Shown: one piece after another, positions 1-64,000 of the stretch | Numbering within the stretch: the stretch's first letter is position 1 | Layout of the letters: each line of letters opens with the position of its first letter | Origin: a virus | Taxonomy: Duplodnaviria; Caudoviricetes | Length of the DNA: 64,000 nucleotides | Direction: 5' to 3' (one strand) | IMG/VR virus record: IMGVR_UViG_3300033571_014797 | Location: 2,145 to 66,144 of that record | Program-made: the position numbers and the translations under genes | Notes under the pieces: generated by a model | What the model was told of the DNA's origin: nothing | Seen by the model: the letters and a program-made list of their open reading frames with translations, nothing else | Databases searched by the model: none

Positions 1-1009
1 CGGCACGATTTAACTGACTAGCAGTTACTAATAGAATTTGTAATTCTTTTGCTAAGTTACGAACTTCTTCTGCTACATATTTGTCCTTTACGAACAAGTC
101 ACTGGGACTGACTTTAGCACTGACTGGCATTAACAGATCGAGATAATCAATCATAATAAAATCAATTTTACGACTTGTTTTAATCTGAAGCTCTTTAAGA
201 TAAGCACGAATATCGTTTACATTACTTTGAGCTGGCATGTACTTGATCTGCAAGTTGCCAGAACGCTTGTGCATCATTCGCACTTTCATATCAACATTAT
301 CAATATCCTTAAAGATATCTTTACTACCAATGTTTGCAAGCATACTGTCAACACGCATACTAGTCAGTTCTTCACTAAGTTCTAATGTAATATAAACACC
401 ATTGAGCCCTAACAACATCCAATTGACAGCAATATTCTGCATGAATAAAGATTTACCACTACCGGATCCGCCAGCAAAAATATTGAGTTCGCCTTTGTTG
501 AATCCGCCGTATAACAATCTATCTAATGTAGACCAGCCTGTACTTACTTGTCCGTTGTTTTCTTTAATTTTCAATAATCGAGCTTTTGGATCAGCAAAGT
601 AATCTGTACCCATATCTTTAGTTAAACTAATTTGTACAGCATCTTTAATTAACTTTTCAACTGGATCGTACTCACCCTTTTCCAATAAGTCTGCCGCTTT
701 AAGAATTGCACGTTCTAATTCTTTTTGTCTAGTAAACCCTTCAAATTCTTCAAGAAACCAATTGTAATGATCTTCATTAAGTCCCGGAGCAGGTTGTAAA
801 TCACTTCTGCAAACAGCATTGATTTGCTCAAAAGTAGGCATTGTGTTGTGTCGCTCACAATGTTCTTTCATAAACTCTGCTGCCAAACGTAAACTAGGAT
901 CAAAATTTTCAATATTATAGATATTTTGAACACGTACAAAACTCTGAGGGTCTTGTAGCATCATTTCTAAAAATAATTTTTGGATATTAGCTTTATAAGA
1001 TTTAGACAT
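1..1009 (-). CDS. Replicative DnaB/gp41-like DNA helicase (runs off window start)
   Basis: Hand translation from ATG at 1009: MSKSYKANIQKLFLEMM...GELNIFAGGSGSGKSLFMQN (Walker A)...IMIDYLDLL...VTASQLNR; absent from the ORF track. Confidence 0.9.
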   Translation of the reverse strand, partial: MSKSYKANIQKLFLEMMLQDPQSFVRVQNIYNIENFDPSLRLAAEFMKEHCERHNTMPTFEQINAVCRSDLQPAPGLNEDHYNWFLEEFEGFTRQKELERAILKAADLLEKGEYDPVEKLIKDAVQISLTKDMGTDYFADPKARLLKIKENNGQVSTGWSTLDRLLYGGFNKGELNIFAGGSGSGKSLFMQNIAVNWMLLGLNGVYITLELSEELTSMRVDSMLANIGSKDIFKDIDNVDMKVRMMHKRSGNLQIKYMPAQSNVNDIRAYLKELQIKTSRKIDFIMIDYLDLLMPVSAKVSPSDLFVKDKYVAEEVRNLAKELQILLVTASQLNRA

Positions 1010-1070
1010 TATCTGTATAATAACTTATTCAATTGTATTTGTCATTATCTATTCATATAATAAGTATCAC

Positions 1071-2195
1071 ATGTTTAAATCAATCGAACCCGCATTTGCA
1101 CCTGAGCATCGACCAAGCTTTCTATTAGATTGGGAAGTTACATTACGATGTAATTTAGATTGTAGCTATTGCAATGAATGGGGACATGATAATAAAACTG
1201 CTCATCCAGAATTAGACCGTTGCAAGAAAACAATCGATTTTATGTTTGAATACGTAGATTTGTATATGCAACATAAAGCCAAATGGACCAAAAGTGTAGT
1301 GTTAAACATTTATGGCGGAGAAAGTTTATTTCATCCCGATATTGAAGAAATATATAAACTGCTAACATTAAAATATAAAGAAAATTATGCAGACAAGTGG
1401 CCGCTAACAGTAAACACAACAACCAACTTAGTAGCTGGAAAAAACCTATTAAGTAAATTATTGCCCTATATCGATAATTGGGTTGTGAGCTATCACACTG
1501 AAGCAAACGAAAAACAAAAAAAGCAAGTTAAAGATAATTTACTTTTTTTGAAATCAAAAAACGCCAACATTAAAGTTACTGTATTAATGAATCCTTCAAA
1601 ATTTGAAGATGCTATTACTATGATAGATTTTTGTGAAGAAAATAAAATAAATTATCTTCCAAGACAATTAGATCAACTGGAAGGCAGCGATCGTTTCAAT
1701 TACAATAAAGATCAAATAAATTGGTTTAACAATTTTTATAAAAGTAAAACTTATAAAACAGAAGCATTACATATTGAAGAAAATGATAACACTGATTTAA
1801 GCCAAGAAGGTCGTGCTTGTTGCGGCGGGCGCCAGTTTTGTTCTAATAAAAATTATAAACAAAGAGAATTCTTTATTTCCAATCGATTTACAGATTGGAG
1901 TTGCAGTGTAAATTGGTTCTTTCTTTATATTAAACAACAGACAGGTAACATTTATAATAACAAAGACTGTCGGATGAGATTTGACAATACAGAAGGACCA
2001 ATTGGTACTATAGATCAAGCTGATAAATTAATTGCGGATTTAAAACATTGGTTAGAAACTAATTCTATGCCAGTTATTAAATGTGCAAAATCATCGTGTT
2101 GGTGTGGAATGTGTGCTCCAAAAGCAGAAAATATTGAAACTTTTCACGAAATAATTCCTAAATATCTAGTTGGTAATCCATTTGCGACTACGTAG
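1071..2195 (+). CDS. Radical SAM protein with Cys-rich C-terminal extension
   Basis: CNLDCSYC (CxxxCxxC), YGGES motif, C-terminal Cys cluster. Confidence 0.85.
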   Translation: MFKSIEPAFAPEHRPSFLLDWEVTLRCNLDCSYCNEWGHDNKTAHPELDRCKKTIDFMFEYVDLYMQHKAKWTKSVVLNIYGGESLFHPDIEEIYKLLTLKYKENYADKWPLTVNTTTNLVAGKNLLSKLLPYIDNWVVSYHTEANEKQKKQVKDNLLFLKSKNANIKVTVLMNPSKFEDAITMIDFCEENKINYLPRQLDQLEGSDRFNYNKDQINWFNNFYKSKTYKTEALHIEENDNTDLSQEGRACCGGRQFCSNKNYKQREFFISNRFTDWSCSVNWFFLYIKQQTGNIYNNKDCRMRFDNTEGPIGTIDQADKLIADLKHWLETNSMPVIKCAKSSCWCGMCAPKAENIETFHEIIPKYLVGNPFATT

Positions 2196-3182
2196 TTGTA
2201 TTTTTAAATTACTAGTTTCAACCGAATCTAATATACTGCGCATAGTAAACAACTGTCCGTAACGTTGAACTGCGTCAGCGCAATCTTTAATATCTTCTTC
2301 CCAATTTGGAAATGCAACGTTCCAACCATACTCCATTGCATCTTTTATTAGATTCATGCCAGGCTTGTCTCTGTCAGGAATAACAATAACTTCGCGATTC
2401 AAACTGTCGATAACTAATGCTTGTTGTTCGCTACACTCATTATTGGTAACACTAAGCCCGTCAATGGCTACAGCATCTAATATACCTTCAACTACCAAAC
2501 AGAATTTTGCAGAAGACTGCTGTCGATCATAATTGAATACAAAGTGTGGAGGATGTTCTGTGTAATACTTGCGTTTACCAGGTACAATTAATCTACCAGT
2601 ATAGCCCATTGGTTGATTAAGAAATGTGAATGGAATTAATACACGGTTATACATTGGAGATTCTCGATCATTGTGCCAATAAAACTGATCCAATCTATCA
2701 CTAAACCCGCGACTGTCTAAATAAGCTATCACAGTTTCGATTTGCTGTTGATCTTCTACACTAACACCTTCTTTAATAAACCAATCGAGTATATTATGTC
2801 CAGGGCAGTGTTCTTTTGATTCATATTTGGGAAGTTCTTTAACAGCTTCCTTTTGAATATCTAAACTAACATCTAAGTTACTGAGGGCAAATAAACTAAG
2901 TCGACGAATGTCATCTTCACTGACGCCCAGCCATCCCAATAGCTTACGCATTTTGAGATTTAATCGACGACCTGGTTGCCATCCAGCAGTAAACCCGCAA
3001 TTAAAACAATGATAGCTGGCACCGCCATCGCTAGCTATCATTCCGCCCCTACCTCGAGTATCAGTACTTTGACCGTTATGTTGACAACAAACAGCATTAC
3101 TGCTGATCCAACCGCTTTGAGTTTGTTTGGTTTTACGACCATTTACCCAAGCTGATAGAATTTCTTGTTGCAATTCAGACAT
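2166..3182 (-). CDS. DNA primase (Zn finger + TOPRIM)
   Basis: CC..YHCFNCG Zn finger, VVEGILDA and IPDRDKPG TOPRIM motifs; near helicase. Confidence 0.85.
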   Translation of the reverse strand: MSELQQEILSAWVNGRKTKQTQSGWISSNAVCCQHNGQSTDTRGRGGMIASDGGASYHCFNCGFTAGWQPGRRLNLKMRKLLGWLGVSEDDIRRLSLFALSNLDVSLDIQKEAVKELPKYESKEHCPGHNILDWFIKEGVSVEDQQQIETVIAYLDSRGFSDRLDQFYWHNDRESPMYNRVLIPFTFLNQPMGYTGRLIVPGKRKYYTEHPPHFVFNYDRQQSSAKFCLVVEGILDAVAIDGLSVTNNECSEQQALVIDSLNREVIVIPDRDKPGMNLIKDAMEYGWNVAFPNWEEDIKDCADAVQRYGQLFTMRSILDSVETSNLKIQLRSRKWITN

Positions 3183-3201
3183 ATTTTATTATAGCATAAA
3201 A

Positions 3202-4020
3202 TTAAGGTCTGTAAAGAATTTTATCCAGTGTGCCAGATTCAGTAGTTATTTTAAATCGAATAAATCCAATTTTTCCACTAAAGTTATCAAATATACACCC
3301 AGTGTAGTCAATGAACTGCCTGTCTGTTATATTAAACCAATCATCTGGATAACTGGTCATAAGTGAACTCATGCTTCCTTGTATTTCAACTGTTCCAGTA
3401 AAGTTGTTAGCATAATATTGAACAGTTTGTAAGACAGATCTTGCTTTTACTCTACTTAATACATTTAACACATTTGAATAAGAAACTTCATCAATTGAAT
3501 ATCCAGCAAAATTTGGATTATTGTTATAAAATGGGCCAATATCAGGTGTTAAACTAGCAACAAATTTAGGATAAACACCATCATCTACTCTTGCTATCCC
3601 TTGTGCATTATAATTGTCGTCAGCATACACAATACGATCTTCATTTTCGCCTGTAATTAATTTAATACTGTAGTAATAACTACCAGCTGCAACATCATTT
3701 AATTCTCTATCATTTAATACAAGAAACGCCATTCCTTTTTTGTCAGTATAAACTGACACTGCTCTAGTAAAAACTAGTTCAGAATTAGTACTGTCTATTA
3801 GATTGAACACAATTGTAGTATCCAACAAACTTTGTAATTTTTGATCTTGATTTTTGAAAAGCAGCTTGATTTTGTTATCAATGCCTTTAATTATTTGTAA
3901 TGGCTTTGCATACACTAGCTGATTCTCCCCACGAACAAACGGGTCCAAATTAATTACCAGGTCCATTGTTTGGTTATATAAATATCCTGAGATTGATTGC
4001 ACTTTGAACCCCCGTCTCAC
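3202..4020 (-). CDS. Hypothetical, probable virion structural protein (true start probably ~4003)
   Basis: Long beta-rich ORF; function inferred from composition only. Confidence 0.55.
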   Translation of the reverse strand: MRRGFKVQSISGYLYNQTMDLVINLDPFVRGENQLVYAKPLQIIKGIDNKIKLLFKNQDQKLQSLLDTTIVFNLIDSTNSELVFTRAVSVYTDKKGMAFLVLNDRELNDVAAGSYYYSIKLITGENEDRIVYADDNYNAQGIARVDDGVYPKFVASLTPDIGPFYNNNPNFAGYSIDEVSYSNVLNVLSRVKARSVLQTVQYYANNFTGTVEIQGSMSSLMTSYPDDWFNITDRQFIDYTGCIFDNFSGKIGFIRFKITTESGTLDKILYRP

Positions 4021-4029
4021 GAAATATTT

Positions 4030-4404
4030 ATGTCATTAAGTTTGGAACAATTGTTAGAAAAATATCCCTTCCTCAGCTTCATAAAATACACTCATAGCGA
4101 CTACGTTGGCGTCATACAGAATCATGATGGTGATATTGTTAGCATGTATGCTTTTAATAAATTAAGAACAGAAGATCATAAATTAAGATTTTTAGAACAA
4201 GCAGATATATGGTGGTGGGAAAGCAATAGATTAATTCCTATTAATATATTTTTAAAAGATTCTTGGAATGATTTTCGTTATAGTATGGTAACATTAAATG
4301 TTAAAGACATTAAAGAACAACAAGGTCATGTTGTTAGTCTCAGCAACTTAGCTAATAAAAGAACTAAACGTAGGGTAGTACAATTAGTTCGAAAGTTGAG
4401 TTAA
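4030..4404 (+). CDS. Hypothetical phage protein
   Basis: ORF; ATG at 4030 lies downstream of a TATAAATA late-promoter-like motif. Confidence 0.6.
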   Translation: MSLSLEQLLEKYPFLSFIKYTHSDYVGVIQNHDGDIVSMYAFNKLRTEDHKLRFLEQADIWWWESNRLIPINIFLKDSWNDFRYSMVTLNVKDIKEQQGHVVSLSNLANKRTKRRVVQLVRKLS

Positions 4405-4965
4405 TAGATTCATATGTAAAACAACTAAATGTGCATAAGCAACACTATGTGATTTCTTAAAACTATAAACATCTTCAGTCTTATCCCAAATGCTTTCTCC
4501 AACTTCCTTCCAAGATTTACCGACAAGGTGTCTCTTGCCAGGACGAATCAGTGCAATAAACATAGCCATTCGAGCAATTGAATTTACAGGTTCAGGCATT
4601 TTCTTTAACAAATCATAATGATTGCCAATGTGAATCACTTGTTCTACAAACTCGCGATGATCTAACATTTCCCATAATGGTTCTGTAGCAATTAATTGAT
4701 TAAGATGTGCTTCATCTTTTACCATACCATATACATGAACATTTAACAAGTCTAATTTAATATAGCCCATTTCTTCTGCTGTTTGATAATCAATATTGGC
4801 AATATTTGTAAATGGATCTTGAGGAATAGGATTAACATATACACCTGTATTATGTTTAATCCATTCATTATTGCGATTAATAGCAGCTGGAATATGTGCA
4901 ATATGTTTAAGAACTAGCTCCCTATCAGCAAAGTCAATGTCAATATCTGCGCTAAATTTCTTCAC
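4384..4965 (-). CDS. Minimal DNA polymerase III alpha (DnaE)-like catalytic core protein
   Basis: DIDIDF, KHNTGVY, KLDLLN and YSFKKSHSVAYA match the DnaE motifs PDIDxDF, HAxG, KxDxLG and YxFNKSHxxAY. Confidence 0.8.
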   Translation of the reverse strand: MKKFSADIDIDFADRELVLKHIAHIPAAINRNNEWIKHNTGVYVNPIPQDPFTNIANIDYQTAEEMGYIKLDLLNVHVYGMVKDEAHLNQLIATEPLWEMLDHREFVEQVIHIGNHYDLLKKMPEPVNSIARMAMFIALIRPGKRHLVGKSWKEVGESIWDKTEDVYSFKKSHSVAYAHLVVLHMNLLTQLSN

Positions 4966-5258
4966 TGTGATTCTTTCTTAATTAAATCAAACAAGTCTTC
5001 AGCATATTCATATTCATAATTATTTTCAGGAAAATGCGTTTTAATTCGTTGTCTAACATATATGGTTCGCCACCAAACGAATTTAGATACTTCCCAATAT
5101 GTACGATTTGGTGCATCATCTGTTGGTACTTTAATTATAATTTTTGTAGGAAACCAACAGAACTTAGCCTGCCAAGGTGACCATGTTTCTTTATAACCGC
5201 CGTAGTTCACTTTAATATTACCTTTTTGATCAATATACCAATCTTTGCCATGAATCAT
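4962..5258 (-). CDS. Hypothetical protein
   Basis: ORF with 4-nt overlaps in the operon. Confidence 0.55.
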   Translation of the reverse strand: MIHGKDWYIDQKGNIKVNYGGYKETWSPWQAKFCWFPTKIIIKVPTDDAPNRTYWEVSKFVWWRTIYVRQRIKTHFPENNYEYEYAEDLFDLIKKESQ

Positions 5259-5983
5259 AAGCCTGCTTCTCGAAGAATATATTTTGCTAATTCAGCATCT
5301 GCAACATAATCTTTAAGCTTTTTCTGCCAAATATCAGCATCAATATATGCCCATATTAAATGTATTTGTTCTTCATTTAGTTGGGCCAAAGCATTATTGC
5401 CACTGTCACAACAGTAAAGACACCAGCCAGTGATGCGCCCGTTTCTAATATCAGCGACGAGTCTGTTAGATGAAATATTTTTGAAATAATCATTAAAATT
5501 TGCTCCTGATGAATCTGCCCATTCTTGCATGTGTTCAATTGCTCTTGCAAGTGCATCTTCAGCAGCTTCAGTCATTAGCAACTGCAACAAATATTTATCG
5601 TAAATTTGTTCCCTGCACCAATGATCTAATTTAAAATTATTCTTTAACACAAAGTCAATAAACTTGCTGGCGTTGATAGCACGAATATTATGACAGTATC
5701 TACCAAACTTTACAAATGCACCATAAAACTGACTTTTGCAAAAGTCATCATAGGTCTTTAGTTTAGCACTACCTTGACTGAGCTCATAAAATCTAATCCA
5801 AGCTTGATAACCTAAACTAACTCCTACATCTGTTTTCTGTTGAGCTCTGCGTTTTGGCTCGCATTGGTGCGCAGTTAAAGTACTTTCTTTAATAAAGCCT
5901 TTACTGCAATATTGGCATTTATGTTCGCCTTCTTTTGCATTAGCTACTGCTTCAGCAATTAAGTTCGACATGTCTTGTTTCAT
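5255..5983 (-). CDS. Hypothetical protein with C2H2-like Zn finger
   Basis: CQYCSKGF...HQC. Confidence 0.65.
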   Translation of the reverse strand: MKQDMSNLIAEAVANAKEGEHKCQYCSKGFIKESTLTAHQCEPKRRAQQKTDVGVSLGYQAWIRFYELSQGSAKLKTYDDFCKSQFYGAFVKFGRYCHNIRAINASKFIDFVLKNNFKLDHWCREQIYDKYLLQLLMTEAAEDALARAIEHMQEWADSSGANFNDYFKNISSNRLVADIRNGRITGWCLYCCDSGNNALAQLNEEQIHLIWAYIDADIWQKKLKDYVADAELAKYILREAGL

Positions 5984-6383
5984 TAGCTTTCTCTAAGTAT
6001 GCAATAGCTGCTCTAAGTAAATCAATATTATCTTTGAAATTGCCCAATGCTCTATTGCATGAATGACATAACCATCCTCGAAACTCTCCTGTTTCATGAT
6101 TATGATCTAAACACCATGTTCCTACTTTTTTGCCACCCTCGCCCATACATTCTTCTTCAGTTCGTTGACATATTTCACAACAATGATTGTAAGGAGGAAC
6201 TAAAGTTTTAAATTGATTGCGTTGTCTAACTTGTGCTTTTTCACAATCCTTGCATTTAGAACGTAAATGTTTAGCACCTGAATTATTGCCGTAGCAGCTT
6301 AATGCTTTGTCAATCCCGCATTGATTGCAAACCTTAGTTTCTAATTCTAATCCATCAAATAAATCATATATGGTTGATGTCAT
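5952..6383 (-). CDS. Endonuclease VII-like nuclease
   Basis: CEIC...LDHNHETGEFRGWLCHSCNRALG EndoVII signature. Confidence 0.85.
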   Translation of the reverse strand: MTSTIYDLFDGLELETKVCNQCGIDKALSCYGNNSGAKHLRSKCKDCEKAQVRQRNQFKTLVPPYNHCCEICQRTEEECMGEGGKKVGTWCLDHNHETGEFRGWLCHSCNRALGNFKDNIDLLRAAIAYLEKANETRHVELNC

Positions 6384-6643
6384 AATGATGTTTCAGTCCA
6401 GCTTGGTGCAAATACATTAGTGGACTGTTGCTTACTGAGTTCATGTACTACTCGAACTTGATGTAATGCATCTTGAACACTGGGATGATTATTTTTCATA
6501 ATCTCTTTCCATTCACGCCACCATATCATAAACTCATGCATTTCATAACCTGCACTAACTTTAATCTCTTGCCCACCATATACTTCTTGAACGCTTGTGG
6601 TAAACCATCCAGGTTGATCAGTCATAAAATTTTTAATCGCCAT
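6380..6643 (-). CDS. Hypothetical protein
   Basis: ORF in operon. Confidence 0.55.
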   Translation of the reverse strand: MAIKNFMTDQPGWFTTSVQEVYGGQEIKVSAGYEMHEFMIWWREWKEIMKNNHPSVQDALHQVRVVHELSKQQSTNVFAPSWTETSL

Positions 6644-7136
6644 TGTCTTTGCCTTTCACTGCATCTTTGATCTTTTTATCATCCCACCCTAAATTCTTTA
6701 ACTGCTCAGTTAATTCTGCATCTGATGTTATGTTACTCAGTAGTTCTGCTTCTTCAAAACTAATATGAGGGTGCAGACTTAAAAACAATTCTGCACGTTT
6801 ATTTTTTGAAGTTTTTTTCTTAAATGCAATCCATTCATGTTTATTAACTCGAGCACCCGGACTAATGGTTGTTAGTAGTTGCCATTGTAGTTTTGGGTGT
6901 TGATTTAGCAACCAAAAATTTCTATTCACACGTTGATTAGCAACTTGAACATAAAAACTTGCTAGCTCATCATTGCTAACACTGCTATGCCCGCTCATTG
7001 ATACTGCACTTGCCCAACGCAGCAATATAAATGTGCTAAATTTTTTTCGTTCTTCTGGTGTCAGTTCATCATAAAAATTTCTATTTTTGAGATCCAATTG
7101 CCGCATCTCATTGTTGATGTTAAGTTTGTCTGACAT
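6633..7136 (-). CDS. Hypothetical, possible clamp-loader small subunit (gp62-like)
   Basis: Size, helical character and the FSTFILLRWAS segment; weak resemblance only. Confidence 0.4.
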   Translation of the reverse strand: MSDKLNINNEMRQLDLKNRNFYDELTPEERKKFSTFILLRWASAVSMSGHSSVSNDELASFYVQVANQRVNRNFWLLNQHPKLQWQLLTTISPGARVNKHEWIAFKKKTSKNKRAELFLSLHPHISFEEAELLSNITSDAELTEQLKNLGWDDKKIKDAVKGKDNGD

Positions 7137-7147
7137 ACTTTAACTTA

Positions 7148-7648
7148 CTATAATATTTTTTGAATGTCAATACATTCACTAGCACGACTAATATCTTTAA
7201 CAAAATACGCACATACAGGATTTGGTCCAGCACTAATTGGTACACATAATAGTTGGCCGTTTCTTAATTTAGGGAAGAACCATTTTACATCTTGATAGAC
7301 ATCTACAATTTCTATGGGATAAAATTGTGCTCTGAAACTTTTAAGTGGATTAAATGTAAATGCTTCAAATCCTCTGTCATTCAGCTTAGTAAGTGGTAAT
7401 GCTTCTAAATCACCTATTTCTGCTTCGCCAATTAATATTCGCCAATTGTAAGGCATTTTAATTGTGTGTGGTCCAATCTTTAAAACAAGTGCAGGATCAT
7501 TAAATGATTCAAGAAACACTAACGGTAAAAAGAAATAATCAGGTTCGGCTGGATTTGAATTATCTAATACACAGAAACGTAAGTCAGTTACTTCATCTGG
7601 TAATTGTGTCATTTCAAATACTGTATTATCAACTGTTAAAATTCTCAT
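7148..7648 (-). CDS. Hypothetical phage protein
   Basis: ORF coupled to uvsW. Confidence 0.6.
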   Translation of the reverse strand: MRILTVDNTVFEMTQLPDEVTDLRFCVLDNSNPAEPDYFFLPLVFLESFNDPALVLKIGPHTIKMPYNWRILIGEAEIGDLEALPLTKLNDRGFEAFTFNPLKSFRAQFYPIEIVDVYQDVKWFFPKLRNGQLLCVPISAGPNPVCAYFVKDISRASECIDIQKIL

Positions 7649-9132
7649 TTATAATTAACCTTTTCAATAGTAAATGGGTAATTGGCCTCCTTATAGAATT
7701 GCTTACGTTTTGTTAAATGACGCTTTGCAAATTTGCAATTACCTGTTATGTCCCAAATTTGAACATGATCTTTATCTTGTGCTTTACGAATTCCACGACC
7801 GATAGACTGAATGACACGCACAAAAGACTTACCAGGCTCAATAAGAACAAGATTAAAAATCCTGGGAATATTAATACCCACAGCAGCAACGCCATAGGTG
7901 GCAATGATTGTCTTGTCCATGGTGTCGGCAACTTCGTCATAATGTTCCTTTCTATTCACAGATTTCATATCGCCATTAATGAATACACTATTAGGAATTC
8001 GAGTAGCAAGTTCTTCACCTGACTCAATACGATCTACTAGAATTAATGTATTGCCTGATTTAATGATTTCACTAGTAAGTTTGGCAATATAGTCCAACCT
8101 ATCCTTGTTGGTAGTAAGGTATTTAAGTTCCTTTTGATAGTCAGTAAAGTCTGCGTGTTCTTCAGTTTGAATAACATTCACGTGACATTGTGCTAACACT
8201 CCCTTGTCTTGTAATTCGCTAGCACTAAGCCTACTAATAACTTCACCAATGGAAACTTTAAGGCTGACAAATTCAAACTGTTCTTTTGGAACTGTACCAG
8301 TTAGGCCCCAACGTATTGGAATATGTCCCATATATTCTGTTAGTAGACTTTTAAGAACATCTGCTTTAGCCATATGTACTTCATCAACAATTACCGCAAC
8401 AACGTCTTCAATGAAATCTGCCATTGTAAGACCTGTTTCTTTTTCTTTTTTAAGAATGTTGTTTAGGCTTTGCCAAGTACAAATTGTATGTGTACGCCCA
8501 TAATCTTTTTGATCGCCAAAATATACACCAACATCTAATCCCATATTAACATAATCGGCGTGTGTTTGTCTTACTAGATCCTTATTAGGAACAATAACAA
8601 TGGTTCGCCCATATGTTTCACATTTTTGACTTAATGCAGCAGTCATTATTGTCTTGCCTGCACCTGTCGCTACTTCTTGTAAGCATTGCAGATTTGAAAG
8701 AAAATCGTTGATTATTTCAACTTGATAATCTCGCAATTCAATAGGTTGTCCTTCTGCTGGATGCCCCACTGGCCATTTAATATGACTATAACTGTTTTCA
8801 TTTACTGTTTCAAAATTAAATTGAATTGTGGATGTTCTTTGATCTTCAAGATCGATATTGTAATTACGTTCAGTTAACCACTCGATAATTTCAGGTAACA
8901 AGTTAACATATGTAGAGCCGCTTAGTTGAAAATAAGCAACTTTGCCATCCCACCGTCCTAATCTAACTGCTGGAAGATAACGTGCATAAGGCACTTCATA
9001 TTTGAATTTAGACACCAGTCTTCTTCGAGTATCTGGATCCAAACCTTCAATTTTACAGTTTACTTCATCATAAATTACAAGCTTACAATTTGCCATTGTA
9101 ACTAATTTAGTATAGATAGTTATCAATGTCAA
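7645..9132 (-). CDS. uvsW: UvsW-like SF2 DNA helicase (start probably 9096)
   Basis: LRDYQ, ATGAGKT, DEVH, GLTGT, QSIGRGIR. Confidence 0.88.
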   Translation of the reverse strand: MTLITIYTKLVTMANCKLVIYDEVNCKIEGLDPDTRRRLVSKFKYEVPYARYLPAVRLGRWDGKVAYFQLSGSTYVNLLPEIIEWLTERNYNIDLEDQRTSTIQFNFETVNENSYSHIKWPVGHPAEGQPIELRDYQVEIINDFLSNLQCLQEVATGAGKTIMTAALSQKCETYGRTIVIVPNKDLVRQTHADYVNMGLDVGVYFGDQKDYGRTHTICTWQSLNNILKKEKETGLTMADFIEDVVAVIVDEVHMAKADVLKSLLTEYMGHIPIRWGLTGTVPKEQFEFVSLKVSIGEVISRLSASELQDKGVLAQCHVNVIQTEEHADFTDYQKELKYLTTNKDRLDYIAKLTSEIIKSGNTLILVDRIESGEELATRIPNSVFINGDMKSVNRKEHYDEVADTMDKTIIATYGVAAVGINIPRIFNLVLIEPGKSFVRVIQSIGRGIRKAQDKDHVQIWDITGNCKFAKRHLTKRKQFYKEANYPFTIEKVNYK

Positions 9133-9136
9133 TAAC

Positions 9137-9173
9137 GAAAAAAGGCAACAAGCATTATTACTTGTTGCCTTCT
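9137..9173 (-). terminator. Intrinsic terminator
   Basis: AAGGCAACAAG...CTTGTTGCCTT hairpin flanked by an A-run. Confidence 0.6.
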
Positions 9174-9195
9174 AAAATTACAAATTTGAAATATA

Positions 9196-9504
9196 TCAAT
9201 TATCTTTTTCTAAAAAAGCCTTTGTAATAGTTTGCATATCTTTTTCATTACTAATTCTACAGTCAGTAAACGAATCAGATTTAATTATGAAAGCAACCAA
9301 TTCAGCTGAAGTAACTGGTTGACCAGTTACTTTATTATCAACTTCTAATGCTTCATTTTTCATCAACCAATTGACAGCATGATACATGCCTACTGCATAA
9401 CCTCCTTTGCTGCCCTGACTAAAACCTAGCCTATACTGAAACACAGTGTTGAAAATAAACAACACAAACAATGTACCCAAGAGGGTGTAATCAAACGTTG
9501 TCAT
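9196..9504 (-). CDS. Hypothetical membrane-anchored protein
   Basis: N-terminal hydrophobic helix; GGAG RBS. Confidence 0.6.
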   Translation of the reverse strand: MTTFDYTLLGTLFVLFIFNTVFQYRLGFSQGSKGGYAVGMYHAVNWLMKNEALEVDNKVTGQPVTSAELVAFIIKSDSFTDCRISNEKDMQTITKAFLEKDN

Positions 9505-9523
9505 ACTTACATCTCCAATTTAT

Positions 9524-9793
9524 TTAACAACGGATACCAATACCTTCTAGCATCTTAATTGCTTCACGATTGGCACTGTCGTCAACTAGCGTTTCTAGTA
9601 GATCCATAGCCATAAGTTCATTGTCAATGACTTCTGTATCACGAGCATTAAAATTATTCAAATCGTTCCAAAGATTTTCAAAGCTAACATCATCCCAGTT
9701 ATAGTTGATGTAATACTTCTTACCATCCCATTGCCATTGCCGATCAGTAGCCATACGCTTCTTTTTCATTTTACTTTCTCCAATTATTTGCAA
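9524..9793 (-). CDS. Hypothetical protein
   Basis: ORF with RBS before the internal MKKKR start. Confidence 0.55.
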   Translation of the reverse strand: MQIIGESKMKKKRMATDRQWQWDGKKYYINYNWDDVSFENLWNDLNNFNARDTEVIDNELMAMDLLETLVDDSANREAIKMLEGIGIRC

Positions 9794-10048
9794 GGGTTTC
9801 GATTAGAAGAAAAATAATATAACCTATAGCGAACCAAAAGAATACTGCAATTGGAAGTAGAATCCCAAAAGTTAAAACATCATGCATTGTAATCATGCTG
9901 CTATCTCCTCATCATACAGACGTTTAGCATCGTCTAATAGCTTTACTGTATCAATAACAATGAAGCTAGTACCGCGCCAATAGCCAATAAGCCAGGCATT
10001 AAGTTGAGTATCATATCGCTTGATCAATCTCATTTTAGTCTCCTGTTA

Positions 10049-10438
10049 TTAGTTTCTGAAGTCTATCTGCGGAATGATCGCAGCAGGTTTGAACGTCACA
10101 CGATAATGGTATACGTTCACCGGAGCAGCATCCATCTGCTCGGAGAAATACGTCACGTTATCGCTAAGTCCGAGGAAGTGCTTTTTGTATTGCGAAGCTC
10201 CAGTTTTACAAGTAACTGCTAACTTCTTATCAGTCTGCTGCTGTGAGCACAGTCCTTCAATCTTAAGAATATAGTCGTTCGTGATACCATTATAGAACAC
10301 AATACGGCGCATGATCTCAAAATTGTCAGCAGCCTTCGAAAGGTTTCCTGATGCAATCTCTGCATCACTACACCCAGCGAGACCCAATCCCAGAACAGCC
10401 ACAGCGAAAAGATTCTTATTCATTTTGGCACTCCTCAA
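10049..10438 (-). CDS. Phage lipoprotein
   Basis: Signal peptide with LAGC lipobox. Confidence 0.75.
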   Translation of the reverse strand: MRSAKMNKNLFAVAVLGLGLAGCSDAEIASGNLSKAADNFEIMRRIVFYNGITNDYILKIEGLCSQQQTDKKLAVTCKTGASQYKKHFLGLSDNVTYFSEQMDAAPVNVYHYRVTFKPAAIIPQIDFRN

Positions 10439-11460
10439 AAAGCGTTTTTCATCAGCGTAACTTCAGCGGTACGCTTCCAGTTCATCGGCATAGTCTTACG
10501 CAGATCAGCCAGCTTGACCGCACAACGCAAGCTCATTTCACGCAAACGAGTCTGATTAGAGATCATAAACTCCAGGATCTCGTCACTTTCGCCGTTCTCA
10601 AAACGATAGTCTTTGAACAGCTCACCGCTCAAAGCAATCTGTTTGATGCGCAGATACTTGTCACGCATAGTATTCATCGTAAGATCGATATAGTGGCTAC
10701 GCGACTCAAGCGCACTCAAATGATCCTTAAGCTTCTGACTGCGGATCGTTTCAAATTTGATATTCGTAATAAAGATTGCAGCACCTTTGAAGTCAAACTT
10801 GTTAGGAATGCCTTCACGCTGGAGAAGCTTGCTGTCACTGTTCCAGTGAATAGTACGCTTCTTGTTAGTGTCCAACGCTGCCTTGAGAATGTTCAGCGAC
10901 AGCTCGTCCATGAGGATCGAATCGCAGTCGTCGAACACAAGCACGTCGCCTTCGCGGCTGTATTCATACAGCTTGGCATAGAGACCCAATGCAGTGGTCG
11001 CACCCTTGACCACTTCGAATCGAATGTCTCCTTGCATTAGGTTAAACAAATTAGCTTCTTCTAGCTTCTTGACTACACCGTAGCTCTTACCAACGCCTGG
11101 CGGACCAACAACAATCATTGAACGCACAACACCTTCAACAACTGCCTGCGTCATTGAGTCCATAATATCAAATCGCTCACCAATGCGAGCCATTACTTCT
11201 TCGTCAGTTTCTTCTTTCTTGGGTTGCGTAGGCACTGCTGCAATCTCAGTGGTTCCGCCTACAATCTCAAAATCTGCTGTACTATCAACAAGCACACGAA
11301 TGCGATCACGACCAGGTATAACCTCGCTTGCATCCACTGTAAGGAACGAACCCTTGTTGCCTTCAGTTAAACCCTTAACGAGGGGAAACACTGTATTCTC
11401 AATAGGCGCATTACGATAAGAGCCCTTTTTAATAAGCACATTAGCCATTTGGAACCTCAT
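10435..11460 (-). CDS. AAA+-type ATPase
   Basis: GPPGVGKS Walker A, VLVFDDCD Walker B, IFITN sensor. Confidence 0.8.
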   Translation of the reverse strand: MRFQMANVLIKKGSYRNAPIENTVFPLVKGLTEGNKGSFLTVDASEVIPGRDRIRVLVDSTADFEIVGGTTEIAAVPTQPKKEETDEEVMARIGERFDIMDSMTQAVVEGVVRSMIVVGPPGVGKSYGVVKKLEEANLFNLMQGDIRFEVVKGATTALGLYAKLYEYSREGDVLVFDDCDSILMDELSLNILKAALDTNKKRTIHWNSDSKLLQREGIPNKFDFKGAAIFITNIKFETIRSQKLKDHLSALESRSHYIDLTMNTMRDKYLRIKQIALSGELFKDYRFENGESDEILEFMISNQTRLREMSLRCAVKLADLRKTMPMNWKRTAEVTLMKNAF

Positions 11461-11503
11461 TGCATTGGAGTATGTTTATATATTAGCATAGCCTGCTGGT
11501 AAG

Positions 11504-11752
11504 TCAACATGCTTTTTGAAAAAAAGCATCTACTAGATCCTTAAGATCTTCGTCCAACATACAATAAGCAGCTGGATCGTTTACTGCATCCACAAAGTCT
11601 TCAAAATCCAACTCATCAAGTTCGATTGCAAGCAGATTCAGAAACTGTTCGCGTTCACTCATTTTGGACTTCAAAAAATCCACGTAGATAACATTGTCCA
11701 AAAAGTTGTCAACTTCATGCTTTTCAAACGTCATGTCATTCTCCTTTGACAT
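11504..11752 (-). CDS. Acidic hypothetical protein
   Basis: ORF with AGGAG RBS. Confidence 0.55.
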   Translation of the reverse strand: MSKENDMTFEKHEVDNFLDNVIYVDFLKSKMSEREQFLNLLAIELDELDFEDFVDAVNDPAAYCMLDEDLKDLVDAFFQKAC

Positions 11753-12078
11753 TATGCGCCACGCTTGTCAGAGTTGAGCACCGGCTTCATTTTGCGGATG
11801 AGCTCGCGCTCGTAATTATGTGCTTCGGTCTTGCCACGCACAGTAGCGAGAACAGAGAACTCAAGGTCCTCCTTGCAGTCCAACTTGCGAAGCTCTTTGC
11901 AAAGCAACCAGTTGAGACCTTCGGTTTGAGCGCGATAGAAATGCTTGGCGATACGACTACGCACACTCTTGAGTACAGTACTCTGCGTCTTAGCAGTGAC
12001 CCCAATGTAGAGCTTACGCCCTACGGAGATCTGGTACACAATGTGGGTTCGATCAGTGCGCTTCTTTCTCTGCATCAT
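11752..12078 (-). CDS. GIY-YIG-like domain protein
   Basis: IVYQI...LYIGVT...H...YERELI...LN. Confidence 0.6.
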   Translation of the reverse strand: MMQRKKRTDRTHIVYQISVGRKLYIGVTAKTQSTVLKSVRSRIAKHFYRAQTEGLNWLLCKELRKLDCKEDLEFSVLATVRGKTEAHNYERELIRKMKPVLNSDKRGA

Positions 12079-12141
12079 ACTACTATAATATGCTCAAAAT
12101 AGGATACGTCAACCTGAATTTTTGTAACATTTTGTGTTACA
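12079..12141 (-). promoter_or_regulatory. Sigma70-like early promoter with upstream TGTAAC-N7-GTTACA palindrome
   Basis: Minus strand GGTTGACgtATCCTATTTTGAGCATATTATAGT, nearly identical to 50912-50944. Confidence 0.7.
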
Positions 12142-12158
12142 AAAAATTTCAATGAAAA

Positions 12159-12190
12159 CAAGGGGTTAGCGAGTAGGTACTAACCCCTTG
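12159..12190. terminator. Hairpin, possible terminator
   Basis: CAAGGGGTTAG-N10-CTAACCCCTTG. Confidence 0.45.
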
Positions 12191-12196
12191 AAATTG

Positions 12197-12490
12197 TTAA
12201 ATTTTTAGCAAGCGTTTTGCACGTTTGAACTCAAAAGTAGCAGCTTGCAAGTCAAAATTTGGATGTTTGTACATATAGTCACGCTTACGCTCGGCAATTT
12301 GCATTGCAGCTAGCAATACATACCTTTCCTCACGAGTTACATTTGTAAGCAATTTGGACATCTCTGTAAGATCTAAGCTATACTCTATCCATTTTTCTGT
12401 TGCTTTTATTTTGCTATACAGACTCTTTCCCTCATATTTAGGGCTATGCTTTGGGTATTTGGACGCAAACATAGCAGCAGAATTAAACAT
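12197..12490 (-). CDS. Hypothetical protein
   Basis: ORF with GGAG RBS and an upstream GGTTGAC promoter. Confidence 0.6.
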   Translation of the reverse strand: MFNSAAMFASKYPKHSPKYEGKSLYSKIKATEKWIEYSLDLTEMSKLLTNVTREERYVLLAAMQIAERKRDYMYKHPNFDLQAATFEFKRAKRLLKI

Positions 12491-12577
12491 GTTGCATCTC
12501 CGTTAGCATGGAACATAGATAATAGCACATATTAGCCCCTCGTCAACCATAAATAATTGAGCAAAAAGGGTCAAACT

Positions 12578-13006
12578 ATGAAAAAATTGACCAATACTCA
12601 AAGAAGATTAATGTCGCACAAAGCGATGGCGTTATTTCGTGCTCATCTTTTCAAAAGAAATAAACGACTTGATTCATCAATTACAGTTGAAATTAAATTT
12701 GTAAAATTGGATGATGCTTGGGGTGTATGTGATAATCACGATGTTGGAATTAAACCAAAAGAATTTACCATTTATATCAATCGTGATTTAAAGTTGGAAA
12801 AAGACGTTATTACAACAGTAGCACACGAAATGGTTCATGTTTGGCAGTATGCAACTGGTAAATTTAGAGACTATGCTGGGCCTGCACATAGATATGAAGA
12901 TTACATATATGATGCAAATATGGCTTACAGAGATATGCCCTGGGAGATTGAAGCTAGAAAATTTGAAAAGATTTTGTATAAATTGTGGGCGAAAAACAAT
13001 ACATAA
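12578..13006 (+). CDS. SprT-like zinc metallopeptidase domain protein
   Basis: TVAHEMVHVWQ (HExxH), PWEIEA. Confidence 0.7.
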   Translation: MKKLTNTQRRLMSHKAMALFRAHLFKRNKRLDSSITVEIKFVKLDDAWGVCDNHDVGIKPKEFTIYINRDLKLEKDVITTVAHEMVHVWQYATGKFRDYAGPAHRYEDYIYDANMAYRDMPWEIEARKFEKILYKLWAKNNT

Positions 13007-13098
13007 ATCTTATAAAGAACTATATAGTTTTAACGCTAAAGAAAATTTTGACTGTTAACGCTTTAACTGATAAACATCCGGTACAGTGAAGGAACAGT

Positions 13099-13827
13099 TT
13101 AAACTTCGCCCATCCAAAATACCAATGTAAGCCTACTGAAATCAAAAAAACTATCTACAGGATGGTAAGCAGTATGAAAATAATTTGAAGGGAAGATTAT
13201 TAACCTATTGCTTACCATCTCTGCATAGTCTGTCATTTGCCAAACTTTTCCTTCAGTATCATTGTTCCAATAATCAACTCCATTATGATGTAAGTTAGGT
13301 TTTTCTAATAATAACTCGCCCAACATGTTACTGTTACTTTCAAATTGAGTTGTTGGTTTGTATTTAAAAAATGCAGTGCCTCCACTACATTGATTGGGTT
13401 GATTTAGAAACAACAAACAAGTAAAAGATTGCTTTTCTGTTGTTTGATCAGTATGCACTATATTAAAATCGTTTTTACGTTTAGCTATTTGCTGAAACAC
13501 ATTTACTTCTATAGAACCAAATAATAAATCAGTTTCCTTATTAAAATAATGTTTAATAGATTCATATGCTAGTTCTAACAGTTGATTACTAGCGATAACA
13601 GGATATCTCAGTCTACCTTCTTTATAATCAATAAAATTGCGACTATTAGCTGTATTTTTCCAATCAGCTGCCGGGGAAGTAGACATAATATCGTATAATT
13701 TGTTATAGTCTTGAAGTACATTATCAACAGTAAGTAGTGTCATATTACTTTCAGCGCATTGACGACTTTGAACTGTTATTTCAGTGTTGATGTTTAATAA
13801 ATTTTGCAATCTGAATATTTGATTCAT
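13099..13827 (-). CDS. 2OG-Fe(II) oxygenase-like protein
   Basis: HTD...GGTAF...NRLIIFP..FH...RLT. Confidence 0.75.
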   Translation of the reverse strand: MNQIFRLQNLLNINTEITVQSRQCAESNMTLLTVDNVLQDYNKLYDIMSTSPAADWKNTANSRNFIDYKEGRLRYPVIASNQLLELAYESIKHYFNKETDLLFGSIEVNVFQQIAKRKNDFNIVHTDQTTEKQSFTCLLFLNQPNQCSGGTAFFKYKPTTQFESNSNMLGELLLEKPNLHHNGVDYWNNDTEGKVWQMTDYAEMVSNRLIIFPSNYFHTAYHPVDSFFDFSRLTLVFWMGEV

Positions 13828-13889
13828 ACTTTATATTATATGTTCTAGATTTCAAATCTCATAAATATAAGAACAAATCAGGATTTATT

Positions 13890-14687
13890 ATGACTATAAA
13901 ACCCAGTGGTTCATCTCTTACACTTACTGAAATTGACAATGAATTTGGTTTAGGAACTTCGTTAGGAGTGATGAGAGGTGTTACTTGGTATCTAGATAAT
14001 GTAACAACTACAGGAACCTTTGCATCTAGCAACTTAAAGTTTAGTGATTTTTATAGTAAAAAATCTGGAGATCCTGCTGGTTCTGGTACTACTACTTACT
14101 CCACACCTGGCAGTTTTACTTTTACTGTTCCACTGTTTAGAACTAACATTGTGATTGATGCGTGGGGAGCAGGCGGAGCACAGTTAGCAGATGGCGGAGA
14201 TACTTCTGCAACAGCCACTGGATTAAATCTTAATGCTGGTGGCGGCAAAGGGGGCGGCGGCGGTGGCAGACGTACTACTAGCCCAGGAGGAATTGGAGGT
14301 ACTGCTACAGGTGGAGATATCAATGAGCCGGGTGAAGCAGGCGGCACTGGAGGCACTAACCGGGGCGGCAATGCAGGCGGCCAAGCATACGGCGGCGGCA
14401 CTGGCGGATCTGCAGGAGCTGATAATGGAGCTTGCGGAAATAATCCAGGAGGAAATGGCACTAGTCCTGGTGGTGGCGCAGGCGGCGACAGAGGTGTAGA
14501 TTGCAGTAAAAACCCTGGCTGGAGCTATGCTGGCGGAGGAGGAGGCGGGGGCTTCGTAAGAAAAACATTAGCCTCAGGTGTATTAAGTGCTGGCTCATCG
14601 GTGTCAGTAACTGTAGGGGCAGGATGTCCAGATAGCGGTCAAGGCGGCAGTAGCGGTAACGGACAAGTAAAGATTACATGGAGCTAA
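13890..14687 (+). CDS. Glycine-rich tail fibre/appendage-like protein
   Basis: MTIKPSG..L.L..I..EFG N-terminus; WGAGG and GGGGG repeats ending G.V.ITW. Confidence 0.65.
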   Translation: MTIKPSGSSLTLTEIDNEFGLGTSLGVMRGVTWYLDNVTTTGTFASSNLKFSDFYSKKSGDPAGSGTTTYSTPGSFTFTVPLFRTNIVIDAWGAGGAQLADGGDTSATATGLNLNAGGGKGGGGGGRRTTSPGGIGGTATGGDINEPGEAGGTGGTNRGGNAGGQAYGGGTGGSAGADNGACGNNPGGNGTSPGGGAGGDRGVDCSKNPGWSYAGGGGGGGFVRKTLASGVLSAGSSVSVTVGAGCPDSGQGGSSGNGQVKITWS

Positions 14688-14688
14688 A

Positions 14689-15222
14689 ATGTTTTTTAAA
14701 AAATTTGAAAATAGCGAACCAGTTGGAGATTTAATTAAAGAACAGAATCTGCGTCATGTATTATTTGATGTTGATTTTGATAAGAATCCACCGGCAGCAT
14801 TTTGGGAGACAAAAGGATACTGTGTAGTAATTGTAACCGATAAACCGGTAACAACTCCTTATCAAGTGGCAGTTGAAAACTTAACTAAAAACGAAGATAA
14901 CACTTGGCAGCAGAATTGGCAAATAGTAGATGTATCAGAAAATGAAAGACAAAGAATTTTTGATGAACAACTTAAAAAGGTAAAAGATCATCAAAAAGAA
15001 TTGCTAGACAATTATGCTGCTCAATTAGCTGATCCAGACGAAACTCCAACTGAATTAATGGTTATTCAGCATTGGATTGATGCTACAAATGCTATGGATC
15101 TGTCAGACCCGTTTAACGTAAAATGGCCAGATCTAGACACTGTTGCACCTAAAATGAATGACTTATTAATTGTAGAACGACAAATTCCAGAATCAAATTT
15201 AACGACTGTAAGGACAATATAA
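14689..15222 (+). CDS. Tail fibre assembly chaperone-like protein
   Basis: Follows the fibre gene; WQQNWQIV and PFNVKWP motifs. Confidence 0.55.
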   Translation: MFFKKFENSEPVGDLIKEQNLRHVLFDVDFDKNPPAAFWETKGYCVVIVTDKPVTTPYQVAVENLTKNEDNTWQQNWQIVDVSENERQRIFDEQLKKVKDHQKELLDNYAAQLADPDETPTELMVIQHWIDATNAMDLSDPFNVKWPDLDTVAPKMNDLLIVERQIPESNLTTVRTI

Positions 15223-15746
15223 TGGCAATCAGTTACGGCGGCAGCAACGCCTTCAAAAATAATAATATCAATGTCCATACAACAATATACGGGCAAGCGG
15301 GTGATTCATCTACTAGAATTTTGAAAAATCCAGGCTTAACGGCTGAAGACTATGCTCGTCGACACTATGTTGTTAGCGGAGGTTTTAAAGCAAGTTATCC
15401 AAATAGCAATGTTATGGACGAAACTGGCATGGTAGGTACAGTATGGCCGTTCAATGAGTACAAAGAAGTTGAATCTTTTATTATTACTGCGTTGGAAGAC
15501 AATTCATCATATCATTGTATAACACCAGTTGGTCCATATCATGTTGAACATGAAAAATATAATCTAAAAGCTGGTGAAACTTTTAATGTTTATAAAGGTA
15601 ATATCTACTTGTCAACAGCAGATTTCACAGTTAATGGATATGTTCACACAGCAGGAGCAGTGCTAGGTTGCGAAAATAATGACGCAACCATAACAATGAA
15701 TGCCGACGGGCTAATTACACGTTTTTGGGCTGTTTGCGATCTTTAA
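15222..15746 (+). CDS. Hypothetical protein
   Basis: Coupled ORF. Confidence 0.55.
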   Translation: MAISYGGSNAFKNNNINVHTTIYGQAGDSSTRILKNPGLTAEDYARRHYVVSGGFKASYPNSNVMDETGMVGTVWPFNEYKEVESFIITALEDNSSYHCITPVGPYHVEHEKYNLKAGETFNVYKGNIYLSTADFTVNGYVHTAGAVLGCENNDATITMNADGLITRFWAVCDL

Positions 15747-16432
15747 TCAGTTCGATAAAGTTCACTGGGATATGGTTTAGTGTAATGATCGCCGCCTATT
15801 TCAAAACTACGAGCTATTTCAAAAGCATTCGGCTCGCCGCTACCAATCCAAGCTTCATGATCAAATCGCCAATGTCCGTGGCCTTTAAATTGTGTAGCAT
15901 TATGTGAAATTAGTTTATGTGGATGTATTAGTGGAACTAATTTTGCAATATATTCACTTCTTGCCCACCAAAAATTACTGGAGTGATGAGGCCAGGGCTC
16001 AGATTCCCAGTTTGGACCTGAAGTATCATGTGTTTGTAGAGCTTTAACATTATCACTCCAGCGTTCTATTACACACCAATTAAGCCAAGATTTCCAATCT
16101 TCAACATTAGGATTGCCCCAACGAGTAAGGCCTTTAAGATGTATATAACATATATCAAATGGTTCTGCTGCTTCTTTTGCAACTTTTTGCATGTATGTTA
16201 AACCAGGATATTCAAATAAAGCAGCACTTTCGCTTACCATTTGTAGTCTAACGTTTTCTCTTTTATTATTCAGTAAGGTTTGAAAAGTTCGCTGTCTGCC
16301 ATTGCCTAATAGAATAATTTCATCAGCAGCATCTAGTAATTTACTAGATTCCATACATTCCCATTGTTGCTTAAAAACTTTATCCCAGTTAGCTAGTTCG
16401 TTGATATTCCAAAATACTTTGATTTTTCTCAT
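15743..16432 (-). CDS. Hypothetical, glycosyltransferase-like fold possible
   Basis: YIHLKG...NFWWA...E.WIG pattern; ATG of MRKIK chosen as start. Confidence 0.55.
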   Translation of the reverse strand: MRKIKVFWNINELANWDKVFKQQWECMESSKLLDAADEIILLGNGRQRTFQTLLNNKRENVRLQMVSESAALFEYPGLTYMQKVAKEAAEPFDICYIHLKGLTRWGNPNVEDWKSWLNWCVIERWSDNVKALQTHDTSGPNWESEPWPHHSSNFWWARSEYIAKLVPLIHPHKLISHNATQFKGHGHWRFDHEAWIGSGEPNAFEIARSFEIGGDHYTKPYPSELYRTD

Positions 16433-16522
16433 ATGTTTCTCTTTGTTAATGTACAAGCAGGGAGCTATTGGTCGCAACCTTTAGCGGGGTCATTTTGTTT
16501 ATTGAATCCCGCTTGTAAACTT

Positions 16523-16596
16523 TGGTGGAGAATAAGAGAGTCGAACTCTTGACTGAAGCTTGCAAAGCTACCGTTATCCCGTTTAACTAATTCCCC
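16523..16596 (-). tRNA. tRNA-Ala(TGC), solitary
   Basis: Cloverleaf GGGGAAT..TT TGC AA..TTCGA..ATTCTCC ACCA; G3:U70. Confidence 0.85.
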
Positions 16597-16610
16597 GTTT
16601 TTATTATATA

Positions 16611-16901
16611 TCATTTAGGAGTAGTACCTTCAATAATGTTAGATGTCCTGCGTTCTTCTATACGATCTATTAGATCGTCATAAAATCCTAATTCTTCCGC
16701 TATTTGTAATGTATTATTGTCGCGTTCTTGTCTTATAATAGAAAGCACAGTTCTTAGTTCTTTATCAATAAGTTCCATATTTCTAAATGCATAAAATTCT
16801 TTCATTAATCTAACCATGTTTCGAACAACATAAATTAGACATCCTAACATACCGATGTTTATCAGCAGCAACCACATATCCATTACTGTAATAAATTTCA
16901 T
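16611..16901 (-). CDS. Hypothetical membrane protein
   Basis: N-terminal transmembrane helix. Confidence 0.55.
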   Translation of the reverse strand: MKFITVMDMWLLLINIGMLGCLIYVVRNMVRLMKEFYAFRNMELIDKELRTVLSIIRQERDNNTLQIAEELGFYDDLIDRIEERRTSNIIEGTTPK

Positions 16902-16902
16902 T

Positions 16903-17127
16903 TTAATTTTCCATAAAATAAGTTTTACGTACAGGCGAATAATCTTTTATAGCTTCCTGAACAGCTTTATTAAAATGTTCTCTCATTTTTTCTTTAGCTG
17001 GTTCGACTCGTTCTGTTAAAATTTTATTCATTAAGTTAACATTGCTGTATTTTTCTTCTTGCCACATGTCATCTCTAGCATCAACAAAGTCTTCCAGTGC
17101 TTGTAAAAAATTATTAAAATGATCCAT
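16903..17127 (-). CDS. Hypothetical protein
   Basis: ORF with AAGGA RBS. Confidence 0.55.
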   Translation of the reverse strand: MDHFNNFLQALEDFVDARDDMWQEEKYSNVNLMNKILTERVEPAKEKMREHFNKAVQEAIKDYSPVRKTYFMEN

Positions 17128-17174
17128 TGTGCATCCTTTGTTAATTTAATTATAACATTTTATGATTTACAGTC

Positions 17175-17205
17175 AAAAAAAAGGTGTAGTTACCTACACC
17201 TTTTT
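17175..17205. terminator. Bidirectional intrinsic terminator
   Basis: A8-GGTGTAG ttac CTACACC-T5. Confidence 0.7.
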
Positions 17206-17225
17206 CTATTAAATTCTAAGTAATA

Positions 17226-17810
17226 TTAGAACTTGTAGTTAGCACCAAATGTTGCAACGTTGTTGTTGCTAAACTTTGTACCACTAACAGCATCAATCCA
17301 GCGATAACGAGCATCAAGCTCTACACTGTTTGTGATGTTGTAACGTACACCTGCGCCAACGTTGTAAAGAGCTTTTGCATCGTCAGTCCATGATGATGCG
17401 CCTTTACCCCAAGCATTGAATCCAGCACCAACACCTGCTAGTGCATATGGAGTGAATGATGTACCTGGAATACCAAACTGTAGAATTGCATTAGCAAATG
17501 CTGTTTGGCCTGTTTGAGTAGTTGTTGGTGTTTGCTTTGTTGTGTAATCAAAAGTGGCTTCTGTACGTACATAACGATTCCACTCGTAACCTGCCACACC
17601 ACCAAAAGTGAATGGGCTTGTGCTCCAAGTGTAATCAGCTACTTGGCCGAAATTCTGACCAACATATCCGCCTACATAAACACCATTCAATCCAAACACA
17701 CTTGTTGAAACTGCTGGAGCAGATGCTGCCTTCTTGGAAGGTAAATCAGCAGCGGTAGCGACTGATAGGCCTGCCACTAGGGCAAACAATGCTATAATAA
17801 GTTTCTTCAT
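17226..17810 (-). CDS. Outer-membrane beta-barrel protein (Omp25/RopB/OmpA-like)
   Basis: Signal peptide then AADLPSKKA; G.YVG; PYALAGVG; C-terminal GANYKF. Confidence 0.85.
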   Translation of the reverse strand: MKKLIIALFALVAGLSVATAADLPSKKAASAPAVSTSVFGLNGVYVGGYVGQNFGQVADYTWSTSPFTFGGVAGYEWNRYVRTEATFDYTTKQTPTTTQTGQTAFANAILQFGIPGTSFTPYALAGVGAGFNAWGKGASSWTDDAKALYNVGAGVRYNITNSVELDARYRWIDAVSGTKFSNNNVATFGANYKF

Positions 17811-17953
17811 TTTTATTTCCTTTTTGTTAAAACACTGAATTTAAAAATTCAGCTAGGTTGTTAAAATATACTAGCTTGTGATCATAATTGAAATGCACAA
17901 ACAACCGTATATTATTTATCTATAATAAACTTAAACTTAGTAAAAATCAAGAA

Positions 17954-18697
17954 TTATAAAGCTACTATATATTGTGATCGATCTAGCCATTCTACTACAA
18001 GTTGTGTCTCATTAAAATTTCCCGTGCCATATATACTTTCTTCTAAACATAAAGGCAATAATTTTAAGTCAATCATCTCATACCAGTTCATATTAGGCTT
18101 GGGTTTTCTATTTGATTTATAGACTGCTGCATGAATCCAGCCACGATCTTTATCAATTTTAAAGTGTCCATCTTTACAGTCAAAACCACACGCTATCAAC
18201 ATCATCATTAAACTGCCTAAACTAAAGTTAAAATAAGCCGCATTTTGATGGAAGATTTCTGCGGTCATATTGTCTTTAATATTAACACAACTAAAGTTAT
18301 AAGGCACAGCAATAACTAACATTCCATCTAAAGTTAATATATCATGCCAGTGCATTAAAGTATGCATTGGACTTATACTATATTGTAGACTATTATGTGA
18401 CCAAATTAAATTTTGACTGTTGGGATTTATACCAGTATCGCTATAGTCGCGTTTAATATAAGTTATGTTAGGGTCTTTAGGTAGACCTACGTCAGGCAAA
18501 TTTATATCTACTGCTGTTACTTTAAGATTTCGAGGAGAATCATCTTCGGTTCTTTTTAATCTAGCCCACCAAGCAGCATCTAAGCCAGGATTACAACCCA
18601 TATCAGTTACAGATTTAATGTTGTTCATAAAATCTTGATACCTGTTTAATATATCTAATGTTTCTAGGCTGTGATTATATGATTCTAAACTGTCCAT
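17954..18697 (-). CDS. SAM-dependent methyltransferase-like protein
   Basis: VTDMGCNPG motif I; L..DGMLVIAVP. Confidence 0.7.
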   Translation of the reverse strand: MDSLESYNHSLETLDILNRYQDFMNNIKSVTDMGCNPGLDAAWWARLKRTEDDSPRNLKVTAVDINLPDVGLPKDPNITYIKRDYSDTGINPNSQNLIWSHNSLQYSISPMHTLMHWHDILTLDGMLVIAVPYNFSCVNIKDNMTAEIFHQNAAYFNFSLGSLMMMLIACGFDCKDGHFKIDKDRGWIHAAVYKSNRKPKPNMNWYEMIDLKLLPLCLEESIYGTGNFNETQLVVEWLDRSQYIVAL

Positions 18698-19339
18698 TTA
18701 TTCTTTCCACCAATTTAATTTTAGTATGCTATTGTCGCCATATTTCATACCGTTTGTATAATTGTTTATTTTATCTAATATTCTATTTGGATATAAATCT
18801 ATATGATTAATATCTTTTATGAATACACTAACAAAATCTTTCCAAATATCATCATCTTTATCGCCTACAAATGACTCCAGCAGATGACATTTATTAAAAC
18901 CATATATCCTTGCCCATTCAGCTAAAGCCATACCCGCATCAGGATAAAATCTCCAACAATCAACAGGCCATCGATGAAACTCTCCGTTACTGGGAGCTTG
19001 CATGTAAAACAAGCCACTTGGTTTCAAAACTCTTATAGCCTCAACAAAGTTCATCCAAAACAAACTAGAATGTTCAAAACAACTGCTACTGATTATAACG
19101 TCTACGGTATTATCTTCTATGGGAAGTTTATAAGGATGATCGACAATGTGATCAACGCCAGGTCCCGATACAAAATCATATCCAGTATAGGTAGCAGTAT
19201 CTGGTTTAAGATTTCTAATAGACCCTTGTACATCTTGACTGCCAACTTCTACTATGTTTAAATTGTCGGCTGTAATGTAAGTTTCGAAAAATAATCGAGC
19301 ATGATTCATTGCGCTTTTATGCATAGAAATATATATCAT
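18698..19339 (-). CDS. Methyltransferase (type 11-like)
   Basis: IVEVGS, SSSCFEH, RVLKPSG, PVDCWRF. Confidence 0.8.
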   Translation of the reverse strand: MIYISMHKSAMNHARLFFETYITADNLNIVEVGSQDVQGSIRNLKPDTATYTGYDFVSGPGVDHIVDHPYKLPIEDNTVDVIISSSCFEHSSLFWMNFVEAIRVLKPSGLFYMQAPSNGEFHRWPVDCWRFYPDAGMALAEWARIYGFNKCHLLESFVGDKDDDIWKDFVSVFIKDINHIDLYPNRILDKINNYTNGMKYGDNSILKLNWWKE

Positions 19340-19372
19340 TAATTTTATAGCTCGAAATTAATTTTATTAAGT

Positions 19373-20197
19373 ATGATTATGAAAATTGTGATTACCGGTT
19401 CAAATGGATTTATTGGCAGTTACTTAACTGCATATTTTAAAGAATATGGACACAGAGTATTTGAATGCAATCGATCTACTTTAGATCTATTAGACACAAA
19501 TGCTGTTGATAATTTTTTTAAAAAAGAGACTTTTGATATTGTTATACACACGGCATTGAGCGGTAGAGAAAATTTATATGAATTAAAACAGTCGTTTAAT
19601 CACGAAATTATTAAAAATAATTTAAAAATATGGGACAACTTAGTAAAAAATAGACACAGGTTTAAAAGATTAATTAATTTTGGGTCAGGTCATGAGTTTG
19701 ATATCGATAACGATATCAATTACGCTGAGGAAAAAGACATCTTTACTGTAGATGAACCAAAGTTTACTTACGGATGGGTTAAGAACTTTATTGCTAGAGA
19801 CATCCCTCAATATGAAGAATTTTATAATTTAAGACTATTTGGCGTATTTCATTATACGGAAAGTCCAAAAAGATTTTTTAGAAAAATTCAAACAAGAGCC
19901 AAACAAGATTTTCATATTGAAAATGATAAGTTTTTTGATTTTATAAACTTAGAAGATATTATTCCTATGATTGATATCATAATGAATGGACAAGCGAAAC
20001 ATCGCGATATTAACATGGTATATAATGAAAAATTTAAATTAAGTGATCATGCTAGATTATTCAACGACATCACTATGAGTCAATCTAATATTATTATAGA
20101 TAATATAAGTGATAAAAATTATACAGGTGATAGCAGTCGTTTTTATAGTTACAATACGCCTAAGCTAGGAATAGAGTTGGGATTTCTTAGATACTGA
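19373..20197 (+). CDS. NAD-dependent epimerase/dehydratase
   Basis: ITGSNGFIG; YGWVK (YxxxK). Confidence 0.82.
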   Translation: MIMKIVITGSNGFIGSYLTAYFKEYGHRVFECNRSTLDLLDTNAVDNFFKKETFDIVIHTALSGRENLYELKQSFNHEIIKNNLKIWDNLVKNRHRFKRLINFGSGHEFDIDNDINYAEEKDIFTVDEPKFTYGWVKNFIARDIPQYEEFYNLRLFGVFHYTESPKRFFRKIQTRAKQDFHIENDKFFDFINLEDIIPMIDIIMNGQAKHRDINMVYNEKFKLSDHARLFNDITMSQSNIIIDNISDKNYTGDSSRFYSYNTPKLGIELGFLRY

Positions 20198-20642
20198 AGT
20201 CTTCCATTCCTGCAACTTTAAGCTTTACTAGGTTACTCAATTGCCATTGTTTACTGTCAATGCCTTTCATTATGCCCAACCATTTATTTCGTAATAACGC
20301 AACTTCATTTATAATTGTTTCATAATCTACAACTTCTTGTTCGCCTTCAACGTATTTTTCTGCGTCGCGACTACTAAGTGCGCGAGCATAATGCTCGAGA
20401 TATTTTTGAAAGTGTTTACGTCTAATAACACGAACTTGAATATTTAAATAATTTAATACTGCTTCAATTTCCTGTAATTGATTAAAACGATGTTCAGTTA
20501 TGCCTGGCAACATACTGATAGATTTTTCTACATTACCTTTTATAGTAATATCATACTTGGCCTGCGCCAATTCATTTTCATAATATGCAATGAATTCTGG
20601 CACAGAACCAAGATCAGATACTACTTTTGAATACCACATCAA
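20187..20642 (-). CDS. uvsY: UvsY-like recombination mediator
   Basis: Y.RALSSRDAEKYVEGE...K.WQLSN; downstream of uvsX. Confidence 0.75.
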   Translation of the reverse strand: MMWYSKVVSDLGSVPEFIAYYENELAQAKYDITIKGNVEKSISMLPGITEHRFNQLQEIEAVLNYLNIQVRVIRRKHFQKYLEHYARALSSRDAEKYVEGEQEVVDYETIINEVALLRNKWLGIMKGIDSKQWQLSNLVKLKVAGMEDFSI

Positions 20643-20851
20643 TCTTCTTCATCAGTTTGTTCAAATTCAATATGTTCTTTAATGGCACTAAGCATAGCTT
20701 TATCAACTGCTAGATCTTGAAGATCACTGTCATCTATTCCTAAATCAATTAATTCATTGATGATGTGATCTGCTGCTGCTTGACGATCTTTACTTGGAAT
20801 ATATTCTTTGACAGTTTGCCACATAGCAATAAGATATTCTGTATCACTCAT
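20639..20851 (-). CDS. Hypothetical protein
   Basis: Small acidic ORF between uvsX and uvsY. Confidence 0.55.
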   Translation of the reverse strand: MSDTEYLIAMWQTVKEYIPSKDRQAAADHIINELIDLGIDDSDLQDLAVDKAMLSAIKEHIEFEQTDEED

Positions 20852-21905
20852 TTTCTACTACTTCCTCATTTTCAACATTAATGTTAGAAGTATTATCTTC
20901 CTTCCATTCATTAATGATTGTCATTAATTTATCATCTGTCCAACCTTTTCTAAATTCCTTTATAATTTCCCCCGTAACAGAACTTGTATAAACTAGTTTG
21001 TTACCATCTTTTTGAAGAATACCTTTTGCTTCGAACATGTCAAGCAATCCACTAGTAGGGCTCATCCCAGTTTCGTATGGAATTTCAACTTGTACTGATT
21101 CAAATGGTTTTGCATAACGTGTTTTCATAACCTTACAAGCACTACGAATACCATGTACTTGACTAGTCTTGTTGCCATCAGCATCAGTCTTTAACTTTAA
21201 CTTACGCATAGCTACCACAATACTACTTGCATAGATAAATCCCTGTCCGCCACTGATCTTGTCATCAGGATCGAACATGTCTTGACTAGCATATGTATGA
21301 TTTGTACAAACCATACCAACATTCATACTACCAAACATATTAACACAATTACGAACAAGTGCTGTTAATGCTTTGGGCTTGCGTCCCATGTCTCCCTTCA
21401 TTTCACCAGCTTCAAACTGGTTAACGTCAGTGGGCGTTAGCAACATACCTAAACTGTCGATTACAAAAAGTACCTTGGGACGTTCTGTTGCATCTAATCC
21501 TTTATATGACTTCATAAATTCACTGATTGTCTTAGCAACATCATCAATCATTGCCATGTTTAGTTTTAAAAGTTTATCTTCGCTAGTATCTACGCCCAGG
21601 GCATGTAGCCAAGATTCGTCTAGCGCATTTTCGCTATCAATAAGCACAACATAAATGCCCTGCTCCTGCGCATGTCTAATAATATTACCTGAACAAATAT
21701 ATGATTTACCAGCGCCTGATTCGCCAGCAAATACTGTTACTTTGCCAAGTGGAATACCTTTATGAAAGTCTCCACTAATAAGATAATTTAATGTATAATT
21801 TCCAGTCGAGATCCAATCGGTTGGATCATTAAATCCAAAACTAAGGCCATCAATGCTCTTAGTAAGATCTTTACGAAATTTAGAAATATCAAAAGGTTTT
21901 GCCAT
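20844..21905 (-). CDS. uvsX: UvsX/RecA-like recombinase
   Basis: AGESGAGKS, IDSENALD, VIDSLG, SGGQGFIYASS. Confidence 0.9.
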   Translation of the reverse strand: MAKPFDISKFRKDLTKSIDGLSFGFNDPTDWISTGNYTLNYLISGDFHKGIPLGKVTVFAGESGAGKSYICSGNIIRHAQEQGIYVVLIDSENALDESWLHALGVDTSEDKLLKLNMAMIDDVAKTISEFMKSYKGLDATERPKVLFVIDSLGMLLTPTDVNQFEAGEMKGDMGRKPKALTALVRNCVNMFGSMNVGMVCTNHTYASQDMFDPDDKISGGQGFIYASSIVVAMRKLKLKTDADGNKTSQVHGIRSACKVMKTRYAKPFESVQVEIPYETGMSPTSGLLDMFEAKGILQKDGNKLVYTSSVTGEIIKEFRKGWTDDKLMTIINEWKEDNTSNINVENEEVVENE

Positions 21906-21914
21906 GTTTTTTCC

Positions 21915-22682
21915 TTACTTTGTAAATATAACATCGTTGCCAATTAAGGCAAAATTTTTCATAAACAGTGTTCTGTATTCAGTTAAATTCTCTTGTAAAT
22001 TTTCAAAATTAGCTATTAAAAGTTCATTTGGTCTGGGTACGCAATTCATTTCTTTACACCAATTGACATATTCAACAGGTGGTTCTTGCGTATAGGTTCG
22101 ATTCAAATTAACTAAAAGTTGATTTGAAAATTGTTGATAATCATTCGTATCGCTAGAATGTACGTTATTATCAAAAAATTCCCATTTATTATAAGTGCTT
22201 CGTCCCAGCAAATCATAACGTAAGATAATATTTGATTTTCCAAAGATAGGTTTTATATTGCGTGGACTTTCGGTAAACAATGCAGTTTTACTAGTAACTC
22301 TTACTATCCACGCAGATTCTAGATCATGTAATATTTTATTAATACTATCTATGGAAAATTTAATACTTCGATCATTTAATTTGTCTGCGGGTATTAAATT
22401 CATTTGATGCATCTGCACCCAGGTTTTATGTAATTTATTGAGTTCAAATTGATTTACAGGGTTAAAATTATTAGCAATGTCTACTAACGGATCAATAAAA
22501 TCAATCCCTTGAGTTTGTAAATCTATTAATATATTTTTTAAAGTTTCCATTTGTGAAAGTTTATGTAATTGAGAACTTCCCCAAATATGATTAGAATGTT
22601 GTTCTAACCAAAATTCAGTTAGCTCATTATCAATTGCAACACAGTTGATAAAATCACCTGTTCTTTTCCAAACTAATTTCAT
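21915..22682 (-). CDS. Hypothetical AT-rich protein (resembles 33028-34191)
   Basis: LNKLHKTW..INKILHDLE..LLGRS pattern. Confidence 0.6.
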   Translation of the reverse strand: MKLVWKRTGDFINCVAIDNELTEFWLEQHSNHIWGSSQLHKLSQMETLKNILIDLQTQGIDFIDPLVDIANNFNPVNQFELNKLHKTWVQMHQMNLIPADKLNDRSIKFSIDSINKILHDLESAWIVRVTSKTALFTESPRNIKPIFGKSNIILRYDLLGRSTYNKWEFFDNNVHSSDTNDYQQFSNQLLVNLNRTYTQEPPVEYVNWCKEMNCVPRPNELLIANFENLQENLTEYRTLFMKNFALIGNDVIFTK

Positions 22683-22741
22683 TTAAAAATCCAAAAGAAG
22701 AATAGGTGAGGCAATTTAAATATCGCCTCACCTTTATATAA

Positions 22742-23740
22742 TTAAGACTTGCGATTACGAATCATTGCAAGAATTTCTTCTGCACGAGGATTCGCTGCCT
22801 TAGCTGTTTCTGTAACAACAGGGGCGCTAGCAGCAGGCTCATTATCCTCCCACGGAGCAGTCTCCACTTTAGGAGCGGCTGCAACAGGTGCTGGACGAGC
22901 AACAGTTGTCGGGGCTGGCGTAGAAACATCTTCCGCATCTGGATTGCTTCCTATACCTGCCGGCTTGTAATACTGACTCCAACGATCAGGATCATATGTT
23001 TGCCCATCAACTGATGCTTCAAACATTTCCTTAATAATACGGAGTTCAGTCTCTCCTGGCTTCTTTGGTAAGAAGTCTTTCAGGTTAAACAAGCCATATG
23101 TGTCGATTGCTGCACGTTCAGCGGCTGTAAGTGCAGACTCTTTGCGAGCCCACTTGCTAGTGCTGTAATCTGCATACTGACCTTTAGTAGTCTTGGTAAT
23201 GGAGAAATCCAAGCCACGATCATAATCAGTAGGCAGTTCTTCAACCTCAGTGTCCTTTAACACTGCGGTAATCACAGGGTAGATGCTGGGGGACACTACA
23301 AACCTGCGAATTGGATTTTCAGGAACATTATCTTCGTTCATTGGAGATTCACGAACAAAGCCCTGAAATAGATAGCTGCGCTTCTTCCAATACTTACGTC
23401 CCATGTCTTCAAGGCTCTTGTCCTTAAACCATGTACGTACTTCAGTTAGAATCGGACAAGTTTCATTATACATTTCCATACATGGTACTTGTACAATAAC
23501 TGGCTTGCTGCCAGGCTGTCCCTTAACGCCGCTAAATGGGAGACGAATCATTGCTCGTTCTACCCAGAAAAACATGTTTGAATTATCACCGTCGGGAAGA
23601 AAGCGGACTCTTGATGTTGTGCCTTCTGGAATGTTCCAGTGAGGGAAGACTGAGTTGTCTCTATTTCCGCTTGAGGAATTGCCGCTGCTGCGGTTTTCCA
23701 TCTCTTGTAGTTTTGCTCTAATTTCTGCCAATGAAGCCAT
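22742..23740 (-). CDS. Single-stranded DNA-binding protein (gp32-like)
   Basis: VRFLPD, CPIL, KYWKKRSY, YADYSTS.W; next to uvsX. Confidence 0.85.
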   Translation of the reverse strand: MASLAEIRAKLQEMENRSSGNSSSGNRDNSVFPHWNIPEGTTSRVRFLPDGDNSNMFFWVERAMIRLPFSGVKGQPGSKPVIVQVPCMEMYNETCPILTEVRTWFKDKSLEDMGRKYWKKRSYLFQGFVRESPMNEDNVPENPIRRFVVSPSIYPVITAVLKDTEVEELPTDYDRGLDFSITKTTKGQYADYSTSKWARKESALTAAERAAIDTYGLFNLKDFLPKKPGETELRIIKEMFEASVDGQTYDPDRWSQYYKPAGIGSNPDAEDVSTPAPTTVARPAPVAAAPKVETAPWEDNEPAASAPVVTETAKAANPRAEEILAMIRNRKS

Positions 23741-23875
23741 TTTAGTTTTCCTTTCTTTTGCCTAAATGTGCCATGAAAGACAACCGCTGTTGCCTTACAT
23801 GTTTATTTATACAACAAATATAACATAAGGGCAAATATAGAATAAATATTTTTTTTAACAAATCGAAAGAAATTT

Positions 23876-25225
23876 ATGGCTTATAATCTAGAAAGTTTTT
23901 GTCCTGAACCTTGGTCTCAAATTGAAATTAGTTTATCAGGAGATTACAAAATTTGTTGCCTTGCTCATTTCTCACAAGATTTTGGAATGGCAATGGACAA
24001 AAACGGAAATATAATGAATGTTTTAACGCACTCTTTTCAAGAAGCATTAAACAGTGAAACACACAAAGAACAACGATTAGATTATAGCAATAATGTTAAA
24101 CCTCAAAGATGTAGAAATTGTTATGATTCAGAAGATAGTACACGTCGTCCTGAAAAACCAGGCGGAATTAGTAAACGACAACGACTGTTAACTGAAACTG
24201 CAATTGAAATTCCAGAATATGTAACTATAGATACAGTTGATCAATTTACACAACCCGACGGCTCTGTTAATTCAAAAATTGTTAATTTACATTTGAGATT
24301 TGGAAATTTATGCAATTATAAATGCTTGATGTGTAGTCCTAATAGTAGTAATCTTTGGTATGATGATTGGGTAGCTATACAAAAACCCGGCATTAAAAAG
24401 AATGTGTTTAGCATGGGATATAAAAAATATGCTATTACTAAAGACGAACATGATCGAAGCAGAATGGATTTTCCTGCTTGGTGGGAAACAGATATTTGGT
24501 GGGAACGTTTTACTGAAATTATGCCCCAGTTACGTTACATATATTTTACTGGAGGCGAACCATTCTTAGTGCCTGCTTTAGGTAAATGTTTAGATATGTT
24601 AATTGAAGCAGACTTAGCTAAAGATATTACGTTAAGATTTGATACTAATTTGTCAGTGTTTAATAATAAAATTATATCAAGACTTGAAAAATTTAAAAAG
24701 ATTATAATGTGCGTGAGTATTGACGAAACTGGCGAACGATACAATTTAGTACGTAATGGCGGTGACTGGGATAATTTTATAAAGAATTTAAAAATTCTTA
24801 AATCTACTGATATGCATATCGAATATATTTCTGCTAGTATCGGTATAGCTACATTATATGTTATTCCTAGAGTTTGTGAAGTCAGTAACGAATATAAAGT
24901 TAGAGCATTTTTTAGATTTTTAGAAGGACCTAAATGGCTAGATATTAGATATTTGCCTACTAGTGCTAAACAAGAAATAATTGAAAAATATCAAGAATTA
25001 GAAAAAAATAACACTAATCCCAATCATACTTTTTGGTATAAAAGCGTTTACAAATTGTTGAACAAATATATGGACGAATCTTTTACAAATTACGAGCACT
25101 TAAATGAATTTGTTAGAGTTATGGATATTCTAGATTCAACACGCAATTTAAATTGGCGCGAAACTTTGCCCGACACTTATGATCTACTAAAACGTCATTG
25201 CGGAAGTAAACTCATTAAACTATAA
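23876..25225 (+). CDS. Radical SAM protein with N-terminal Twitch/SPASM-like domain
   Basis: CPEPW..CC..CRNC, then CNYKCLMC and FTGGEPF. Confidence 0.85.
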   Translation: MAYNLESFCPEPWSQIEISLSGDYKICCLAHFSQDFGMAMDKNGNIMNVLTHSFQEALNSETHKEQRLDYSNNVKPQRCRNCYDSEDSTRRPEKPGGISKRQRLLTETAIEIPEYVTIDTVDQFTQPDGSVNSKIVNLHLRFGNLCNYKCLMCSPNSSNLWYDDWVAIQKPGIKKNVFSMGYKKYAITKDEHDRSRMDFPAWWETDIWWERFTEIMPQLRYIYFTGGEPFLVPALGKCLDMLIEADLAKDITLRFDTNLSVFNNKIISRLEKFKKIIMCVSIDETGERYNLVRNGGDWDNFIKNLKILKSTDMHIEYISASIGIATLYVIPRVCEVSNEYKVRAFFRFLEGPKWLDIRYLPTSAKQEIIEKYQELEKNNTNPNHTFWYKSVYKLLNKYMDESFTNYEHLNEFVRVMDILDSTRNLNWRETLPDTYDLLKRHCGSKLIKL

Positions 25226-25260
25226 AAAAACAGCAAGTAATTTCTTACTTGCTGTCTTTT
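25224..25260. terminator. Bidirectional terminator between convergent genes
   Basis: A-run ACAGCAAGTAA tttc TTACTTGCTGT CTTTT. Confidence 0.65.
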
Positions 25261-25279
25261 ACTTAACATTTATTTTTTA

Positions 25280-26728
25280 TTAACGTAATCCAGCCATTTT
25301 TAATATCTGAGCTAACTGCTCAGCTGCTTCGCCTTCTGCTGAAACAGTTAGAGTTTTATTACCGGATTTTGAATCAAAATTCGAAGTAATGTTGACACTA
25401 GCTTCCTGTTCATCATGATGTGACATTGCATCGTCATGTGGCATCATATCACCACACTCTTCAATTTCAGCATCTACTTCTTCTTCAATTTCCTCACCGT
25501 CATTTATCATATCTTCAAGTTCTTTAATAACTTGATGTGGGAAAATTGATGGTCGTGCATCAGCAAAATCAGTACCTACAGCCTTACTTCCCAAACTAGC
25601 ATCATTACCAGGAGCTTTAACTTCTGGCTCTGGTTTAGTAAATGATCCTGTAGGAGGACTTACAGGTTGATCAGTTGGTTGAAATGTTCTATTATTCCAG
25701 GGATTTGCAGGTTTAGCAGGTGTAGCAGGTTGCTGCTGTAGTTGTCTTTCTAATCCAGATCCTGGAGGAATATTTCCCGGGACATTTCTAAATCCGCTAT
25801 TTGGTGTAGATGGCGGAGCAGCAGGCAATGGCGGAAGTGGCTGTGCTTTTGGAGGAGTATTTCTGCTTTGATCTGGATCTGTAAACATCTCAGGTTGTCT
25901 AGTAATAGGCGCTGCTTGCGGAGGAGTATCTGATGGTGCTGCTGATGTACTAGGAGCAGGCTCTACCTTAGGCGCAGGAGCAGGAGCAGTTGGTTTAGTT
26001 AAATCAAAATTTCCTGGAAACTTAGGCGCAGGGGTACTCATTCCAGGTGGCATCTGATATCTTTGTACAGGAGCAGTAGATCCTGGAGGACTTAGATCAG
26101 CAGCTTGAGGTCCTTCTGGTTCATACGGCTTTTTAGGATCAGGTTCACCAACTGGACTAGTTTGATATGGAATTGGACTTGGGCCTTCTCTATCAAAAGT
26201 TGACTGTGGCCCGGTCTTCCCTTTAGGTGCAGCGCCTTTAGTGCCGCCTGCACCTTGTTGTGGTTGTAGTGGTCGAACTTGTGGCTTTTCGCCTGCTATT
26301 TGTGTACCATATTGACGACCTTGCCAACTGAATGTAGAATCTCCGCGTTCTCTAGCAGCTCTAAATTCATCGCGGAAACTGCCTGCTTCTGGACTTGCTT
26401 TGGGATATACTGGATAATCGCCGCCTTGTGTTCTTTGTACTCTTGTTGGAGGTGTACCGCCTGCTGGAGCAGAGGCTCGAGGGGCTGCTGGAGCAGCTTG
26501 TGCATCTCTCATACGCTTGTCAGAAGCAAAAAAGTTTGCTGCGGTGTCATCATCTGAACCGCCTCTAGCAAATCCATATGGGCTATTGTTATTAGTACTA
26601 AAGCTTCCGTAATTATTTGGATCAGGATTAGCTGGTGCAGCAGCTTTCTTTTTAGGAGCTTCTGATAATCCAGCTAGTCTTCTGATATCACTAATATCTT
26701 CAATTAATTCTTTTTTGCCATTGGCCAT
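25280..26728 (-). CDS. Pro-rich low-complexity protein, probable internal head protein
   Basis: IRRLAGL and ILKMAGLR terminal motifs; FRAAR..G..TFSWQGRQYGT domain. Confidence 0.65.
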   Translation of the reverse strand: MANGKKELIEDISDIRRLAGLSEAPKKKAAAPANPDPNNYGSFSTNNNSPYGFARGGSDDDTAANFFASDKRMRDAQAAPAAPRASAPAGGTPPTRVQRTQGGDYPVYPKASPEAGSFRDEFRAARERGDSTFSWQGRQYGTQIAGEKPQVRPLQPQQGAGGTKGAAPKGKTGPQSTFDREGPSPIPYQTSPVGEPDPKKPYEPEGPQAADLSPPGSTAPVQRYQMPPGMSTPAPKFPGNFDLTKPTAPAPAPKVEPAPSTSAAPSDTPPQAAPITRQPEMFTDPDQSRNTPPKAQPLPPLPAAPPSTPNSGFRNVPGNIPPGSGLERQLQQQPATPAKPANPWNNRTFQPTDQPVSPPTGSFTKPEPEVKAPGNDASLGSKAVGTDFADARPSIFPHQVIKELEDMINDGEEIEEEVDAEIEECGDMMPHDDAMSHHDEQEASVNITSNFDSKSGNKTLTVSAEGEAAEQLAQILKMAGLR

Positions 26729-26752
26729 GTTCTTATCTCCGCGATAATTTAT

Positions 26753-28936
26753 TTATTTCAATCCTGCTAGGGTTAACATTCTGTTAATGCTTTCAGTTGC
26801 TTTGTCATCTTTTGGTACCGATGTTGATACTGTATCAGAGGATGTCGATGCAGCATTAGCAGGGGTTGGCGAATCTGTTCCGTCTCTTTCAGCTGCTTTG
26901 TCATCGGGTTTAATATTAGGTCTAATTGTTAATTCACGCGGCGAAATACTGTCTGGAGGAAGAACTTCTACATCAACAGTATCAGGTTTAAACACATTAG
27001 TTTTAGCTTTAGCTGCATCTGCTGGAGACATTTGCACAGTTGCTTTTTGACCTTTAGAAACTATGTCAGCATTAGCATCATTAGGTGCTTGTATAGAACC
27101 TGGCGTTCCTGTTATATCTTTAGGTGGTTCAATTTTTGGATCATCAGGGAAAGGAGTTCCTTGTGCTGCACGTTGTCTAGCAGCCCAACTTGGGTCGCCC
27201 GATATAGGAGCAGCCATTGTCTTAGGTGTAATTGGAACATATTTCTTGCCAGCGGAACTTCCGCCTCCTTGTTGTCCGCTTGCACCAGCTGTTCCTTGTG
27301 CTCCAGCGCTTGCGCCTGATCCAGGACTTCCAGACCCTGCATTTGGCGTTCCTTTTGAGGCTTGTCCTTTGGGTGCTGCGGCGACGCCTGCTGCGGAGGT
27401 AGACGATCCAGGCATTGGACCAAATATTCTCTCTACCTCTTCCGGACTTATTAACATTACTTCCACACCACGGGTAGTGTCTACTTCGGGTGGTTCTGTT
27501 TTTTGAGGTAACAAAATATCTTTTGCTATACTTGTAGGAGCGTCTGCAGGAGCAGGAGGCTGAGCAGGTTCAGCAGTTGTAGGCACACCTGTTCTCGGTG
27601 CTGTTGCAGGAGCAGATGCAATTGGCTCATCTTTTTTATCGCTTGGAGGTTCAACACTAAATGTACTAGGTTCTGTTGTTGTAATTACTTTTGGCGTTTG
27701 TGAAGCAGCATTAGCAGTTGGTATTGGCTTTTCAGGTGCTTTTACTACAGGTATATCTGTAGCAACAGGTTCCTGACTTGGACTAAGTGCTTGTGGTTCT
27801 TTTGGTTCCGGTGCTAGTTTTTTAATCGTCTTAATTGGTTTAGTGTCGGTTGGCACGTTAATCGTAGTTTGTGCAGGTTCTGGTGCTGTAATTGTCTGAG
27901 GAGCAAGCTGTTTAATAGGTTTTCTAACAGCAGGTGTTGGTACAGCAGGCTCTTCTGGCGGGATCAATATATCCTTTGCTATGCTTTTAATTGGCTTAGG
28001 TACAGGAGGAGTCTGTGTTACAGGTTTTGGCTCTTCAGGTGGAGTTAAAGTTTTAATTGGCTTAGGTACAGGAGGAGTCTGTGTTACAGGTTTTGGCTCT
28101 TCAGGTGGAGTTAAAGTTTTAATAGCTTTTGGGGTTTTAGGTTGTTGCTGTAACTGTCTTAATCTTTCTTGTTCTCTAGCCCAAGATGGATTTACATAAC
28201 CTGGAATATCGTCCCATTCCTGCTCAGGCGGAGTAACATCGACTTCAGGTTCAACTCTTTGTCTTCTGCCTTTTTTACCCCGTTGAGGCCTTTCTACAGG
28301 CTCGGGCTCGTCGTCTGGTTCGTAACTAGGAGTAGTGTAAACAGGATAGTCTCTACTATAACCTGGGCTTGTGCTGTATGTTCCTACGTCGGGGCTTGTT
28401 CCATATGTGCCTGTACCAGAACCATAACCGGTACTAGGATAACCTCCAGATCCTACTCCAGGAATACGTTGTATAGTACCATATCCTGAACCTGCACCTG
28501 TGCCAAATTGTCCGTTACCTGATCCTGGCACAGTTCCGTAACCTTGTCCAGTTCCTGTTTGCCCTCTGCCAGTTCCGTAAGTTCCTGTGCCAGCACCAGC
28601 ACCTGTTCCAACCTGACCGCGACCAGTTCCAATTGTACCTGAACCTGGTCCCGTGCCATATGTTCCTGCACCAGTTCCGGTTCCTGGACCAACACCTGTG
28701 CCTCGTCCAGGACCTATACCATCATCATCGTCGCCGCCAAAATCACGTCTAATACCTTGTCCTACTGCCCTAGATCTTTTTTCATCACTATAATCATATC
28801 TATGAGTACGTACAGTACCGTCTGGTAACTTTTCCTGCCAAGTTCTAGCTTGTTCTACTAATAATTGTTTCTCAGTTGATACTTTTTCTTTAGCTATACC
28901 TGATAATTCTTTAAGTCTATTAATATCTTCTGACAT
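26753..28936 (-). CDS. Gly/Pro-rich low-complexity protein, probable internal head protein
   Basis: EDINRLKELSG and ESINRMLTLAGLK termini; internal repeats. Confidence 0.65.
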   Translation of the reverse strand: MSEDINRLKELSGIAKEKVSTEKQLLVEQARTWQEKLPDGTVRTHRYDYSDEKRSRAVGQGIRRDFGGDDDDGIGPGRGTGVGPGTGTGAGTYGTGPGSGTIGTGRGQVGTGAGAGTGTYGTGRGQTGTGQGYGTVPGSGNGQFGTGAGSGYGTIQRIPGVGSGGYPSTGYGSGTGTYGTSPDVGTYSTSPGYSRDYPVYTTPSYEPDDEPEPVERPQRGKKGRRQRVEPEVDVTPPEQEWDDIPGYVNPSWAREQERLRQLQQQPKTPKAIKTLTPPEEPKPVTQTPPVPKPIKTLTPPEEPKPVTQTPPVPKPIKSIAKDILIPPEEPAVPTPAVRKPIKQLAPQTITAPEPAQTTINVPTDTKPIKTIKKLAPEPKEPQALSPSQEPVATDIPVVKAPEKPIPTANAASQTPKVITTTEPSTFSVEPPSDKKDEPIASAPATAPRTGVPTTAEPAQPPAPADAPTSIAKDILLPQKTEPPEVDTTRGVEVMLISPEEVERIFGPMPGSSTSAAGVAAAPKGQASKGTPNAGSGSPGSGASAGAQGTAGASGQQGGGSSAGKKYVPITPKTMAAPISGDPSWAARQRAAQGTPFPDDPKIEPPKDITGTPGSIQAPNDANADIVSKGQKATVQMSPADAAKAKTNVFKPDTVDVEVLPPDSISPRELTIRPNIKPDDKAAERDGTDSPTPANAASTSSDTVSTSVPKDDKATESINRMLTLAGLK
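27985..28123. repeat. 66-bp (22-aa) tandem duplication inside CDS
   Basis: IKTLTPPEEPKPVTQTPPVPKP x2, identical at DNA level. Confidence 0.85.
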
Positions 28937-31413
28937 TATTGTTTTCCAATTCCAGCTAAAGCTTTAAGTAAATCAATTGATTCTCTTTTTTGTTGATCAA
29001 TTGGAGTAGGATCAAAAATTGTTTTTGGACTTATATCAAATGTAGCTTTTGTAGGGGTAGACAAATCGGGTTTTTGTTGACTAATTGGCGTATCTGCAGG
29101 AATACTAACTGCTTGTCTAAGCCTTAAATCTTTAGCTTTTTCTGGGCTCATTTCGCTATCGCTAGGACTAGCTAATTGATCTGACGGTGTCATTAATGCC
29201 AATGGAAGTGCTAGTTTTGGAGCGATAGTTTTAATAGCTTGACCAATTAAACTACCAGGGGAACCTGCTTTAATCTTATCATCTGGACTTACTTTAATTT
29301 CAGGACTTGCACTGGGTGCGTTTGGTCCTTGCATACCTTTAATTTGATCGTAAGGAACTTTTAATTCAGGAGCACTCGAAGTACCCGTAAAAGTTCTAGA
29401 GGGTGGTTCCAATTTAGGTGCAGGTTGAAATCCTTTATCAGGCAATTGAGTAAATTTGCCTGTGTCGGGACTAAAAGAATATCTTGGTTTGTTAATAGAT
29501 ACTTCAGGAGCACTCGAAGTACCCGTAAAAGTTCTAGAGGGTGGTTCCAATTTAGGTGCTGATCTTCTTGGCATAAAATCATCTAGAGAAGCAGCCTGTG
29601 GCATTGTAGGGTTAGCTTCTTCTAACTCAGACTTTTTTTTTACGCCCGATAACCACAACATAGTGTCTAACGCTTCGTTAGTTGTTCTACTTGCAACACG
29701 CTCACTAATACGATCCATAGCTGATTCTGGCGGATCTTTTGTAAATCCAGGATCATCATCTTCTAAATCATCAGTTGAATCCTCAACACTTTCATCAGGT
29801 TGATCAATCATACGAGTTAATGCATCTTTATCTGCTTGGCTTGGTCCAGGACTTCCAGGCAATGGATCTGTATTAACTGGCTCGTTGGAAGGAGTTTGAG
29901 GTTTAAATGCGCCAACCCCCAACTTTTGCTGAAGCCTTTCGACTGCTGATAAAGGAGGAAGCGGATTGCGAGGATCTTGTACAATTACTGGGCCATCTTC
30001 TTCCATTTCATATTCTTCTTCGCCAATGCTATCTACATAATTTTCAAATTCCATTGACTCATCTTTTACTTTACCGTACAAGTCTTTACGCTTACCAAAA
30101 GAACTTACACGAACTTCTTTACCGTATTCTGCGTTGCTAGCAATTTGGCGAAGATCATCTTGATAACGTTTAGCCAATTGTAAAGCTATTTGCATATCTT
30201 CGCGACTTGCTTTGCCATCTTCTATGTCTTGCCCAATTTGACTAGACCAGTTTGCAATATCGCTATCATCCATGCTAATTCTATCAGCAATTGTACCTAA
30301 TACCCGACGCAATAATGCACGACCGTCTGCATACTTACTGCTAGCAATTAATCTATCTTCTGATGGATCATCTTTAAGAACTAGTCTCCATGATGGATCG
30401 CTTAATTTCTGAGCCACAGTGCCCGCTGATTCCTTAAGGTTTTCCATAATATTTCCCTTATATTGTTTGTAAGCCTTAGCGGCACTATTGATCCAATTAT
30501 CTAAATTCTCATTGTAAACTTGTTGTACAAACATAGGTCTAATGTCATCAACATCATCTTGTTCAGCTAAGATTTTACCTAAATCTTCTAAGTTTTCATC
30601 AAATCTGCTATTGTTAGCTAATCTAAACAAACTGCGTTTAATACTTTCTTTAATAGCGTGTGCAGCAACAATTACTTGCCCTGCGTCTTCGCTTTCAAAT
30701 GTCTTGCGACGTGTAGCACTAGCAAAACGACGTAAATTGGCCATTTCGTTTACAGCATTGCTAATAAGTCTGCCATTATTGTCATATGGATTTCCGCCTC
30801 TACCAACATGATTGGCCATTGCCTTAGCAGCCATTACGCTCTTAAAAGGCAGTAAGAATCTTTCTCCTGATTCATTTACTAAGAATATACGATCAACTCG
30901 TAACAATCTATTATTTGGATTCTCATCCATTCTTTCGCTGTGAATAACATGAACTTTTACGTTACCTACATCGCCTTCGCTAACAGTTCCGCGACGTGCC
31001 CAAAGCACACGACTTTCGCCAATTTGGCTTTTTTCTTTATTTTGATTTGACACGAATTGTAAATCCTTATGGCTGAGTACATCCTTAGAGATGTCACGTA
31101 TTTCTAATCCCATCATATGACCTTTAGCAAACTTTCTAATTTCTTGTAAAAATTTATACCAGTTTTGTTTTTCTGCTCTATCCATGTATTCAGTGATATC
31201 TTTAGAAAAATAAACTTTCAAATTTTGATTATCAATTAAACTTGCAGTAATATTACCAAATTTAACTTCATCCTCTTCGTAGTCAAAGTTAAAGAATCTT
31301 CCGTCTTCAGGATTAGATGTGGTATTACCGTCTTGATCACCCATAGTAATGCGAGGGAATCTATTACGTAGTTTAAAAAATAAATCGTTTGCTGCTTGTT
31401 CTATGCCTGACAT
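28936..31413 (-). CDS. Large virion/head-associated protein with low-complexity C-terminus
   Basis: Ordered N-terminal half; internal repeat APKLEPPSRTFTGTSSAPE x2; ends ESIDLLKALAGI; next to terminase. Confidence 0.65.
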   Translation of the reverse strand: MSGIEQAANDLFFKLRNRFPRITMGDQDGNTTSNPEDGRFFNFDYEEDEVKFGNITASLIDNQNLKVYFSKDITEYMDRAEKQNWYKFLQEIRKFAKGHMMGLEIRDISKDVLSHKDLQFVSNQNKEKSQIGESRVLWARRGTVSEGDVGNVKVHVIHSERMDENPNNRLLRVDRIFLVNESGERFLLPFKSVMAAKAMANHVGRGGNPYDNNGRLISNAVNEMANLRRFASATRRKTFESEDAGQVIVAAHAIKESIKRSLFRLANNSRFDENLEDLGKILAEQDDVDDIRPMFVQQVYNENLDNWINSAAKAYKQYKGNIMENLKESAGTVAQKLSDPSWRLVLKDDPSEDRLIASSKYADGRALLRRVLGTIADRISMDDSDIANWSSQIGQDIEDGKASREDMQIALQLAKRYQDDLRQIASNAEYGKEVRVSSFGKRKDLYGKVKDESMEFENYVDSIGEEEYEMEEDGPVIVQDPRNPLPPLSAVERLQQKLGVGAFKPQTPSNEPVNTDPLPGSPGPSQADKDALTRMIDQPDESVEDSTDDLEDDDPGFTKDPPESAMDRISERVASRTTNEALDTMLWLSGVKKKSELEEANPTMPQAASLDDFMPRRSAPKLEPPSRTFTGTSSAPEVSINKPRYSFSPDTGKFTQLPDKGFQPAPKLEPPSRTFTGTSSAPELKVPYDQIKGMQGPNAPSASPEIKVSPDDKIKAGSPGSLIGQAIKTIAPKLALPLALMTPSDQLASPSDSEMSPEKAKDLRLRQAVSIPADTPISQQKPDLSTPTKATFDISPKTIFDPTPIDQQKRESIDLLKALAGIGKQ

Positions 31414-31452
31414 AATGATATTTAGCTGATTTCAGCAAATGATTGATAATAG

Positions 31453-33024
31453 TTAAATGACAATAAATGGCATAGGTTCTATTACATCTTCTAATTCATC
31501 GCGTAAATTTTCGCTTATTTCTTGATCATAATTTCTTAATTGCAATGCCATTCTTATGACTAACAGTGTAGCCATGACTAGATCATCTGTTTCGCCTATT
31601 TTAGCTTTATATGTATTTCCTGAGGCAACAAAGTTTTTTAATTCGCTAATTAAAATCTTACTATTAACTTTCATACGATCGGTTTCGATCCATAATTTTA
31701 TTTTTGCGCAGGCTGAGATTTTAGCTCTATGACTAGTATTAAAACCTTTTCGATACCGTCTATTAGAACTTTTAGTTTGCCCCATTGGTTCGCTTAGAAA
31801 CTGACCTGGTATATGTTCTTCACCAATATCATATATTGCGTTTAGTGCTGCTTCGCCAATGGTATTATTCTCTACGCTATAATAAATCAGTGTGGGATCA
31901 TCTATTTCTTCAACAAGATATTTGCAAATTTCACTCATTATTGCTACTTGTCTTTGAATAATAGTTAAATTGTGCTGCCATTCTGCAACTTGATTCATTG
32001 TTGTTAAATCCCAAACTTGAATAGCAGCAGGATCTCCTCCTGTACCTAAACTAGGATCTAACGCTACTGCATAAGTGTGATTTTTAACTGGTTTTGCATA
32101 CCATCTAACTTGTCCTTGTTTTTCAAAAGGATTAATGCCTTCTAATATTGCTAATTTACTTGGAGCAATAAGTGTTTCATCAAATATAATAAACTTACAT
32201 TCGTGTTCACGTTTAAATCTATCTTCCCCAATACTGCTACGTTCTTGATCAGCCCACTCTTTAGTTCTTTCAGGATGTCGATCCCATGGAAACATGATTG
32301 GAGCAAATCCGTTCTTACCAACTTTAGTTTCATTACCATATTCATCAAATTTATGATTAGCAATTTTCCAAATTTCAGCAAACTGATCTTCATCGCTATT
32401 GGGAGTACTTGTAACAATAGCTTTACCGCCTGTTGATAGTGTTGGGCTAATAGAGGTCCAAAATTCTTTGGCAATAGTAGGTCGAACGAATGCAAACTCG
32501 TCACAATATAATAATGAAATTGCCATACCACGACCAGTAGTTTCTGTAGTTGTTGCACTTACAATACGACTGCCGTTATCAAATTCTATACTACCTTTAT
32601 TATAACTAGTTACACCACAACGAATAAAGTCAGGAACATTTTCATAAGCATAACGAATACGTTGCATAATTTCTTGGGCGCCGGTATATTTGTGAGCTGC
32701 AACAAGAATAGTGCTGTCAGGCACAAACATAGCAAACCAAAGTAAGTAACCAGCAGCACATGTAGTTTTTCCCATTTGCCGTCCCAGCATATTAATGCTA
32801 AAACGATTGCTGTGATAATTGTTTACTAATTCAATTTGATAATCAAATGGTACAAACTTTATTCTTCCACGTAATGGGTGTTGTATATAGAAATAATTTT
32901 CTAAAAAATGCATTGGTCCAAAATCTGGGTCAGCACATTTTTCAAGTTCTAAAACTTCATCGATGGTATAGGGAATTTTTAAAAAAGGTTTTTTAGTTAA
33001 TGTATCAATATTAGGCATTGTCAA
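31453..33024 (-). CDS. terL: Terminase large subunit (T4 gp17-like)
   Basis: GRQMGKTT, LLYCDEFAF, TSTPN, ALDPSLG, ENN, DDLVMA. Confidence 0.93.
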   Translation of the reverse strand: MTMPNIDTLTKKPFLKIPYTIDEVLELEKCADPDFGPMHFLENYFYIQHPLRGRIKFVPFDYQIELVNNYHSNRFSINMLGRQMGKTTCAAGYLLWFAMFVPDSTILVAAHKYTGAQEIMQRIRYAYENVPDFIRCGVTSYNKGSIEFDNGSRIVSATTTETTGRGMAISLLYCDEFAFVRPTIAKEFWTSISPTLSTGGKAIVTSTPNSDEDQFAEIWKIANHKFDEYGNETKVGKNGFAPIMFPWDRHPERTKEWADQERSSIGEDRFKREHECKFIIFDETLIAPSKLAILEGINPFEKQGQVRWYAKPVKNHTYAVALDPSLGTGGDPAAIQVWDLTTMNQVAEWQHNLTIIQRQVAIMSEICKYLVEEIDDPTLIYYSVENNTIGEAALNAIYDIGEEHIPGQFLSEPMGQTKSSNRRYRKGFNTSHRAKISACAKIKLWIETDRMKVNSKILISELKNFVASGNTYKAKIGETDDLVMATLLVIRMALQLRNYDQEISENLRDELEDVIEPMPFIVI

Positions 33025-33027
33025 TAC

Positions 33028-34191
33028 TTATAAAATTTGTTGCTTTGTTAATTGCTGTGAGAAATTTATTTTAATATTACTTATAGCACCGAGTCCTATT
33101 GTTTTCAAACAATTTGGCATAGTATTAGACCATAGTCGCCAATTTTTTAGTTCTTGTGTTCTTATTTCTCGCTCTGCAGGAGAAAAAACATGTCTGTGGT
33201 TAATAGATTCTATTTTAATATTAGCCCATTTTTCTAAATAGTTTATGAATTCTTGTTTAGTTAAATTAATTAATGTCTTATTTCTATGATTTATAATTAA
33301 ATTGATAATTTTACCGACAGGAAAATCTCCTCTAATTCTTTTGCTATCTTTGCTTACACCGTATTGTAGTAACCATTGATCAAAATCATTACTTTGATAT
33401 ATTTCTTTAAAAGTATTATCAAACAGTATAACAAAACCACCATAATAACCGCTGTGGCCAGTGGTATCAAAATAATTTGGATCATCATCATTTTGATACG
33501 ATCTTAATATTGTTTTCCCTAAAATTTCTTCTGCTAAAATAACATCACAATCATGATCAAAACTATGTAAATTTAAATCATCTATGTTTTCAAAATCAAC
33601 CCATTTATTAAAACGATCTGTTGAGGTTTGTAAATGTAAATTATCAACTGTGCCTGGTCTTATAGTTAAAGTTTTTGCTATAGGTTTTTCTTTCTGCACT
33701 GTACACCAATGTTCTAGAAAATGAACTTGATGGTTTAAATTTTGAATTAATTCATAAAATCTTTCTTCAAAAGAAGGATGAAATTTTACTGTTGCTTTAT
33801 CTCTAACATTAAATTTTTTAAATGCCTGCAATGTAGTGAAATATCTATGTATTCGATTACACCAACTATGTTCAAAGTTAAAAGATTCTGGTTCGCTTTG
33901 TATTGGCCAAGCAACTCCATTCTCGTTCAATTCTTGAATAGTATTCAATATACTTTTATATGCAGATTCGATCGTTTGATAATGTTTCTCATCGTTGGCC
34001 TTTTGATTTTGAAACTCAGTTAAATTGATTTGAAATTGATAAACTGGTTCGTTATATAAATTCTTTACATGATTATACCAACGATCAATTACTGTATTTT
34101 TTAAACAATCAATTGTTATCTCGCAATCGATTTCGTTAAAAACTGTAAAATTTATCTTTATTAAATTTTGTTTTTGAACTTGAAATAACAT
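33028..34191 (-). CDS. Hypothetical AT-rich protein
   Basis: CNRIHRYF..LNHQVHFLE..ILGKT pattern shared with 21915-22682. Confidence 0.6.
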   Translation of the reverse strand: MLFQVQKQNLIKINFTVFNEIDCEITIDCLKNTVIDRWYNHVKNLYNEPVYQFQINLTEFQNQKANDEKHYQTIESAYKSILNTIQELNENGVAWPIQSEPESFNFEHSWCNRIHRYFTTLQAFKKFNVRDKATVKFHPSFEERFYELIQNLNHQVHFLEHWCTVQKEKPIAKTLTIRPGTVDNLHLQTSTDRFNKWVDFENIDDLNLHSFDHDCDVILAEEILGKTILRSYQNDDDPNYFDTTGHSGYYGGFVILFDNTFKEIYQSNDFDQWLLQYGVSKDSKRIRGDFPVGKIINLIINHRNKTLINLTKQEFINYLEKWANIKIESINHRHVFSPAEREIRTQELKNWRLWSNTMPNCLKTIGLGAISNIKINFSQQLTKQQIL

Positions 34192-34195
34192 AACA

Positions 34196-34444
34196 TTAGT
34201 TATCTAATATAATTTTGGCATTTATATATCTAGTTTTTTGATAGGAATCAAGATAACTCAGATTTATTGTTTGAATTGGTGCTTCAATGTTGTGTTTCCA
34301 ATGCCAAAGGAATTTATGTATTTTTGGAAATTCTGGAACTAAATCCTCTGTTTGCCATAGAAACTCTTGAATTAAGTTTCTGTGGTCTGGCATATAGTAA
34401 TAAATTTGCAAGGTAGCTATTCGCCAATCACTCCAACGAAGCAT
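34196..34444 (-). CDS. usg: Usg-family protein
   Basis: T..I.Y.MPDH..L.Q.F.WQ..DL.P.FP..H.FL..W...IE pattern. Confidence 0.75.
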   Translation of the reverse strand: MLRWSDWRIATLQIYYYMPDHRNLIQEFLWQTEDLVPEFPKIHKFLWHWKHNIEAPIQTINLSYLDSYQKTRYINAKIILDN

Positions 34445-34520
34445 AAAAATATTTAGTTGACATTTTGAAAAAGCAATATACAATATAAAAGTATAATTTT
34501 TTGTTCGGTAAATAAAAAAG

Positions 34521-35030
34521 ATGTCAGCAACATTAATTCTTAATGCTAACTGGCAACCACTTTCCTGGTTACCCCTTAGCGTCATAGATTGGCAGCAAGC
34601 AATTAAGCTCCAATATATGGATAAAATCAAAGTTATTGAATACTACGATGATTGGGAAGTTCATAGTCAAAAGCTTACCCTTAAGGTACCTGCTTTGGCT
34701 GTTACTAAAGATTATCATGCTTTTAAACGTGGTGTTCGTTTTAGTCGAGCTAACTTATACCTACGTGACTTGTTTCAATGTCAATATTGTGCTGACACAT
34801 TTGATCATCACGAATTAACTATTGATCATGTAATACCACGTGCTAAAGGTGGTCGAACTAATTGGGAAAACTGTGTAAGTGCTTGTGTTCCTTGCAATCA
34901 AAAGAAAAAAGATAATTATCAAAAACCTATTAGGGAAACCTTTAAACCAGATTATTGGCAATTAAGTGCTAGACGAAAGGATCATTGCTATGATGTTCGT
35001 CATCCTAGTTGGAAACCTTATCTAGAATAG
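34521..35030 (+). CDS. HNH endonuclease (McrA-like)
   Basis: RDLFQCQYC..TIDHVIPRAKGG.TNWEN.V.AC..CN..K. Confidence 0.88.
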   Translation: MSATLILNANWQPLSWLPLSVIDWQQAIKLQYMDKIKVIEYYDDWEVHSQKLTLKVPALAVTKDYHAFKRGVRFSRANLYLRDLFQCQYCADTFDHHELTIDHVIPRAKGGRTNWENCVSACVPCNQKKKDNYQKPIRETFKPDYWQLSARRKDHCYDVRHPSWKPYLE

Positions 35031-35031
35031 A

Positions 35032-35394
35032 TTATCGTGGACGGCGAGTTGGAGTGAATTTAGCTATAGGACTAACAGCATTTCCGCCGTCCTCTTCTTT
35101 TTTGCCTTTGCGACTTACAAAAGTTGACTTGTAGCCCATCATACGATTTGCTTTGTCAATAATAGCTTGTTCTTCTTCTGCGTAAGGCGTCAACCAATAA
35201 TTATTAGCTATTGGTCCAAAAGGAGACATTGTTTCATCGTGATCTGGAGCGCGGGCCATAGCAACACCGTGCCTATACATATAGTATGTTCTGTCTGCAT
35301 CGGGTATTGTTTGTGCTGTAGGAAACGGTAAAGGATGATAATTTTCGCCGCTTACGTCTCTTTGCTGTTCAGCAATAAACTCTTTTGCTCTCAT
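35032..35394 (-). CDS. Probable internal head protein (paralog of 36369-36719)
   Basis: MRAKEFIAE N-terminus; Y..YR..A..P..Y..EE..MG.K..E..N..SP. Confidence 0.6.
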   Translation of the reverse strand: MRAKEFIAEQQRDVSGENYHPLPFPTAQTIPDADRTYYMYRHGVAMARAPDHDETMSPFGPIANNYWLTPYAEEEQAIIDKANRMMGYKSTFVSRKGKKEEDGGNAVSPIAKFTPTRRPR

Positions 35395-35398
35395 AAAA

Positions 35399-36175
35399 TT
35401 ATTTACCTAGTCCAAACAACTTTTTTAATTTACTTAAGAAAGTAATTTTTTCAACTTGGCTTGTTTGTACAACTGCTGTAACAGATACAGGTTTAGTTTT
35501 TGGGATATAAGCAATTAGACCAGTTTCGAAATTTCCACGTTTTTCAGTGTACAAAGGTGTTGATCCTTGTGCTGCTGCCATTCTATTGCCCTCATTAGTT
35601 ACGGGAAAAGTTAATACACTAAAGAAATCTTTCATACCCCATTCTGGATGAATTTTAGCACCCATATCTGCTAGTTGTTCTTTATATAAATCCATTTTAT
35701 TAATTTGTAATTCAACATATCCTTCAATTACTACTCCTGGCATTTTAGCAATGCTAACCCAATTGCGTTGGCCGCCTGCTGTTTGACTGCTTCCACTTAT
35801 AATTGGTTTGTCTAATACAAACAGCAAAGTGTAATAAATTGCTTTAGCGACACCTTGATTTCTATATTCAGGTTCAGTAGTAATTCTACTAACATATACG
35901 CTGTTTGGGACCATTCCTCTTGACATAAGATCTGCTGCCCCTACTACTTCATCATTTTCATTTATAACAAAGAAGCTTTGATAGATCCAACTTTTTTCTA
36001 TTAGAGCGTATCTAAATTTAGAATTAGGAATTGGTTTGGCTTTTTGCAAAATTTCTTCATTACTAGTATTGATATAATCCGAATCATTTTTATCTTTATT
36101 AGGATCTTTAAAATCAAGACTCCTAGCTTTACGAGCATCTATAGGGCCAAGATCTTCAATTTCACGAAGTCTCAC
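35399..36175 (-). CDS. GNAT acetyltransferase-domain protein
   Basis: VYVSRITTEPEYRNQGVAKAIY (motif A)...QTAGGQRNW. Confidence 0.7.
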   Translation of the reverse strand: MRLREIEDLGPIDARKARSLDFKDPNKDKNDSDYINTSNEEILQKAKPIPNSKFRYALIEKSWIYQSFFVINENDEVVGAADLMSRGMVPNSVYVSRITTEPEYRNQGVAKAIYYTLLFVLDKPIISGSSQTAGGQRNWVSIAKMPGVVIEGYVELQINKMDLYKEQLADMGAKIHPEWGMKDFFSVLTFPVTNEGNRMAAAQGSTPLYTEKRGNFETGLIAYIPKTKPVSVTAVVQTSQVEKITFLSKLKKLFGLGK

Positions 36176-36372
36176 TTTTTGCGTCCTCTAAATGCTATTG
36201 GCATTTCGCCAGTTAATAATGGTTTACTAAACCAAAGTTTAAACCATTCTTCTGTGCCAGGTTGAATATTCCTCTCACGTTCTATTTGTTTAAAATTAGT
36301 AGCTTGTTTACTAGTTTCTTCGCCATAACTAGTTTTAATACCGGCTAGAGCTTTTAGCTCGGCTATATTCAT
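36172..36372 (-). CDS. Small protein with LKALAGI motif
   Basis: MNIAELKALAGI..NIQPGTEEWFKLWFS. Confidence 0.6.
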   Translation of the reverse strand: MNIAELKALAGIKTSYGEETSKQATNFKQIERERNIQPGTEEWFKLWFSKPLLTGEMPIAFRGRKK

Positions 36373-36719
36373 TTTTGTTTTCCGCTATTTTGTGGAACCG
36401 GGCTTATTTTATTAGTGCTATCATGTTCTTTACTTTTACCTTTAGTAAAGTACATGTGTTTTTTACCCATTTTCTTTAAACTGCGCAACAGCATAGCTTC
36501 TTCTTCAGGTGTATATGCTAATGCAAACGGACTTACATTAAAATGTTTATGTCTAGCAGGAACATCTCTATCGGGGTCTCCTGCAACTACACTCATGAAT
36601 CTATAATATTCATAGTAACCATCCATATCACTTAAAAGCATACTGGGATTTAGAGCACTGATGTGTAAATCGTTTGATTTAGAAACTTTCATTTCACTAA
36701 CAAATTCTTTAGCTCTCAT
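36369..36719 (-). CDS. Probable internal head protein
   Basis: MRAKEFVSE N-terminus. Confidence 0.6.
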   Translation of the reverse strand: MRAKEFVSEMKVSKSNDLHISALNPSMLLSDMDGYYEYYRFMSVVAGDPDRDVPARHKHFNVSPFALAYTPEEEAMLLRSLKKMGKKHMYFTKGKSKEHDSTNKISPVPQNSGKQK

Positions 36720-36720
36720 A

Positions 36721-37596
36721 TTACTTGCCTTTAAGAATTTTACTTACCGGTTTGTTACTCCACATGCGACATGACCAGTAACCTGCTGAGGTTCTATCTT
36801 TTTTACTTGAGCAGTTATGTCTAGCACGAAAATTTTTACGACGAGCAGGATTATCTCTTTTAATACTCATCTTTTTATCACCAAAGTTTACTTTTTTAAT
36901 ATTACCGGTTTTTGGATCACGAACGTAAACTTTATATTTCTTCACATCGCCTGCTGAAGGCTTACCTAGGCTAACTTCTCTTCCTTGATATTTTGCTTCT
37001 TCTACAGATTCAGTTGATTTAATTTTTTTATTAATTTGATCTTTAATTTTTAATTGTGCTGCGGCAGCTTGAATTTCTTCTGGTTTTGCTCTGTAAGGAC
37101 TTACATTTAAATAACCAATTTCTCTAAATGCGTCTGCTAAAATATTTTCCAAACCTTCTGGGTTTTCTAAATAATAAAGATTATAAGCTACTTTAACAAC
37201 ATCGCCATCGTCATGTACTTCATGCCCGATATAGTACCCATCTCCAATACTATCGCGGTCAACATTAATACCGGCTTCTCTAGCACGATGTAATAATGCT
37301 TTAGCTTCAGTAGTCATGGTATACCCGCACTCATCACAGCGCATCTTAGTTTCGCCCAAATTGTACAGAGTGCCCATGCCGCACTCTGTACATATTTCTG
37401 ATTCTATAACTAGATTGGCTTCAACAAGCATCGCCCAAGCAGCTTCATCCATTTCTACAGTATAACTATCTTCTGTATGTTCGACTATTTCGCATTCAAT
37501 ACTTAGACTTTCGTTGATTTGAAAATCAAAATCATCGCCAGTTACGGGAGCAGATAACATGCGCTCTGTGTCTAAAACATACTTGCGAAATTCCAT
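36721..37596 (-). CDS. Phage protein with Zn ribbon and basic C-terminal domain
   Basis: CTECG..CDECG; EAKYQGREV..VNFGD..NFRARHNC..AGYWSC. Confidence 0.65.
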   Translation of the reverse strand: MEFRKYVLDTERMLSAPVTGDDFDFQINESLSIECEIVEHTEDSYTVEMDEAAWAMLVEANLVIESEICTECGMGTLYNLGETKMRCDECGYTMTTEAKALLHRAREAGINVDRDSIGDGYYIGHEVHDDGDVVKVAYNLYYLENPEGLENILADAFREIGYLNVSPYRAKPEEIQAAAAQLKIKDQINKKIKSTESVEEAKYQGREVSLGKPSAGDVKKYKVYVRDPKTGNIKKVNFGDKKMSIKRDNPARRKNFRARHNCSSKKDRTSAGYWSCRMWSNKPVSKILKGK

Positions 37597-37606
37597 TGTA
37601 CAATCC

Positions 37607-38257
37607 TTAGTATGAAGTAGCTGTTTGCATTGGATTATCGCCAGGAGCTACACGTGGTGCAGTCATCTTAGCTCTAGATAAATCGTTGCCAGATGGAATA
37701 GCAGTTTCTGAGTCATAAACTACAGGCTCAGGTGTTGTGCTAGCATCGTATGCGCCATCCATCATTGGTTCATTAGACATATCAGGCGCACTTCTATCTA
37801 AAATTGCAGCTAAACTTGGAACTGGTCCTGTAGATGGCATACCCATTGGGGCAGAAACTGGAGCAGGCTCTGGAGCCATAGAAGGTGCATCAGCACCTTT
37901 TACTGTCTTTGCACCAATCATACCAGCTAGTTTAAGAATTTCAGCAAGCACCGCATCGCTACCACTTAGAGTAATTTGTACGTCTTCGTCAACTTTTTTG
38001 CCAAAATATTTTTCTTGTTTAGCACTCATGCCTTTTTTATCATCATCTTTGTCATCACCGTCGTCTTTTTCTTTAGCGGCTTTTGACATAGGCTCTTCTT
38101 TATTGCCATCTTTGTCTAAATCTAAGAAATCTGGCTTTTTATCTTCAGCTACTGGTTTAGCAGTCATTGCTTCAGCAGCAGCAATTGCACGACCAATTTC
38201 TTCAGGACTGCGATCTGCAATCTCTCTTAGTCTTTGTAATACATCAATCATATGCAT
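37607..38257 (-). CDS. Probable head/scaffold-associated protein
   Basis: KPDFLDLDKDGNKEEPM..A motif; LAEILKLAG. Confidence 0.6.
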   Translation of the reverse strand: MHMIDVLQRLREIADRSPEEIGRAIAAAEAMTAKPVAEDKKPDFLDLDKDGNKEEPMSKAAKEKDDGDDKDDDKKGMSAKQEKYFGKKVDEDVQITLSGSDAVLAEILKLAGMIGAKTVKGADAPSMAPEPAPVSAPMGMPSTGPVPSLAAILDRSAPDMSNEPMMDGAYDASTTPEPVVYDSETAIPSGNDLSRAKMTAPRVAPGDNPMQTATSY

Positions 38258-38269
38258 GGGTTAGTTTCC

Positions 38270-38848
38270 TTATTTTTTCATAGGGTTAGGTATTTTGTTT
38301 TGTTTTGTTCCAATAGGACTTGTTTTGCCCTGTGGCAAATCATTTGTTGTTGAAGCCTTAGAAGTTTTTGTAGCAGAATACTCGTACTGATATTTTCTTG
38401 ATTCTTTATCAGCAATAGCTTGTTCTAAATCTGCTAAAACTTGAGGATATGTACTGTTTGGTAAATCCTTATCTAAAATAGCTTTACCTTCGCCTGCTTC
38501 ACTTGCTATTGGGCTAATAATAACTTCTTGGTTTGGTGTTGTTACCATGGCCATACTTGCAGGAATACCAATTTCGTTAAAAACTGCTGATAATTGCTGC
38601 GGAGTACAAGGATAATTTGTTACGATGTCAATAATATGAATTTCAGGATTTTCTAGATGGTCAAATCCATATGCTTTTTGTGTGATAGGTAAACGCTTTG
38701 GTTCACTTACATCTTCAACACCGTATTTTTCTAATGCATGTTCTAACTTGCTGATTAATCTGTTGTCACAGTCGCAAGCAAGTCTTACTCGAAACATATA
38801 CTGTTTCGCACTTTCAGTAAGAAATTCTGTAAAAGATTTCATTTTCAA
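38270..38848 (-). CDS. Probable head protein
   Basis: MKSFTEFLTES N-terminus resembles the T4 capsid-targeting sequence. Confidence 0.6.
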   Translation of the reverse strand: MKMKSFTEFLTESAKQYMFRVRLACDCDNRLISKLEHALEKYGVEDVSEPKRLPITQKAYGFDHLENPEIHIIDIVTNYPCTPQQLSAVFNEIGIPASMAMVTTPNQEVIISPIASEAGEGKAILDKDLPNSTYPQVLADLEQAIADKESRKYQYEYSATKTSKASTTNDLPQGKTSPIGTKQNKIPNPMKK

Positions 38849-38866
38849 AATACCTCTATAGTATAT

Positions 38867-39301
38867 TTATTGTTGCCTAAAGTTTTTCATCAATTCATTT
38901 CTATCCCAAACTTTAGCTTCAACATCAACTGTATTGTCGTCAGTTTTCTTATCAGCTTGCTGTTTCATTAAACGAATTTTAAGTTCTGTTTCTTTAAGTT
39001 TCTTTTGTGCTTTTCCTAATTTTGCTGTTACCGCATGACCTAACATCTTACTAGCACTATCAAATATTGGCGCACTAAAACGAGGCTCAACATTCATTCC
39101 TAAACTCATTAAATTATCAAAACTTTCCATTGCTTTAGTAGTAAGTTGATCTAATTCGTTATCGGTGATGTTATCGGGTTCAACAGGCAAAGTAGCTTCA
39201 ATATCATTAGCTACAGTTAAAGCATTTTTTATTTCCTCTTTAGAAATATCATTTGATGATACTTCAGGAAGATCAAATAATTCTTCAAGTTTCTTATTCA
39301 T
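38867..39301 (-). CDS. Hypothetical, possible terminase small subunit
   Basis: Helical 144-aa protein in the morphogenesis cluster; context only. Confidence 0.4.
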   Translation of the reverse strand: MNKKLEELFDLPEVSSNDISKEEIKNALTVANDIEATLPVEPDNITDNELDQLTTKAMESFDNLMSLGMNVEPRFSAPIFDSASKMLGHAVTAKLGKAQKKLKETELKIRLMKQQADKKTDDNTVDVEAKVWDRNELMKNFRQQ

Positions 39302-39309
39302 AATATTAC

Positions 39310-39762
39310 TTATTTGACTTTGAATTTACGAATTTTTTTAGGATTGTGGAACATTTCTGCTTCAGTAATAATTCTAAAATTAATACCGTTAGCTGCACAC
39401 CAGGCCTTTGCTGCTGCCCATTTGTGAGCATTTAAAATTGCCATTGCTTGACTACGCTGACTCTTTCCTACTGTTTCTAATACTTCGCCACTGGGTTTGA
39501 TTTCAACTAACTCGGCTTTTTGTTTTCCATTTTTATCTTGATAAACTACAAAAAAGTCTGGAACATATATTGTGTTTTTATTTGTAAATGGATTATGATA
39601 AGGAATATGAATACTTTCGCTTGCCCAATTAATAACATTAGGATGATTATCGCAAAATGTCATAAACGCCCATTCCCAACTGCTACGATAAGTTGGATCT
39701 CTTTTACCAGCATACTTTTTAGGATTTTTTAGGGAAAACTTACCTTGAGAATATTTGCTCAT
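39310..39762 (-). CDS. Head completion nuclease (T4 gp4-like)
   Basis: NP.KY.G...YRSSWE...WASE...YVPDF...EIKP. Confidence 0.85.
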   Translation of the reverse strand: MSKYSQGKFSLKNPKKYAGKRDPTYRSSWEWAFMTFCDNHPNVINWASESIHIPYHNPFTNKNTIYVPDFFVVYQDKNGKQKAELVEIKPSGEVLETVGKSQRSQAMAILNAHKWAAAKAWCAANGINFRIITEAEMFHNPKKIRKFKVK

Positions 39763-40115
39763 GGCAATAAATTCCTTTGCACCCAAAAATTAGTTGTAAC
39801 ATTGTTATTAAAACCAATCTTGCTTGTTGCTGGTCTTAAACTATTAAAAAAAGCAATTAATAAAGTTTTTAATTCACTTGTATTCGCTGCTTTAGTAAAT
39901 TCATTTAAGATTTTTAAAGGGTCTAACTTATTTTCATAAGTTAATGATATAACACTTTCTGTTAATTGCTTTGCTGCACTAGTGCTATCTGTTTTAGATC
40001 TAAAAAATGCCAGAAGTTGTTCATAAACTTCTGGATCAATGTTTACAGAAGGAGTAACGGTACTGTTAAACAGCAATTGCGAATTTGTTAATGATCCTGG
40101 TAAATTTGTAGCCAT
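39759..40115 (-). CDS. Hypothetical virion protein
   Basis: ORF in tail cluster. Confidence 0.55.
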   Translation of the reverse strand: MATNLPGSLTNSQLLFNSTVTPSVNIDPEVYEQLLAFFRSKTDSTSAAKQLTESVISLTYENKLDPLKILNEFTKAANTSELKTLLIAFFNSLRPATSKIGFNNNVTTNFWVQRNLLP

Positions 40116-40130
40116 ACTGTATTTACAACT

Positions 40131-41675
40131 TTAATTACCATTGATAGAAGAGTAATTTGCCAAGTAATCTTCTGCTACTGCATTAATATCTGTACCGGGT
40201 GCTAATTTAATACTAGAAATAAACTGTTGTACTGATCTAATAGAATCTTTATCATAACCTTTTTCAGACAATGATTGTTCTAAATTTTGACCATTATACA
40301 CTGCTTGAGTTAAGTTATTATTTGCATCAGTTAAAGAAGAAATAGGCATTGGTGGGGGATGACCGTAATCACTTGCTACTACCATAGAATTTGGATTTTT
40401 AAGATATTGCTCTGCTATTTCTTGATAATTTGGGCCAGGCGGGGAATTACCATTTTCGTCAGGAGGTAATGCAGCACCAAATGCTCCAGTCCCTTGACTC
40501 ATAATATAATAATCTGCTGCGGTAATTTGACTAGGTGTATAACCTTTTTGTAATAAAGCATTTTGCCAACTTGAAGTAGGATATAATGTTTGTCTTTGTG
40601 CAGGAGTTAAAATTACATCTCCATCACTTAAACATACTGCTGGTTTAATACAATTAACTGCACCATAATCTACATTCACATCGCGTTTAGTATTAATTGT
40701 TGGAAATATATAGCCACTTCTATTTGGCAAATCATAAGTGTTTTGCAAAGCTACAGCAAGTTGATTATTACTAATTATTGCACTAGCAGTTGAAACATTT
40801 CTATTATAATCCAATGTTTGTGATAAACGATTTGGATTATTACTGTAAGTTTTTTTACTTTTTACACCATTTGCTGTAGACTTGTTAAACAATTGTCCTG
40901 TTGAAAAATTAACTTGAAGACCAGCAACTCCACTAGTTAACGGACTCATAGTAACATCATAAGTTTCTGGCGCATCTTGTCCAAACCCTTCAATTCCAAA
41001 TACTGAATCTATATTATCATCATACGTAACGCCAGTATAGCGAACAGTCATATTAGCTTCAACTGTGCCTGTATTATCTGCATAATCTAACGTGTCGTGT
41101 GTAAAATTAGTTATGAGTGGATTATGAATAGTCATTTTTTGTGCATTAGAGCCATTCATACAATAAATGCTTATGCTATCTAGATAAGGACTTGTTGAAC
41201 CAGTATCTAATCCCCATCTAGATTTCTGACGGGTATCATATTTGTCATCAACAATATAATCAATATCATTATAGCTACCATCAGCATAATAGTAATTGTA
41301 ATAACTTCTCCAAAAGTTTCTTAAACTTCCTATATTATCATCGTGAAATTTGATATTGATTGGTGTATACTGAATACTTCTTTGCACTAAAACTTTTTTA
41401 TTATATTGATTTAATTCTTGTACTTCCATTTGAAATCTTGGCATATCAATTGTTTTAACAAGATAACTTAATTCATTTGGCCCAACAGGAGCAGGAGCAT
41501 CAGTAAATTGATCTGAGCTTGCGGCAGGATTTAAATTGAATGTTACGTAAAATAGAAATTTATATTTAGGTGCTCTAGCATAATCGTTTGTACGGAAAAT
41601 CTGTGCGGCATGTTTATAATCCCGCACAGACTTATTACCTAACGAAAACCAAATCCCTTGGCCGCTTGTAGCCAT
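40131..41675 (-). CDS. Tail tube-like/baseplate tube initiator protein
   Basis: PKYKFLFYV.F..VKTIDMP..NQYN..Y.PI.I.FHDD tube-fold motifs. Confidence 0.65.
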   Translation of the reverse strand: MATSGQGIWFSLGNKSVRDYKHAAQIFRTNDYARAPKYKFLFYVTFNLNPAASSDQFTDAPAPVGPNELSYLVKTIDMPRFQMEVQELNQYNKKVLVQRSIQYTPINIKFHDDNIGSLRNFWRSYYNYYYADGSYNDIDYIVDDKYDTRQKSRWGLDTGSTSPYLDSISIYCMNGSNAQKMTIHNPLITNFTHDTLDYADNTGTVEANMTVRYTGVTYDDNIDSVFGIEGFGQDAPETYDVTMSPLTSGVAGLQVNFSTGQLFNKSTANGVKSKKTYSNNPNRLSQTLDYNRNVSTASAIISNNQLAVALQNTYDLPNRSGYIFPTINTKRDVNVDYGAVNCIKPAVCLSDGDVILTPAQRQTLYPTSSWQNALLQKGYTPSQITAADYYIMSQGTGAFGAALPPDENGNSPPGPNYQEIAEQYLKNPNSMVVASDYGHPPPMPISSLTDANNNLTQAVYNGQNLEQSLSEKGYDKDSIRSVQQFISSIKLAPGTDINAVAEDYLANYSSINGN

Positions 41676-41680
41676 ATGCT

Positions 41681-42310
41681 TTATCCAGTTATAGAAAAGT
41701 TAGTACTTACTTGACCTTGTGCTCTAACGCTAGTACCAATACCAGATCCTACTGGTGTTTGTAAAGCATTATCATAACGAATTTGCATTTGAATTGTTGC
41801 ATGTTCATTATCTTTATAATCAAAGTTATTGTAGTTTACTTCGCTAATAAAGCATCCATAAAGTTCCCAAGTTTCAAGAACATTTGGAGCAATATTTCCG
41901 TTGCCGCCGTCTAATACTTCAAACAGCACTTGGAACTTATAATCAATTCCTGATACTGCACTTGCTTGTTCAGCAAAGTCAAACTGTTTCTGAACTTGTT
42001 CACCAATAAGAGCAGATACTCTACCGTTAACATCATCTCTAAAGTTAACTGTAACTGGTTGCCATTCTGGCTTGCCTTGTAGATACATCTTACTGTTATA
42101 AACATCGATTGTAATTGGATTAAAATTTAAAGTAGGTCTAGTGAAATCCATTACTTGTTTAGAAAGTTCTGAAGTAGGATTGGTTACTCCAAAATTAATA
42201 AATGATACCCTGAATCGATACTTTAGCTTGGGCATCAACAAGCCTTGAGCATTATTGCTCTGATCAGTATTTAAAGGTACTGTCATTTTTGTTAATGATG
42301 CAACTGCCAT
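41681..42310 (-). CDS. Tail tube protein
   Basis: PKLKYRFRV, GKPEWQPVTV.FRDD, WELYGCF, IRYDNA; follows sheath. Confidence 0.85.
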   Translation of the reverse strand: MAVASLTKMTVPLNTDQSNNAQGLLMPKLKYRFRVSFINFGVTNPTSELSKQVMDFTRPTLNFNPITIDVYNSKMYLQGKPEWQPVTVNFRDDVNGRVSALIGEQVQKQFDFAEQASAVSGIDYKFQVLFEVLDGGNGNIAPNVLETWELYGCFISEVNYNNFDYKDNEHATIQMQIRYDNALQTPVGSGIGTSVRAQGQVSTNFSITG

Positions 42311-42331
42311 CTGTTGTACTCCTGTTGTAAT

Positions 42332-42339
42332 TATTTATA
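42332..42339 (-). promoter_or_regulatory. T4-type late promoter TATAAATA
   Basis: Exact motif upstream of the tail tube gene; also at 23804-23811(-), ~3978(+), 52914(+) and ~54836(+). Confidence 0.6.
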
Positions 42340-42375
42340 GTTCTTGATGACAATTTTTCCTGGGCACAAATCATG

Positions 42376-42400
42376 AAAAGAGGCTCGTAAGAGCCTCTTT
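42376..42400. terminator. Intrinsic terminator after sheath gene
   Basis: AAAAGAGGCTC gtaa GAGCCTCTTTT. Confidence 0.7.
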
Positions 42401-42408
42401 TATTTTCT

Positions 42409-45400
42409 TTAACCTAGCGGTACAGCTGGAGCTAAGTTACCTGCTGCAATTTGACCAGTACCCTTAATTCTTACTGGAATGTAGATAAATTCTACAGCTT
42501 TAACTGGCTCGATAGCAACATCGATATGTAGTTCATTGCGATCAATAGTATCATTGGTATTGTTTGATCTGTCGCAAACTACTAAGTGATCATAAACACC
42601 TCTACGTGAAGTTACATCAATTAACAACTTATCAATTAATGATTTAGCAGTATCTCTTGTTAGCTTGTCATTTGGTTCAAATACCAATGGACGAACTAAA
42701 GTTTCAATCTGTCTACGTAGATAGCAAACTAATCTAGCAACATTAATTCTATCCAATGCCGTAGCATCTGCTTGGCGTGTACGATTACCGTAATTAATGC
42801 GGCCTACACCTGGGAAGAATGAAATTGGATTAACTTGGTGTTGATATAACAAATCTCTTAGTTCTTGTGGAACCCCGGTTGGTACAAAGATGTTGTTATT
42901 TTGACGATTAATATAACCAATGCCCTTAACTGCATCCAATACACCTCTCTTGTTACCAGCAGGTGCGAACCATAGTTCGCCAATCTGATCGCTGCGAATG
43001 AATGTACGAAGCATTACACTTGACATTGGAACAGCAATAGATCCCACACCGTCTAGCGAATCCATAATTGCAGTTCCTGGGTAGAAAACTGCGGTGTATG
43101 GATCACTTGTATTGAGCGCATCCTCACCTGTTAATCCAGTACCTAAACTATCTGTTAGATAGTTTTCAATGGTTGTTGTGTCAGTTGAAAGTCCCATTGG
43201 AACTTCACCAATAATAAATCCAGTATTCTTGCGATCATCGTTAAGAACTTTTAAGTTATCAAGCAATTCAGGATAACCTGGGCATACCAATAAGTTAAAG
43301 TCCTTGCCTTCTTCACGAAGTTCTGTGCTATTTGTCACTGCTTGTGCTAGTGCGCTTACAACAACATTTCTTACTGCTTGACGTCCAAAATATGGTACAC
43401 CATTCCATTTTGCACCGCTATAAGATTGCCAAGTATCAGTTACAGCTGGAAGACTTAGTAGTGGGAAGTCATCTGCATTGAAATAATTCTTAACAAATTT
43501 TTTCACATTGTTACTGCTTCTGCGTGTATTGAACAACAAACAACCATTTGGATATAAATCTGGGTCAGGTGCATCTAGATCAACATAATCACTGGTTATT
43601 AAATCAGTAATCAATGGAATATCATCTAGATGAATATCTGAAGATCCGTCAGTGTCCCATCTAGCGTCCGCAAACAATATACCATCTTCTGTTGTTGAAT
43701 CAGTAGTATCGAGTTGTACCCAAGTATCAGTACCGGTTACACTCTGCCAACGATAAATTTTAGGATAGTTGTCATAATCACTAGTGTCGACCCACAAATC
43801 GCCGTATACTAAGGCATTACCTTGACTGTTAAGTGTAGGCTGACTAGCACTAATAATTGGTCCATTAGGATCGGTTTGAGTTAAATTAAAGCCACGTGCA
43901 TCAAGTGAAACATTAAGATAACCCTTCCATGTGTTGTTGTCATTAATCATAATGTCAACTTCTTGGCCACTGTAGAACCACAATGTACCATCTGTTGGAA
44001 TAGCTGTAGGTTCACTTGCTTGTTGAATTATAGCAGGATTATAAGGTATAACCCAGTTACTTCCAGTTAGTGTACCATCATTATGCGGATCCTCAACGTT
44101 TATTAAGTTAGTAGTAATACCCATGTCAGCTAAAGGCGTACCATTAGTGTCATCTAAGAAAATTGTTCCGCCTGTTGTATGAGTAATTACAATTTTACCG
44201 TTTACAACATCAGCAGTTACTATTGGGTTTCCGTTTTGACTAATGTTTAATGCACTAATTGCTGCTGCAACACCTTCAACTGTGTTATTTGGACTTGCAG
44301 GTACTGTTACAGTATAAGTTGGGCTAGTACTCATTGATCCAATAAGTGTTGCTCTAATTGTAAATGTTTCGGTCGCTACTAATGTTGGATTTACATTAGC
44401 TGCTGTAATAACTGTTGGGCCAGTTGTATATCTAGTATAAATTTGATATGAAACATTACCACTGGCATCAGCATCATACTTTGTATACAATGTATCTTTT
44501 GCAATACCCAGGCCGCCTTTAGTAGGATCTAATGTATATAAAGCTTCAACATTGCCTGACAATAGTAAATTAGGAATTAAATCCCATGTATTAGTAACAC
44601 TGTTTCTACGATAAGTTGTTAAATTAGCGCCATAATTATAATTGGTAGTTTTAATCCAAATACTACCAGTTGGTCTTGGCTCAGCATTGATGCTCTTCCA
44701 AGTTGGCACACTACTATGTTTGCTAAACTGTACGGCTGGTCCATAGAAAGTACCTTCTTCAATACCTAAATCGTCTAATACTGTGCCTGAAACTGCTTCA
44801 ATGCTTACTGCACCATCTGTATTAGTACCATCGCTTTTTGAAGTTCTTTTAACGAATAATGTAAATTTACCTGATAATTTAACTGCGCGAACACCAGTAA
44901 TACCTGCGCCTGCATTTAATGCATTGATCTGCGCTGCTAATGCAGTGTCTGTTGTAGTAGCACCAATAGTAATAGTGGTATTGTTAATTTTAAATGCATC
45001 ACCAGTGTTAAGTGTTGTTACGTTTGCATTAGTAGCAACTACTGGCGGCGCACATGTGTTTTCCCAATCAAGACTTCCTACAGGCACCCAATTATTCAAA
45101 TAATTTTTTTCGTACATTGGATTACTGCTGACTGTGCCTACTATAGCAAACGATCCAACTGATCCATAAAGTGAAGTTGGAACATCATTAACATCTAGAT
45201 AATCTGTATTTGTAACATAAGAAGGTTTAATTCTTGTAAATGCATTGTCAGCAAGGTTCCATCTGAAAACACCCCATGATGTTGTATTTGAATTCAACCA
45301 TAATGTGCCACCAGCTGCATCTGCATTTGGTCTAACAGTTGTTGCTTCTAACTGACTTAAATCAATATCAGCTCTCATGATATATGCACTGCTGATAATA

Positions 45401-45717
45401 TCTAAACAGTTATGAGCTGCATGTAATCCATATTCGCCAAGCTCGCTTCCATAAAGTCTTGTTCCGCTAGCTGAAGTAGGAAAGTTTGGCATGCCATAAT
45501 AGTTTACTAATTCTCTTTGACTACTAATATTGTAAATTTTACCTGCATTTGCTTTTGTTGTGCCAGGAGCAATATTTCCTGAAGCATTGGTCTTATCTTG
45601 TGCAGTTGCCATCAAGATAAAAGGCACTGTACCTACAGCAGTTGGAGCATAGTTGCTCTCATCAATTACTGTAATTTGTACGCCTGGTGAAACTAAACTG
45701 TTTGCCATGATTATCAT
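42409..45717 (-). CDS. Tail sheath protein
   Basis: LVSPGVQITVIDES, WFAPAG..RG, LDRINVARL, FEPND, IEPVKAVEFIYI. Confidence 0.93.
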   Translation of the reverse strand: MIIMANSLVSPGVQITVIDESNYAPTAVGTVPFILMATAQDKTNASGNIAPGTTKANAGKIYNISSQRELVNYYGMPNFPTSASGTRLYGSELGEYGLHAAHNCLDIISSAYIMRADIDLSQLEATTVRPNADAAGGTLWLNSNTTSWGVFRWNLADNAFTRIKPSYVTNTDYLDVNDVPTSLYGSVGSFAIVGTVSSNPMYEKNYLNNWVPVGSLDWENTCAPPVVATNANVTTLNTGDAFKINNTTITIGATTTDTALAAQINALNAGAGITGVRAVKLSGKFTLFVKRTSKSDGTNTDGAVSIEAVSGTVLDDLGIEEGTFYGPAVQFSKHSSVPTWKSINAEPRPTGSIWIKTTNYNYGANLTTYRRNSVTNTWDLIPNLLLSGNVEALYTLDPTKGGLGIAKDTLYTKYDADASGNVSYQIYTRYTTGPTVITAANVNPTLVATETFTIRATLIGSMSTSPTYTVTVPASPNNTVEGVAAAISALNISQNGNPIVTADVVNGKIVITHTTGGTIFLDDTNGTPLADMGITTNLINVEDPHNDGTLTGSNWVIPYNPAIIQQASEPTAIPTDGTLWFYSGQEVDIMINDNNTWKGYLNVSLDARGFNLTQTDPNGPIISASQPTLNSQGNALVYGDLWVDTSDYDNYPKIYRWQSVTGTDTWVQLDTTDSTTEDGILFADARWDTDGSSDIHLDDIPLITDLITSDYVDLDAPDPDLYPNGCLLFNTRRSSNNVKKFVKNYFNADDFPLLSLPAVTDTWQSYSGAKWNGVPYFGRQAVRNVVVSALAQAVTNSTELREEGKDFNLLVCPGYPELLDNLKVLNDDRKNTGFIIGEVPMGLSTDTTTIENYLTDSLGTGLTGEDALNTSDPYTAVFYPGTAIMDSLDGVGSIAVPMSSVMLRTFIRSDQIGELWFAPAGNKRGVLDAVKGIGYINRQNNNIFVPTGVPQELRDLLYQHQVNPISFFPGVGRINYGNRTRQADATALDRINVARLVCYLRRQIETLVRPLVFEPNDKLTRDTAKSLIDKLLIDVTSRRGVYDHLVVCDRSNNTNDTIDRNELHIDVAIEPVKAVEFIYIPVRIKGTGQIAAGNLAPAVPLG

Positions 45718-45779
45718 ATCCTTTAGTAGGTTAGTAATATTTAGCGGATATGGCTAAAACCAGGGCTTTAGATAGAGTT

Positions 45780-46391
45780 CTATTGGGATATTATAGCAGC
45801 AACATTAGATTTTAAATTGTCTAAAGTTCCATCATTATTAATAATATTATTTCTTTTTGCCAAACGCCAATCCCACTCGCTACGATGAACTGATGGATAA
45901 TATATTCCCATATGCCTCGACAAATCGTCATAATCGTCAAAGTATATTTTATACCAGTCTGGCATAGGGGAACGTCGTACTTCCCATATCTGCCCGTTCT
46001 GTGACAATATAAGATCCACTTCGTTACAAAACCTTACATCACTAATAACATAATTTTTGCTAGAATCATTTAACTTTTTCAAAAGGCTATGAACCCAAAT
46101 GTTTTTATGAAAATGATCACGCATTACATCAGTTCCAATATGCTGCAAGACCCATCGAGGAGTAACAGGATGTCCCATAACGTTTGACCAATAGTCATCC
46201 GTTAGTTCTCTCCACGTACGGCTTTCTTCGGTGTCGCCTTGAAGTAATTCTCTAGGCCAACCAAATATTGATGCTACAGCATCTTTAAGAGTATCTGCAA
46301 AACTAACTTTAGTGAATCCGTAATCTTCAACTAAGATACTGGCAACAGTGCTTTTGCCCGAGTTAATTAATCCAATAATTCCAACGATCAT
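45780..46391 (-). CDS. Deoxynucleoside monophosphate kinase
   Basis: GLINSGKST, SFAD.LKD, TPR.VLQ..GT, ISDVRF.NE. Confidence 0.88.
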   Translation of the reverse strand: MIVGIIGLINSGKSTVASILVEDYGFTKVSFADTLKDAVASIFGWPRELLQGDTEESRTWRELTDDYWSNVMGHPVTPRWVLQHIGTDVMRDHFHKNIWVHSLLKKLNDSSKNYVISDVRFCNEVDLILSQNGQIWEVRRSPMPDWYKIYFDDYDDLSRHMGIYYPSVHRSEWDWRLAKRNNIINNDGTLDNLKSNVAAIISQ

Positions 46392-46418
46392 AAGATTATT
46401 ATAACAAAAAAATGTCAG

Positions 46419-47171
46419 TTAGCCAATAACAAACCACGCAGGAGTTTCGCCTGCCATGTAAGTTGTTATTTCAGCATCTAACTTTGCAATCTTTTCTTTG
46501 GCTTCAGTAATTAAAGCCCCGCCATTTAATTGTGTACCGCCTTGAGGGCCTGGTAAACTAGCAAACTTACTACGAGCTTGACCTAAAGTGTACATGCAAA
46601 GTGCTAGTGTATATTCTTTGATCCATGGCTGACTATATGTGTCACTTAAAATTGTTAAGTCTGGTTTATAATTTTCAGTCCAAACTAAAATAGTTTCTTT
46701 ATCTGCACGAGGACGACGCATGATTGTTAGCTGCTTAGTGACTGTGTTGAATTGGAAGTTTAAGAAACCACCAAACATTTTAGCAGCTTCTTTCAAGAAC
46801 ATACTATAGAATGCATAAGTAGCAAGACCTCCAACACGACCGCTTTGAATCATATAGAAGTTAACAAAGCCTGCTTCAAATGGTTCGTACTGACTGCTAG
46901 TACCACTGTTAGCACCAATATTTCTCTTAAAGCAATTACGTACTGAAATAACTTCTTTTGGAAGTGTATAAACATTTGTGTCTTTTTGCAACTCTAAAAA
47001 GCTATAACTTTCTTCAACGCTGTTGCTACTACGCTGCCTAAATCGAAGTAAAGCTTGGTTTAAAGAATTTTCATAATGTACAGGATCGAGTTCAATATCA
47101 ATCATGCCATCACCTAAAGTGTAACGTACATAATCGTAAACTGAATTTTTAGCTTCTGCAAGTGTGGTCAT
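46419..47171 (-). CDS. Neck protein (gp13-like)
   Basis: LG...IDIEL, WIKEY.LA..LG..RSKF..LPGP.GG..LNG. Confidence 0.82.
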   Translation of the reverse strand: MTTLAEAKNSVYDYVRYTLGDGMIDIELDPVHYENSLNQALLRFRQRSSNSVEESYSFLELQKDTNVYTLPKEVISVRNCFKRNIGANSGTSSQYEPFEAGFVNFYMIQSGRVGGLATYAFYSMFLKEAAKMFGGFLNFQFNTVTKQLTIMRRPRADKETILVWTENYKPDLTILSDTYSQPWIKEYTLALCMYTLGQARSKFASLPGPQGGTQLNGGALITEAKEKIAKLDAEITTYMAGETPAWFVIG

Positions 47172-47217
47172 TGTTAATTATTTATTGATTTTAAATTAGT
47201 TAAAACTTGTACTAAAT

Positions 47218-48234
47218 TCAAAACATTGACTTTTTTGGCTTACATTTACCGCATTGCACATCACACTGTTGAAGTCTGCCTTTGTCATATGAATTTATAT
47301 TCCAAGATTCTTTAACTTTTTTCATCCATTTTAAACAAGTTTCTAAATCATACATATGTAAATTATTATTTTCTAAGAGCGTAGCAATTGGTTTATTGAT
47401 TTTAAAATAATCATAATTAGAAGGACTATGCCCTAACCAACAACAAGGGAATACTTCACCATTAGCACTGATATAAATTGTTTTTCTATCTAATGCTTTG
47501 CATTTTGGTTCAATTTCAGTTTCATATTTGTCTGGAAATGGTATTTTATTATTATAAAACAATTTTGTATTGTAAAATTCAAAAACTGTTTTATATTTCT
47601 TATCAACTTTACCAATGTCATGTGACCAATTACCCTGTCTATCAAATACAGGTCCATCGTTTCTGCCCTCATCTAATAATCGAAATTCTTTAAATCCTAA
47701 CTTTTCTGACAGCAATTGACACTCATCGACTTGATGTTTATTATGATCAAATAAAATCATCTTCCAAATTGCATATCCGCCTGCTTCAATGAAGTATGCA
47801 GCATTTTGTAAAATTTTATGAAAGTTAGTATCTTGTCTATATAAATGATGTGTATCTTCTAATCCGTCCAGGCAAAACATCATTTCAACGTTTAAAGATG
47901 CTAGAGTTGTCCAGAAATTTTTATCTCTAGCACTGGAATTTGAACTAATCAATATTCGAAGTTTTGGATTACTAGATCTAAAATATTCAATAATTTTTAG
48001 AGATTCGTTATTCATAACAAAATCTCCAAAATTTCCGTTAATTAAAATTAATTTTAATTGTTTAATAAAATCTATAGAGAATCTTTTGATAATTAAATTC
48101 AAAGATAAATCTGTTTCATCATACCCTAGATTTTTAGGATATCCGTGAAAATTTCTTGCACATAAAGGACAACGAGCATTGCATCTAGAACTTAATTCTA
48201 GATGCAATTCTTCAATTTTGCTTAATTCAAACAT
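47218..48234 (-). CDS. Radical SAM/SPASM protein
   Basis: CNARCPLC, GNFGD, ISANGEVFPCCW. Confidence 0.85.
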   Translation of the reverse strand: MFELSKIEELHLELSSRCNARCPLCARNFHGYPKNLGYDETDLSLNLIIKRFSIDFIKQLKLILINGNFGDFVMNNESLKIIEYFRSSNPKLRILISSNSSARDKNFWTTLASLNVEMMFCLDGLEDTHHLYRQDTNFHKILQNAAYFIEAGGYAIWKMILFDHNKHQVDECQLLSEKLGFKEFRLLDEGRNDGPVFDRQGNWSHDIGKVDKKYKTVFEFYNTKLFYNNKIPFPDKYETEIEPKCKALDRKTIYISANGEVFPCCWLGHSPSNYDYFKINKPIATLLENNNLHMYDLETCLKWMKKVKESWNINSYDKGRLQQCDVQCGKCKPKKSMF

Positions 48235-48252
48235 TAAGCATATTTAATCTAT

Positions 48253-49455
48253 TCATCTTGTAGCTTTTAGCAAGACCCAATCTGCACTAAGTCTACCATT
48301 GAGGTTAACAGGCACTGCCTTAATATCCTCAAGCCAAGTACGAAGTGCAACTTTACCAGCAGCAGCAAATTGTTTGATTTGTTCTGGTGGCTTGCGAAGT
48401 GTTTTAGCTACACTTTGCTTTGCGTCAAACCCAACGATTGCGCTGCCTTTAATGCCCAACTGCCCGGCATCACTAGCAGCTACATACTTGCCCAACTTTC
48501 GAGTTTTAATATTATAAACCCAAAGCGTATTAGAGCCTAGTATGTCTACAGGATTAATGCTAACAAGGTTAAGTTCTGTATTTTGCACACAGTACTTGAC
48601 CTTCTTAACCATCTTTTCCTTACTCTGAGGCTTCTTAACACGAGCTTTACGCACTGCTTTCTTAACAGCACCATAAGTTTCAAGAGCAGTAGTCAACTTG
48701 TCGTAAAACTCAGCAATAAGTTTATGTTTCTCTTTGGTAATGTGCTGATAGCCTTCAACAAGTTGATCTTCCATATCAGTGCGATTTTTCTTTTTTCGCA
48801 TTGCAATGGACTGCTCAATCTCTTCAATTCGAGGGGTGAACTCATCAGCTATTTGGTTAACAAATTGCTGAGGTACATTATGCTCACGCATCCAAGCTAC
48901 CATGTCAGGCACCTCTTTGCCTGCACGATAGTCATCATACCACCCTTCAATCTCGCCAATAGTTTCGTTCAACTTCTCACGCATACGATCTTGAATAGTA
49001 AACTTAACAACTGTCTTGCCTTCAGTTGCCTTTTTAGCAGCAAGACGTTCTTGACCCAATGCCATAACTTCGGCAAATCGCTTGGTTAGGAACTCTCGAG
49101 TCTCATCACGCAGCGGAGCGCCATTCATCAGCATCTTGCAGCAAGCCGCAGCAGTGATACCAGTACGCCAATCTTCAACTTCATTGAAGGCTGCAACGTC
49201 CTGTTTGGTCCACTTGAGATGCTGAGTTCCATACTGGCTAGCATATTTGATAAGGTCACCAGTAGTATAATGGTAATTGTAATAGTTGAGACCATCACGC
49301 CACGCTTTGGTCAACTTTTCTTCGTCCCAACTGTCAGAACCTACCCACTTGGGTTCAGGACCTGTGTACTTCTCATCCAGGAAGCGAGGGGTACGAGCTG
49401 CTGCCTTTTTCTTTGGCGCACCTTTGAGCAGAGACTTTTTTGCTAGTTTTGCCAT
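48253..49455 (-). CDS. Hypothetical phage protein
   Basis: 400-aa ORF with AGGAG RBS and upstream GTTGAC promoter. Confidence 0.7.
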   Translation of the reverse strand: MAKLAKKSLLKGAPKKKAAARTPRFLDEKYTGPEPKWVGSDSWDEEKLTKAWRDGLNYYNYHYTTGDLIKYASQYGTQHLKWTKQDVAAFNEVEDWRTGITAAACCKMLMNGAPLRDETREFLTKRFAEVMALGQERLAAKKATEGKTVVKFTIQDRMREKLNETIGEIEGWYDDYRAGKEVPDMVAWMREHNVPQQFVNQIADEFTPRIEEIEQSIAMRKKKNRTDMEDQLVEGYQHITKEKHKLIAEFYDKLTTALETYGAVKKAVRKARVKKPQSKEKMVKKVKYCVQNTELNLVSINPVDILGSNTLWVYNIKTRKLGKYVAASDAGQLGIKGSAIVGFDAKQSVAKTLRKPPEQIKQFAAAGKVALRTWLEDIKAVPVNLNGRLSADWVLLKATR

Positions 49456-49506
49456 AATGGTTCTCCTGTATGACTACAATAGCACTATGTAGCCATTTGT
49501 CAACTA

Positions 49507-49674
49507 TTATGAGAGTTTGCGAACACAACGGGTTGTTACCTTACGCCCATACACTCTTACAGCCTCATCTATTACAGTAATAGCAGCTTCGCAAGCCGCC
49601 TTGCTGCCATACTCCTGTTGAGAGATATTAACACCCATATAAACACTAGAAATTACGATTAGAATGTATGACAT
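49507..49674 (-). CDS. Small hypothetical protein (start MSYILIV)
   Basis: Coupled to the upstream small ORF. Confidence 0.5.
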   Translation of the reverse strand: MSYILIVISSVYMGVNISQQEYGSKAACEAAITVIDEAVRVYGRKVTTRCVRKLS

Positions 49675-49835
49675 TAGCCTTGCACTCCGCAGGCAGCGTA
49701 GAAACGTTCGTAGTCGAACTTGGGATTGGCTTCCTGACAAGCCGCTGCCACAGCAACCGCAGCATTGAGACGCACATGGGGGTCCAAGATCATGCGGATA
49801 TGTTTAGCGAGGGTTTCGAAATGCTTCTTGCTCAT
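49674..49835 (-). CDS. Small early protein (MSKKHFETLA..NPKFDYERFYAACG)
   Basis: Hand translation, 53 aa, AAGGAG RBS; not in the ORF track. Confidence 0.7.
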   Translation of the reverse strand: MSKKHFETLAKHIRMILDPHVRLNAAVAVAAACQEANPKFDYERFYAACGVQG

Positions 49836-49875
49836 TTGCTGTCTCCTTGCTCTGTAGTGTTACTATAACACCTAG

Positions 49876-50124
49876 TTAATCTGCGTCAACCGCGTCCATC
49901 TGTTCAATTGCATATTTGATCACTTTGATTGCAGCAAATGCATCGTCGTGATTAGCATAGATTTCTTCTACACAGTATTCGGCAGTGATTATGATAACCT
50001 GTTTGAGGATCAAATCATTACGCTCGTCATCAGTCTTAGCATCGTTCCATTTGCGCCAGAGAATCATATCGTTCTGGATCCTACGGAATGCCTTTTCGCG
50101 GATGACCTTAGTATCGAATTCCAT
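49876..50124 (-). CDS. Hypothetical early protein
   Basis: AGGAG RBS. Confidence 0.6.
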   Translation of the reverse strand: MEFDTKVIREKAFRRIQNDMILWRKWNDAKTDDERNDLILKQVIIITAEYCVEEIYANHDDAFAAIKVIKYAIEQMDAVDAD

Positions 50125-50137
50125 CTGCTATCTCCTA

Positions 50138-50365
50138 TTAAACAAAGTCAAAGGCGTATTCAGCGCCAACCTTGCTGACGACCACATGCTCCAACCCATG
50201 TTCTTGGGTAAGCGCATGAAAGATCTTGCGAGCTACATCTTCGTCACACTTTACAAACAAAGTGCTGGAGAACCAGTTAGCAATCGCAGGCAGCATATAG
50301 CCTGTTGAAGGATTATACAAGCAACGATCAATCTGGGCCAAAACTTCAGTTTCAAAGCTAGACAT
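50138..50365 (-). CDS. Hypothetical early protein
   Basis: AAGGAG RBS. Confidence 0.6.
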   Translation of the reverse strand: MSSFETEVLAQIDRCLYNPSTGYMLPAIANWFSSTLFVKCDEDVARKIFHALTQEHGLEHVVVSKVGAEYAFDFV

Positions 50366-50370
50366 TTTGT

Positions 50371-50619
50371 TTACTCCTTGTCGCGGAACGTAACACGGAA
50401 TTTCATCATATTCAAGTTCTGCTCAGTACCGCAGAGCTCTACCGTGCTAGTGTCCATTGAACGATAATACTCAAGCATAATCCACGGAACCAACTCGCCA
50501 GCAGCGTTACGGGCAAGGCGTATGTTTTTAACTTCGCCCCGTACCGTACCAATCATGCTTTCCCAACGCACCCGGTCACCAATCTTGAGACCTATTGCAT
50601 TTACATTGCTGGGGATCAT
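50371..50619 (-). CDS. Hypothetical early protein (SH3-like)
   Basis: LKIGDRVRW; GAGGAG RBS. Confidence 0.6.
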   Translation of the reverse strand: MIPSNVNAIGLKIGDRVRWESMIGTVRGEVKNIRLARNAAGELVPWIMLEYYRSMDTSTVELCGTEQNLNMMKFRVTFRDKE

Positions 50620-50671
50620 TGCTTGCTCCTCATTGCCCTATATACACATAATAAGCCCAATATATAGGACG

Positions 50672-50791
50672 TCAACCGTTTTTTGGGTGCTTTTCCTTGC
50701 GGACGTAAGCGCCCTTGCCCTTACGGGCTTTGAGAACCCGCTTGCGAAACAAGGGGTTAGCGAGTGCTTTAGCGTATGGATTTTTGGTCAT
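50672..50791 (-). CDS. arfA: ArfA-like alternative ribosome rescue factor (39 aa)
   Basis: MTKNPYAKALANPLFRKRVLKARKGKGAYVRKEKHPKNG vs E. coli ArfA [37 protein letters not shown]; own promoter. Confidence 0.8.
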   Translation of the reverse strand: MTKNPYAKALANPLFRKRVLKARKGKGAYVRKEKHPKNG

Positions 50792-50805
50792 TTCTAGCCC
50801 CTTTC

Positions 50806-50950
50806 TCATAGTACCATTATATAGCGATTTTGGGCCCAGTCAACCCCTAAAATGTAACAAAAACAGTTACATAAGTTACTGAAATTATTACAATTTTTGA
50901 GCTAAAAATCTGGTTGACTGATCCTATTTTGAGCATATTATAGTGGTATA
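50806..50950. promoter_or_regulatory. Divergent sigma70-like early promoters with TGTAAC-N7-GTTACA palindrome
   Basis: Leftward GTTGAC..TATAAT; rightward GGTTGACtgATCCTATTTTGAGCATATTATAGT; palindrome at 50853-50871. Confidence 0.7.
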
Positions 50951-50960
50951 AGCAAAGGAG

Positions 50961-51287
50961 ATGGACATGCTTAACAAGGCTTCAATTCTCTCGCTTTTGG
51001 AATCAAACGACCGTGCTATTGCTCGGGCGCTTGTGGTGCTGAATGAGCGCCAAACTGCGGACGAGCAGGTTACCGAACATACACGGCATCAAAATGGTCG
51101 TGGCTTCCGCCCCTGCCATGCTCGTATGGGCACGTCAATGGCCAAGTTCTTCCAGCGTAACGAGTACCTTACTGCCAAGCAGGTTGCTTACTGGCGTAAG
51201 CGGGACCGTGCTGGTAATATGCGGATTGGCATTTATTGGGCCCAGCTGATTGAAGCTGCTCAAGCTAAAGCTGCTAAGGCAGCTTAA
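50961..51287 (+). CDS. Hypothetical early protein
   Basis: AAGGAG RBS; RQTADEQ..T.H.NG.GF. Confidence 0.7.
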   Translation: MDMLNKASILSLLESNDRAIARALVVLNERQTADEQVTEHTRHQNGRGFRPCHARMGTSMAKFFQRNEYLTAKQVAYWRKRDRAGNMRIGIYWAQLIEAAQAKAAKAA

Positions 51288-51354
51288 CCAATTTGGTTGA
51301 CAGTTTGGGTTTTGAACTTATTATAGTGGTATAAGCAGAAACTGGAGCAAACAA

Positions 51355-51531
51355 ATGCAGCGTAATGCTTGGACCTTCTCTCAATACATTGAAGAAATTG
51401 TTCTGCTCAGTGAAATTATAGAAATACCCGGAATGGCGGCCAAGCGGGTCGAGCTTATCCGTGAGGTTTGGAAGAAGTACCCTACAGAATGTTATGACCT
51501 CGGCCTGCGGGATGGCCCTACAGAGGAGTAA
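51355..51531 (+). CDS. Small hypothetical early protein
   Basis: Hand translation MQRNAWTFSQYIEE..; GGAG RBS; promoter at ~51295. Confidence 0.55.
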   Translation: MQRNAWTFSQYIEEIVLLSEIIEIPGMAAKRVELIREVWKKYPTECYDLGLRDGPTEE

Positions 51532-51535
51532 TTCC

Positions 51536-51673
51536 ATGTGGACAGTGACCTACACCTACTATAACAAATATCGCAACGAAAAGCAGTTTGCTAACGAAGT
51601 CAGCGCCAAAAAGTTCTTTTGGTTTATCCAGAAGCAGCGTGGTGTGACCAAGACTGAGATGAGATTTGCGTGA
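51536..51673 (+). CDS. Small hypothetical protein (MWTVTY..)
   Basis: GAGGAG RBS. Confidence 0.5.
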   Translation: MWTVTYTYYNKYRNEKQFANEVSAKKFFWFIQKQRGVTKTEMRFA

Positions 51674-52008
51674 TGGAAAATATCCAACTTTACTACACGT
51701 CATGGTGTAATACTAAAGGCCATGACAAAGTCTGGGGCTACTTCTATCTAGGCGAAAGCAAACATGGACAATATGTAGGCGACTTGCCAATGTTCGTGTT
51801 CTATGGTGCTAGAGGTAAAAGCCTTCAGATTAAAGAACACGTTTATGGTCCTAAACTTATATCTTTGAGACGTAGCAAAGAAAGCAAAGGTTACAAATCT
51901 GTTCCTACAGACGAGTTTTTGGACATTTGTCCAAACTTCTATCAAGAAGTTGACAATAAACTGACTTTTGCTATACTGGGTGGAAACAAATACAAAGCAG
52001 CAAGTTAA
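51670..52008 (+). CDS. WGR-like domain protein
   Basis: HDKVWG..FYGARGK..KESKGY. Confidence 0.55.
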   Translation: MMENIQLYYTSWCNTKGHDKVWGYFYLGESKHGQYVGDLPMFVFYGARGKSLQIKEHVYGPKLISLRRSKESKGYKSVPTDEFLDICPNFYQEVDNKLTFAILGGNKYKAAS

Positions 52009-52020
52009 CAGGAGGTCAGC

Positions 52021-52449
52021 ATGGCATGGGATCAATATGAGGAAGTTTCAGTTGATGAAATGAAAGGCCATGCTTTCTCTCGCATCGAAGTAGATGCAGA
52101 TGACCGCAGTGTAACCTTCTATGGTATGAAGGACCAGCCTTTGTTCCGCATGGAGCATATACAGGACTGTTGTGAGTCTGTGTATCTAGCCGAGGTGATC
52201 GGCAACTGGGACGACCTTATTGGCACTCCTGTATTTGTTGCTGAGTGTGTGAGCAATCATGCAAAACCTCGTGATAATTTGACTATGGATGATGACAAAT
52301 ATTGGGAAGAAGTTGATAGCGAAACTTGGACCTTCTACAAGTTCTCTACCATCAAGGGTAGTGTGACCTTGCGTTGGTATGGTACTAGCAATGGCTACTA
52401 TAGCGAAGGTGTATCAATTATTCCTTGGAGCGAAGACGAAGAGGCATAA
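52021..52449 (+). CDS. Hypothetical phage protein
   Basis: H.QDCCESV..TWTFYKF.T.KG.V.LRW.G.SNGYYSE; AGGAGG RBS. Confidence 0.7.
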   Translation: MAWDQYEEVSVDEMKGHAFSRIEVDADDRSVTFYGMKDQPLFRMEHIQDCCESVYLAEVIGNWDDLIGTPVFVAECVSNHAKPRDNLTMDDDKYWEEVDSETWTFYKFSTIKGSVTLRWYGTSNGYYSEGVSIIPWSEDEEA

Positions 52450-52457
52450 ATTAATGT

Positions 52458-52922
52458 ATGACATATACCGAAACACAATCACGATCTATTGCAAAAACTC
52501 TAACTATTAGAGTTTGTTTTACATTAAGTCATATACTAAATGGCTTTATTGTTAGTGGAGTTTGGTTAACTGGAGTTGTTATTGCCAGTTGGGCAATTCT
52601 AATCAATGCTATTTTGCATTGGCTGCATGAACGTGCTTGGAACTGGGTACAATGGAATCGTAAACCAGGTGATACAATTATGTTTGTTGATGGGCAACCA
52701 CGTACTATCAGCAAGAGTGTTACTTGGCGAGCTTTAATTACTATCAACAACTTCATGATTCCGTATCTAACAACTGGCTCATGGCAAACTGCTCTGGCGT
52801 TCTTAACTGTTGCAACATTATTAAACATTGTTGTTTATTATACACACGAACGAGTATGGAATAAATTTTCTTGGGGCAGAAAATCTTTAGTTGACACAGA
52901 AGAAAACATCGTGTATAAATAA
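52458..52922 (+). CDS. Membrane protein with tandem DUF2061-like repeats
   Basis: Two RS/T..K..T.R...HER.WN units. Confidence 0.7.
   Translation: MTYTETQSRSIAKTLTIRVCFTLSHILNGFIVSGVWLTGVVIASWAILINAILHWLHERAWNWVQWNRKPGDTIMFVDGQPRTISKSVTWRALITINNFMIPYLTTGSWQTALAFLTVATLLNIVVYYTHERVWNKFSWGRKSLVDTEENIVYK
52891..52921 (+). promoter_or_regulatory. Promoter of the leader/tRNA operon
   Basis: TTGACA(52891)-17 nt-TATAAA(52914); the -10 is also an exact TATAAATA late motif. Confidence 0.75.
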
Positions 52923-52951
52923 GAGACAATAAGGAAACAAGGTTCCAAAAA

Positions 52952-53029
52952 ATGTTCAAACGTATGCCCATTAATCATAACTTTACATGCTGGTATGAAG
53001 ATGCCAAGCAAGGGGTTCTGACTATGTGA
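52952..53029 (+). CDS. Putative attenuator leader peptide MFKRMPINHNFTCWYEDAKQGVLTM
   Basis: 25 codons, 19 different amino acids, no non-Met codon repeated; AAGG/AAGGA upstream; 3' end overlaps the antiterminator arm. Confidence 0.75.
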   Translation: MFKRMPINHNFTCWYEDAKQGVLTM

Positions 53030-53058
53030 CATATGTTCACATATGAGTTTGGAACCCC
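53012..53058 (+). promoter_or_regulatory. Antiterminator hairpin
   Basis: GGGGTTCT/GGAACCCC, GACT/AGTT and ATGTGA/TCACAT stems; sequesters the terminator 5' arm. Confidence 0.7.
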
Positions 53059-53085
53059 GAGATAGAAATATCCCGGGGTTTTTTT
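53053..53085 (+). terminator. Intrinsic terminator (attenuator) before the tRNA array
   Basis: AACCCCG-A-GATA GAAA TATC-C-CGGGGTT followed by a T-run. Confidence 0.85.
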
Positions 53086-53095
53086 ATGACAGGCT

Positions 53096-53220
53096 GTTGC
53101 TCCCTCGGCATAAGAGCAACCCTCGACTAGTACGTGGCCATGAATTTGGCGTACAAGTGGTTTCAGCGAGGAAACAAGAAACAGTAATGTTTCTTCACGA
53201 GTGTACCACTAGTGTAGTCG
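53096..53220 (+). ncRNA. Candidate structured ncRNA at the head of the tRNA array
   Basis: GTTGCTC/GAGCAAC hairpin; CGACTA/TAGTCG closing GCCA/TGGC, AGTGGT/ACCACT and AAGAAAC/GTTTCTT stems. Confidence 0.45.
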
Positions 53221-53224
53221 CGAA

Positions 53225-53298
53225 TACCTAGGTCGTTGATCTAAAGGATAGGATGCCTTCGCGTAGGCAATGCGGGTTCGAGTCCCGTACGACAGGTA
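53225..53298 (+). ncRNA. tRNA-like element (atypical anticodon loop, no CCA)
   Basis: T arm GCGGG TTCGAGT CCCGT; TGCCT-N6-AGGCA; GTCGT/ACGAC and TACCT/AGGTA. Confidence 0.55.
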
Positions 53299-53319
53299 CA
53301 CTTCTGAAGAAACTATTAT

Positions 53320-53396
53320 GGCTCCTAAGTCGAAATGGTTAAGACGCTGGCCTGTCACGCCAGAGATAACGGGTTCGATCCCCGTAGGAGTCGCCA
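53320..53396 (+). tRNA. tRNA-Asp(GTC)
   Basis: CTGGC CT GTC AC GCCAG; CCA end. Confidence 0.92.
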
Positions 53397-53397
53397 C

Positions 53398-53473
53398 TCC
53401 AGGATAGTTCAGTCGGTAGAACATCAGACTCTGACTCTGAGTGTCGGTGGTTCGAATCCATCTCCTGGATCCA
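53398..53473 (+). tRNA. tRNA-Gln(CTG)
   Basis: TCAGA CT CTG AC TCTGA; CCA. Confidence 0.92.
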
Positions 53474-53480
53474 AAAGTTT

Positions 53481-53557
53481 GGGGAAGTGCGCTGGAGAGG
53501 CTACAGCAGGGTCTGCAAAACCTTCGAATGTCGGTTCGAATCCGATCTTCCCCTCCA
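53481..53557 (+). tRNA. tRNA-Cys(GCA)
   Basis: GGGT CT GCA AA ACCT; U73; CCA. Confidence 0.88.
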
Positions 53558-53564
53558 ATACAAT

Positions 53565-53640
53565 GGTCCGAATAACGGTTGGTTCCGTCACAAACAAGTC
53601 CAAATTATTTGGTCGGGGTTCGATTCCCTAAGGGCCGCCA
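53565..53640 (+). tRNA. Degenerate tRNA-like gene (Trp CCA?)
   Basis: T arm and GCCA end intact; acceptor and anticodon stems imperfect. Confidence 0.5.
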
Positions 53641-53646
53641 TTTAAT

Positions 53647-53722
53647 GCCGTCAGGGAGGTCTTGGCGATTTCACTGCTCTCATAAGGCAGCTAACTAGGT
53701 TCGATGCCTGGTGACGGCACCA
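53647..53722 (+). tRNA. tRNA-CAT (Met or Ile2)
   Basis: CTGCT CT CAT AA GGCAG; CCA. Confidence 0.85.
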
Positions 53723-53726
53723 ATAT

Positions 53727-53802
53727 CCTAACTTAGTGTTGTTGGTCAGCACGGCTGATTGTGGATCAGCAAGACTAGGTTCGAATCCTAGAGTTAGGAC
53801 CA
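53727..53802 (+). tRNA. tRNA-His(GTG), no G-1, A73
   Basis: GCTGA TT GTG GA TCAGC; CCTAACT/AGTTAGG ACCA. Confidence 0.9.
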
Positions 53803-53821
53803 TATAAAAAATATATACAGT

Positions 53822-54379
53822 ATGCAACTTTTAGAATTTATCGAAACAGTTAATTATCCTAAAACAGACAAATATGATCTGGGTTACATACATGAATTTT
53901 ATAACGACTTGTTTAGTCCTAGGCAACAAACTGTTAAAAATTTATTAGAGATAGGCATGCAAAACGGTTATAGTATGAAACTATGGAGAGATTATTTTGT
54001 TAATGCTGACATATATGGGATAGATATTAACAAATGTGAATCATTAGCAAATCAAAGCCGAATACAACCTATATACAAAAGTGCCTATACTGATGAGGTA
54101 GTTGATAGTTTTGAAAAAAACTTTTTTGATGTCGTCATAGACGATGGCCCCCATACATTTCCTACTATGGAATTCTTTTGTAAAAATTATCTGCCTTTAG
54201 TAAAGCCAGGCGGCTTATTAATACTAGAAGATATTGTAGACATATCTTGGACTGATAAATTTATGCAGATTTTTAATGGTTATGATGCTAAAGTCATACA
54301 TATGGCAGGTTTAGCTAAAACAACTAAACTGCAACAAAAATGGGCGACGGGATTAGATGTAATCGTAGTTCAAAAATAA
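53822..54379 (+). CDS. Class I SAM-dependent O-methyltransferase-like protein
   Basis: TDK..Y; LLEIG..GYS..LWRDYF..IYGIDI; VIDDGPH; PGGLLILED. Confidence 0.8.
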   Translation: MQLLEFIETVNYPKTDKYDLGYIHEFYNDLFSPRQQTVKNLLEIGMQNGYSMKLWRDYFVNADIYGIDINKCESLANQSRIQPIYKSAYTDEVVDSFEKNFFDVVIDDGPHTFPTMEFFCKNYLPLVKPGGLLILEDIVDISWTDKFMQIFNGYDAKVIHMAGLAKTTKLQQKWATGLDVIVVQK

Positions 54380-54384
54380 AGTAA

Positions 54385-54472
54385 GGGAGAGCTGCTCTGA
54401 CGGCGGAAGGGCACCGGACTGTAAATCCGGCACATAGAAACTCAGTTGGTTCGAATCCAACCTCTCCCACCA
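54385..54472 (+). tRNA. tRNA-Tyr(GTA)
   Basis: CCGGA CT GTA AA TCCGG; long variable arm; CCA. Confidence 0.92.
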
Positions 54473-54527
54473 AATAATGTGTTGACACTTACCTTAAAGG
54501 TGTTAATGTAAGCATGTAAGCAAAATA

Positions 54528-54672
54528 AAATGTTATTTGAAAACGTAGCAAACGGTTGTGTACCAGATACTGGCAGGGCAGACAGAGGTTGCTGTTGAAA
54601 TATACAGTGTACGGGTGAAATCCTGGAGGCCATGAGGGATAAACAGGTTTGTTGCGTTTTCAAATAACATTT
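54528..54672 (+). ncRNA. Candidate ncRNA closed by a 26-bp stem
   Basis: AAATGTTATTTGAAAACGTAGCAAAC / GTTTGTTGCGTTTTCAAATAACATTT with two G-U pairs; TTGACA at 54482. Confidence 0.6.
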
Positions 54673-54748
54673 GGACCCTTAGCTCAGTTGGTAGAGCATC
54701 GGACTTTTAATCCGTTGGTCGCCGGTTCGAACCCGGCAGGGTCTACCA
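54673..54748 (+). tRNA. tRNA-Lys(TTT)
   Basis: CGGA CT TTT AA TCCG; CCA. Confidence 0.92.
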
Positions 54749-54754
54749 AAGAAT

Positions 54755-54829
54755 GGGGACAGTAGTGGGTGTACGGATCTCCCTTGCACGGAGATTGTCT
54801 ATAGGGTTCGATTCCCTGGGTCTCCACCA
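54755..54829 (+). tRNA. tRNA-Ala(TGC)
   Basis: TCTCC CT TGC AC GGAGA; G3:U70; weak D arm. Confidence 0.82.
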
Positions 54830-54847
54830 TACACTATAAATATTACT

Positions 54848-55414
54848 ATGCAAGACATTCGTCATTTTATCGACATCTTAGAATCTAAAAATAGACCAAG
54901 CAAGTTATTTTTGGAGAAATTGCCTTACAAAGCATCAGAGCTCGCACCTGTGCTTAGTAAAGAAAATATAGATTATCATTACAACGTACTAAGCAATGGA
55001 TATGTAAATCGATATAACGAAGGCGAAGGAGATCCAGATTTTAATTATGGCGGAGCTATGCTACACAATATATTTTGGCAGCAGTTGCAAGCACCAAAAG
55101 GATCAAATCGTCCTATAGGTATAGTGAAAGAACTAATAGAAGACAAATTTAAGTCATATGATTCATTTGTTGAACAAATGATTACCAGTGCAATGTCTAT
55201 ACAAGGTTCTGGTTGGGTATATTTGTCTAAATCAGGTGACATAAAGACTATACCAAATCAAAATTATAAAACAGATATACTGATGCCCTTAGACATGTGG
55301 GAGCATAGTTTTATGGATTATATTCCAGCTAAGGATGCTAAGAAAAAATACATTACTGCTATGTTACGAATAGTCAATTGGGCAGTTATAAACGATAGAC
55401 TCAATACAAAATAA
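54848..55414 (+). CDS. Fe/Mn superoxide dismutase
   Basis: LPY...L.P, YHY, NYGGAMLHNIFW, QGSGW, DMWEHS. Confidence 0.88.
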   Translation: MQDIRHFIDILESKNRPSKLFLEKLPYKASELAPVLSKENIDYHYNVLSNGYVNRYNEGEGDPDFNYGGAMLHNIFWQQLQAPKGSNRPIGIVKELIEDKFKSYDSFVEQMITSAMSIQGSGWVYLSKSGDIKTIPNQNYKTDILMPLDMWEHSFMDYIPAKDAKKKYITAMLRIVNWAVINDRLNTK

Positions 55415-55420
55415 ATTATC

Positions 55421-55510
55421 GTTGGATCTAGTTACAGGCTTAGGGAAATACCCTTACAAAAACCCTGTCGCAATACTAGACTGCACACGGAACAACACGT
55501 GAGTTCCAGC
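55421..55510 (+). ncRNA. Candidate multibranch ncRNA
   Basis: GTTGGA/TCCAGC, TCTAGT/ACTAGA, ACAGG/CCTGT, AGGG/CCCT, CACG/CGTG. Confidence 0.45.
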
Positions 55511-55520
55511 AAGTTTTTAT

Positions 55521-55596
55521 CAGGGACGACGTAGGGTTAGATTACTCCCGCCCTTGGAAGGCGGGCAACCCGGGGCAGCGCCGGGGTTCCTGACCA
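55521..55596 (+). tRNA. tRNA-Pro(TGG), atypical T loop
   Basis: CCGCC CT TGG AA GGCGG; C1-G72, A73; T loop GGCAGCG. Confidence 0.8.
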
Positions 55597-55602
55597 ATTA
55601 AT

Positions 55603-55676
55603 GCGAGTGTGATGTAATGGTAGCATTACGGTCTCCAAAACCGTCCGTTAGGGTTCAAATCCTTACACTCGTGCCA
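55603..55676 (+). tRNA. tRNA-Trp(CCA)
   Basis: ACGGT CT CCA AA ACCGT; G73; CCA. Confidence 0.92.
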
Positions 55677-55681
55677 AATTT

Positions 55682-55755
55682 GCTTCTGTAGCTCAAAGGT
55701 AGAGCACTCGACTGATAATCGAGAGACGTTGGATCGATACCATCTAGAAGCACCA
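55682..55755 (+). tRNA. tRNA-Ile(GAT)
   Basis: CTCGA CT GAT AA TCGAG; CCA. Confidence 0.9.
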
Positions 55756-55762
55756 AGTTTAT

Positions 55763-55840
55763 TCGCAGGTAGTCATCCAGGTGATGGCGCTCGGCTGTTA
55801 ACCGAGATTGAGATTGGTTCGAGTCCAATCCTGCGAGCCA
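55763..55840 (+). tRNA. tRNA-Asn(GTT)
   Basis: CTCGG CT GTT AA CCGAG; G73; CCA. Confidence 0.9.
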
Positions 55841-55846
55841 TTTTAC

Positions 55847-55921
55847 GGAGCGTTCGTCTATCGGCTAGGACGCTGGCCTTTCAAGCCGGCAAGAGGGGTT
55901 CGATTCCCCTACGCTCTACCA
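55847..55921 (+). tRNA. tRNA-Glu(TTC)
   Basis: CTGGC CT TTC AA GCCGG; CCA. Confidence 0.92.
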
Positions 55922-56017
55922 AAGTTGCTGGACTACTATCCATTGGTTTCTAGATCTGATGGTGTGCTTACCAGTAGAGGATCCCGATCACCTCTATAAA
56001 AACGCGGATGAATTTAT

Positions 56018-56093
56018 GGACCGTTAGCTGAGTTGGTTTTAGCAGGAGACTCTTAATCTCTAGACGGGGGTTCGAATCCCTCACGGTCTACCA
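56018..56093 (+). tRNA. tRNA-Lys(CTT)
   Basis: GGAGA CT CTT AA TCTCT; CCA. Confidence 0.92.
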
Positions 56094-56133
56094 TTAAATT
56101 GCATTTTTAACAAAAGGATGTATACTATAAAAT

Positions 56134-56592
56134 ATGAAAAAAATATTAGTTTTATTATTTGCGCTATTGCCTAATATAGCCCAAGCTGATACTATTATTG
56201 GATTCAAAGGCAAAAATAACGCCTTTGATCATCAAGCATTTGAAAAATATGCAGCTAAACGAAAACTAACACCTGTAGTTTTAAGTGCATTTGATTCTAA
56301 AAATGCCATGCATATTATTCGTATTAATTCTACATATGAATTATATGGTTATAGTTTAGGCGCTGCTAGCGTTGCACAGACCATGCGATTAATAGAAAAA
56401 GAAAAATTACACATGCCTAGATACGTTATTACAGTTGGTGCATACAGAACAACCAATGTTGATTTCAACAAATACAATGTTAAGTTTGACAATTATTTTG
56501 ATGCAAGCGGAGCTGGTACAAAAAGTCCAGGAAAACATTTAGGTGTTAGTCATAGCGATATTATGAGATATGTAGTTGATACATTCTACTAG
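56134..56592 (+). CDS. Secreted small alpha/beta-hydrolase-like protein
   Basis: Signal peptide; GYSLGA nucleophile elbow. Confidence 0.6.
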   Translation: MKKILVLLFALLPNIAQADTIIGFKGKNNAFDHQAFEKYAAKRKLTPVVLSAFDSKNAMHIIRINSTYELYGYSLGAASVAQTMRLIEKEKLHMPRYVITVGAYRTTNVDFNKYNVKFDNYFDASGAGTKSPGKHLGVSHSDIMRYVVDTFY

Positions 56593-56600
56593 GAGATTAC

Positions 56601-56771
56601 ATGAGTAAAAGTAATAAACATGCAGGACAAATCAACATGCGTGGCAAGAAGTACAAGCTCATGCGATGTGGATGTTGTGAATGCATTGACTTTAGAGACA
56701 AGTTTACTGCAAAAGAACATGCAAAAGAAATTAAGGCCGCTTTGGTGAAGGAGGTACTCACGTCTGCCTGA
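56601..56771 (+). CDS. Small Cys-containing protein overlapping tRNA-Phe
   Basis: AGGAG RBS; MSKSNKHAGQINMRGKKYKLMRCGCCECIDFRD..; 56 aa. Confidence 0.55.
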   Translation: MSKSNKHAGQINMRGKKYKLMRCGCCECIDFRDKFTAKEHAKEIKAALVKEVLTSA

Positions 56772-56811
56772 AGAGCAGAAGAACCTGGATCGATACCGGG
56801 AGGCGGCACCA
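56736..56811 (+). tRNA. tRNA-Phe(GAA)
   Basis: TCTGC CT GAA GA GCAGA; CCA. Confidence 0.88.
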
Positions 56812-56816
56812 TTAAT

Positions 56817-56893
56817 GCATCTGTAGCTCAATGGATTAGAGCAGCGGTCTTCGAAACCGTAGGTTGGGAGTTCGAATCTCTCCAGGTGCACCA
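56817..56893 (+). tRNA. tRNA-Arg(TCG)
   Basis: GCGGT CT TCG AA ACCGT; CCA. Confidence 0.92.
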
Positions 56894-56911
56894 ATTATAA
56901 GTAGTATCAAC

Positions 56912-57451
56912 ATGCTTTGTTATAAACCTTTAAAATATCAAAATCATCAATTGGTAAGTAAAAAACTTTATGATTTTACTGTTAATCAAACAAATGTTTT
57001 ACAGAGAGCTATCTTTTGGAACAATATAGATTGTGATCAAGTGTTAGCAGCTATTCCTGAATTACAAGAAGTTCTAGATCAGTACCAGTTGAATAAGCCT
57101 TATCAAACTGCTTTGCTTTATAGTGGCACTATTCAAGGTAACATACATATCGACGGCGGCAAAGACGTTAGAATACTATGGCCAGTTTGCAATACTGAAG
57201 GATCGAAAACTAAATGGTTTGATGTCGATCCAGAATTTATTGTACCACAAAAACAAAAGAATGCAGGATGGATAGTAACTAAACAAGAAGGTCATCGAGT
57301 AATTGATGAATTAGAAATTACTGAACCAATATTCTTCAATTCGGGTATACCTCATGGTATCTATTGCAATCCTAAATATAATAGAAATCAACCGAGAATA
57401 ACATTTGTTATGTTATTCTATCCAAGAATAAATTACTTGCTTGAAGAATAA
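56912..57451 (+). CDS. Hypothetical cupin/2OG-oxygenase-like protein
   Basis: IHIDG...PHG...RI pattern; start moved downstream of the tRNA. Confidence 0.6.
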   Translation: MLCYKPLKYQNHQLVSKKLYDFTVNQTNVLQRAIFWNNIDCDQVLAAIPELQEVLDQYQLNKPYQTALLYSGTIQGNIHIDGGKDVRILWPVCNTEGSKTKWFDVDPEFIVPQKQKNAGWIVTKQEGHRVIDELEITEPIFFNSGIPHGIYCNPKYNRNQPRITFVMLFYPRINYLLEE

Positions 57452-57480
57452 AAAGAATATATAGTAGGTGAATGAAATAT

Positions 57481-57556
57481 GCGGGATTAGCTCAGTGGTA
57501 GTAGCGTCTGCTTTACACGCAGAATGTCGGGAGTTCGACCCTCTCATCCCGCACCA
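57481..57556 (+). tRNA. tRNA-Val(TAC)
   Basis: TCTGC TT TAC AC GCAGA; CCA. Confidence 0.92.
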
Positions 57557-57561
57557 TATAT

Positions 57562-57643
57562 GCCAAGGTGGCTCAGTGGCGACAGCACCGCTCTTGTAAG
57601 GCGGGATACAACACCGGGGGTTCGAGTCCCTCCCTTGGCACCA
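57562..57643 (+). tRNA. tRNA-Thr(TGT), enlarged variable loop
   Basis: CCGCT CT TGT AA GGCGG; 11-nt variable region. Confidence 0.88.
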
Positions 57644-57699
57644 TACTTTGGTAATTAGTAATTTACTTTTTAATTGTAAGTTACGAACATAAATACAAT

Positions 57700-58413
57700 A
57701 TGAATTATCAACTACATTACGATAAACTAATAGATCGTGCAAAACATAGAGTCTTAGAAAGTTATTCAGAAAGACATCATATAATTCCGCGATGCATGGG
57801 CGGGTCTGATGACCTAGACAATCTAGTCAATTTAACTCCTGAAGAACATTATGTTGCACATCAATTATTAGTTAAAATATTTCCTAACAATGCTAAGTTA
57901 ATCAATGCTGCTATAATGATGATCCCAAATCGACCTTCCAATAAATTGTATGGTTGGCTAAGAAAAAAATTTGCTGAAAATCAGAGCATAAATCAAACTG
58001 GATCAGGTAATTCTCAATACGGAACAAGATGGGTTCATAACATCGATTTAAAAGAAAGTAAAAAGATAAAAATTACAGACCCATTGCCTAATGGTTGGCT
58101 GGAAGGCCGTAAGATTAATTTTTATCTAAATATCGTAAATTGTAAAAACTGTAATAAACAGTTTGAACGAATTTCATTAGAAATATATTGTTCTGAAATT
58201 TGCAAGCGACACGATAGATCAGATGCAATTAAACTCATTGACATTAAATTAGATGAAATGCTTGAATACTATTCAAATGTAAGATCAATAGATAAAACAT
58301 TAAAACATTTTGGAGTAAAAGGTTTATCTGACACTGGAAGAGCCGGTAATAGATATTTTTCTAGCATACTTAAAGAAAAGAATATATACGTTAGACCAAG
58401 AACAAAAAAGTAA
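57700..58413 (+). CDS. Free-standing HNH homing endonuclease
   Basis: Y.ERHHIIPRCMGGSDD..NLV.LTPEEHYVAHQLL. Confidence 0.88.
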   Translation: MNYQLHYDKLIDRAKHRVLESYSERHHIIPRCMGGSDDLDNLVNLTPEEHYVAHQLLVKIFPNNAKLINAAIMMIPNRPSNKLYGWLRKKFAENQSINQTGSGNSQYGTRWVHNIDLKESKKIKITDPLPNGWLEGRKINFYLNIVNCKNCNKQFERISLEIYCSEICKRHDRSDAIKLIDIKLDEMLEYYSNVRSIDKTLKHFGVKGLSDTGRAGNRYFSSILKEKNIYVRPRTKK

Positions 58414-58495
58414 GCCTGGGTGGCTCAGCGGCGACAGCAACGCTCTAGTAAGGCGTCATTACACAACGGGGGTTCGAGTCCCTCCCCAGGCACCA
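58414..58495 (+). tRNA. tRNA-Thr(AGT), A34, enlarged variable loop
   Basis: ACGCT CT AGT AA GGCGT; paralog of Thr(TGT). Confidence 0.85.
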
Positions 58496-58553
58496 TCCAA
58501 CAATATCTCTTACGCTTAAAAGAAATTTGCGCACCAGAGAGGTCACTTATTTT

Positions 58554-58628
58554 TGCGGGGTAGAGCATTGGTAGCTCGCTAGCCTCATAAGCTAGAGGTA
58601 GGGTGTTCGATTCACTCCCCCGCAACCA
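58554..58628 (+). tRNA. tRNA-Met(CAT), initiator-like
   Basis: TGCGGGG acceptor; GAGC/GCTC D stem (A11-U24); CT CAT AA. Confidence 0.88.
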
Positions 58629-58629
58629 A

Positions 58630-58950
58630 TTATATTAGATGTGCTTTAAGAAGACTTTTTAAAATAGGGTCTTCGCCGTAGCGTAGAATAGCAAATTCTA
58701 CATCTAAAATTAAATTTTTTAAACTAACGTCAAACCATTCGCCTGATGTTTTATACAGTTTTAAGTGACGATGTATTACAGTTTCCAGCAGCTTAGTTTT
58801 GCATATTTCAGTTTCTTTGCTGTAGTGTAGCTTTAACGGAAACGGATGTCCGGTTTGCAAACTTTTTAATCTTTTTTCAGGATCGCGGCTAATGCCTACT
58901 TTATATGGTGGTTGATCGCTGCCAATAATGTATATGAAACTTGTGGTCAT
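58630..58950 (-). CDS. T5orf172/GIY-YIG family protein
   Basis: FIYIIG..YKVGISRDPEKRL..LQTGHP..E..IH..GEWF. Confidence 0.8.
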   Translation of the reverse strand: MTTSFIYIIGSDQPPYKVGISRDPEKRLKSLQTGHPFPLKLHYSKETEICKTKLLETVIHRHLKLYKTSGEWFDVSLKNLILDVEFAILRYGEDPILKSLLKAHLI

Positions 58951-59013
58951 AATGGATTTATTTATGTACACCAGTAATTCAAAATTCAATAATTTTAACC
59001 ATTAAATAAGTTT

Positions 59014-59454
59014 ATGGAATACGCGATAATATTCATAGCATGGACGTTTGTTATCTATTGGATGCATAGATTAGCACATATTATACCATGGATATCTAAA
59101 ATTCACCATGACCATCATCGATATGTTATAAAAAATCACGTAACCTGGCACTGGTCAAATCTGTTTTTATATAACGATACATGGCTTAGTACTTTGGATT
59201 TATGGATAACAGAAGTTATTCCTACTTTAATTATGAGTTTCTTTTTTGGTTGGTGGTTGTTTATCGCATATTATTTGTGGGCTGCGTTTATTCAAGAGCG
59301 CATTGAACACAATGATAATTTTAATTTTTATCCATTAATAACCAGCGGACGTTGGCATATGATACATCACAAAAATGCTCAATATAATTATGGGATTTTT
59401 ATTCCCGTTTGGGACATTGTTTTTAAAACTAAAAAAGACATGGGTGCTGTATGA
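59014..59454 (+). CDS. Fatty acid hydroxylase/sterol desaturase family protein
   Basis: YWMHRLAH, HHDHH, HMIHH His boxes; NYG...WD. Confidence 0.82.
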   Translation: MEYAIIFIAWTFVIYWMHRLAHIIPWISKIHHDHHRYVIKNHVTWHWSNLFLYNDTWLSTLDLWITEVIPTLIMSFFFGWWLFIAYYLWAAFIQERIEHNDNFNFYPLITSGRWHMIHHKNAQYNYGIFIPVWDIVFKTKKDMGAV

Positions 59455-60428
59455 AAACGCCAGTCAAAGTTGAGCAACCTTTTCCTATATTCCACATCTA
59501 TTGGACGTTAACCGATTTTTGTAATTACAAATGCAATTACTGTGTGCCTAGATCATATGCAGGCGATTATCATTTTAATCGTAAACCAGGGTATCCTTCA
59601 GACGAACAAATTATACAGTTTTTAGATAATTTGGGTCCAATGCATGTTAAAGATAGATTTTTATGTGTTAAAATAAGTGGTGGCGAACCAACCATACATC
59701 CAATGTTACCTTATATCATTAATCGATTAAAAGAATATAAACATAAAAATATTTGTATTATTACAAACGGTTCTAGAAATGTAAAATATTGGCAATCAAT
59801 ATTGCCTATCGATGAAGTAATAATTAGCTTACATCCTGAATACGTGGATATGGAAAAAATAAATGAATTAAGTTGGGCCATAATTGATTCAAAAACAAAG
59901 CTTAATTATAATTTAGCTGTAGATCCCAAACATTGGGACGCAACTGTAAAAATGTATGATAAGCTAGATGATAGATTAAAACATCTAGTAAAACCAAAAG
60001 TTTTATTTGAAAAAGACAATCCTCATCATCCCAACTATCATTATACAACAGAACAATTGACTTGGATGAATAATATCATTAATCAATCTTCGTTTACTAA
60101 ATCTCCGTTAACATCATCATTTCCTGGATTTTATCCAGCTAGTACATTGTATTTTGATGATGGATCTCAGATTTCAACCAGTCAGTATGCTACAATTAGT
60201 CTTAATCAATGGCATAAGATGCGGGGGTGGGATTGTCATGTTGCCAGTCAAGCAATCAAAGTTCAATATTCAGGAAAAGTATTCGCTGGTATTTGCATGG
60301 CTAAACAATTAGGTACTATAGACAATTTTAAATTGGATTATGAGCCACTAAGTTGTACATTTACTACTTGTAAAGATTTACCGGACCTTGCGGTTTCAAA
60401 ATATATACATGAAGAAAGATTACTGTGA
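59451..60428 (+). CDS. Radical SAM protein
   Basis: CNYKCNYC, SGGEPT, ITNGS. Confidence 0.85.
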   Translation: MKTPVKVEQPFPIFHIYWTLTDFCNYKCNYCVPRSYAGDYHFNRKPGYPSDEQIIQFLDNLGPMHVKDRFLCVKISGGEPTIHPMLPYIINRLKEYKHKNICIITNGSRNVKYWQSILPIDEVIISLHPEYVDMEKINELSWAIIDSKTKLNYNLAVDPKHWDATVKMYDKLDDRLKHLVKPKVLFEKDNPHHPNYHYTTEQLTWMNNIINQSSFTKSPLTSSFPGFYPASTLYFDDGSQISTSQYATISLNQWHKMRGWDCHVASQAIKVQYSGKVFAGICMAKQLGTIDNFKLDYEPLSCTFTTCKDLPDLAVSKYIHEERLL

Positions 60429-61246
60429 CTACCGAAAATAATTGGATTAAACATAATTTATTTGATCGTTTACATGATCAATCTTTAGACTTATCGGTTG
60501 AATTAAATCCTAACCCCTTTGTGAAAATGAGCTTTCATGAAGCAGCTGATATAACTGCTCAACGCATATATGAGAAACATAAAAATATATTTCTAAGTTT
60601 TAGCGGCGGCGCTGATAGCGATTATGTGTTTCATGTTTTTCAACGTAATAATATCCCATTTAAACCCATACTAGTAAAAACTACCGGCAATGTTGTTGAA
60701 TTAGGTTATGCATATCATACGTGCAAGAAGTTTAACATTGAACCTATTATAATAGAAGTTGATGATAAAAAATACTTAGACGTCTATTATAGAAACGTCA
60801 TAGCAAAATTAAGCGGAATAGGAATTTGTGCAGTTCCTGGAGTTATTGCCTGCGAATATGCTCGCGACAACAACGGTATTTTAGTTATTGGCGAACATAT
60901 GATAGACCATGACGGCAATAACATATATGCAGGTGTAAACGAATGGGACTATTATAATGAAGTTTTAGTTGGTGATGAGTTTAATATACCATTTTTTAAT
61001 TATACAACAGATTTAACGTATGCAATGTGGAACAGTATATATTCAGAAGAAATTAGCGAGTGGAAATGGAAATTATATGGTTTAGATTATAGACCTGTTA
61101 TTGAATACAGATTTGATTATAATTTTATCACATATAAGAAAAAAATGTTTATGCTGCGTCGATCTAACCCAAATCCTAAATTTGTCTTAGGTAGTAAAGA
61201 GGAAATGTTATCTCTATTAGACAATTTTGCGAATAAATATACTTAA
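60425..61246 (+). CDS. PP-loop (adenine nucleotide alpha hydrolase-like) protein
   Basis: FLSFSGGADS. Confidence 0.65.
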   Translation: MTTENNWIKHNLFDRLHDQSLDLSVELNPNPFVKMSFHEAADITAQRIYEKHKNIFLSFSGGADSDYVFHVFQRNNIPFKPILVKTTGNVVELGYAYHTCKKFNIEPIIIEVDDKKYLDVYYRNVIAKLSGIGICAVPGVIACEYARDNNGILVIGEHMIDHDGNNIYAGVNEWDYYNEVLVGDEFNIPFFNYTTDLTYAMWNSIYSEEISEWKWKLYGLDYRPVIEYRFDYNFITYKKKMFMLRRSNPNPKFVLGSKEEMLSLLDNFANKYT

Positions 61247-61261
61247 TAAAAAGGAAATACA

Positions 61262-61720
61262 ATGCCAATTTCTAGCCCTTTTACTGTTAGACAAATAGTA
61301 ATTAAAAAACCAGGCGACAACTGGAATGGCATTTTTGTCGGCGATTTGAGGAAATCAGTGAGTTCTACTCCCGATCCTAGAGATCTTGAAGGCTCAGAAA
61401 ACACATTTACATTAAACAAATTTAAAGAAGAATGGTCTAAACAATCAAAATTTAGTTGGTCTAGTTATAAATGGGATCGAGAATATGTTAGTGAAAATAC
61501 ACTAATATTTTATTTCTATTTTGATGATCAAACAACTGCGGTAGATTTTTATAATTGGCGCAATACTATTGTTAAACCTGTTCCTGATATCACTAAATTT
61601 AAACCTGAAGAAGGATTTGTTGACAAACTTGAAGATTTAGACCCAAGCAATAGACCTGCAAGATACTTGTTTGAGTGGGAAATAGTAGACAGCGCAGGAA
61701 ATCCGGTTCCAACTAATTAA
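61262..61720 (+). CDS. Hypothetical protein (paralog of next ORF)
   Basis: TPDPRD.EG..WDREYV..NTLI shared. Confidence 0.65.
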   Translation: MPISSPFTVRQIVIKKPGDNWNGIFVGDLRKSVSSTPDPRDLEGSENTFTLNKFKEEWSKQSKFSWSSYKWDREYVSENTLIFYFYFDDQTTAVDFYNWRNTIVKPVPDITKFKPEEGFVDKLEDLDPSNRPARYLFEWEIVDSAGNPVPTN

Positions 61721-61731
61721 GGATAGCAATA

Positions 61732-62151
61732 ATGCCCTATAATTTTACTGTAAAGAAAATTTTTACCAAATATGATGACGACAATTGGAGCGGCCTTGCA
61801 TTACGTAAATTTGGTAGAGTGGATACTACTCCTGATCCTAGAGACGAAGAAGGCAGAGATAATAATCATGCTAGAAATATTAAAAAAGAACACTTTAATC
61901 AACAAAGCAAGTTTATTAATTTGCCATGGGACAGAGAATATGTTGGTGACAATACATTAATTATTAAAACTTATTTTGATGTAGAACAGGATGCTAAAGA
62001 TTTTTATTCACATGAAATAACATATCGTTTTAACATTCCAGTTCCCTCCACAACTACAGCAGTAGCTCCGCCAGAAGGGCTATCACGATATAGAATTACA
62101 TGGGAAATTGAAGATATTGACGGCAACCTAATAGAATTACCTACAGAATAA
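61732..62151 (+). CDS. Hypothetical protein (paralog of previous ORF)
   Basis: TPDPRD.EG..WDREYV..NTLI shared. Confidence 0.65.
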   Translation: MPYNFTVKKIFTKYDDDNWSGLALRKFGRVDTTPDPRDEEGRDNNHARNIKKEHFNQQSKFINLPWDREYVGDNTLIIKTYFDVEQDAKDFYSHEITYRFNIPVPSTTTAVAPPEGLSRYRITWEIEDIDGNLIELPTE

Positions 62152-62154
62152 CAG

Positions 62155-63117
62155 TTGATATATATGTGCATGATATCTACATGCACTAAAATTTTAATAG
62201 CAGCGGCACTATTCATTTTGCCGCTGCCTTCTTTAGCAAACGAATTAACTATTTTAGTTCCTAATATGTCTGGGGGCTATGGTATACATGCACGTATTGT
62301 AGCAAAATATCTTCCTAAGTATATTGATCAAAAAGTTATTGTTAAAGAAATGCCAGGTGCTGCTGGAATCACATTAGCTAATTATCTTTATAATGTTGCT
62401 GCTAAAGACGGCACAGTAATAGGTATTTTAAACAGTAACATTCCATTACAAGGCATGCTTGGCGGCAAAACTATCCAATATAAAATTGAAAACTTTACTT
62501 GGTTAAGTGCAGCACAAGATGGTAGGTTGGAACCTTTTATGCTATGGCGTAAGCTTGATCAATCTGAAATGATAGGCGGTAGTGACTCTACGCTACCTTT
62601 TAGTTATTTTAGGATTATTAATAAATTGTTGAATTGGAACGCAAAAGAAATAGTGGGATACGCCAACGCAAGTGCTGTTAAATTAGCTTTTGAACGCAAT
62701 GAAGTAAATGTTGTATCTAATTCTCTTACCGGAATAAAATCCGTAGCAAGTCATTGGCTAGCTGATAAAAACATTAAACCAATAGTGCAATGGGGTAATG
62801 GCACTACTCGGCATCCTGAATATTTAGATGTTCCCACGCTGGCTGAACTAGTAGTTGACAGCAAGGATAAAAAATTAGTAGAATTGTTGGAATTACAAAA
62901 TGTTTTACTTAGAGCATACGCTGCTCCTCCTTCAATTCCAGCTAATAAAGCTATGGAATTACAAACAGCAATTTGGAGTGTATTTACTGACGCAGAATAT
63001 ATTAATGAAGTTGCTAAAATAGGAATCTCTAATCCTATAAATTATAAAGAAACAGAAAACATTATCGATATGATCGTTAAGAACTTTACTGAGGAAATGA
63101 AAAAAGAATTTCAATGA
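62155..63117 (+). CDS. tctC: TctC/Bug-like tripartite tricarboxylate transporter substrate-binding protein
   Basis: Signal peptide; GG.G..AR..A..L, MPGAAG, A.DG..IG, DVPT..E, A.PP. Confidence 0.75.
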   Translation: MIYMCMISTCTKILIAAALFILPLPSLANELTILVPNMSGGYGIHARIVAKYLPKYIDQKVIVKEMPGAAGITLANYLYNVAAKDGTVIGILNSNIPLQGMLGGKTIQYKIENFTWLSAAQDGRLEPFMLWRKLDQSEMIGGSDSTLPFSYFRIINKLLNWNAKEIVGYANASAVKLAFERNEVNVVSNSLTGIKSVASHWLADKNIKPIVQWGNGTTRHPEYLDVPTLAELVVDSKDKKLVELLELQNVLLRAYAAPPSIPANKAMELQTAIWSVFTDAEYINEVAKIGISNPINYKETENIIDMIVKNFTEEMKKEFQ

Positions 63118-64000
63118 ACTTATATTCTTATAACAATCAATTTTATTCAAACAGACAAGAAGCATTAGAAACAATGTTGTTGAATAAAGATTATAGTTCA
63201 ACTATAAAATATCATTTTCATGATGATTTCTTTAGTCAATTTGATTGGACCGTCGAACCAGATATCGATCTTTCAATTTTGTATAAGCTTAGAGCACAAC
63301 AGTTAAGAGACAAATACAAATATATTATATTGAGTTTTAGCGGCGGCAGTGATAGCACTCAAATATTAAAAGTTTTTCTAAAACACAATATTTTTATTGA
63401 TGAGATACAAATTACTCATTACAAAAGTTTAGTAGAAAAAGTAGATCCTCAAATAGCAAAAACCGATCATGAATTTAAACACCTACTAGAATACGAATAT
63501 GCAGCAACACCTATATTAAAAGAAGTAACAGAAAAAAGTCCTAACACTAAAATAACAAGTTTAGACATTAGTAAATTTACATATGATCAATATGTTTTAG
63601 GTAAGTTTAATGAAAACAAAGCATATGTTGATCCCATAGCAGCACAAAGATTAACAGGTACTAGATTAACTAGTTTAGACAAAGTATATTTGCATCATTA
63701 TAATTTACATATCAAAACTCCTCCAGAATCAACTTGTTTTCTAAGAGGAGTAGATAAACCAGTATTGAAATTAACGCCTGGAAATATATTAACATTTACA
63801 TTTAGTGATGTTGGTAAATTTTTTAGTCATAAAGATGTGTTAAGTCATTATACAATTGAAGATTTTTATTGGAGTAAAGATGCACCTTTAATCCCAATTA
63901 AACAAAGTCATATGATTAAACGTCGCTTTGAAGTGGATGAAAATTTTTGGAATCTATGGTGCAAATGCAAAGATAGTCTTAAAAAAGATATTGATGATCC
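63114..64000 (+). CDS. PP-loop protein (runs off window end)
   Basis: Hand translation MNLYSYNN..DWTVEP..RAQQLRDKYKYIILSFSGGSDS. Confidence 0.7.
   Translation, partial: MNLYSYNNQFYSNRQEALETMLLNKDYSSTIKYHFHDDFFSQFDWTVEPDIDLSILYKLRAQQLRDKYKYIILSFSGGSDSTQILKVFLKHNIFIDEIQITHYKSLVEKVDPQIAKTDHEFKHLLEYEYAATPILKEVTEKSPNTKITSLDISKFTYDQYVLGKFNENKAYVDPIAAQRLTGTRLTSLDKVYLHHYNLHIKTPPESTCFLRGVDKPVLKLTPGNILTFTFSDVGKFFSHKDVLSHYTIEDFYWSKDAPLIPIKQSHMIKRRFEVDENFWNLWCKCKDSLKKDIDD

What the first reader, a model, noticed from the sequence alone, without database searches (positions are those of the whole stretch)
52891..53085. Pan-codon ribosome-stalling attenuator gating a phage tRNA array
Seen: promoter TTGACA-17-TATAAA(TA), then a 25-codon ORF (52952-53029) ATG TTC AAA CGT ATG CCC ATT AAT CAT AAC TTT ACA TGC TGG TAT GAA GAT GCC AAG CAA GGG GTT CTG ACT ATG TGA. 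It encodes 19 of 20 amino acids (only Ser missing); a uniform random 25-mer averages about 14-15. All 22 non-Met codons differ, and repeated residues use different synonyms (TTC/TTT, AAA/AAG, AAT/AAC, ACA/ACT). The last codons and stop (GGGGTTCT GACT ATGTGA) can pair with TCACAT..AGTT..GGAACCCC. That 3' segment overlaps the 5' arm of a GAAA-capped intrinsic terminator (53053-53085), and the tRNA array begins right after. Known: trp/his/thr-type attenuators use this geometry but with runs of one or two amino acids, and host anticodon nucleases (PrrC, VapC, PARIS AriB, retron PtuAB) destroy tRNAs during infection. Inference: a ribosome that finishes the leader masks the antiterminator, so transcription terminates. 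A stall at an upstream codon frees it and the tRNAs are transcribed. This would be a general tRNA-integrity sensor that deploys replacement tRNAs on demand. I do not know of a prior description but cannot search.
Basis: partly seen in the sequence, partly recalled or inferred. Interest (0 to 1): 0.95.

Follow-up and report, generated by a model that had tools for sequence, protein, structure and literature searches.

The report
Many-amino-acid leader switch before phage tRNAs
A large uncultured phage and its relatives place a tiny reading frame that uses nearly every amino acid, ending inside an RNA stop/go switch, ahead of their tRNA genes, so they probably make more tRNA when ribosomes decode slowly.

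Summary
At 52891-53085 there is a consensus sigma-70 promoter, a 25-codon ORF with 19 different amino acids, a long hairpin (P1) that holds the stop codon, and an intrinsic terminator (P2) whose 5' arm is the 3' base of P1.

I found the same layout in 20 of 20 loci (about 11 lineages of uncultured aquatic phages), always ahead of a tRNA array. Sequences differ but the geometry is fixed. The segment that pairs with the terminator arm lies 3-21 nt before the stop codon in 13 of 14 distinct leaders.

All 15 leaders tested exceed the null mean for amino-acid diversity, and two contain all 20 (20/31, 20/34). With the discovery lineage left out, Fisher P is 1.4e-4 under a uniform null and 6e-7 under phage composition. 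The excess is specific to the reading frame.

Best reading (confidence 0.6): a ribosome-dependent attenuator. A finished leader gives termination; slow or stalled decoding gives read-through into a conserved structured RNA and the tRNAs.

Caveats: there are no expression data. Column-wise covariation of P1 was not significant. Only codons upstream of P1 can report a stall. The match between leader codons and array tRNAs is mixed.

My searches found no published account. This scan noted the same kind of switch before on other phage DNA.

The parts
52891..52919 (+). Sigma-70-type promoter, TTGACA-17-TATAAA. It overlaps the 3' end of the DUF2061 gene (stop at 52920-52922).
   Evidence: TTGACA plus TATAAA at a 17-nt spacing in 7 of 7 full-length rows of alignment A3. 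A promoter-like site was also found in 17 of the 18 leaders extracted; the L116 group has the weaker TTGCTG-18-TATAAA.
52940..52943 (+). Weak Shine-Dalgarno-like AAGG, 8 nt before the ATG, in an A-rich 5' UTR.
   Evidence: SD-like purines lie 4-11 nt before the start in relatives; L108 (GAGGA) and the L118 group (GGAG) have the clearest ones. That this is a ribosome-binding site is inference.
52952..53029 (+). Leader ORF, 25 codons plus TGA, with 19 different amino acids.
   Evidence: An ORF of 23-40 codons is present in all 20 loci. The ATG is invariant in the 7 full-length rows of A3.
52988..53010 (+). P0 hairpin inside the ORF, covering the W-Y-E-D-A codons. It lies 0-1 nt upstream of P1 and is a possible RNA polymerase pause hairpin (inference).
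   Evidence: A hairpin is predicted at this place in 6 of 8 rows and again. The TGG/GCC pairs are invariant and the inner pairs vary (helix 1).
53012..53058 (+). P1, the antiterminator hairpin. The 5' arm is the last five sense codons plus TGA. The 3' base (53051-53058) is also the 5' arm of the terminator.
   Evidence: Hairpin z-scores against dinucleotide shuffles run from -3.6 to -5.8 in 7 of 7 lineages.
53051..53085 (+). P2, the intrinsic terminator: 13-bp stem with an A/C mismatch, GAAA loop, and seven T at 53079-53085.
   Evidence: RNAalifold on 7 sequences gave 5 pairs with compensatory changes. A relative's contig (X4) has an inserted G after 53060 that turns the mismatch into a G-C pair plus a bulge.
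53088..53171 (+). Conserved two-hairpin RNA of unknown function. It is the first product of read-through.
   Evidence: 21 pairs, 6 with compensatory changes. Present between the switch and the first tRNA in 20 of 20 loci. No Rfam family.
53232..53293 (+). tRNA-like element, not called by ARAGORN at default settings.
   Evidence: Rfam tRNA 26.2 bits, below the gathering score of 29.
53320..58628 (+). Array of 19 tRNA genes covering 16 amino acids, interspersed with ORFs (methyltransferase-like, Fe/Mn-SOD-like, HNH).
   Evidence: No + strand promoter-like site with 10 or more of 12 matches lies between 53086 and 58700.

Best explanation
This is a ribosome-dependent (leader-peptide) transcription attenuator at the head of the phage's tRNA array.

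Proposed steps:
1. Host RNA polymerase starts at the consensus promoter and transcribes a 25-codon leader.
2. The last codons and the stop codon form the 5' arm of a long hairpin, P1. The 3' base of P1 is the same 8 nt that form the 5' arm of an intrinsic terminator, P2.
3. If a ribosome translates the leader at normal speed and reaches the UGA, it covers the 5' arm of P1. The shared segment then pairs downstream, P2 forms and transcription stops.
4. If no ribosome arrives in time, because it is slowed or stalled at any of roughly the first 16 codons or because initiation fails, P1 forms first. The terminator arm is sequestered, and polymerase runs on into a conserved structured RNA and the 19 tRNA genes.
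5. The family keeps these leaders unusually rich in different amino acids, so the switch samples decoding of many codon families at once. It acts as a broad gauge of tRNA supply that raises phage tRNA synthesis when decoding falters.

Shown here: the anatomy, its conservation, the mutually exclusive pairings, the frame-specific diversity excess and the position ahead of tRNA arrays.

Inferred: translation of the leader, the direction of the switch, P0 as a pause hairpin, and the physiological trigger (loss of host tRNA or anticodon nucleases).
For: 1. Anatomy in the window. With the P1 base forced the fold is -40.0 kcal/mol; with the terminator base forced it is -39.1, so the two states are nearly equal in energy. 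When a ribosome footprint is masked at codon 10 and the RNA is made only up to 53071, P1 forms.
2. Recurrence: 20 of 20 loci that carry the downstream RNA also carry promoter, ORF, P1 and P2 47-291 nt upstream of it, and tRNA genes after it. Eighteen were found by an automatic pipeline, with L103 as a partial leader and L118 and L124 read by eye. tRNA positions are.
3. Geometry: in 13 of 14 distinct leaders the best complement to the first 9 nt of the terminator arm lies 3-21 nt upstream of the stop codon. It beats 1000 dinucleotide shuffles at P <= 0.05 in 8 of 14 (one search gave 6 of 7). The stop lies 23-36 nt before the terminator arm.
4. Three-way change: the shared segment differs between lineages (GGAACCCC, AAACCCT, AAAACCCCC, AAAACCCTC) and both partners follow it. 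A relative's G53051A turns a U-G pair of P1 into U-A.
5. The ORF is open in every locus, while the other two frames carry stops in nearly all. The 5' half of the peptide diverges freely. The 3' half follows the RNA pairing, which fits a regulatory ORF and not a functional peptide.
6. Diversity: all 15 leaders tested exceed the null mean. L121 has 20 of 31 and the L116 group has 20 of 34. Fisher over 10 conservative representatives, leaving out window and L107, gives P = 1.4e-4 (uniform) and 5.9e-7 (phage composition). Frame 0 exceeds both other frames in 14 of 14 leaders.
7. Leader codons readable by the tRNAs found downstream: 124 of 176 against 106 expected (P = 0.003). In the 5' zone it is 91 of 123 against 74 expected (P = 0.001).
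8. Context: the same phage encodes an ArfA ribosome-rescue factor, and relatives encode tmRNA.
Against: - No RNA or ribosome data. The two metatranscriptome runs laid cover only tRNA-like stretches and a 37-nt piece of the downstream RNA, at under 95% likeness.
- Column-wise covariation of P0 plus P1 on a model-fitted alignment was not significant. The covariation score was reached by 296 of 500 shuffles, and 3 pairs had double changes against a shuffle mean of 2.8. Paired cells were 74.5% against 29-53% for slid partners. Support for P1 therefore rests on each sequence folding alike.
- In full-length minimum-energy folds the terminator coexists with the upper part of P1 in most lineages. Antitermination would have to be kinetic.
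- The Shine-Dalgarno sites are weak in several lineages.
- Only codons at least 14 nt upstream of P1 can signal a stall. In the window that zone holds 13 amino acids, not 19.
- The codon match to the array is absent in L119 (16/29, P = 0.77) and L121 (17/31, P = 0.26). No tRNA-Pro, Gly, Leu or Ser was found in the window's array.
- In group A a promoter-like site stands between the switch and the array.
- The lineages are homologous, so the combined P values overstate their independence.
- Of 5 close pairs, only window/L107 suggests that diversity is actively maintained (P = 0.018). The rest are uninformative.
Confidence: 0.6

Rival explanations
1. The switch is a ribosome-dependent attenuator, but it reports only overall ribosome availability or transcription-translation coupling, for instance the early-to-late shift in infection. 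In this reading the amino-acid diversity of the leader has no sensing role.
For: Any leader composition would work in this geometry. Only part of the ORF can signal a stall. The 5' halves alone carry 10-12 distinct residues in 13-17 codons, which is only about 1 SD above expectation by my own count. The codon match is mixed.
Against: The diversity excess is family-wide and frame-specific, with two leaders holding all 20 amino acids. The window/L107 pair keeps 19 through three replacements (P = 0.018).
Confidence: 0.2
2. Promoter, ORF and terminator form a separate small gene or a small RNA, and the terminator simply ends it and the upstream operon. The tRNA array would have its own promoter.
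For: In group A a TTGACA-17/18-TATAAG site precedes the downstream RNA. In the window ATGACA-17-CATAAG overlaps the first hairpin of that RNA. Upstream + strand promoters at 50914, 51297 and 51950 also feed this terminator.
Against: The peptide is not conserved apart from residues encoded by paired RNA. The first hairpin of the downstream RNA, which starts 10 nt after the T-run, shows 4 pairs with compensatory changes. It must therefore be transcribed from upstream, through the terminator. The overlap of P1 and P2 is kept in every lineage.
Confidence: 0.08
3. P1 and P2 are switched by a trans factor (a protein, a tRNA or a small molecule) and not by the ribosome. The ORF would be incidental.
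For: P1 has conserved internal loops and an (A)UGUGA/UCACAU upper stem in many lineages. Translation has not been shown.
Against: No Rfam family, including T-box, reaches threshold. The ORF is open in 20 of 20 loci while the other frames are closed. The stop codon keeps a fixed place in the 5' arm of P1.
Confidence: 0.06
4. Chance: an ordinary terminator after the DUF2061 gene, with a spurious short ORF.
Against: The module is kept where the upstream gene differs or is absent: L104, L106, and the X2 contig that joins 52442 to 52940. The module recurs in 20 of 20 loci and the diversity statistics are replicated.
Confidence: 0.02

Closest known systems
Leader-peptide transcription attenuators of enterobacterial amino-acid operons (trpL, hisL, pheL, leuL, thrL, ilvL). 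Recalled knowledge; pheL background seen in the search listing and abstract of PMC3082878.
   Same: A promoter-proximal short ORF, an intrinsic terminator, and an antiterminator that shares a strand with the terminator. A ribosome at the stop codon favours termination, and a ribosome stalled upstream favours read-through.
   Different: There is no run of codons for one or a few amino acids; the leaders hold 16-20 different residues. There are three hairpins, with no competing 1:2 'protector', so the state without a ribosome should be read-through (inference). The output is tRNA genes and a structured RNA, not biosynthetic enzymes. It is in a phage.
The whiB7 uORF attenuator of mycobacteria (PMC10274678; abstract read).
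   Same: Stalling in a uORF is believed to cause antitermination. According to the abstract, depriving many amino acids or inhibiting tRNAs and tRNA synthetases activates it, and the uORF's coding sequence sets what it senses.
   Different: According to the abstract that uORF is enriched for alanine, and the output is a transcription factor. Here the composition is spread over nearly all amino acids and the output is the tRNAs themselves. No sequence relation was tested.
The silent long tRNA array (trn operon) of Anabaena PCC 7120, induced by translational stress (PMC8421152, word search of the text; PMC10272220, abstract).
   Same: An accessory tRNA array that is switched on when translation is impaired.
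   Different: Control there is by the protein repressor TrcR (abstract of PMC10272220). The words attenuat*, leader and terminator do not occur in PMC8421152. It is a cellular megaplasmid, not a phage.
Antibiotic-responsive leader attenuators, for example mef(E)/mel (PMC4335068; search listing and abstract only).
   Same: Transcription attenuation is relieved when ribosomes are impeded in a leader.
   Different: The trigger there is a drug-bound ribosome and the output is resistance genes. No breadth of amino acids is described.

Membership tests
Ribosome-mediated (leader-peptide) transcription attenuator | Short ORF with a start codon and ribosome-binding site just downstream of the promoter | tested here: met
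   An ORF of 23-40 codons is found in 20 of 20 loci. The ATG is invariant in the 7 full-length rows of A3. SD-like purines are present but weak in several lineages.
Ribosome-mediated (leader-peptide) transcription attenuator | Intrinsic terminator between the leader ORF and the regulated genes | tested here: met
   Hairpins of -14 to -25 kcal/mol followed by a T-run in all leaders. Five compensatory pairs.
Ribosome-mediated (leader-peptide) transcription attenuator | Antiterminator hairpin mutually exclusive with the terminator | tested here: met
   Between 4 and 11 nt are shared between P1 and P2 in every lineage. The alignment-free shuffle test gave P <= 0.05 in 8 of 14. Column-wise covariation was not significant.
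Ribosome-mediated (leader-peptide) transcription attenuator | Stop codon placed so that a terminating ribosome covers the 5' strand of the antiterminator | tested here: met
   The strand that pairs with the terminator arm lies 3-21 nt before the stop in 13 of 14.
Ribosome-mediated (leader-peptide) transcription attenuator | Run of regulatory codons for the end-product amino acid(s) | tested here: not met
   There are no runs. Instead the leaders hold 16-20 different amino acids. This is the point on which it departs from the classical members.
Ribosome-mediated (leader-peptide) transcription attenuator | Upstream 1:2 hairpin that competes with the antiterminator and pauses the polymerase | tested here: inconclusive
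   A P0 hairpin abuts P1 but does not share nucleotides with it. Pausing cannot be tested here.
Ribosome-mediated (leader-peptide) transcription attenuator | Read-through depends on leader translation | not testable with these tools
   No usable RNA data.
T-box riboswitch or any other Rfam cis-regulator | Match to the family covariance model | tested here: not met
   Nothing reaches a gathering score. The weak PyrR (24 bits against 54) and His_leader (16 against 49) hits reflect terminator-like shape only.

The most novel reading that the evidence does not exclude
The leader is a dedicated 'test message' kept stocked with nearly all amino acids. A shortage or cleavage of almost any tRNA, for example by host anticodon nucleases or by phage-induced decay of host tRNA, stalls a ribosome in it and switches on the phage's replacement tRNAs. 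These are made together with a conserved leader RNA that may make the long untranslated transcript resistant to termination. That would be a self-adjusting counter-defence and tRNA-homeostasis circuit, widespread in large aquatic phages.
Probability: 0.3. Interest if true: 0.9.

Novelty: new variant of a known kind. Interest (0 to 1): 0.8.

Why it matters
How phage tRNA genes are regulated is essentially undescribed. Current debate concerns why phages carry them at all: codon compensation, or escape from tRNA-targeting defences (PMC10264068, abstract seen).

A cis-acting switch that reads decoding speed over many codon families and feeds back on tRNA synthesis would give three things:
- a mechanism for on-demand deployment of phage tRNAs;
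- the first leader-peptide attenuator whose output is tRNA;
- a compact natural sensor of translation capacity for any codon.

The promoter is a consensus sigma-70 site and the terminator is intrinsic, so the roughly 200-nt cassette can be tested directly in laboratory E. coli or in a reconstituted coupled system.

Tried and rejected
Relatives through neighbouring genes:
- DNA searches of the 'phages' collection found nothing near and only tRNA matches at distance. A protein search with the DUF2061 gene found nothing.
- DUF2061 relatives L002-L010 are followed by a radical-SAM-like gene and not by the leader.
- A DNA search of five of their records gave only chance-level hits.
- The methyltransferase gave no relatives.
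- Of the 80 DUF7448 loci, only L022 and L023 carry the leader.

Metagenome scan: it gave two true loci and one chance hit, L105.

RNA evidence: runs X15 and X17 cover only tRNA-like parts, so nothing can be said about expression. X2 and X4 are DNA contigs of relatives. Only the differences listed in the tables could be used; 122 more were not shown.

Covariation: a covariance model built on the window's P0 and P1 gave an alignment in which covariation is not significant. RNAalifold did not return P1.

Points I rejected or found unsupported:
- 'TGA is always the stop'. It holds in 17 of 20; the L116 group uses TAA and L125 uses TAG.
- '13 codons before Trp is universal'. L108 has 17 and the L121 group has 21.
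ARAGORN finds no tRNA-Pro even at 80% thresholds.
- The long-range pairing of the 5' UTR with the shared segment is lineage-specific: present in window and L107, partial in L106.

Other results: the 68-aa ORF behind the switch in group A has no Pfam family.

Literature: searches found no paper on attenuators before phage tRNA genes. Supplements were not consulted.
Full report
**What is there.** The window is part of a 66-kb fragment of an uncultured large myovirus. It has tail sheath, tail tube and terminase genes, and CheckV completeness is 19%. At 52891-52919 stands TTGACA-17-TATAAA, the only such site in the window, overlapping the end of a DUF2061 gene. A 25-codon ORF follows at 52952-53029: MFKRMPINHNFTCWYEDAKQGVLTM, then TGA. 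Its last five sense codons and the stop form the 5' arm of a 47-nt hairpin, P1 (53012-53058). The last 8 nt of P1, GGAACCCC, are also the 5' arm of a GAAA-capped terminator hairpin, P2 (53051-53082), followed by seven T. A smaller hairpin, P0 (52988-53010), lies inside the ORF and abuts P1. Forcing the P1 base gives -40.0 kcal/mol and forcing the P2 base gives -39.1, so the two states are nearly equal in energy.

**Is the composition unusual?** Yes. The ORF has 19 different residues in 25. Only 4 of 38,499 six-frame 25-mers of the window reach that number, and the next best of 70 ATG ORFs of 23-27 aa has 16. P is 7e-5 to 4e-4 against the phage's own genes or codon usage and 1.4e-3 under a uniform null.

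**Relatives.** Neighbouring genes led to two syntenic loci, L022 and L023. A very conserved RNA just downstream of the terminator gave search patterns. These brought in L103 and L104 from metagenomes, L106-L108 and L116-L127. In 20 of 20 loci the same module precedes that RNA by 47-291 nt: a promoter-like site, an ORF of 23-40 codons, P1 holding the stop codon, and P2. tRNA genes follow in every locus. The upstream neighbour varies. It is DUF2061 in some, another gene in L104, and tRNAs in L106. A relative's contig joins 52442 directly to 52940. The module therefore travels with the tRNA array and not with the upstream gene. Each contig searched has one copy.

**The switch.**
- Every sequence folds on its own into P0, P1 and P2.
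- P1 is far more stable than dinucleotide shuffles, with z from -3.6 to -5.8 in 7 of 7.
- The segment that best pairs with the base of the terminator arm lies 3-21 nt before the stop codon in 13 of 14 distinct leaders. It beats shuffles at P <= 0.05 in 8 of 14.
- The shared segment differs between lineages and both partners follow it.
- P2 has 5 pairs with compensatory changes.
- Two natural variants fit the model: G53051A makes a U-G pair of P1 into U-A, and an inserted G after 53060 repairs the terminator's mismatch.

Against this, a column-wise count on a model-fitted alignment gave no significant covariation for P0 and P1. The score was reached in 296 of 500 shuffles, although 74.5% of cells pair against 29-53% when partners are slid. 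The arms shift register between lineages, which such a count cannot follow. In full-length minimum-energy folds the terminator mostly coexists with the upper part of P1, so any antitermination must be kinetic.

**The ORF.** It is open in all loci, while the other two frames have stops in nearly all. The peptide's 5' half is not conserved. Its 3' half changes in step with the RNA pairs of P0 and P1. For example, the codon after Trp is GAC, TCG or CTA, paired with GTC, CGG or TGG. That is the signature of a regulatory reading frame, not of a functional peptide.

**Diversity across the family.**

| Leader | Distinct amino acids / length |
|---|---|
| window | 19/25 |
| L107 | 19/25 |
| L106 | 17/24 |
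| L126 | 17/24 |
| L023 | 17/23 |
| L022 | 16/23 |
| L104 | 17/26 |
| L108 | 17/29 |
| L116 group | 20/34 |
| L125 | 18/40 |
| L121 | 20/31 |
| L117 | 19/31 |
| L119 | 18/29 |
| L120 | 18/29 |
| L124 | 17/28 |

Every leader is above the null mean. I left out the discovery lineage and took the lower-scoring member of each close pair. Fisher's combination over the 10 remaining leaders gives P = 1.4e-4 under a uniform null and 5.9e-7 under phage composition. These lineages share ancestry, so the figures overstate their independence. The excess is frame-specific: frame 0 exceeds both other frames in 14 of 14. Among close pairs only window/L107 speaks for maintenance. Three replacements lose Gln, gain Ser and move His, and the count stays at 19 (P = 0.018). 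The other four pairs are uninformative.

**Does the leader mirror the array?** Partly. The tRNAs found downstream can read 124 of 176 leader codons, against 106 expected (P = 0.003). For codons far enough upstream of P1 to signal a stall the figure is 91 of 123 against 74 expected (P = 0.001).
- Signal carried by: window (14/16), L106 (18/19) and L108 (19/21).
- Signal absent in: L119 and L121.
- Caveat: several arrays are cut off by the ends of the fetched loci.

The window's array has no tRNA for Pro, Gly, Leu or Ser, so the companion note's '16 of 16' is 15 of 16.

**Mechanism proposed.** A ribosome that reaches the stop covers the 5' arm of P1. The shared segment then pairs with the downstream arm and transcription ends. 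A ribosome delayed in about the first 16 codons, or no ribosome at all, leaves P1 intact and transcription runs on. The first read-through product is an 84-nt two-hairpin RNA with 6 compensatory pairs and no Rfam family. Its first hairpin starts 10 nt after the T-run, so it can only be made by read-through. That argues that read-through transcripts matter. No strong promoter-like site lies between the terminator and the end of the array. In seven GC-richer loci (group A), however, a small ORF and a TTGACA-17/18-TATAAG site lie between the switch and that RNA, so gating there would be partial.

**Known relatives of the idea.** Classical amino-acid operon attenuators share the geometry but use codon runs. 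The whiB7 uORF attenuator responds to many amino-acid and tRNA deficits, but it is alanine-rich and drives a transcription factor (abstract). The Anabaena trn array is induced by translational stress through a protein repressor. Six literature searches found no attenuator before phage tRNA genes.

This scan has noted the same kind of switch before on other phage DNA. Those notes gave me the two papers above. I did not count them as evidence.

**Verdict.** The switch is real, conserved and unusual. The mechanism is well motivated by anatomy but untested. I rate it a new variant of a known kind.

Noticed in passing
window 53088-53171; also L022, L023, L103, L104, L106-L108, L116-L127: A conserved two-hairpin RNA of about 84 nt (invariant ACAGG, GCATAAGA loop, GTACGTGG...CGTACAAGTGGTTTC) heads the tRNA array in 20 of 20 loci. 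It has 6 compensatory pairs and no Rfam family. It may be a cis-acting antitermination or processing element (guess).
   Followed up: partly
window 50672-50806 (- strand): A 44-aa ORF matches Pfam ArfA (alternative ribosome-rescue factor A) at 41.5 bits against a cut-off of 25.5. The phage therefore carries a ribosome-rescue factor 2 kb from the switch.
   Followed up: partly
window 53232-53293 and 53565-53640: Two tRNA-like elements fall below normal thresholds. The first scores 26.2 bits against the Rfam tRNA model (gathering score 29) and has an odd anticodon loop. The second is called tRNA-Trp(cca) only when ARAGORN thresholds are lowered to 80%.
   Followed up: partly
L121 (tRNA at 9026 in the orientation): ARAGORN labels one array member SeC(tca), at the place where the related L118 has Glu(ttc). 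It may be a UGA-reading tRNA in a phage whose leader ends in UGA.
   Followed up: no
L004 2379-2738; L009 1036-1454: More distant relatives that share the DUF2061 gene encode a permuted tmRNA with a plausible tag (ANDNA...LAA) next to tRNA-Arg.
   Followed up: no
window 52940-52950 with 53049-53057: The 5' UTR sequence AAGGTTCCAAA is complementary to TTTGGAACC of the shared switch segment and enters the minimum-energy fold. The pairing is kept and extended in L107, partial in L106, and absent in L023 and L104.
   Followed up: partly
L118 3547-3753 (and the same place in L117, L119-L121, L124, L127): A conserved 68-aa ORF (MAVHFVGFRGDEY...) sits directly behind the switch in group A and has no Pfam family. 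In L106 and L126 a different small ORF holds that place.
   Followed up: partly
window 53822-54379, 54848-55414, 57700-58413: The tRNA array is interspersed with ORFs for a SAM-methyltransferase-like protein, an Fe/Mn superoxide-dismutase-like protein and an HNH endonuclease.
   Followed up: no

What the first reader, a model, noticed from the sequence alone, without database searches (positions are those of the whole stretch)
52952..58628. Leader peptide composition mirrors the tRNA inventory of the downstream array
Seen: leader codons 1-20, upstream of the antiterminator arm, cover 16 amino acids (M,F,K,R,P,I,N,H,T,C,W,Y,E,D,A,Q), and each has a tRNA in the array. The amino acids with no tRNA that I could find in the array are Ser, Gly and Leu. 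Ser is absent from the leader, and Gly and Leu occur only inside the structural arm. Lys (AAA/AAG) and Thr (ACA/ACT) each appear with two codons and each has two matching tRNAs (TTT/CTT, TGT/AGT). The match is imperfect for Gln (CAA codon vs CTG anticodon), and Arg CGT, Pro CCC and Ala GCC would need U34 superwobble. Inference: sensor and payload co-evolve.
Basis: partly seen in the sequence, partly recalled or inferred. Interest (0 to 1): 0.8.

Follow-up and report, generated by a model that had tools for sequence, protein, structure and literature searches.

The report
Leader peptide lists downstream phage tRNAs
A 25-codon leader with a terminator/antiterminator switch precedes this phage's tRNA genes and uses the same amino acids those tRNAs carry, a match that recurs in other uncultured phages and suggests demand-driven control of tRNA supply.

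Summary
A promoter, Shine-Dalgarno site, 25-codon ORF (52952-53029), antiterminator and intrinsic terminator sit in front of 19 tRNA genes (53320-58628). All 16 amino acids served by the array occur in the leader (P about 2e-4). One detail is wrong: no tRNA-Pro was found. A tRNA-Val exists, but Val lies in the arm.

The same layout recurs in unrelated uncultured phage contigs. A detector blind to composition gave 14 leader/array units. In these, 131 of 133 array amino-acid types occur in the unit's own leader. Shuffling arrays among leaders never matched the observed overlap (0 of 100,000).

The match sits in codons upstream of the antiterminator arm: 229 of 299 residues, against 31 of 74 in the arm. 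Two phages carry two leaders each, and each leader matches its own sub-array. Gln and Trp residues follow the tRNA-Gln and tRNA-Trp genes between sub-arrays.

Synonymous codon choice shows no extra matching. The likely mechanism is a leader-peptide attenuator that raises tRNA transcription when ribosomes stall for those tRNAs. There is no expression data. Six literature searches found no prior description.

The parts
52891..52919 (+). Sigma-70-like promoter, TTGACA (52891-52896), 17-nt spacer, TATAAA (52914-52919). It lies inside the 3' end of the upstream DUF2061 gene.
   Evidence: Sequence and pattern match. The same TTGACA-17-TATAAA is present in L016. Its function is inferred.
52939..52942 (+). 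Shine-Dalgarno-like AAGG, 9 nt before the ATG. A second AAGGA lies at 52931-52935.
   Evidence: Sequence.
52952..53029 (+). Leader ORF of 25 codons plus TGA stop.
   Evidence: A homologous ORF is present in L015 and L016.
52952..53011 (+). Sensor part, codons 1-20, upstream of the antiterminator arm. 18 of 19 residues after Met1 are amino acids that have a tRNA in the array.
52988..53010 (+). Hairpin just before the arm, covering the conserved TGG TAT GAA GAT codons. It is a possible RNA polymerase pause hairpin.
   Evidence: RNAfold, and the same hairpin in L016. The pause role is inferred.
53012..53021 (+). Antiterminator 5' arm (segment 2), codons 21-24.
   Evidence: It pairs with 53049-53058 when the terminator 3' arm is withheld: -30.4 kcal/mol, z -5.0.
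53024..53042 (+). Small hairpin spanning the stop codon, inside the antiterminator.
   Evidence: L016 has a hairpin of different sequence at the same place.
53049..53059 (+). Segment 3, shared by the antiterminator (53049-53058) and the terminator 5' arm (53053-53059).
53053..53085 (+). Intrinsic terminator: stem 53053-53059 with 53074-53080, then seven T (53079-53085). It is the only terminator found on either strand in 51000-60500.
53086..53318 (+). Conserved structured spacer RNA with a tRNA-like T arm (53232-53293). It is transcribed only by read-through or from a promoter in or near the T-run.
   Evidence: RNAalifold found 71 pairs, 10 of them with compensatory changes. The Rfam tRNA model scores 26.2 bits, below threshold.
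53320..58628 (+). Array of 19 tRNA genes: D, Q, C, M, H, Y, K(ttt), A, W, I, N, E, K(ctt), F, R(tcg), V, T(tgt), T(agt), M. Five ORFs are interspersed.
   Evidence: ARAGORN; Rfam supports 17 of 19. ORFs by Pfam and PHROGs: methyltransferase 53822-54379, Fe/Mn superoxide dismutase-like 54848-55414, HNH endonuclease 57700-58413, two unknown.
53565..53640 (+). Degenerate tRNA-like element with an encoded CCA end.
   Evidence: Found only by ARAGORN at 80% threshold, called Trp cca, with no Rfam tRNA hit. Conserved in contigs of runs X3 and X7.

Best explanation
This is a ribosome-mediated (leader-peptide) transcription attenuator that controls a phage tRNA operon. A host-type promoter starts a transcript that carries a 25-codon ORF.

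If ribosomes read the ORF quickly and reach the stop codon, they cover segment 2 (53012-21). Segment 3 then pairs with segment 4 and the terminator stops transcription before the tRNA genes. If a ribosome stalls earlier because a charged tRNA is scarce, segment 2 stays free and pairs with segment 3. The terminator cannot form and the tRNA array is transcribed.

The sensing codons have been selected to name the amino acids whose tRNAs lie downstream. The leader therefore works as an inventory of its payload, and the circuit is a negative-feedback supply control for exactly those tRNAs.

Shown here: the parts, the mutually exclusive structures, their conservation with changed sequence, and the leader/array match across phages. 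Inferred: that the ORF is translated, the polarity (stall gives read-through), and the physiological trigger. Candidate triggers are loss of host tRNAs during infection, codon demand of phage genes, or host anticodon nucleases.
For: Anatomy in the window: promoter, SD, ORF, arm, terminator. The terminator is the only one in 51000-60500 on either strand.

The antiterminator (-20.4 kcal/mol) and terminator (-17.9) compete for 53049-53059. L016 keeps both with different letters (AGGGTTTA / TAAACCCT / AGGGTTT) and has a different internal hairpin.

The RNA just after the T-run has a hairpin with 4 compensatory pairs and 10 compensatory pairs overall. RNA crossing the terminator is therefore under selection.

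The same layout was found by a detector blind to composition. 9 of the 63 short-ORF/terminator candidates lie within 700 nt upstream of a tRNA, where only 2.7% of strand positions lie, and 17 of the 559 terminators lie there (L016 and L095 are one contig).

The match holds across phages:
- Recall is 131 of 133 amino-acid types, and complete in 12 of 14 units. The Fisher joint P is 1e-15, and 0 of 100,000 permutations reach the observed overlap.
- Taking one unit per leader family (6 units) gives P=7e-9.
- The result holds across 8 parameter settings.
- Sensor part against arm part: 229/299 versus 31/74, odds ratio 4.5, P=3e-8.
- Dose relation: 0.89, 1.81, 2.74 and 3.4 leader residues for 0, 1, 2 and 3 tRNA genes.
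- Leaders match their own sub-array and not the other one in L021 and L030.
- Gln and Trp are concordant among homologous leaders.
Against: No expression, ribosome-profiling or termination data were available.

Each amino acid occurs only once or twice in the leader. Classical attenuators use runs of regulatory codons, so a single codon may respond only to near-total loss of a tRNA.

Synonymous codon choice does not fit the anticodons better than the phage's general usage (Fisher P 0.53-0.88).

The window's leader has Pro, Gly and Leu without tRNAs. Other leaders carry 2-12 unmatched amino-acid types.

Promoter-like sequences lie just after the terminator. In the window this is ATGACA-17-CATAAG, in L016 TTGACA-17-CATAAG, and L021 has two strong ones. 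The array may therefore also be transcribed independently.

The units are partly related to one another. The within-family permutation is only modest (16 of 720).

The layout is not universal. No such leader was found at the arrays of L005/L007, L049, L080 and L105, nor in the two cultured phages examined, Salmonella phage Stitch and Aeromonas phage 4_4572.

All loci were fetched through neighbouring DUF7448 or DUF2061 genes, so the sample is not random.
Confidence: 0.72

Rival explanations
1. The leader is a general translation-speed sensor. It is an almost complete amino-acid pangram that reports overall ribosome progress and is not tuned to the particular tRNAs downstream.
For: The window leader holds 19 of 20 amino acids in 25 codons (P=4e-4). 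L016 holds 17 in 23 (P=0.013). L146 holds all 20 in 46. There is no codon-level tuning.
Against: Other leaders are not unusually diverse: 14 types in 27-29 residues in L021b, L030a and L087. Leaders match their own sub-array and not the other one in the same phage. Permuting arrays among leaders destroys the fit (0 of 100,000).
Confidence: 0.1
2. The short ORF and terminator are a separate small gene, or the end of the upstream operon. The tRNA array is transcribed from its own promoter just after the terminator.
For: Promoter-like hexamers follow the T-run in the window, L016 and L021. T-rich tracts can serve as UP elements (general knowledge).
Against: This does not explain the leader/array match. 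It does not explain why the ORF's 3' end is complementary to the terminator's 5' arm in every unit. The hairpin that would contain the -10 element shows 4 compensatory pairs, so it acts as RNA in transcripts that start upstream of it.
Confidence: 0.08
3. Regulation acts through the nascent peptide, as with TnaC or SecM. A conserved peptide motif would stall the ribosome in response to a ligand, and the composition match would be incidental.
For: Peptide motifs are conserved among homologues: WYED in the window and L016, SNPGxDxC in the b-type leaders, and SEG in the a-type leaders.
Against: These motifs overlap conserved RNA hairpins or arms, which explains their conservation. No motif is shared between leader families. 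This reading does not predict the inventory match.
Confidence: 0.06
4. The match in the window is coincidence.
For: One claimed match (Pro) is false. Codon-level P is only 0.04-0.06.
Against: It was replicated in independent leader families picked by structure only.
Confidence: 0.03

Closest known systems
Leader-peptide transcription attenuators of amino-acid operons (trpL, hisL, thrL, leuL, pheL; the multivalent ilvGMEDA leader)
   Same: Promoter, short translated leader, terminator, and an alternative antiterminator that overlaps the end of the leader ORF. The leader codons name the thing being regulated. This description of the known systems is from my own knowledge, not from a call.
   Different: The payload is tRNA genes rather than enzymes. 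The leader holds 4-18 different amino acids once or twice each instead of runs of one to three. It is phage-encoded. One array can be split into sub-operons, each with its own matching leader.
pheST (pheM leader) attenuation of an aminoacyl-tRNA synthetase operon
   Same: A leader-peptide attenuator that controls a component of the translation machinery for the amino acid it senses (recalled, not from a call).
   Different: It senses a single amino acid (Phe), controls a protein payload, and is bacterial rather than viral.
T-box riboswitches
   Same: They sense tRNA charging status and switch between terminator and antiterminator to adjust translation supply genes (recalled).
   Different: A T-box binds tRNA directly with no ORF. 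No T-box or any other Rfam cis-regulator was found in 52000-64000 at E<=1.
Ribosome-stalling attenuators that sense translation inhibitors (erm, mef/msr, vmlR leaders)
   Same: A stalled ribosome in a short leader ORF remodels the downstream RNA to allow expression. Seen only as titles and abstracts in the listings.
   Different: Those respond to drugs acting on the ribosome. Their leader composition does not mirror a downstream gene set.
tRNA clusters of cultured phages (T4, T5 and relatives)
   Same: Clustered tRNA genes interspersed with small ORFs and homing endonucleases.
   Different: No leader attenuator was detected at the arrays of the T5-like Salmonella phage Stitch or Aeromonas phage 4_4572. 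I know of none reported for T4 (recalled).

Membership tests
Ribosome-mediated (leader-peptide) transcription attenuator | Short ORF with start codon and ribosome-binding site in the 5' leader, downstream of a promoter | tested here: met
   ORF 52952-53029, AAGG 9 nt upstream, TTGACA-17-TATAAA at 52891. Translation itself is not shown.
Ribosome-mediated (leader-peptide) transcription attenuator | Intrinsic terminator between the leader ORF and the regulated genes | tested here: met
   7-bp G+C-rich stem plus seven T at 53053-53085.
Ribosome-mediated (leader-peptide) transcription attenuator | Mutually exclusive antiterminator that uses the terminator's 5' arm and a segment a terminating ribosome would cover | tested here: met
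   53012-21 pairs with 53049-58, and the stop codon lies 6 nt after the arm. The same holds in 13 of 13 units folded and in L016 with changed letters.
Ribosome-mediated (leader-peptide) transcription attenuator | Leader codons correspond to the product that is regulated | tested here: met
   Recall 16/16 in the window and 131/133 over 14 units. The match is enriched upstream of the arm.
Ribosome-mediated (leader-peptide) transcription attenuator | Runs or clusters of the regulatory codon | tested here: not met
   Each amino acid occurs 1-2 times in the window's leader, with a mean of 1.8 residues per single tRNA gene.
Ribosome-mediated (leader-peptide) transcription attenuator | Read-through depends on leader translation and on tRNA charging | not testable with these tools
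   No RNA data could be brought to bear on this window.
T-box riboswitch | Match to the T-box covariance model (specifier loop and T-box motif) | tested here: not met
   No such hit in 52000-64000 at E<=1.
Arrest-peptide attenuators (TnaC/SecM-like) | A conserved arrest motif that acts in the exit tunnel | tested here: inconclusive
   WYED is conserved between the window and L016 but coincides with a conserved RNA hairpin. No motif is shared across leader families.

The most novel reading that the evidence does not exclude
Some phages run per-amino-acid, demand-driven feedback on their own tRNA supply. Each tRNA sub-operon is gated by a leader peptide that spells out the amino acids of the tRNAs behind it. 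Loss of any of those host tRNAs, through host shut-off, codon demand or anticodon-nuclease defence, would then switch on exactly the matching phage tRNAs. This would be the first attenuator class whose payload is tRNA genes, and a built-in sensor of tRNA-targeting immunity.
Probability: 0.5. Interest if true: 0.92.

Novelty: new variant of a known kind. Interest (0 to 1): 0.87.

Why it matters
How phages regulate their tRNA genes, and why they carry them, are open questions. A leader that lists the downstream tRNAs implies that tRNA expression is tied to a shortage of those same tRNAs. That makes the supply-on-demand and counter-defence ideas directly testable with simple reporters.

It also extends leader-peptide attenuation to RNA-gene payloads and to highly multivalent sensing of up to 18 amino acids.

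It gives annotators a rule for finding transcription units inside phage tRNA arrays. It also offers a compact natural part that reports the charging state of chosen tRNAs.

Tried and rejected
**Close relatives with full arrays.** DNA patterns from the conserved spacer RNA found only L015 and L016 in viral contigs. They gave six unrelated chance hits in genome contigs, with no tRNA and no similarity. The best source of close relatives was therefore never searched.

**Cultured relatives.** There were no near or distant DNA matches to the leader regions of the window, L021 or L068 in the phage collection. The regions around the DUF7448 homologue of Xoo-sp15, the array of Stitch and the array of Aeromonas phage 4_4572 have no such leader.

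**Expression.** No RNA holder was listed for the window. Only DNA contigs of four runs were laid.

**Codon-level mirror.** Rejected as unsupported.

**T4-type late promoter TATAAATA.** There are 5 copies against about 13 expected from base composition. It is not enriched, although 4 of the 5 lie just before start codons.

**Pairing of the SD-proximal GGTTCCAAA (52941-49) with segment 3.** It appears in one whole-region fold but is not conserved in L016, so it was set aside.

**Consensus fold of five a-type leaders.** The result was weak: -3.8 kcal/mol, 16 pairs, 7 with compensatory changes, and a poor alignment.

**Supplements.** Supplements of papers were not consulted.


Full report
**What the window is.** The window is 64,000 nt of a 66,144-nt virus record. 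It encodes a tail sheath, tail tube, large terminase and helicase of a myovirus. The tail sheath is only 30-40% identical to any cultured phage. Related contigs reach 145-168 kb, so the genome, and with it the tRNA set, is probably incomplete.

**The locus.** ARAGORN finds 19 tRNA genes on the + strand between 53320 and 58628: D, Q(ctg), C, M, H, Y, K(ttt), A(tgc), W, I, N, E, K(ctt), F, R(tcg), V(tac), T(tgt), T(agt), M. Rfam supports 17 of them. Met 53647 and Ala 54755 are atypical.

There is no Pro, Ser, Gly or Leu tRNA, and lowering the ARAGORN threshold to 90% does not add one. At 80% only implausible extras appear. Five ORFs sit among the tRNAs: a methyltransferase, an Fe/Mn superoxide-dismutase-like protein, an HNH endonuclease and two unknowns.

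Upstream lie these elements in order:
- TTGACA-17-TATAAA at 52891-52919
- AAGG at 52939
- the ORF 52952-53029, encoding MFKRMPINHNFTCWYEDAKQGVLTM
- a terminator at 53053-53085

This terminator is the only one my scan finds on either strand in 51000-60500.

**The switch.** Codons 21-24 (53012-21) pair with 53049-58, which overlaps the terminator's 5' arm (53053-59). With the 3' arm withheld this antiterminator forms at -30.4 kcal/mol for the 84-nt stretch (z -5.0). The terminator alone is -15.1. The stop codon lies 6 nt after the arm, so a terminating ribosome would cover the arm but would not reach segment 3. Efficient translation therefore favours termination, and an earlier stall favours read-through. 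This polarity is an inference from the geometry.

**Conservation.** L015 and L016 are two short IMG/VR contigs about 85% identical over this region. They keep the promoter, the ORF (in L016, MMHTKQKSPFINRWYEDTGRVYD), both alternative helices with changed letters, and an unrelated hairpin over the stop codon.

The 235 nt between the terminator and the first tRNA form a conserved structure with 10 compensatory pairs. Four of them lie in the hairpin that begins a few bases after the T-run. RNA that has passed the terminator is therefore under selection.

DNA contigs of four environmental runs, three labelled freshwater and one marine, hold the leader region at 91-99% identity with rearranged arrays.

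**Is the match more than chance in the window?** All 16 amino acids served by the array occur in the 25-residue leader (P=0.0002). 15 of the 16 occur in codons 1-20. The leader's extra amino acids are Pro, Gly and Leu. The peptide holds 19 of the 20 amino acids (P=4e-4, and 1 of 16,260 windows of the phage's own proteins).

At codon level, 16 of 20 codons are readable by strict wobble against a 59% baseline (P=0.044). Resampling synonymous codons shows no excess.

**The decisive comparison.** While looking upstream of other tRNA arrays in loci fetched through the neighbouring DUF7448 gene, I found the same layout in sequences that cannot be aligned with the window. The layout is promoter, short ORF, an arm at the ORF's 3' end complementary to a terminator's 5' arm, a spacer of about 170-590 nt, and then tRNAs.

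I then wrote a detector that ignores composition. It requires an ATG ORF of 12-60 codons ending 8-50 nt before a hairpin with a T-run, at least 5 or 6 complementary bases between the ORF's end and the terminator arm, and a tRNA within 700 nt.

In the first 96 sequences (1.5 Mb), 9 of 63 candidates lay before tRNAs, where only 2.7% of strand positions lie. Over 162 sequences it gave 23 units and 16 distinct leaders. I dropped two near-duplicates (L068, L031), leaving 14 units. One of these is an obviously spurious unit on the window's minus strand, which I kept in the count.

A sub-array was defined mechanically as the same-strand tRNAs up to the next leader or a gap of more than 2.5 kb.

Results:
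- 131 of 133 array amino-acid types occur in the unit's own leader, and recall is complete in 12 of 14 units.
- The Fisher-combined joint P is 1e-15. The units are partly related, so this figure overstates independence.
- Shuffling arrays among leaders gave a summed Jaccard index of 5.82 +/- 0.44 against 8.19 observed, with 0 of 100,000 shuffles reaching it.
- One unit per leader family (6 units) gives P=7e-9.
- Eight other parameter settings gave 0 of 20,000 each.

**Where the signal sits.** For this test I also dropped the spurious minus-strand unit, leaving 13. Residues upstream of the arm are array amino acids in 229 of 299 cases. Residues in the arm are array amino acids in 31 of 74 cases (odds ratio 4.5, P=3e-8). 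That is what a stall sensor predicts.

Leader residues per amino acid rise with the number of tRNA genes for it: 0.89, 1.81, 2.74 and 3.4 residues for 0, 1, 2 and 3 genes (Spearman 0.51 over 247 cells, which are not independent).

**Co-evolution.** L021 and L030 each hold two attenuators that split the array.

| Locus | Leader | tRNAs that follow |
|---|---|---|
| L021 | MKLVLTSVEYSTVGSSNPGADACGVCKS | N S G T L P A G S V D E |
| L021 | MTTMMKHIQQYCIRWFSEGRSVS | W I K Q C M R F H |

Precision and recall for the first L021 leader are 0.81 and 1.00 against its own sub-array, and 0.15 and 0.33 against the other. For the second they are 0.59 and 1.00 against 0.36 and 0.50.

In L030 the tRNA-Trp and tRNA-Gln genes lie in the other sub-array. 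There it is the homologous other leader that carries W and Q. Across five a-type and three b-type leaders, Q and W are fully concordant. Cells for amino acids whose tRNA presence varies are concordant in 28 of 35 cases (a-type) and 11 of 15 (b-type). One b-type discordance (Ala in L030) comes from a tRNA that only Rfam found. Within-family permutation gives 16 of 720.

**What goes against it.**
- There is no expression evidence.
- Codons are single rather than in runs.
- There is no codon-level tuning.
- Leaders carry unmatched residues. In the window these are P, G and L. Tyr occurs in L021b and L030a without a tRNA-Tyr, and Phe and Thr in L069 without matching tRNAs.
- Promoter-like hexamers lie just after several terminators.
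- The layout is absent from 4 of about 14 distinct arrays in the fetched contigs (L005-7, L049, L080, L105) and from both cultured phages examined.
- The sample came from neighbours of two gene families and is not a random draw.

**Literature.** Six full-text searches were read as listings of titles and abstract openings only. They returned nothing on leader peptides or attenuators in front of phage or bacterial tRNA genes. The library lacks most subscription journals, and supplements were closed.

**Verdict.** Its inference is supported by an independent test across phages. This is a leader-peptide attenuator of a new design, a multivalent inventory leader that gates tRNA genes. The mechanism and its trigger remain to be shown at the bench.

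Noticed in passing
window 53086-53322 (+); L016 4858-5100: A conserved RNA of about 235 nt lies between the terminator and the first tRNA. A 22-bp long-range stem encloses a tRNA-like domain with a GGGTTCGAGTCCC T arm, and 10 pairs show compensatory change. It matches no Rfam family. It could be a processing signal or a stable small RNA like the T4 species 1 and 2 RNAs (that comparison is recalled).
   Followed up: partly
window 53565-53640 (+): A degenerate tRNA-like element with an encoded CCA end and weak D and T arms.
   Followed up: partly
window 52021-52449 (+); L021, L030, L106-L111 about 10001-10350; L068 6408-6743; L102 11995-12351: A DUF7448 (phrog_2650) protein of unknown function sits inside or beside tRNA arrays in many unrelated phages, including the T5-like Salmonella phage Stitch. 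It may have a tRNA-related role.
   Followed up: no
L005 15214 and 19223; L007; L106 520; L049 18188: Relatives' arrays carry tRNAs with anticodons tca and cta, which ARAGORN labels SeC and Pyl. These are potential suppressors of TGA and TAG, hinting at stop-codon recoding or late-gene control in those phages.
   Followed up: no
L030 9769-9841: A tRNA found by Rfam that ARAGORN reads with a four-base anticodon (an 8-nt loop). It is a possible frameshift-suppressor-type tRNA.
   Followed up: no
L003 8379-8738; L008 7036-7454: Permuted tmRNA genes (tags ANDNAPIENRLAA and ANDNAPLVMALAA) lie next to tRNA-Arg(tct) in phage contigs related through the DUF2061 gene.
   Followed up: no
window 54848-55414 (+) and 53822-54379 (+): An Fe/Mn superoxide-dismutase-like ORF and a SAM methyltransferase are embedded in the tRNA array. 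They would be co-regulated by the attenuator.
   Followed up: no
window 16523-16596 (-) and 16806-16897 (-): A second tRNA-Ala(tgc) sits alone on the other strand 36 kb away, with a weak tRNA-Ser(gct) candidate beside it that appears only at lowered threshold. No convincing leader precedes them.
   Followed up: partly
window 52977-52980 and 53288/54677 (run X2): A close relative in one freshwater-labelled run has His9Pro and Asn10Ile in the leader. A contig in the same run joins the spacer RNA directly to tRNA-Lys(ttt), skipping the block that holds tRNA-His. It cannot be told whether the two come from the same strain.
   Followed up: no
window 23876-25225, 47218-48234, 59451-60428: Three radical-SAM-domain genes occur in one phage fragment.
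   Followed up: no
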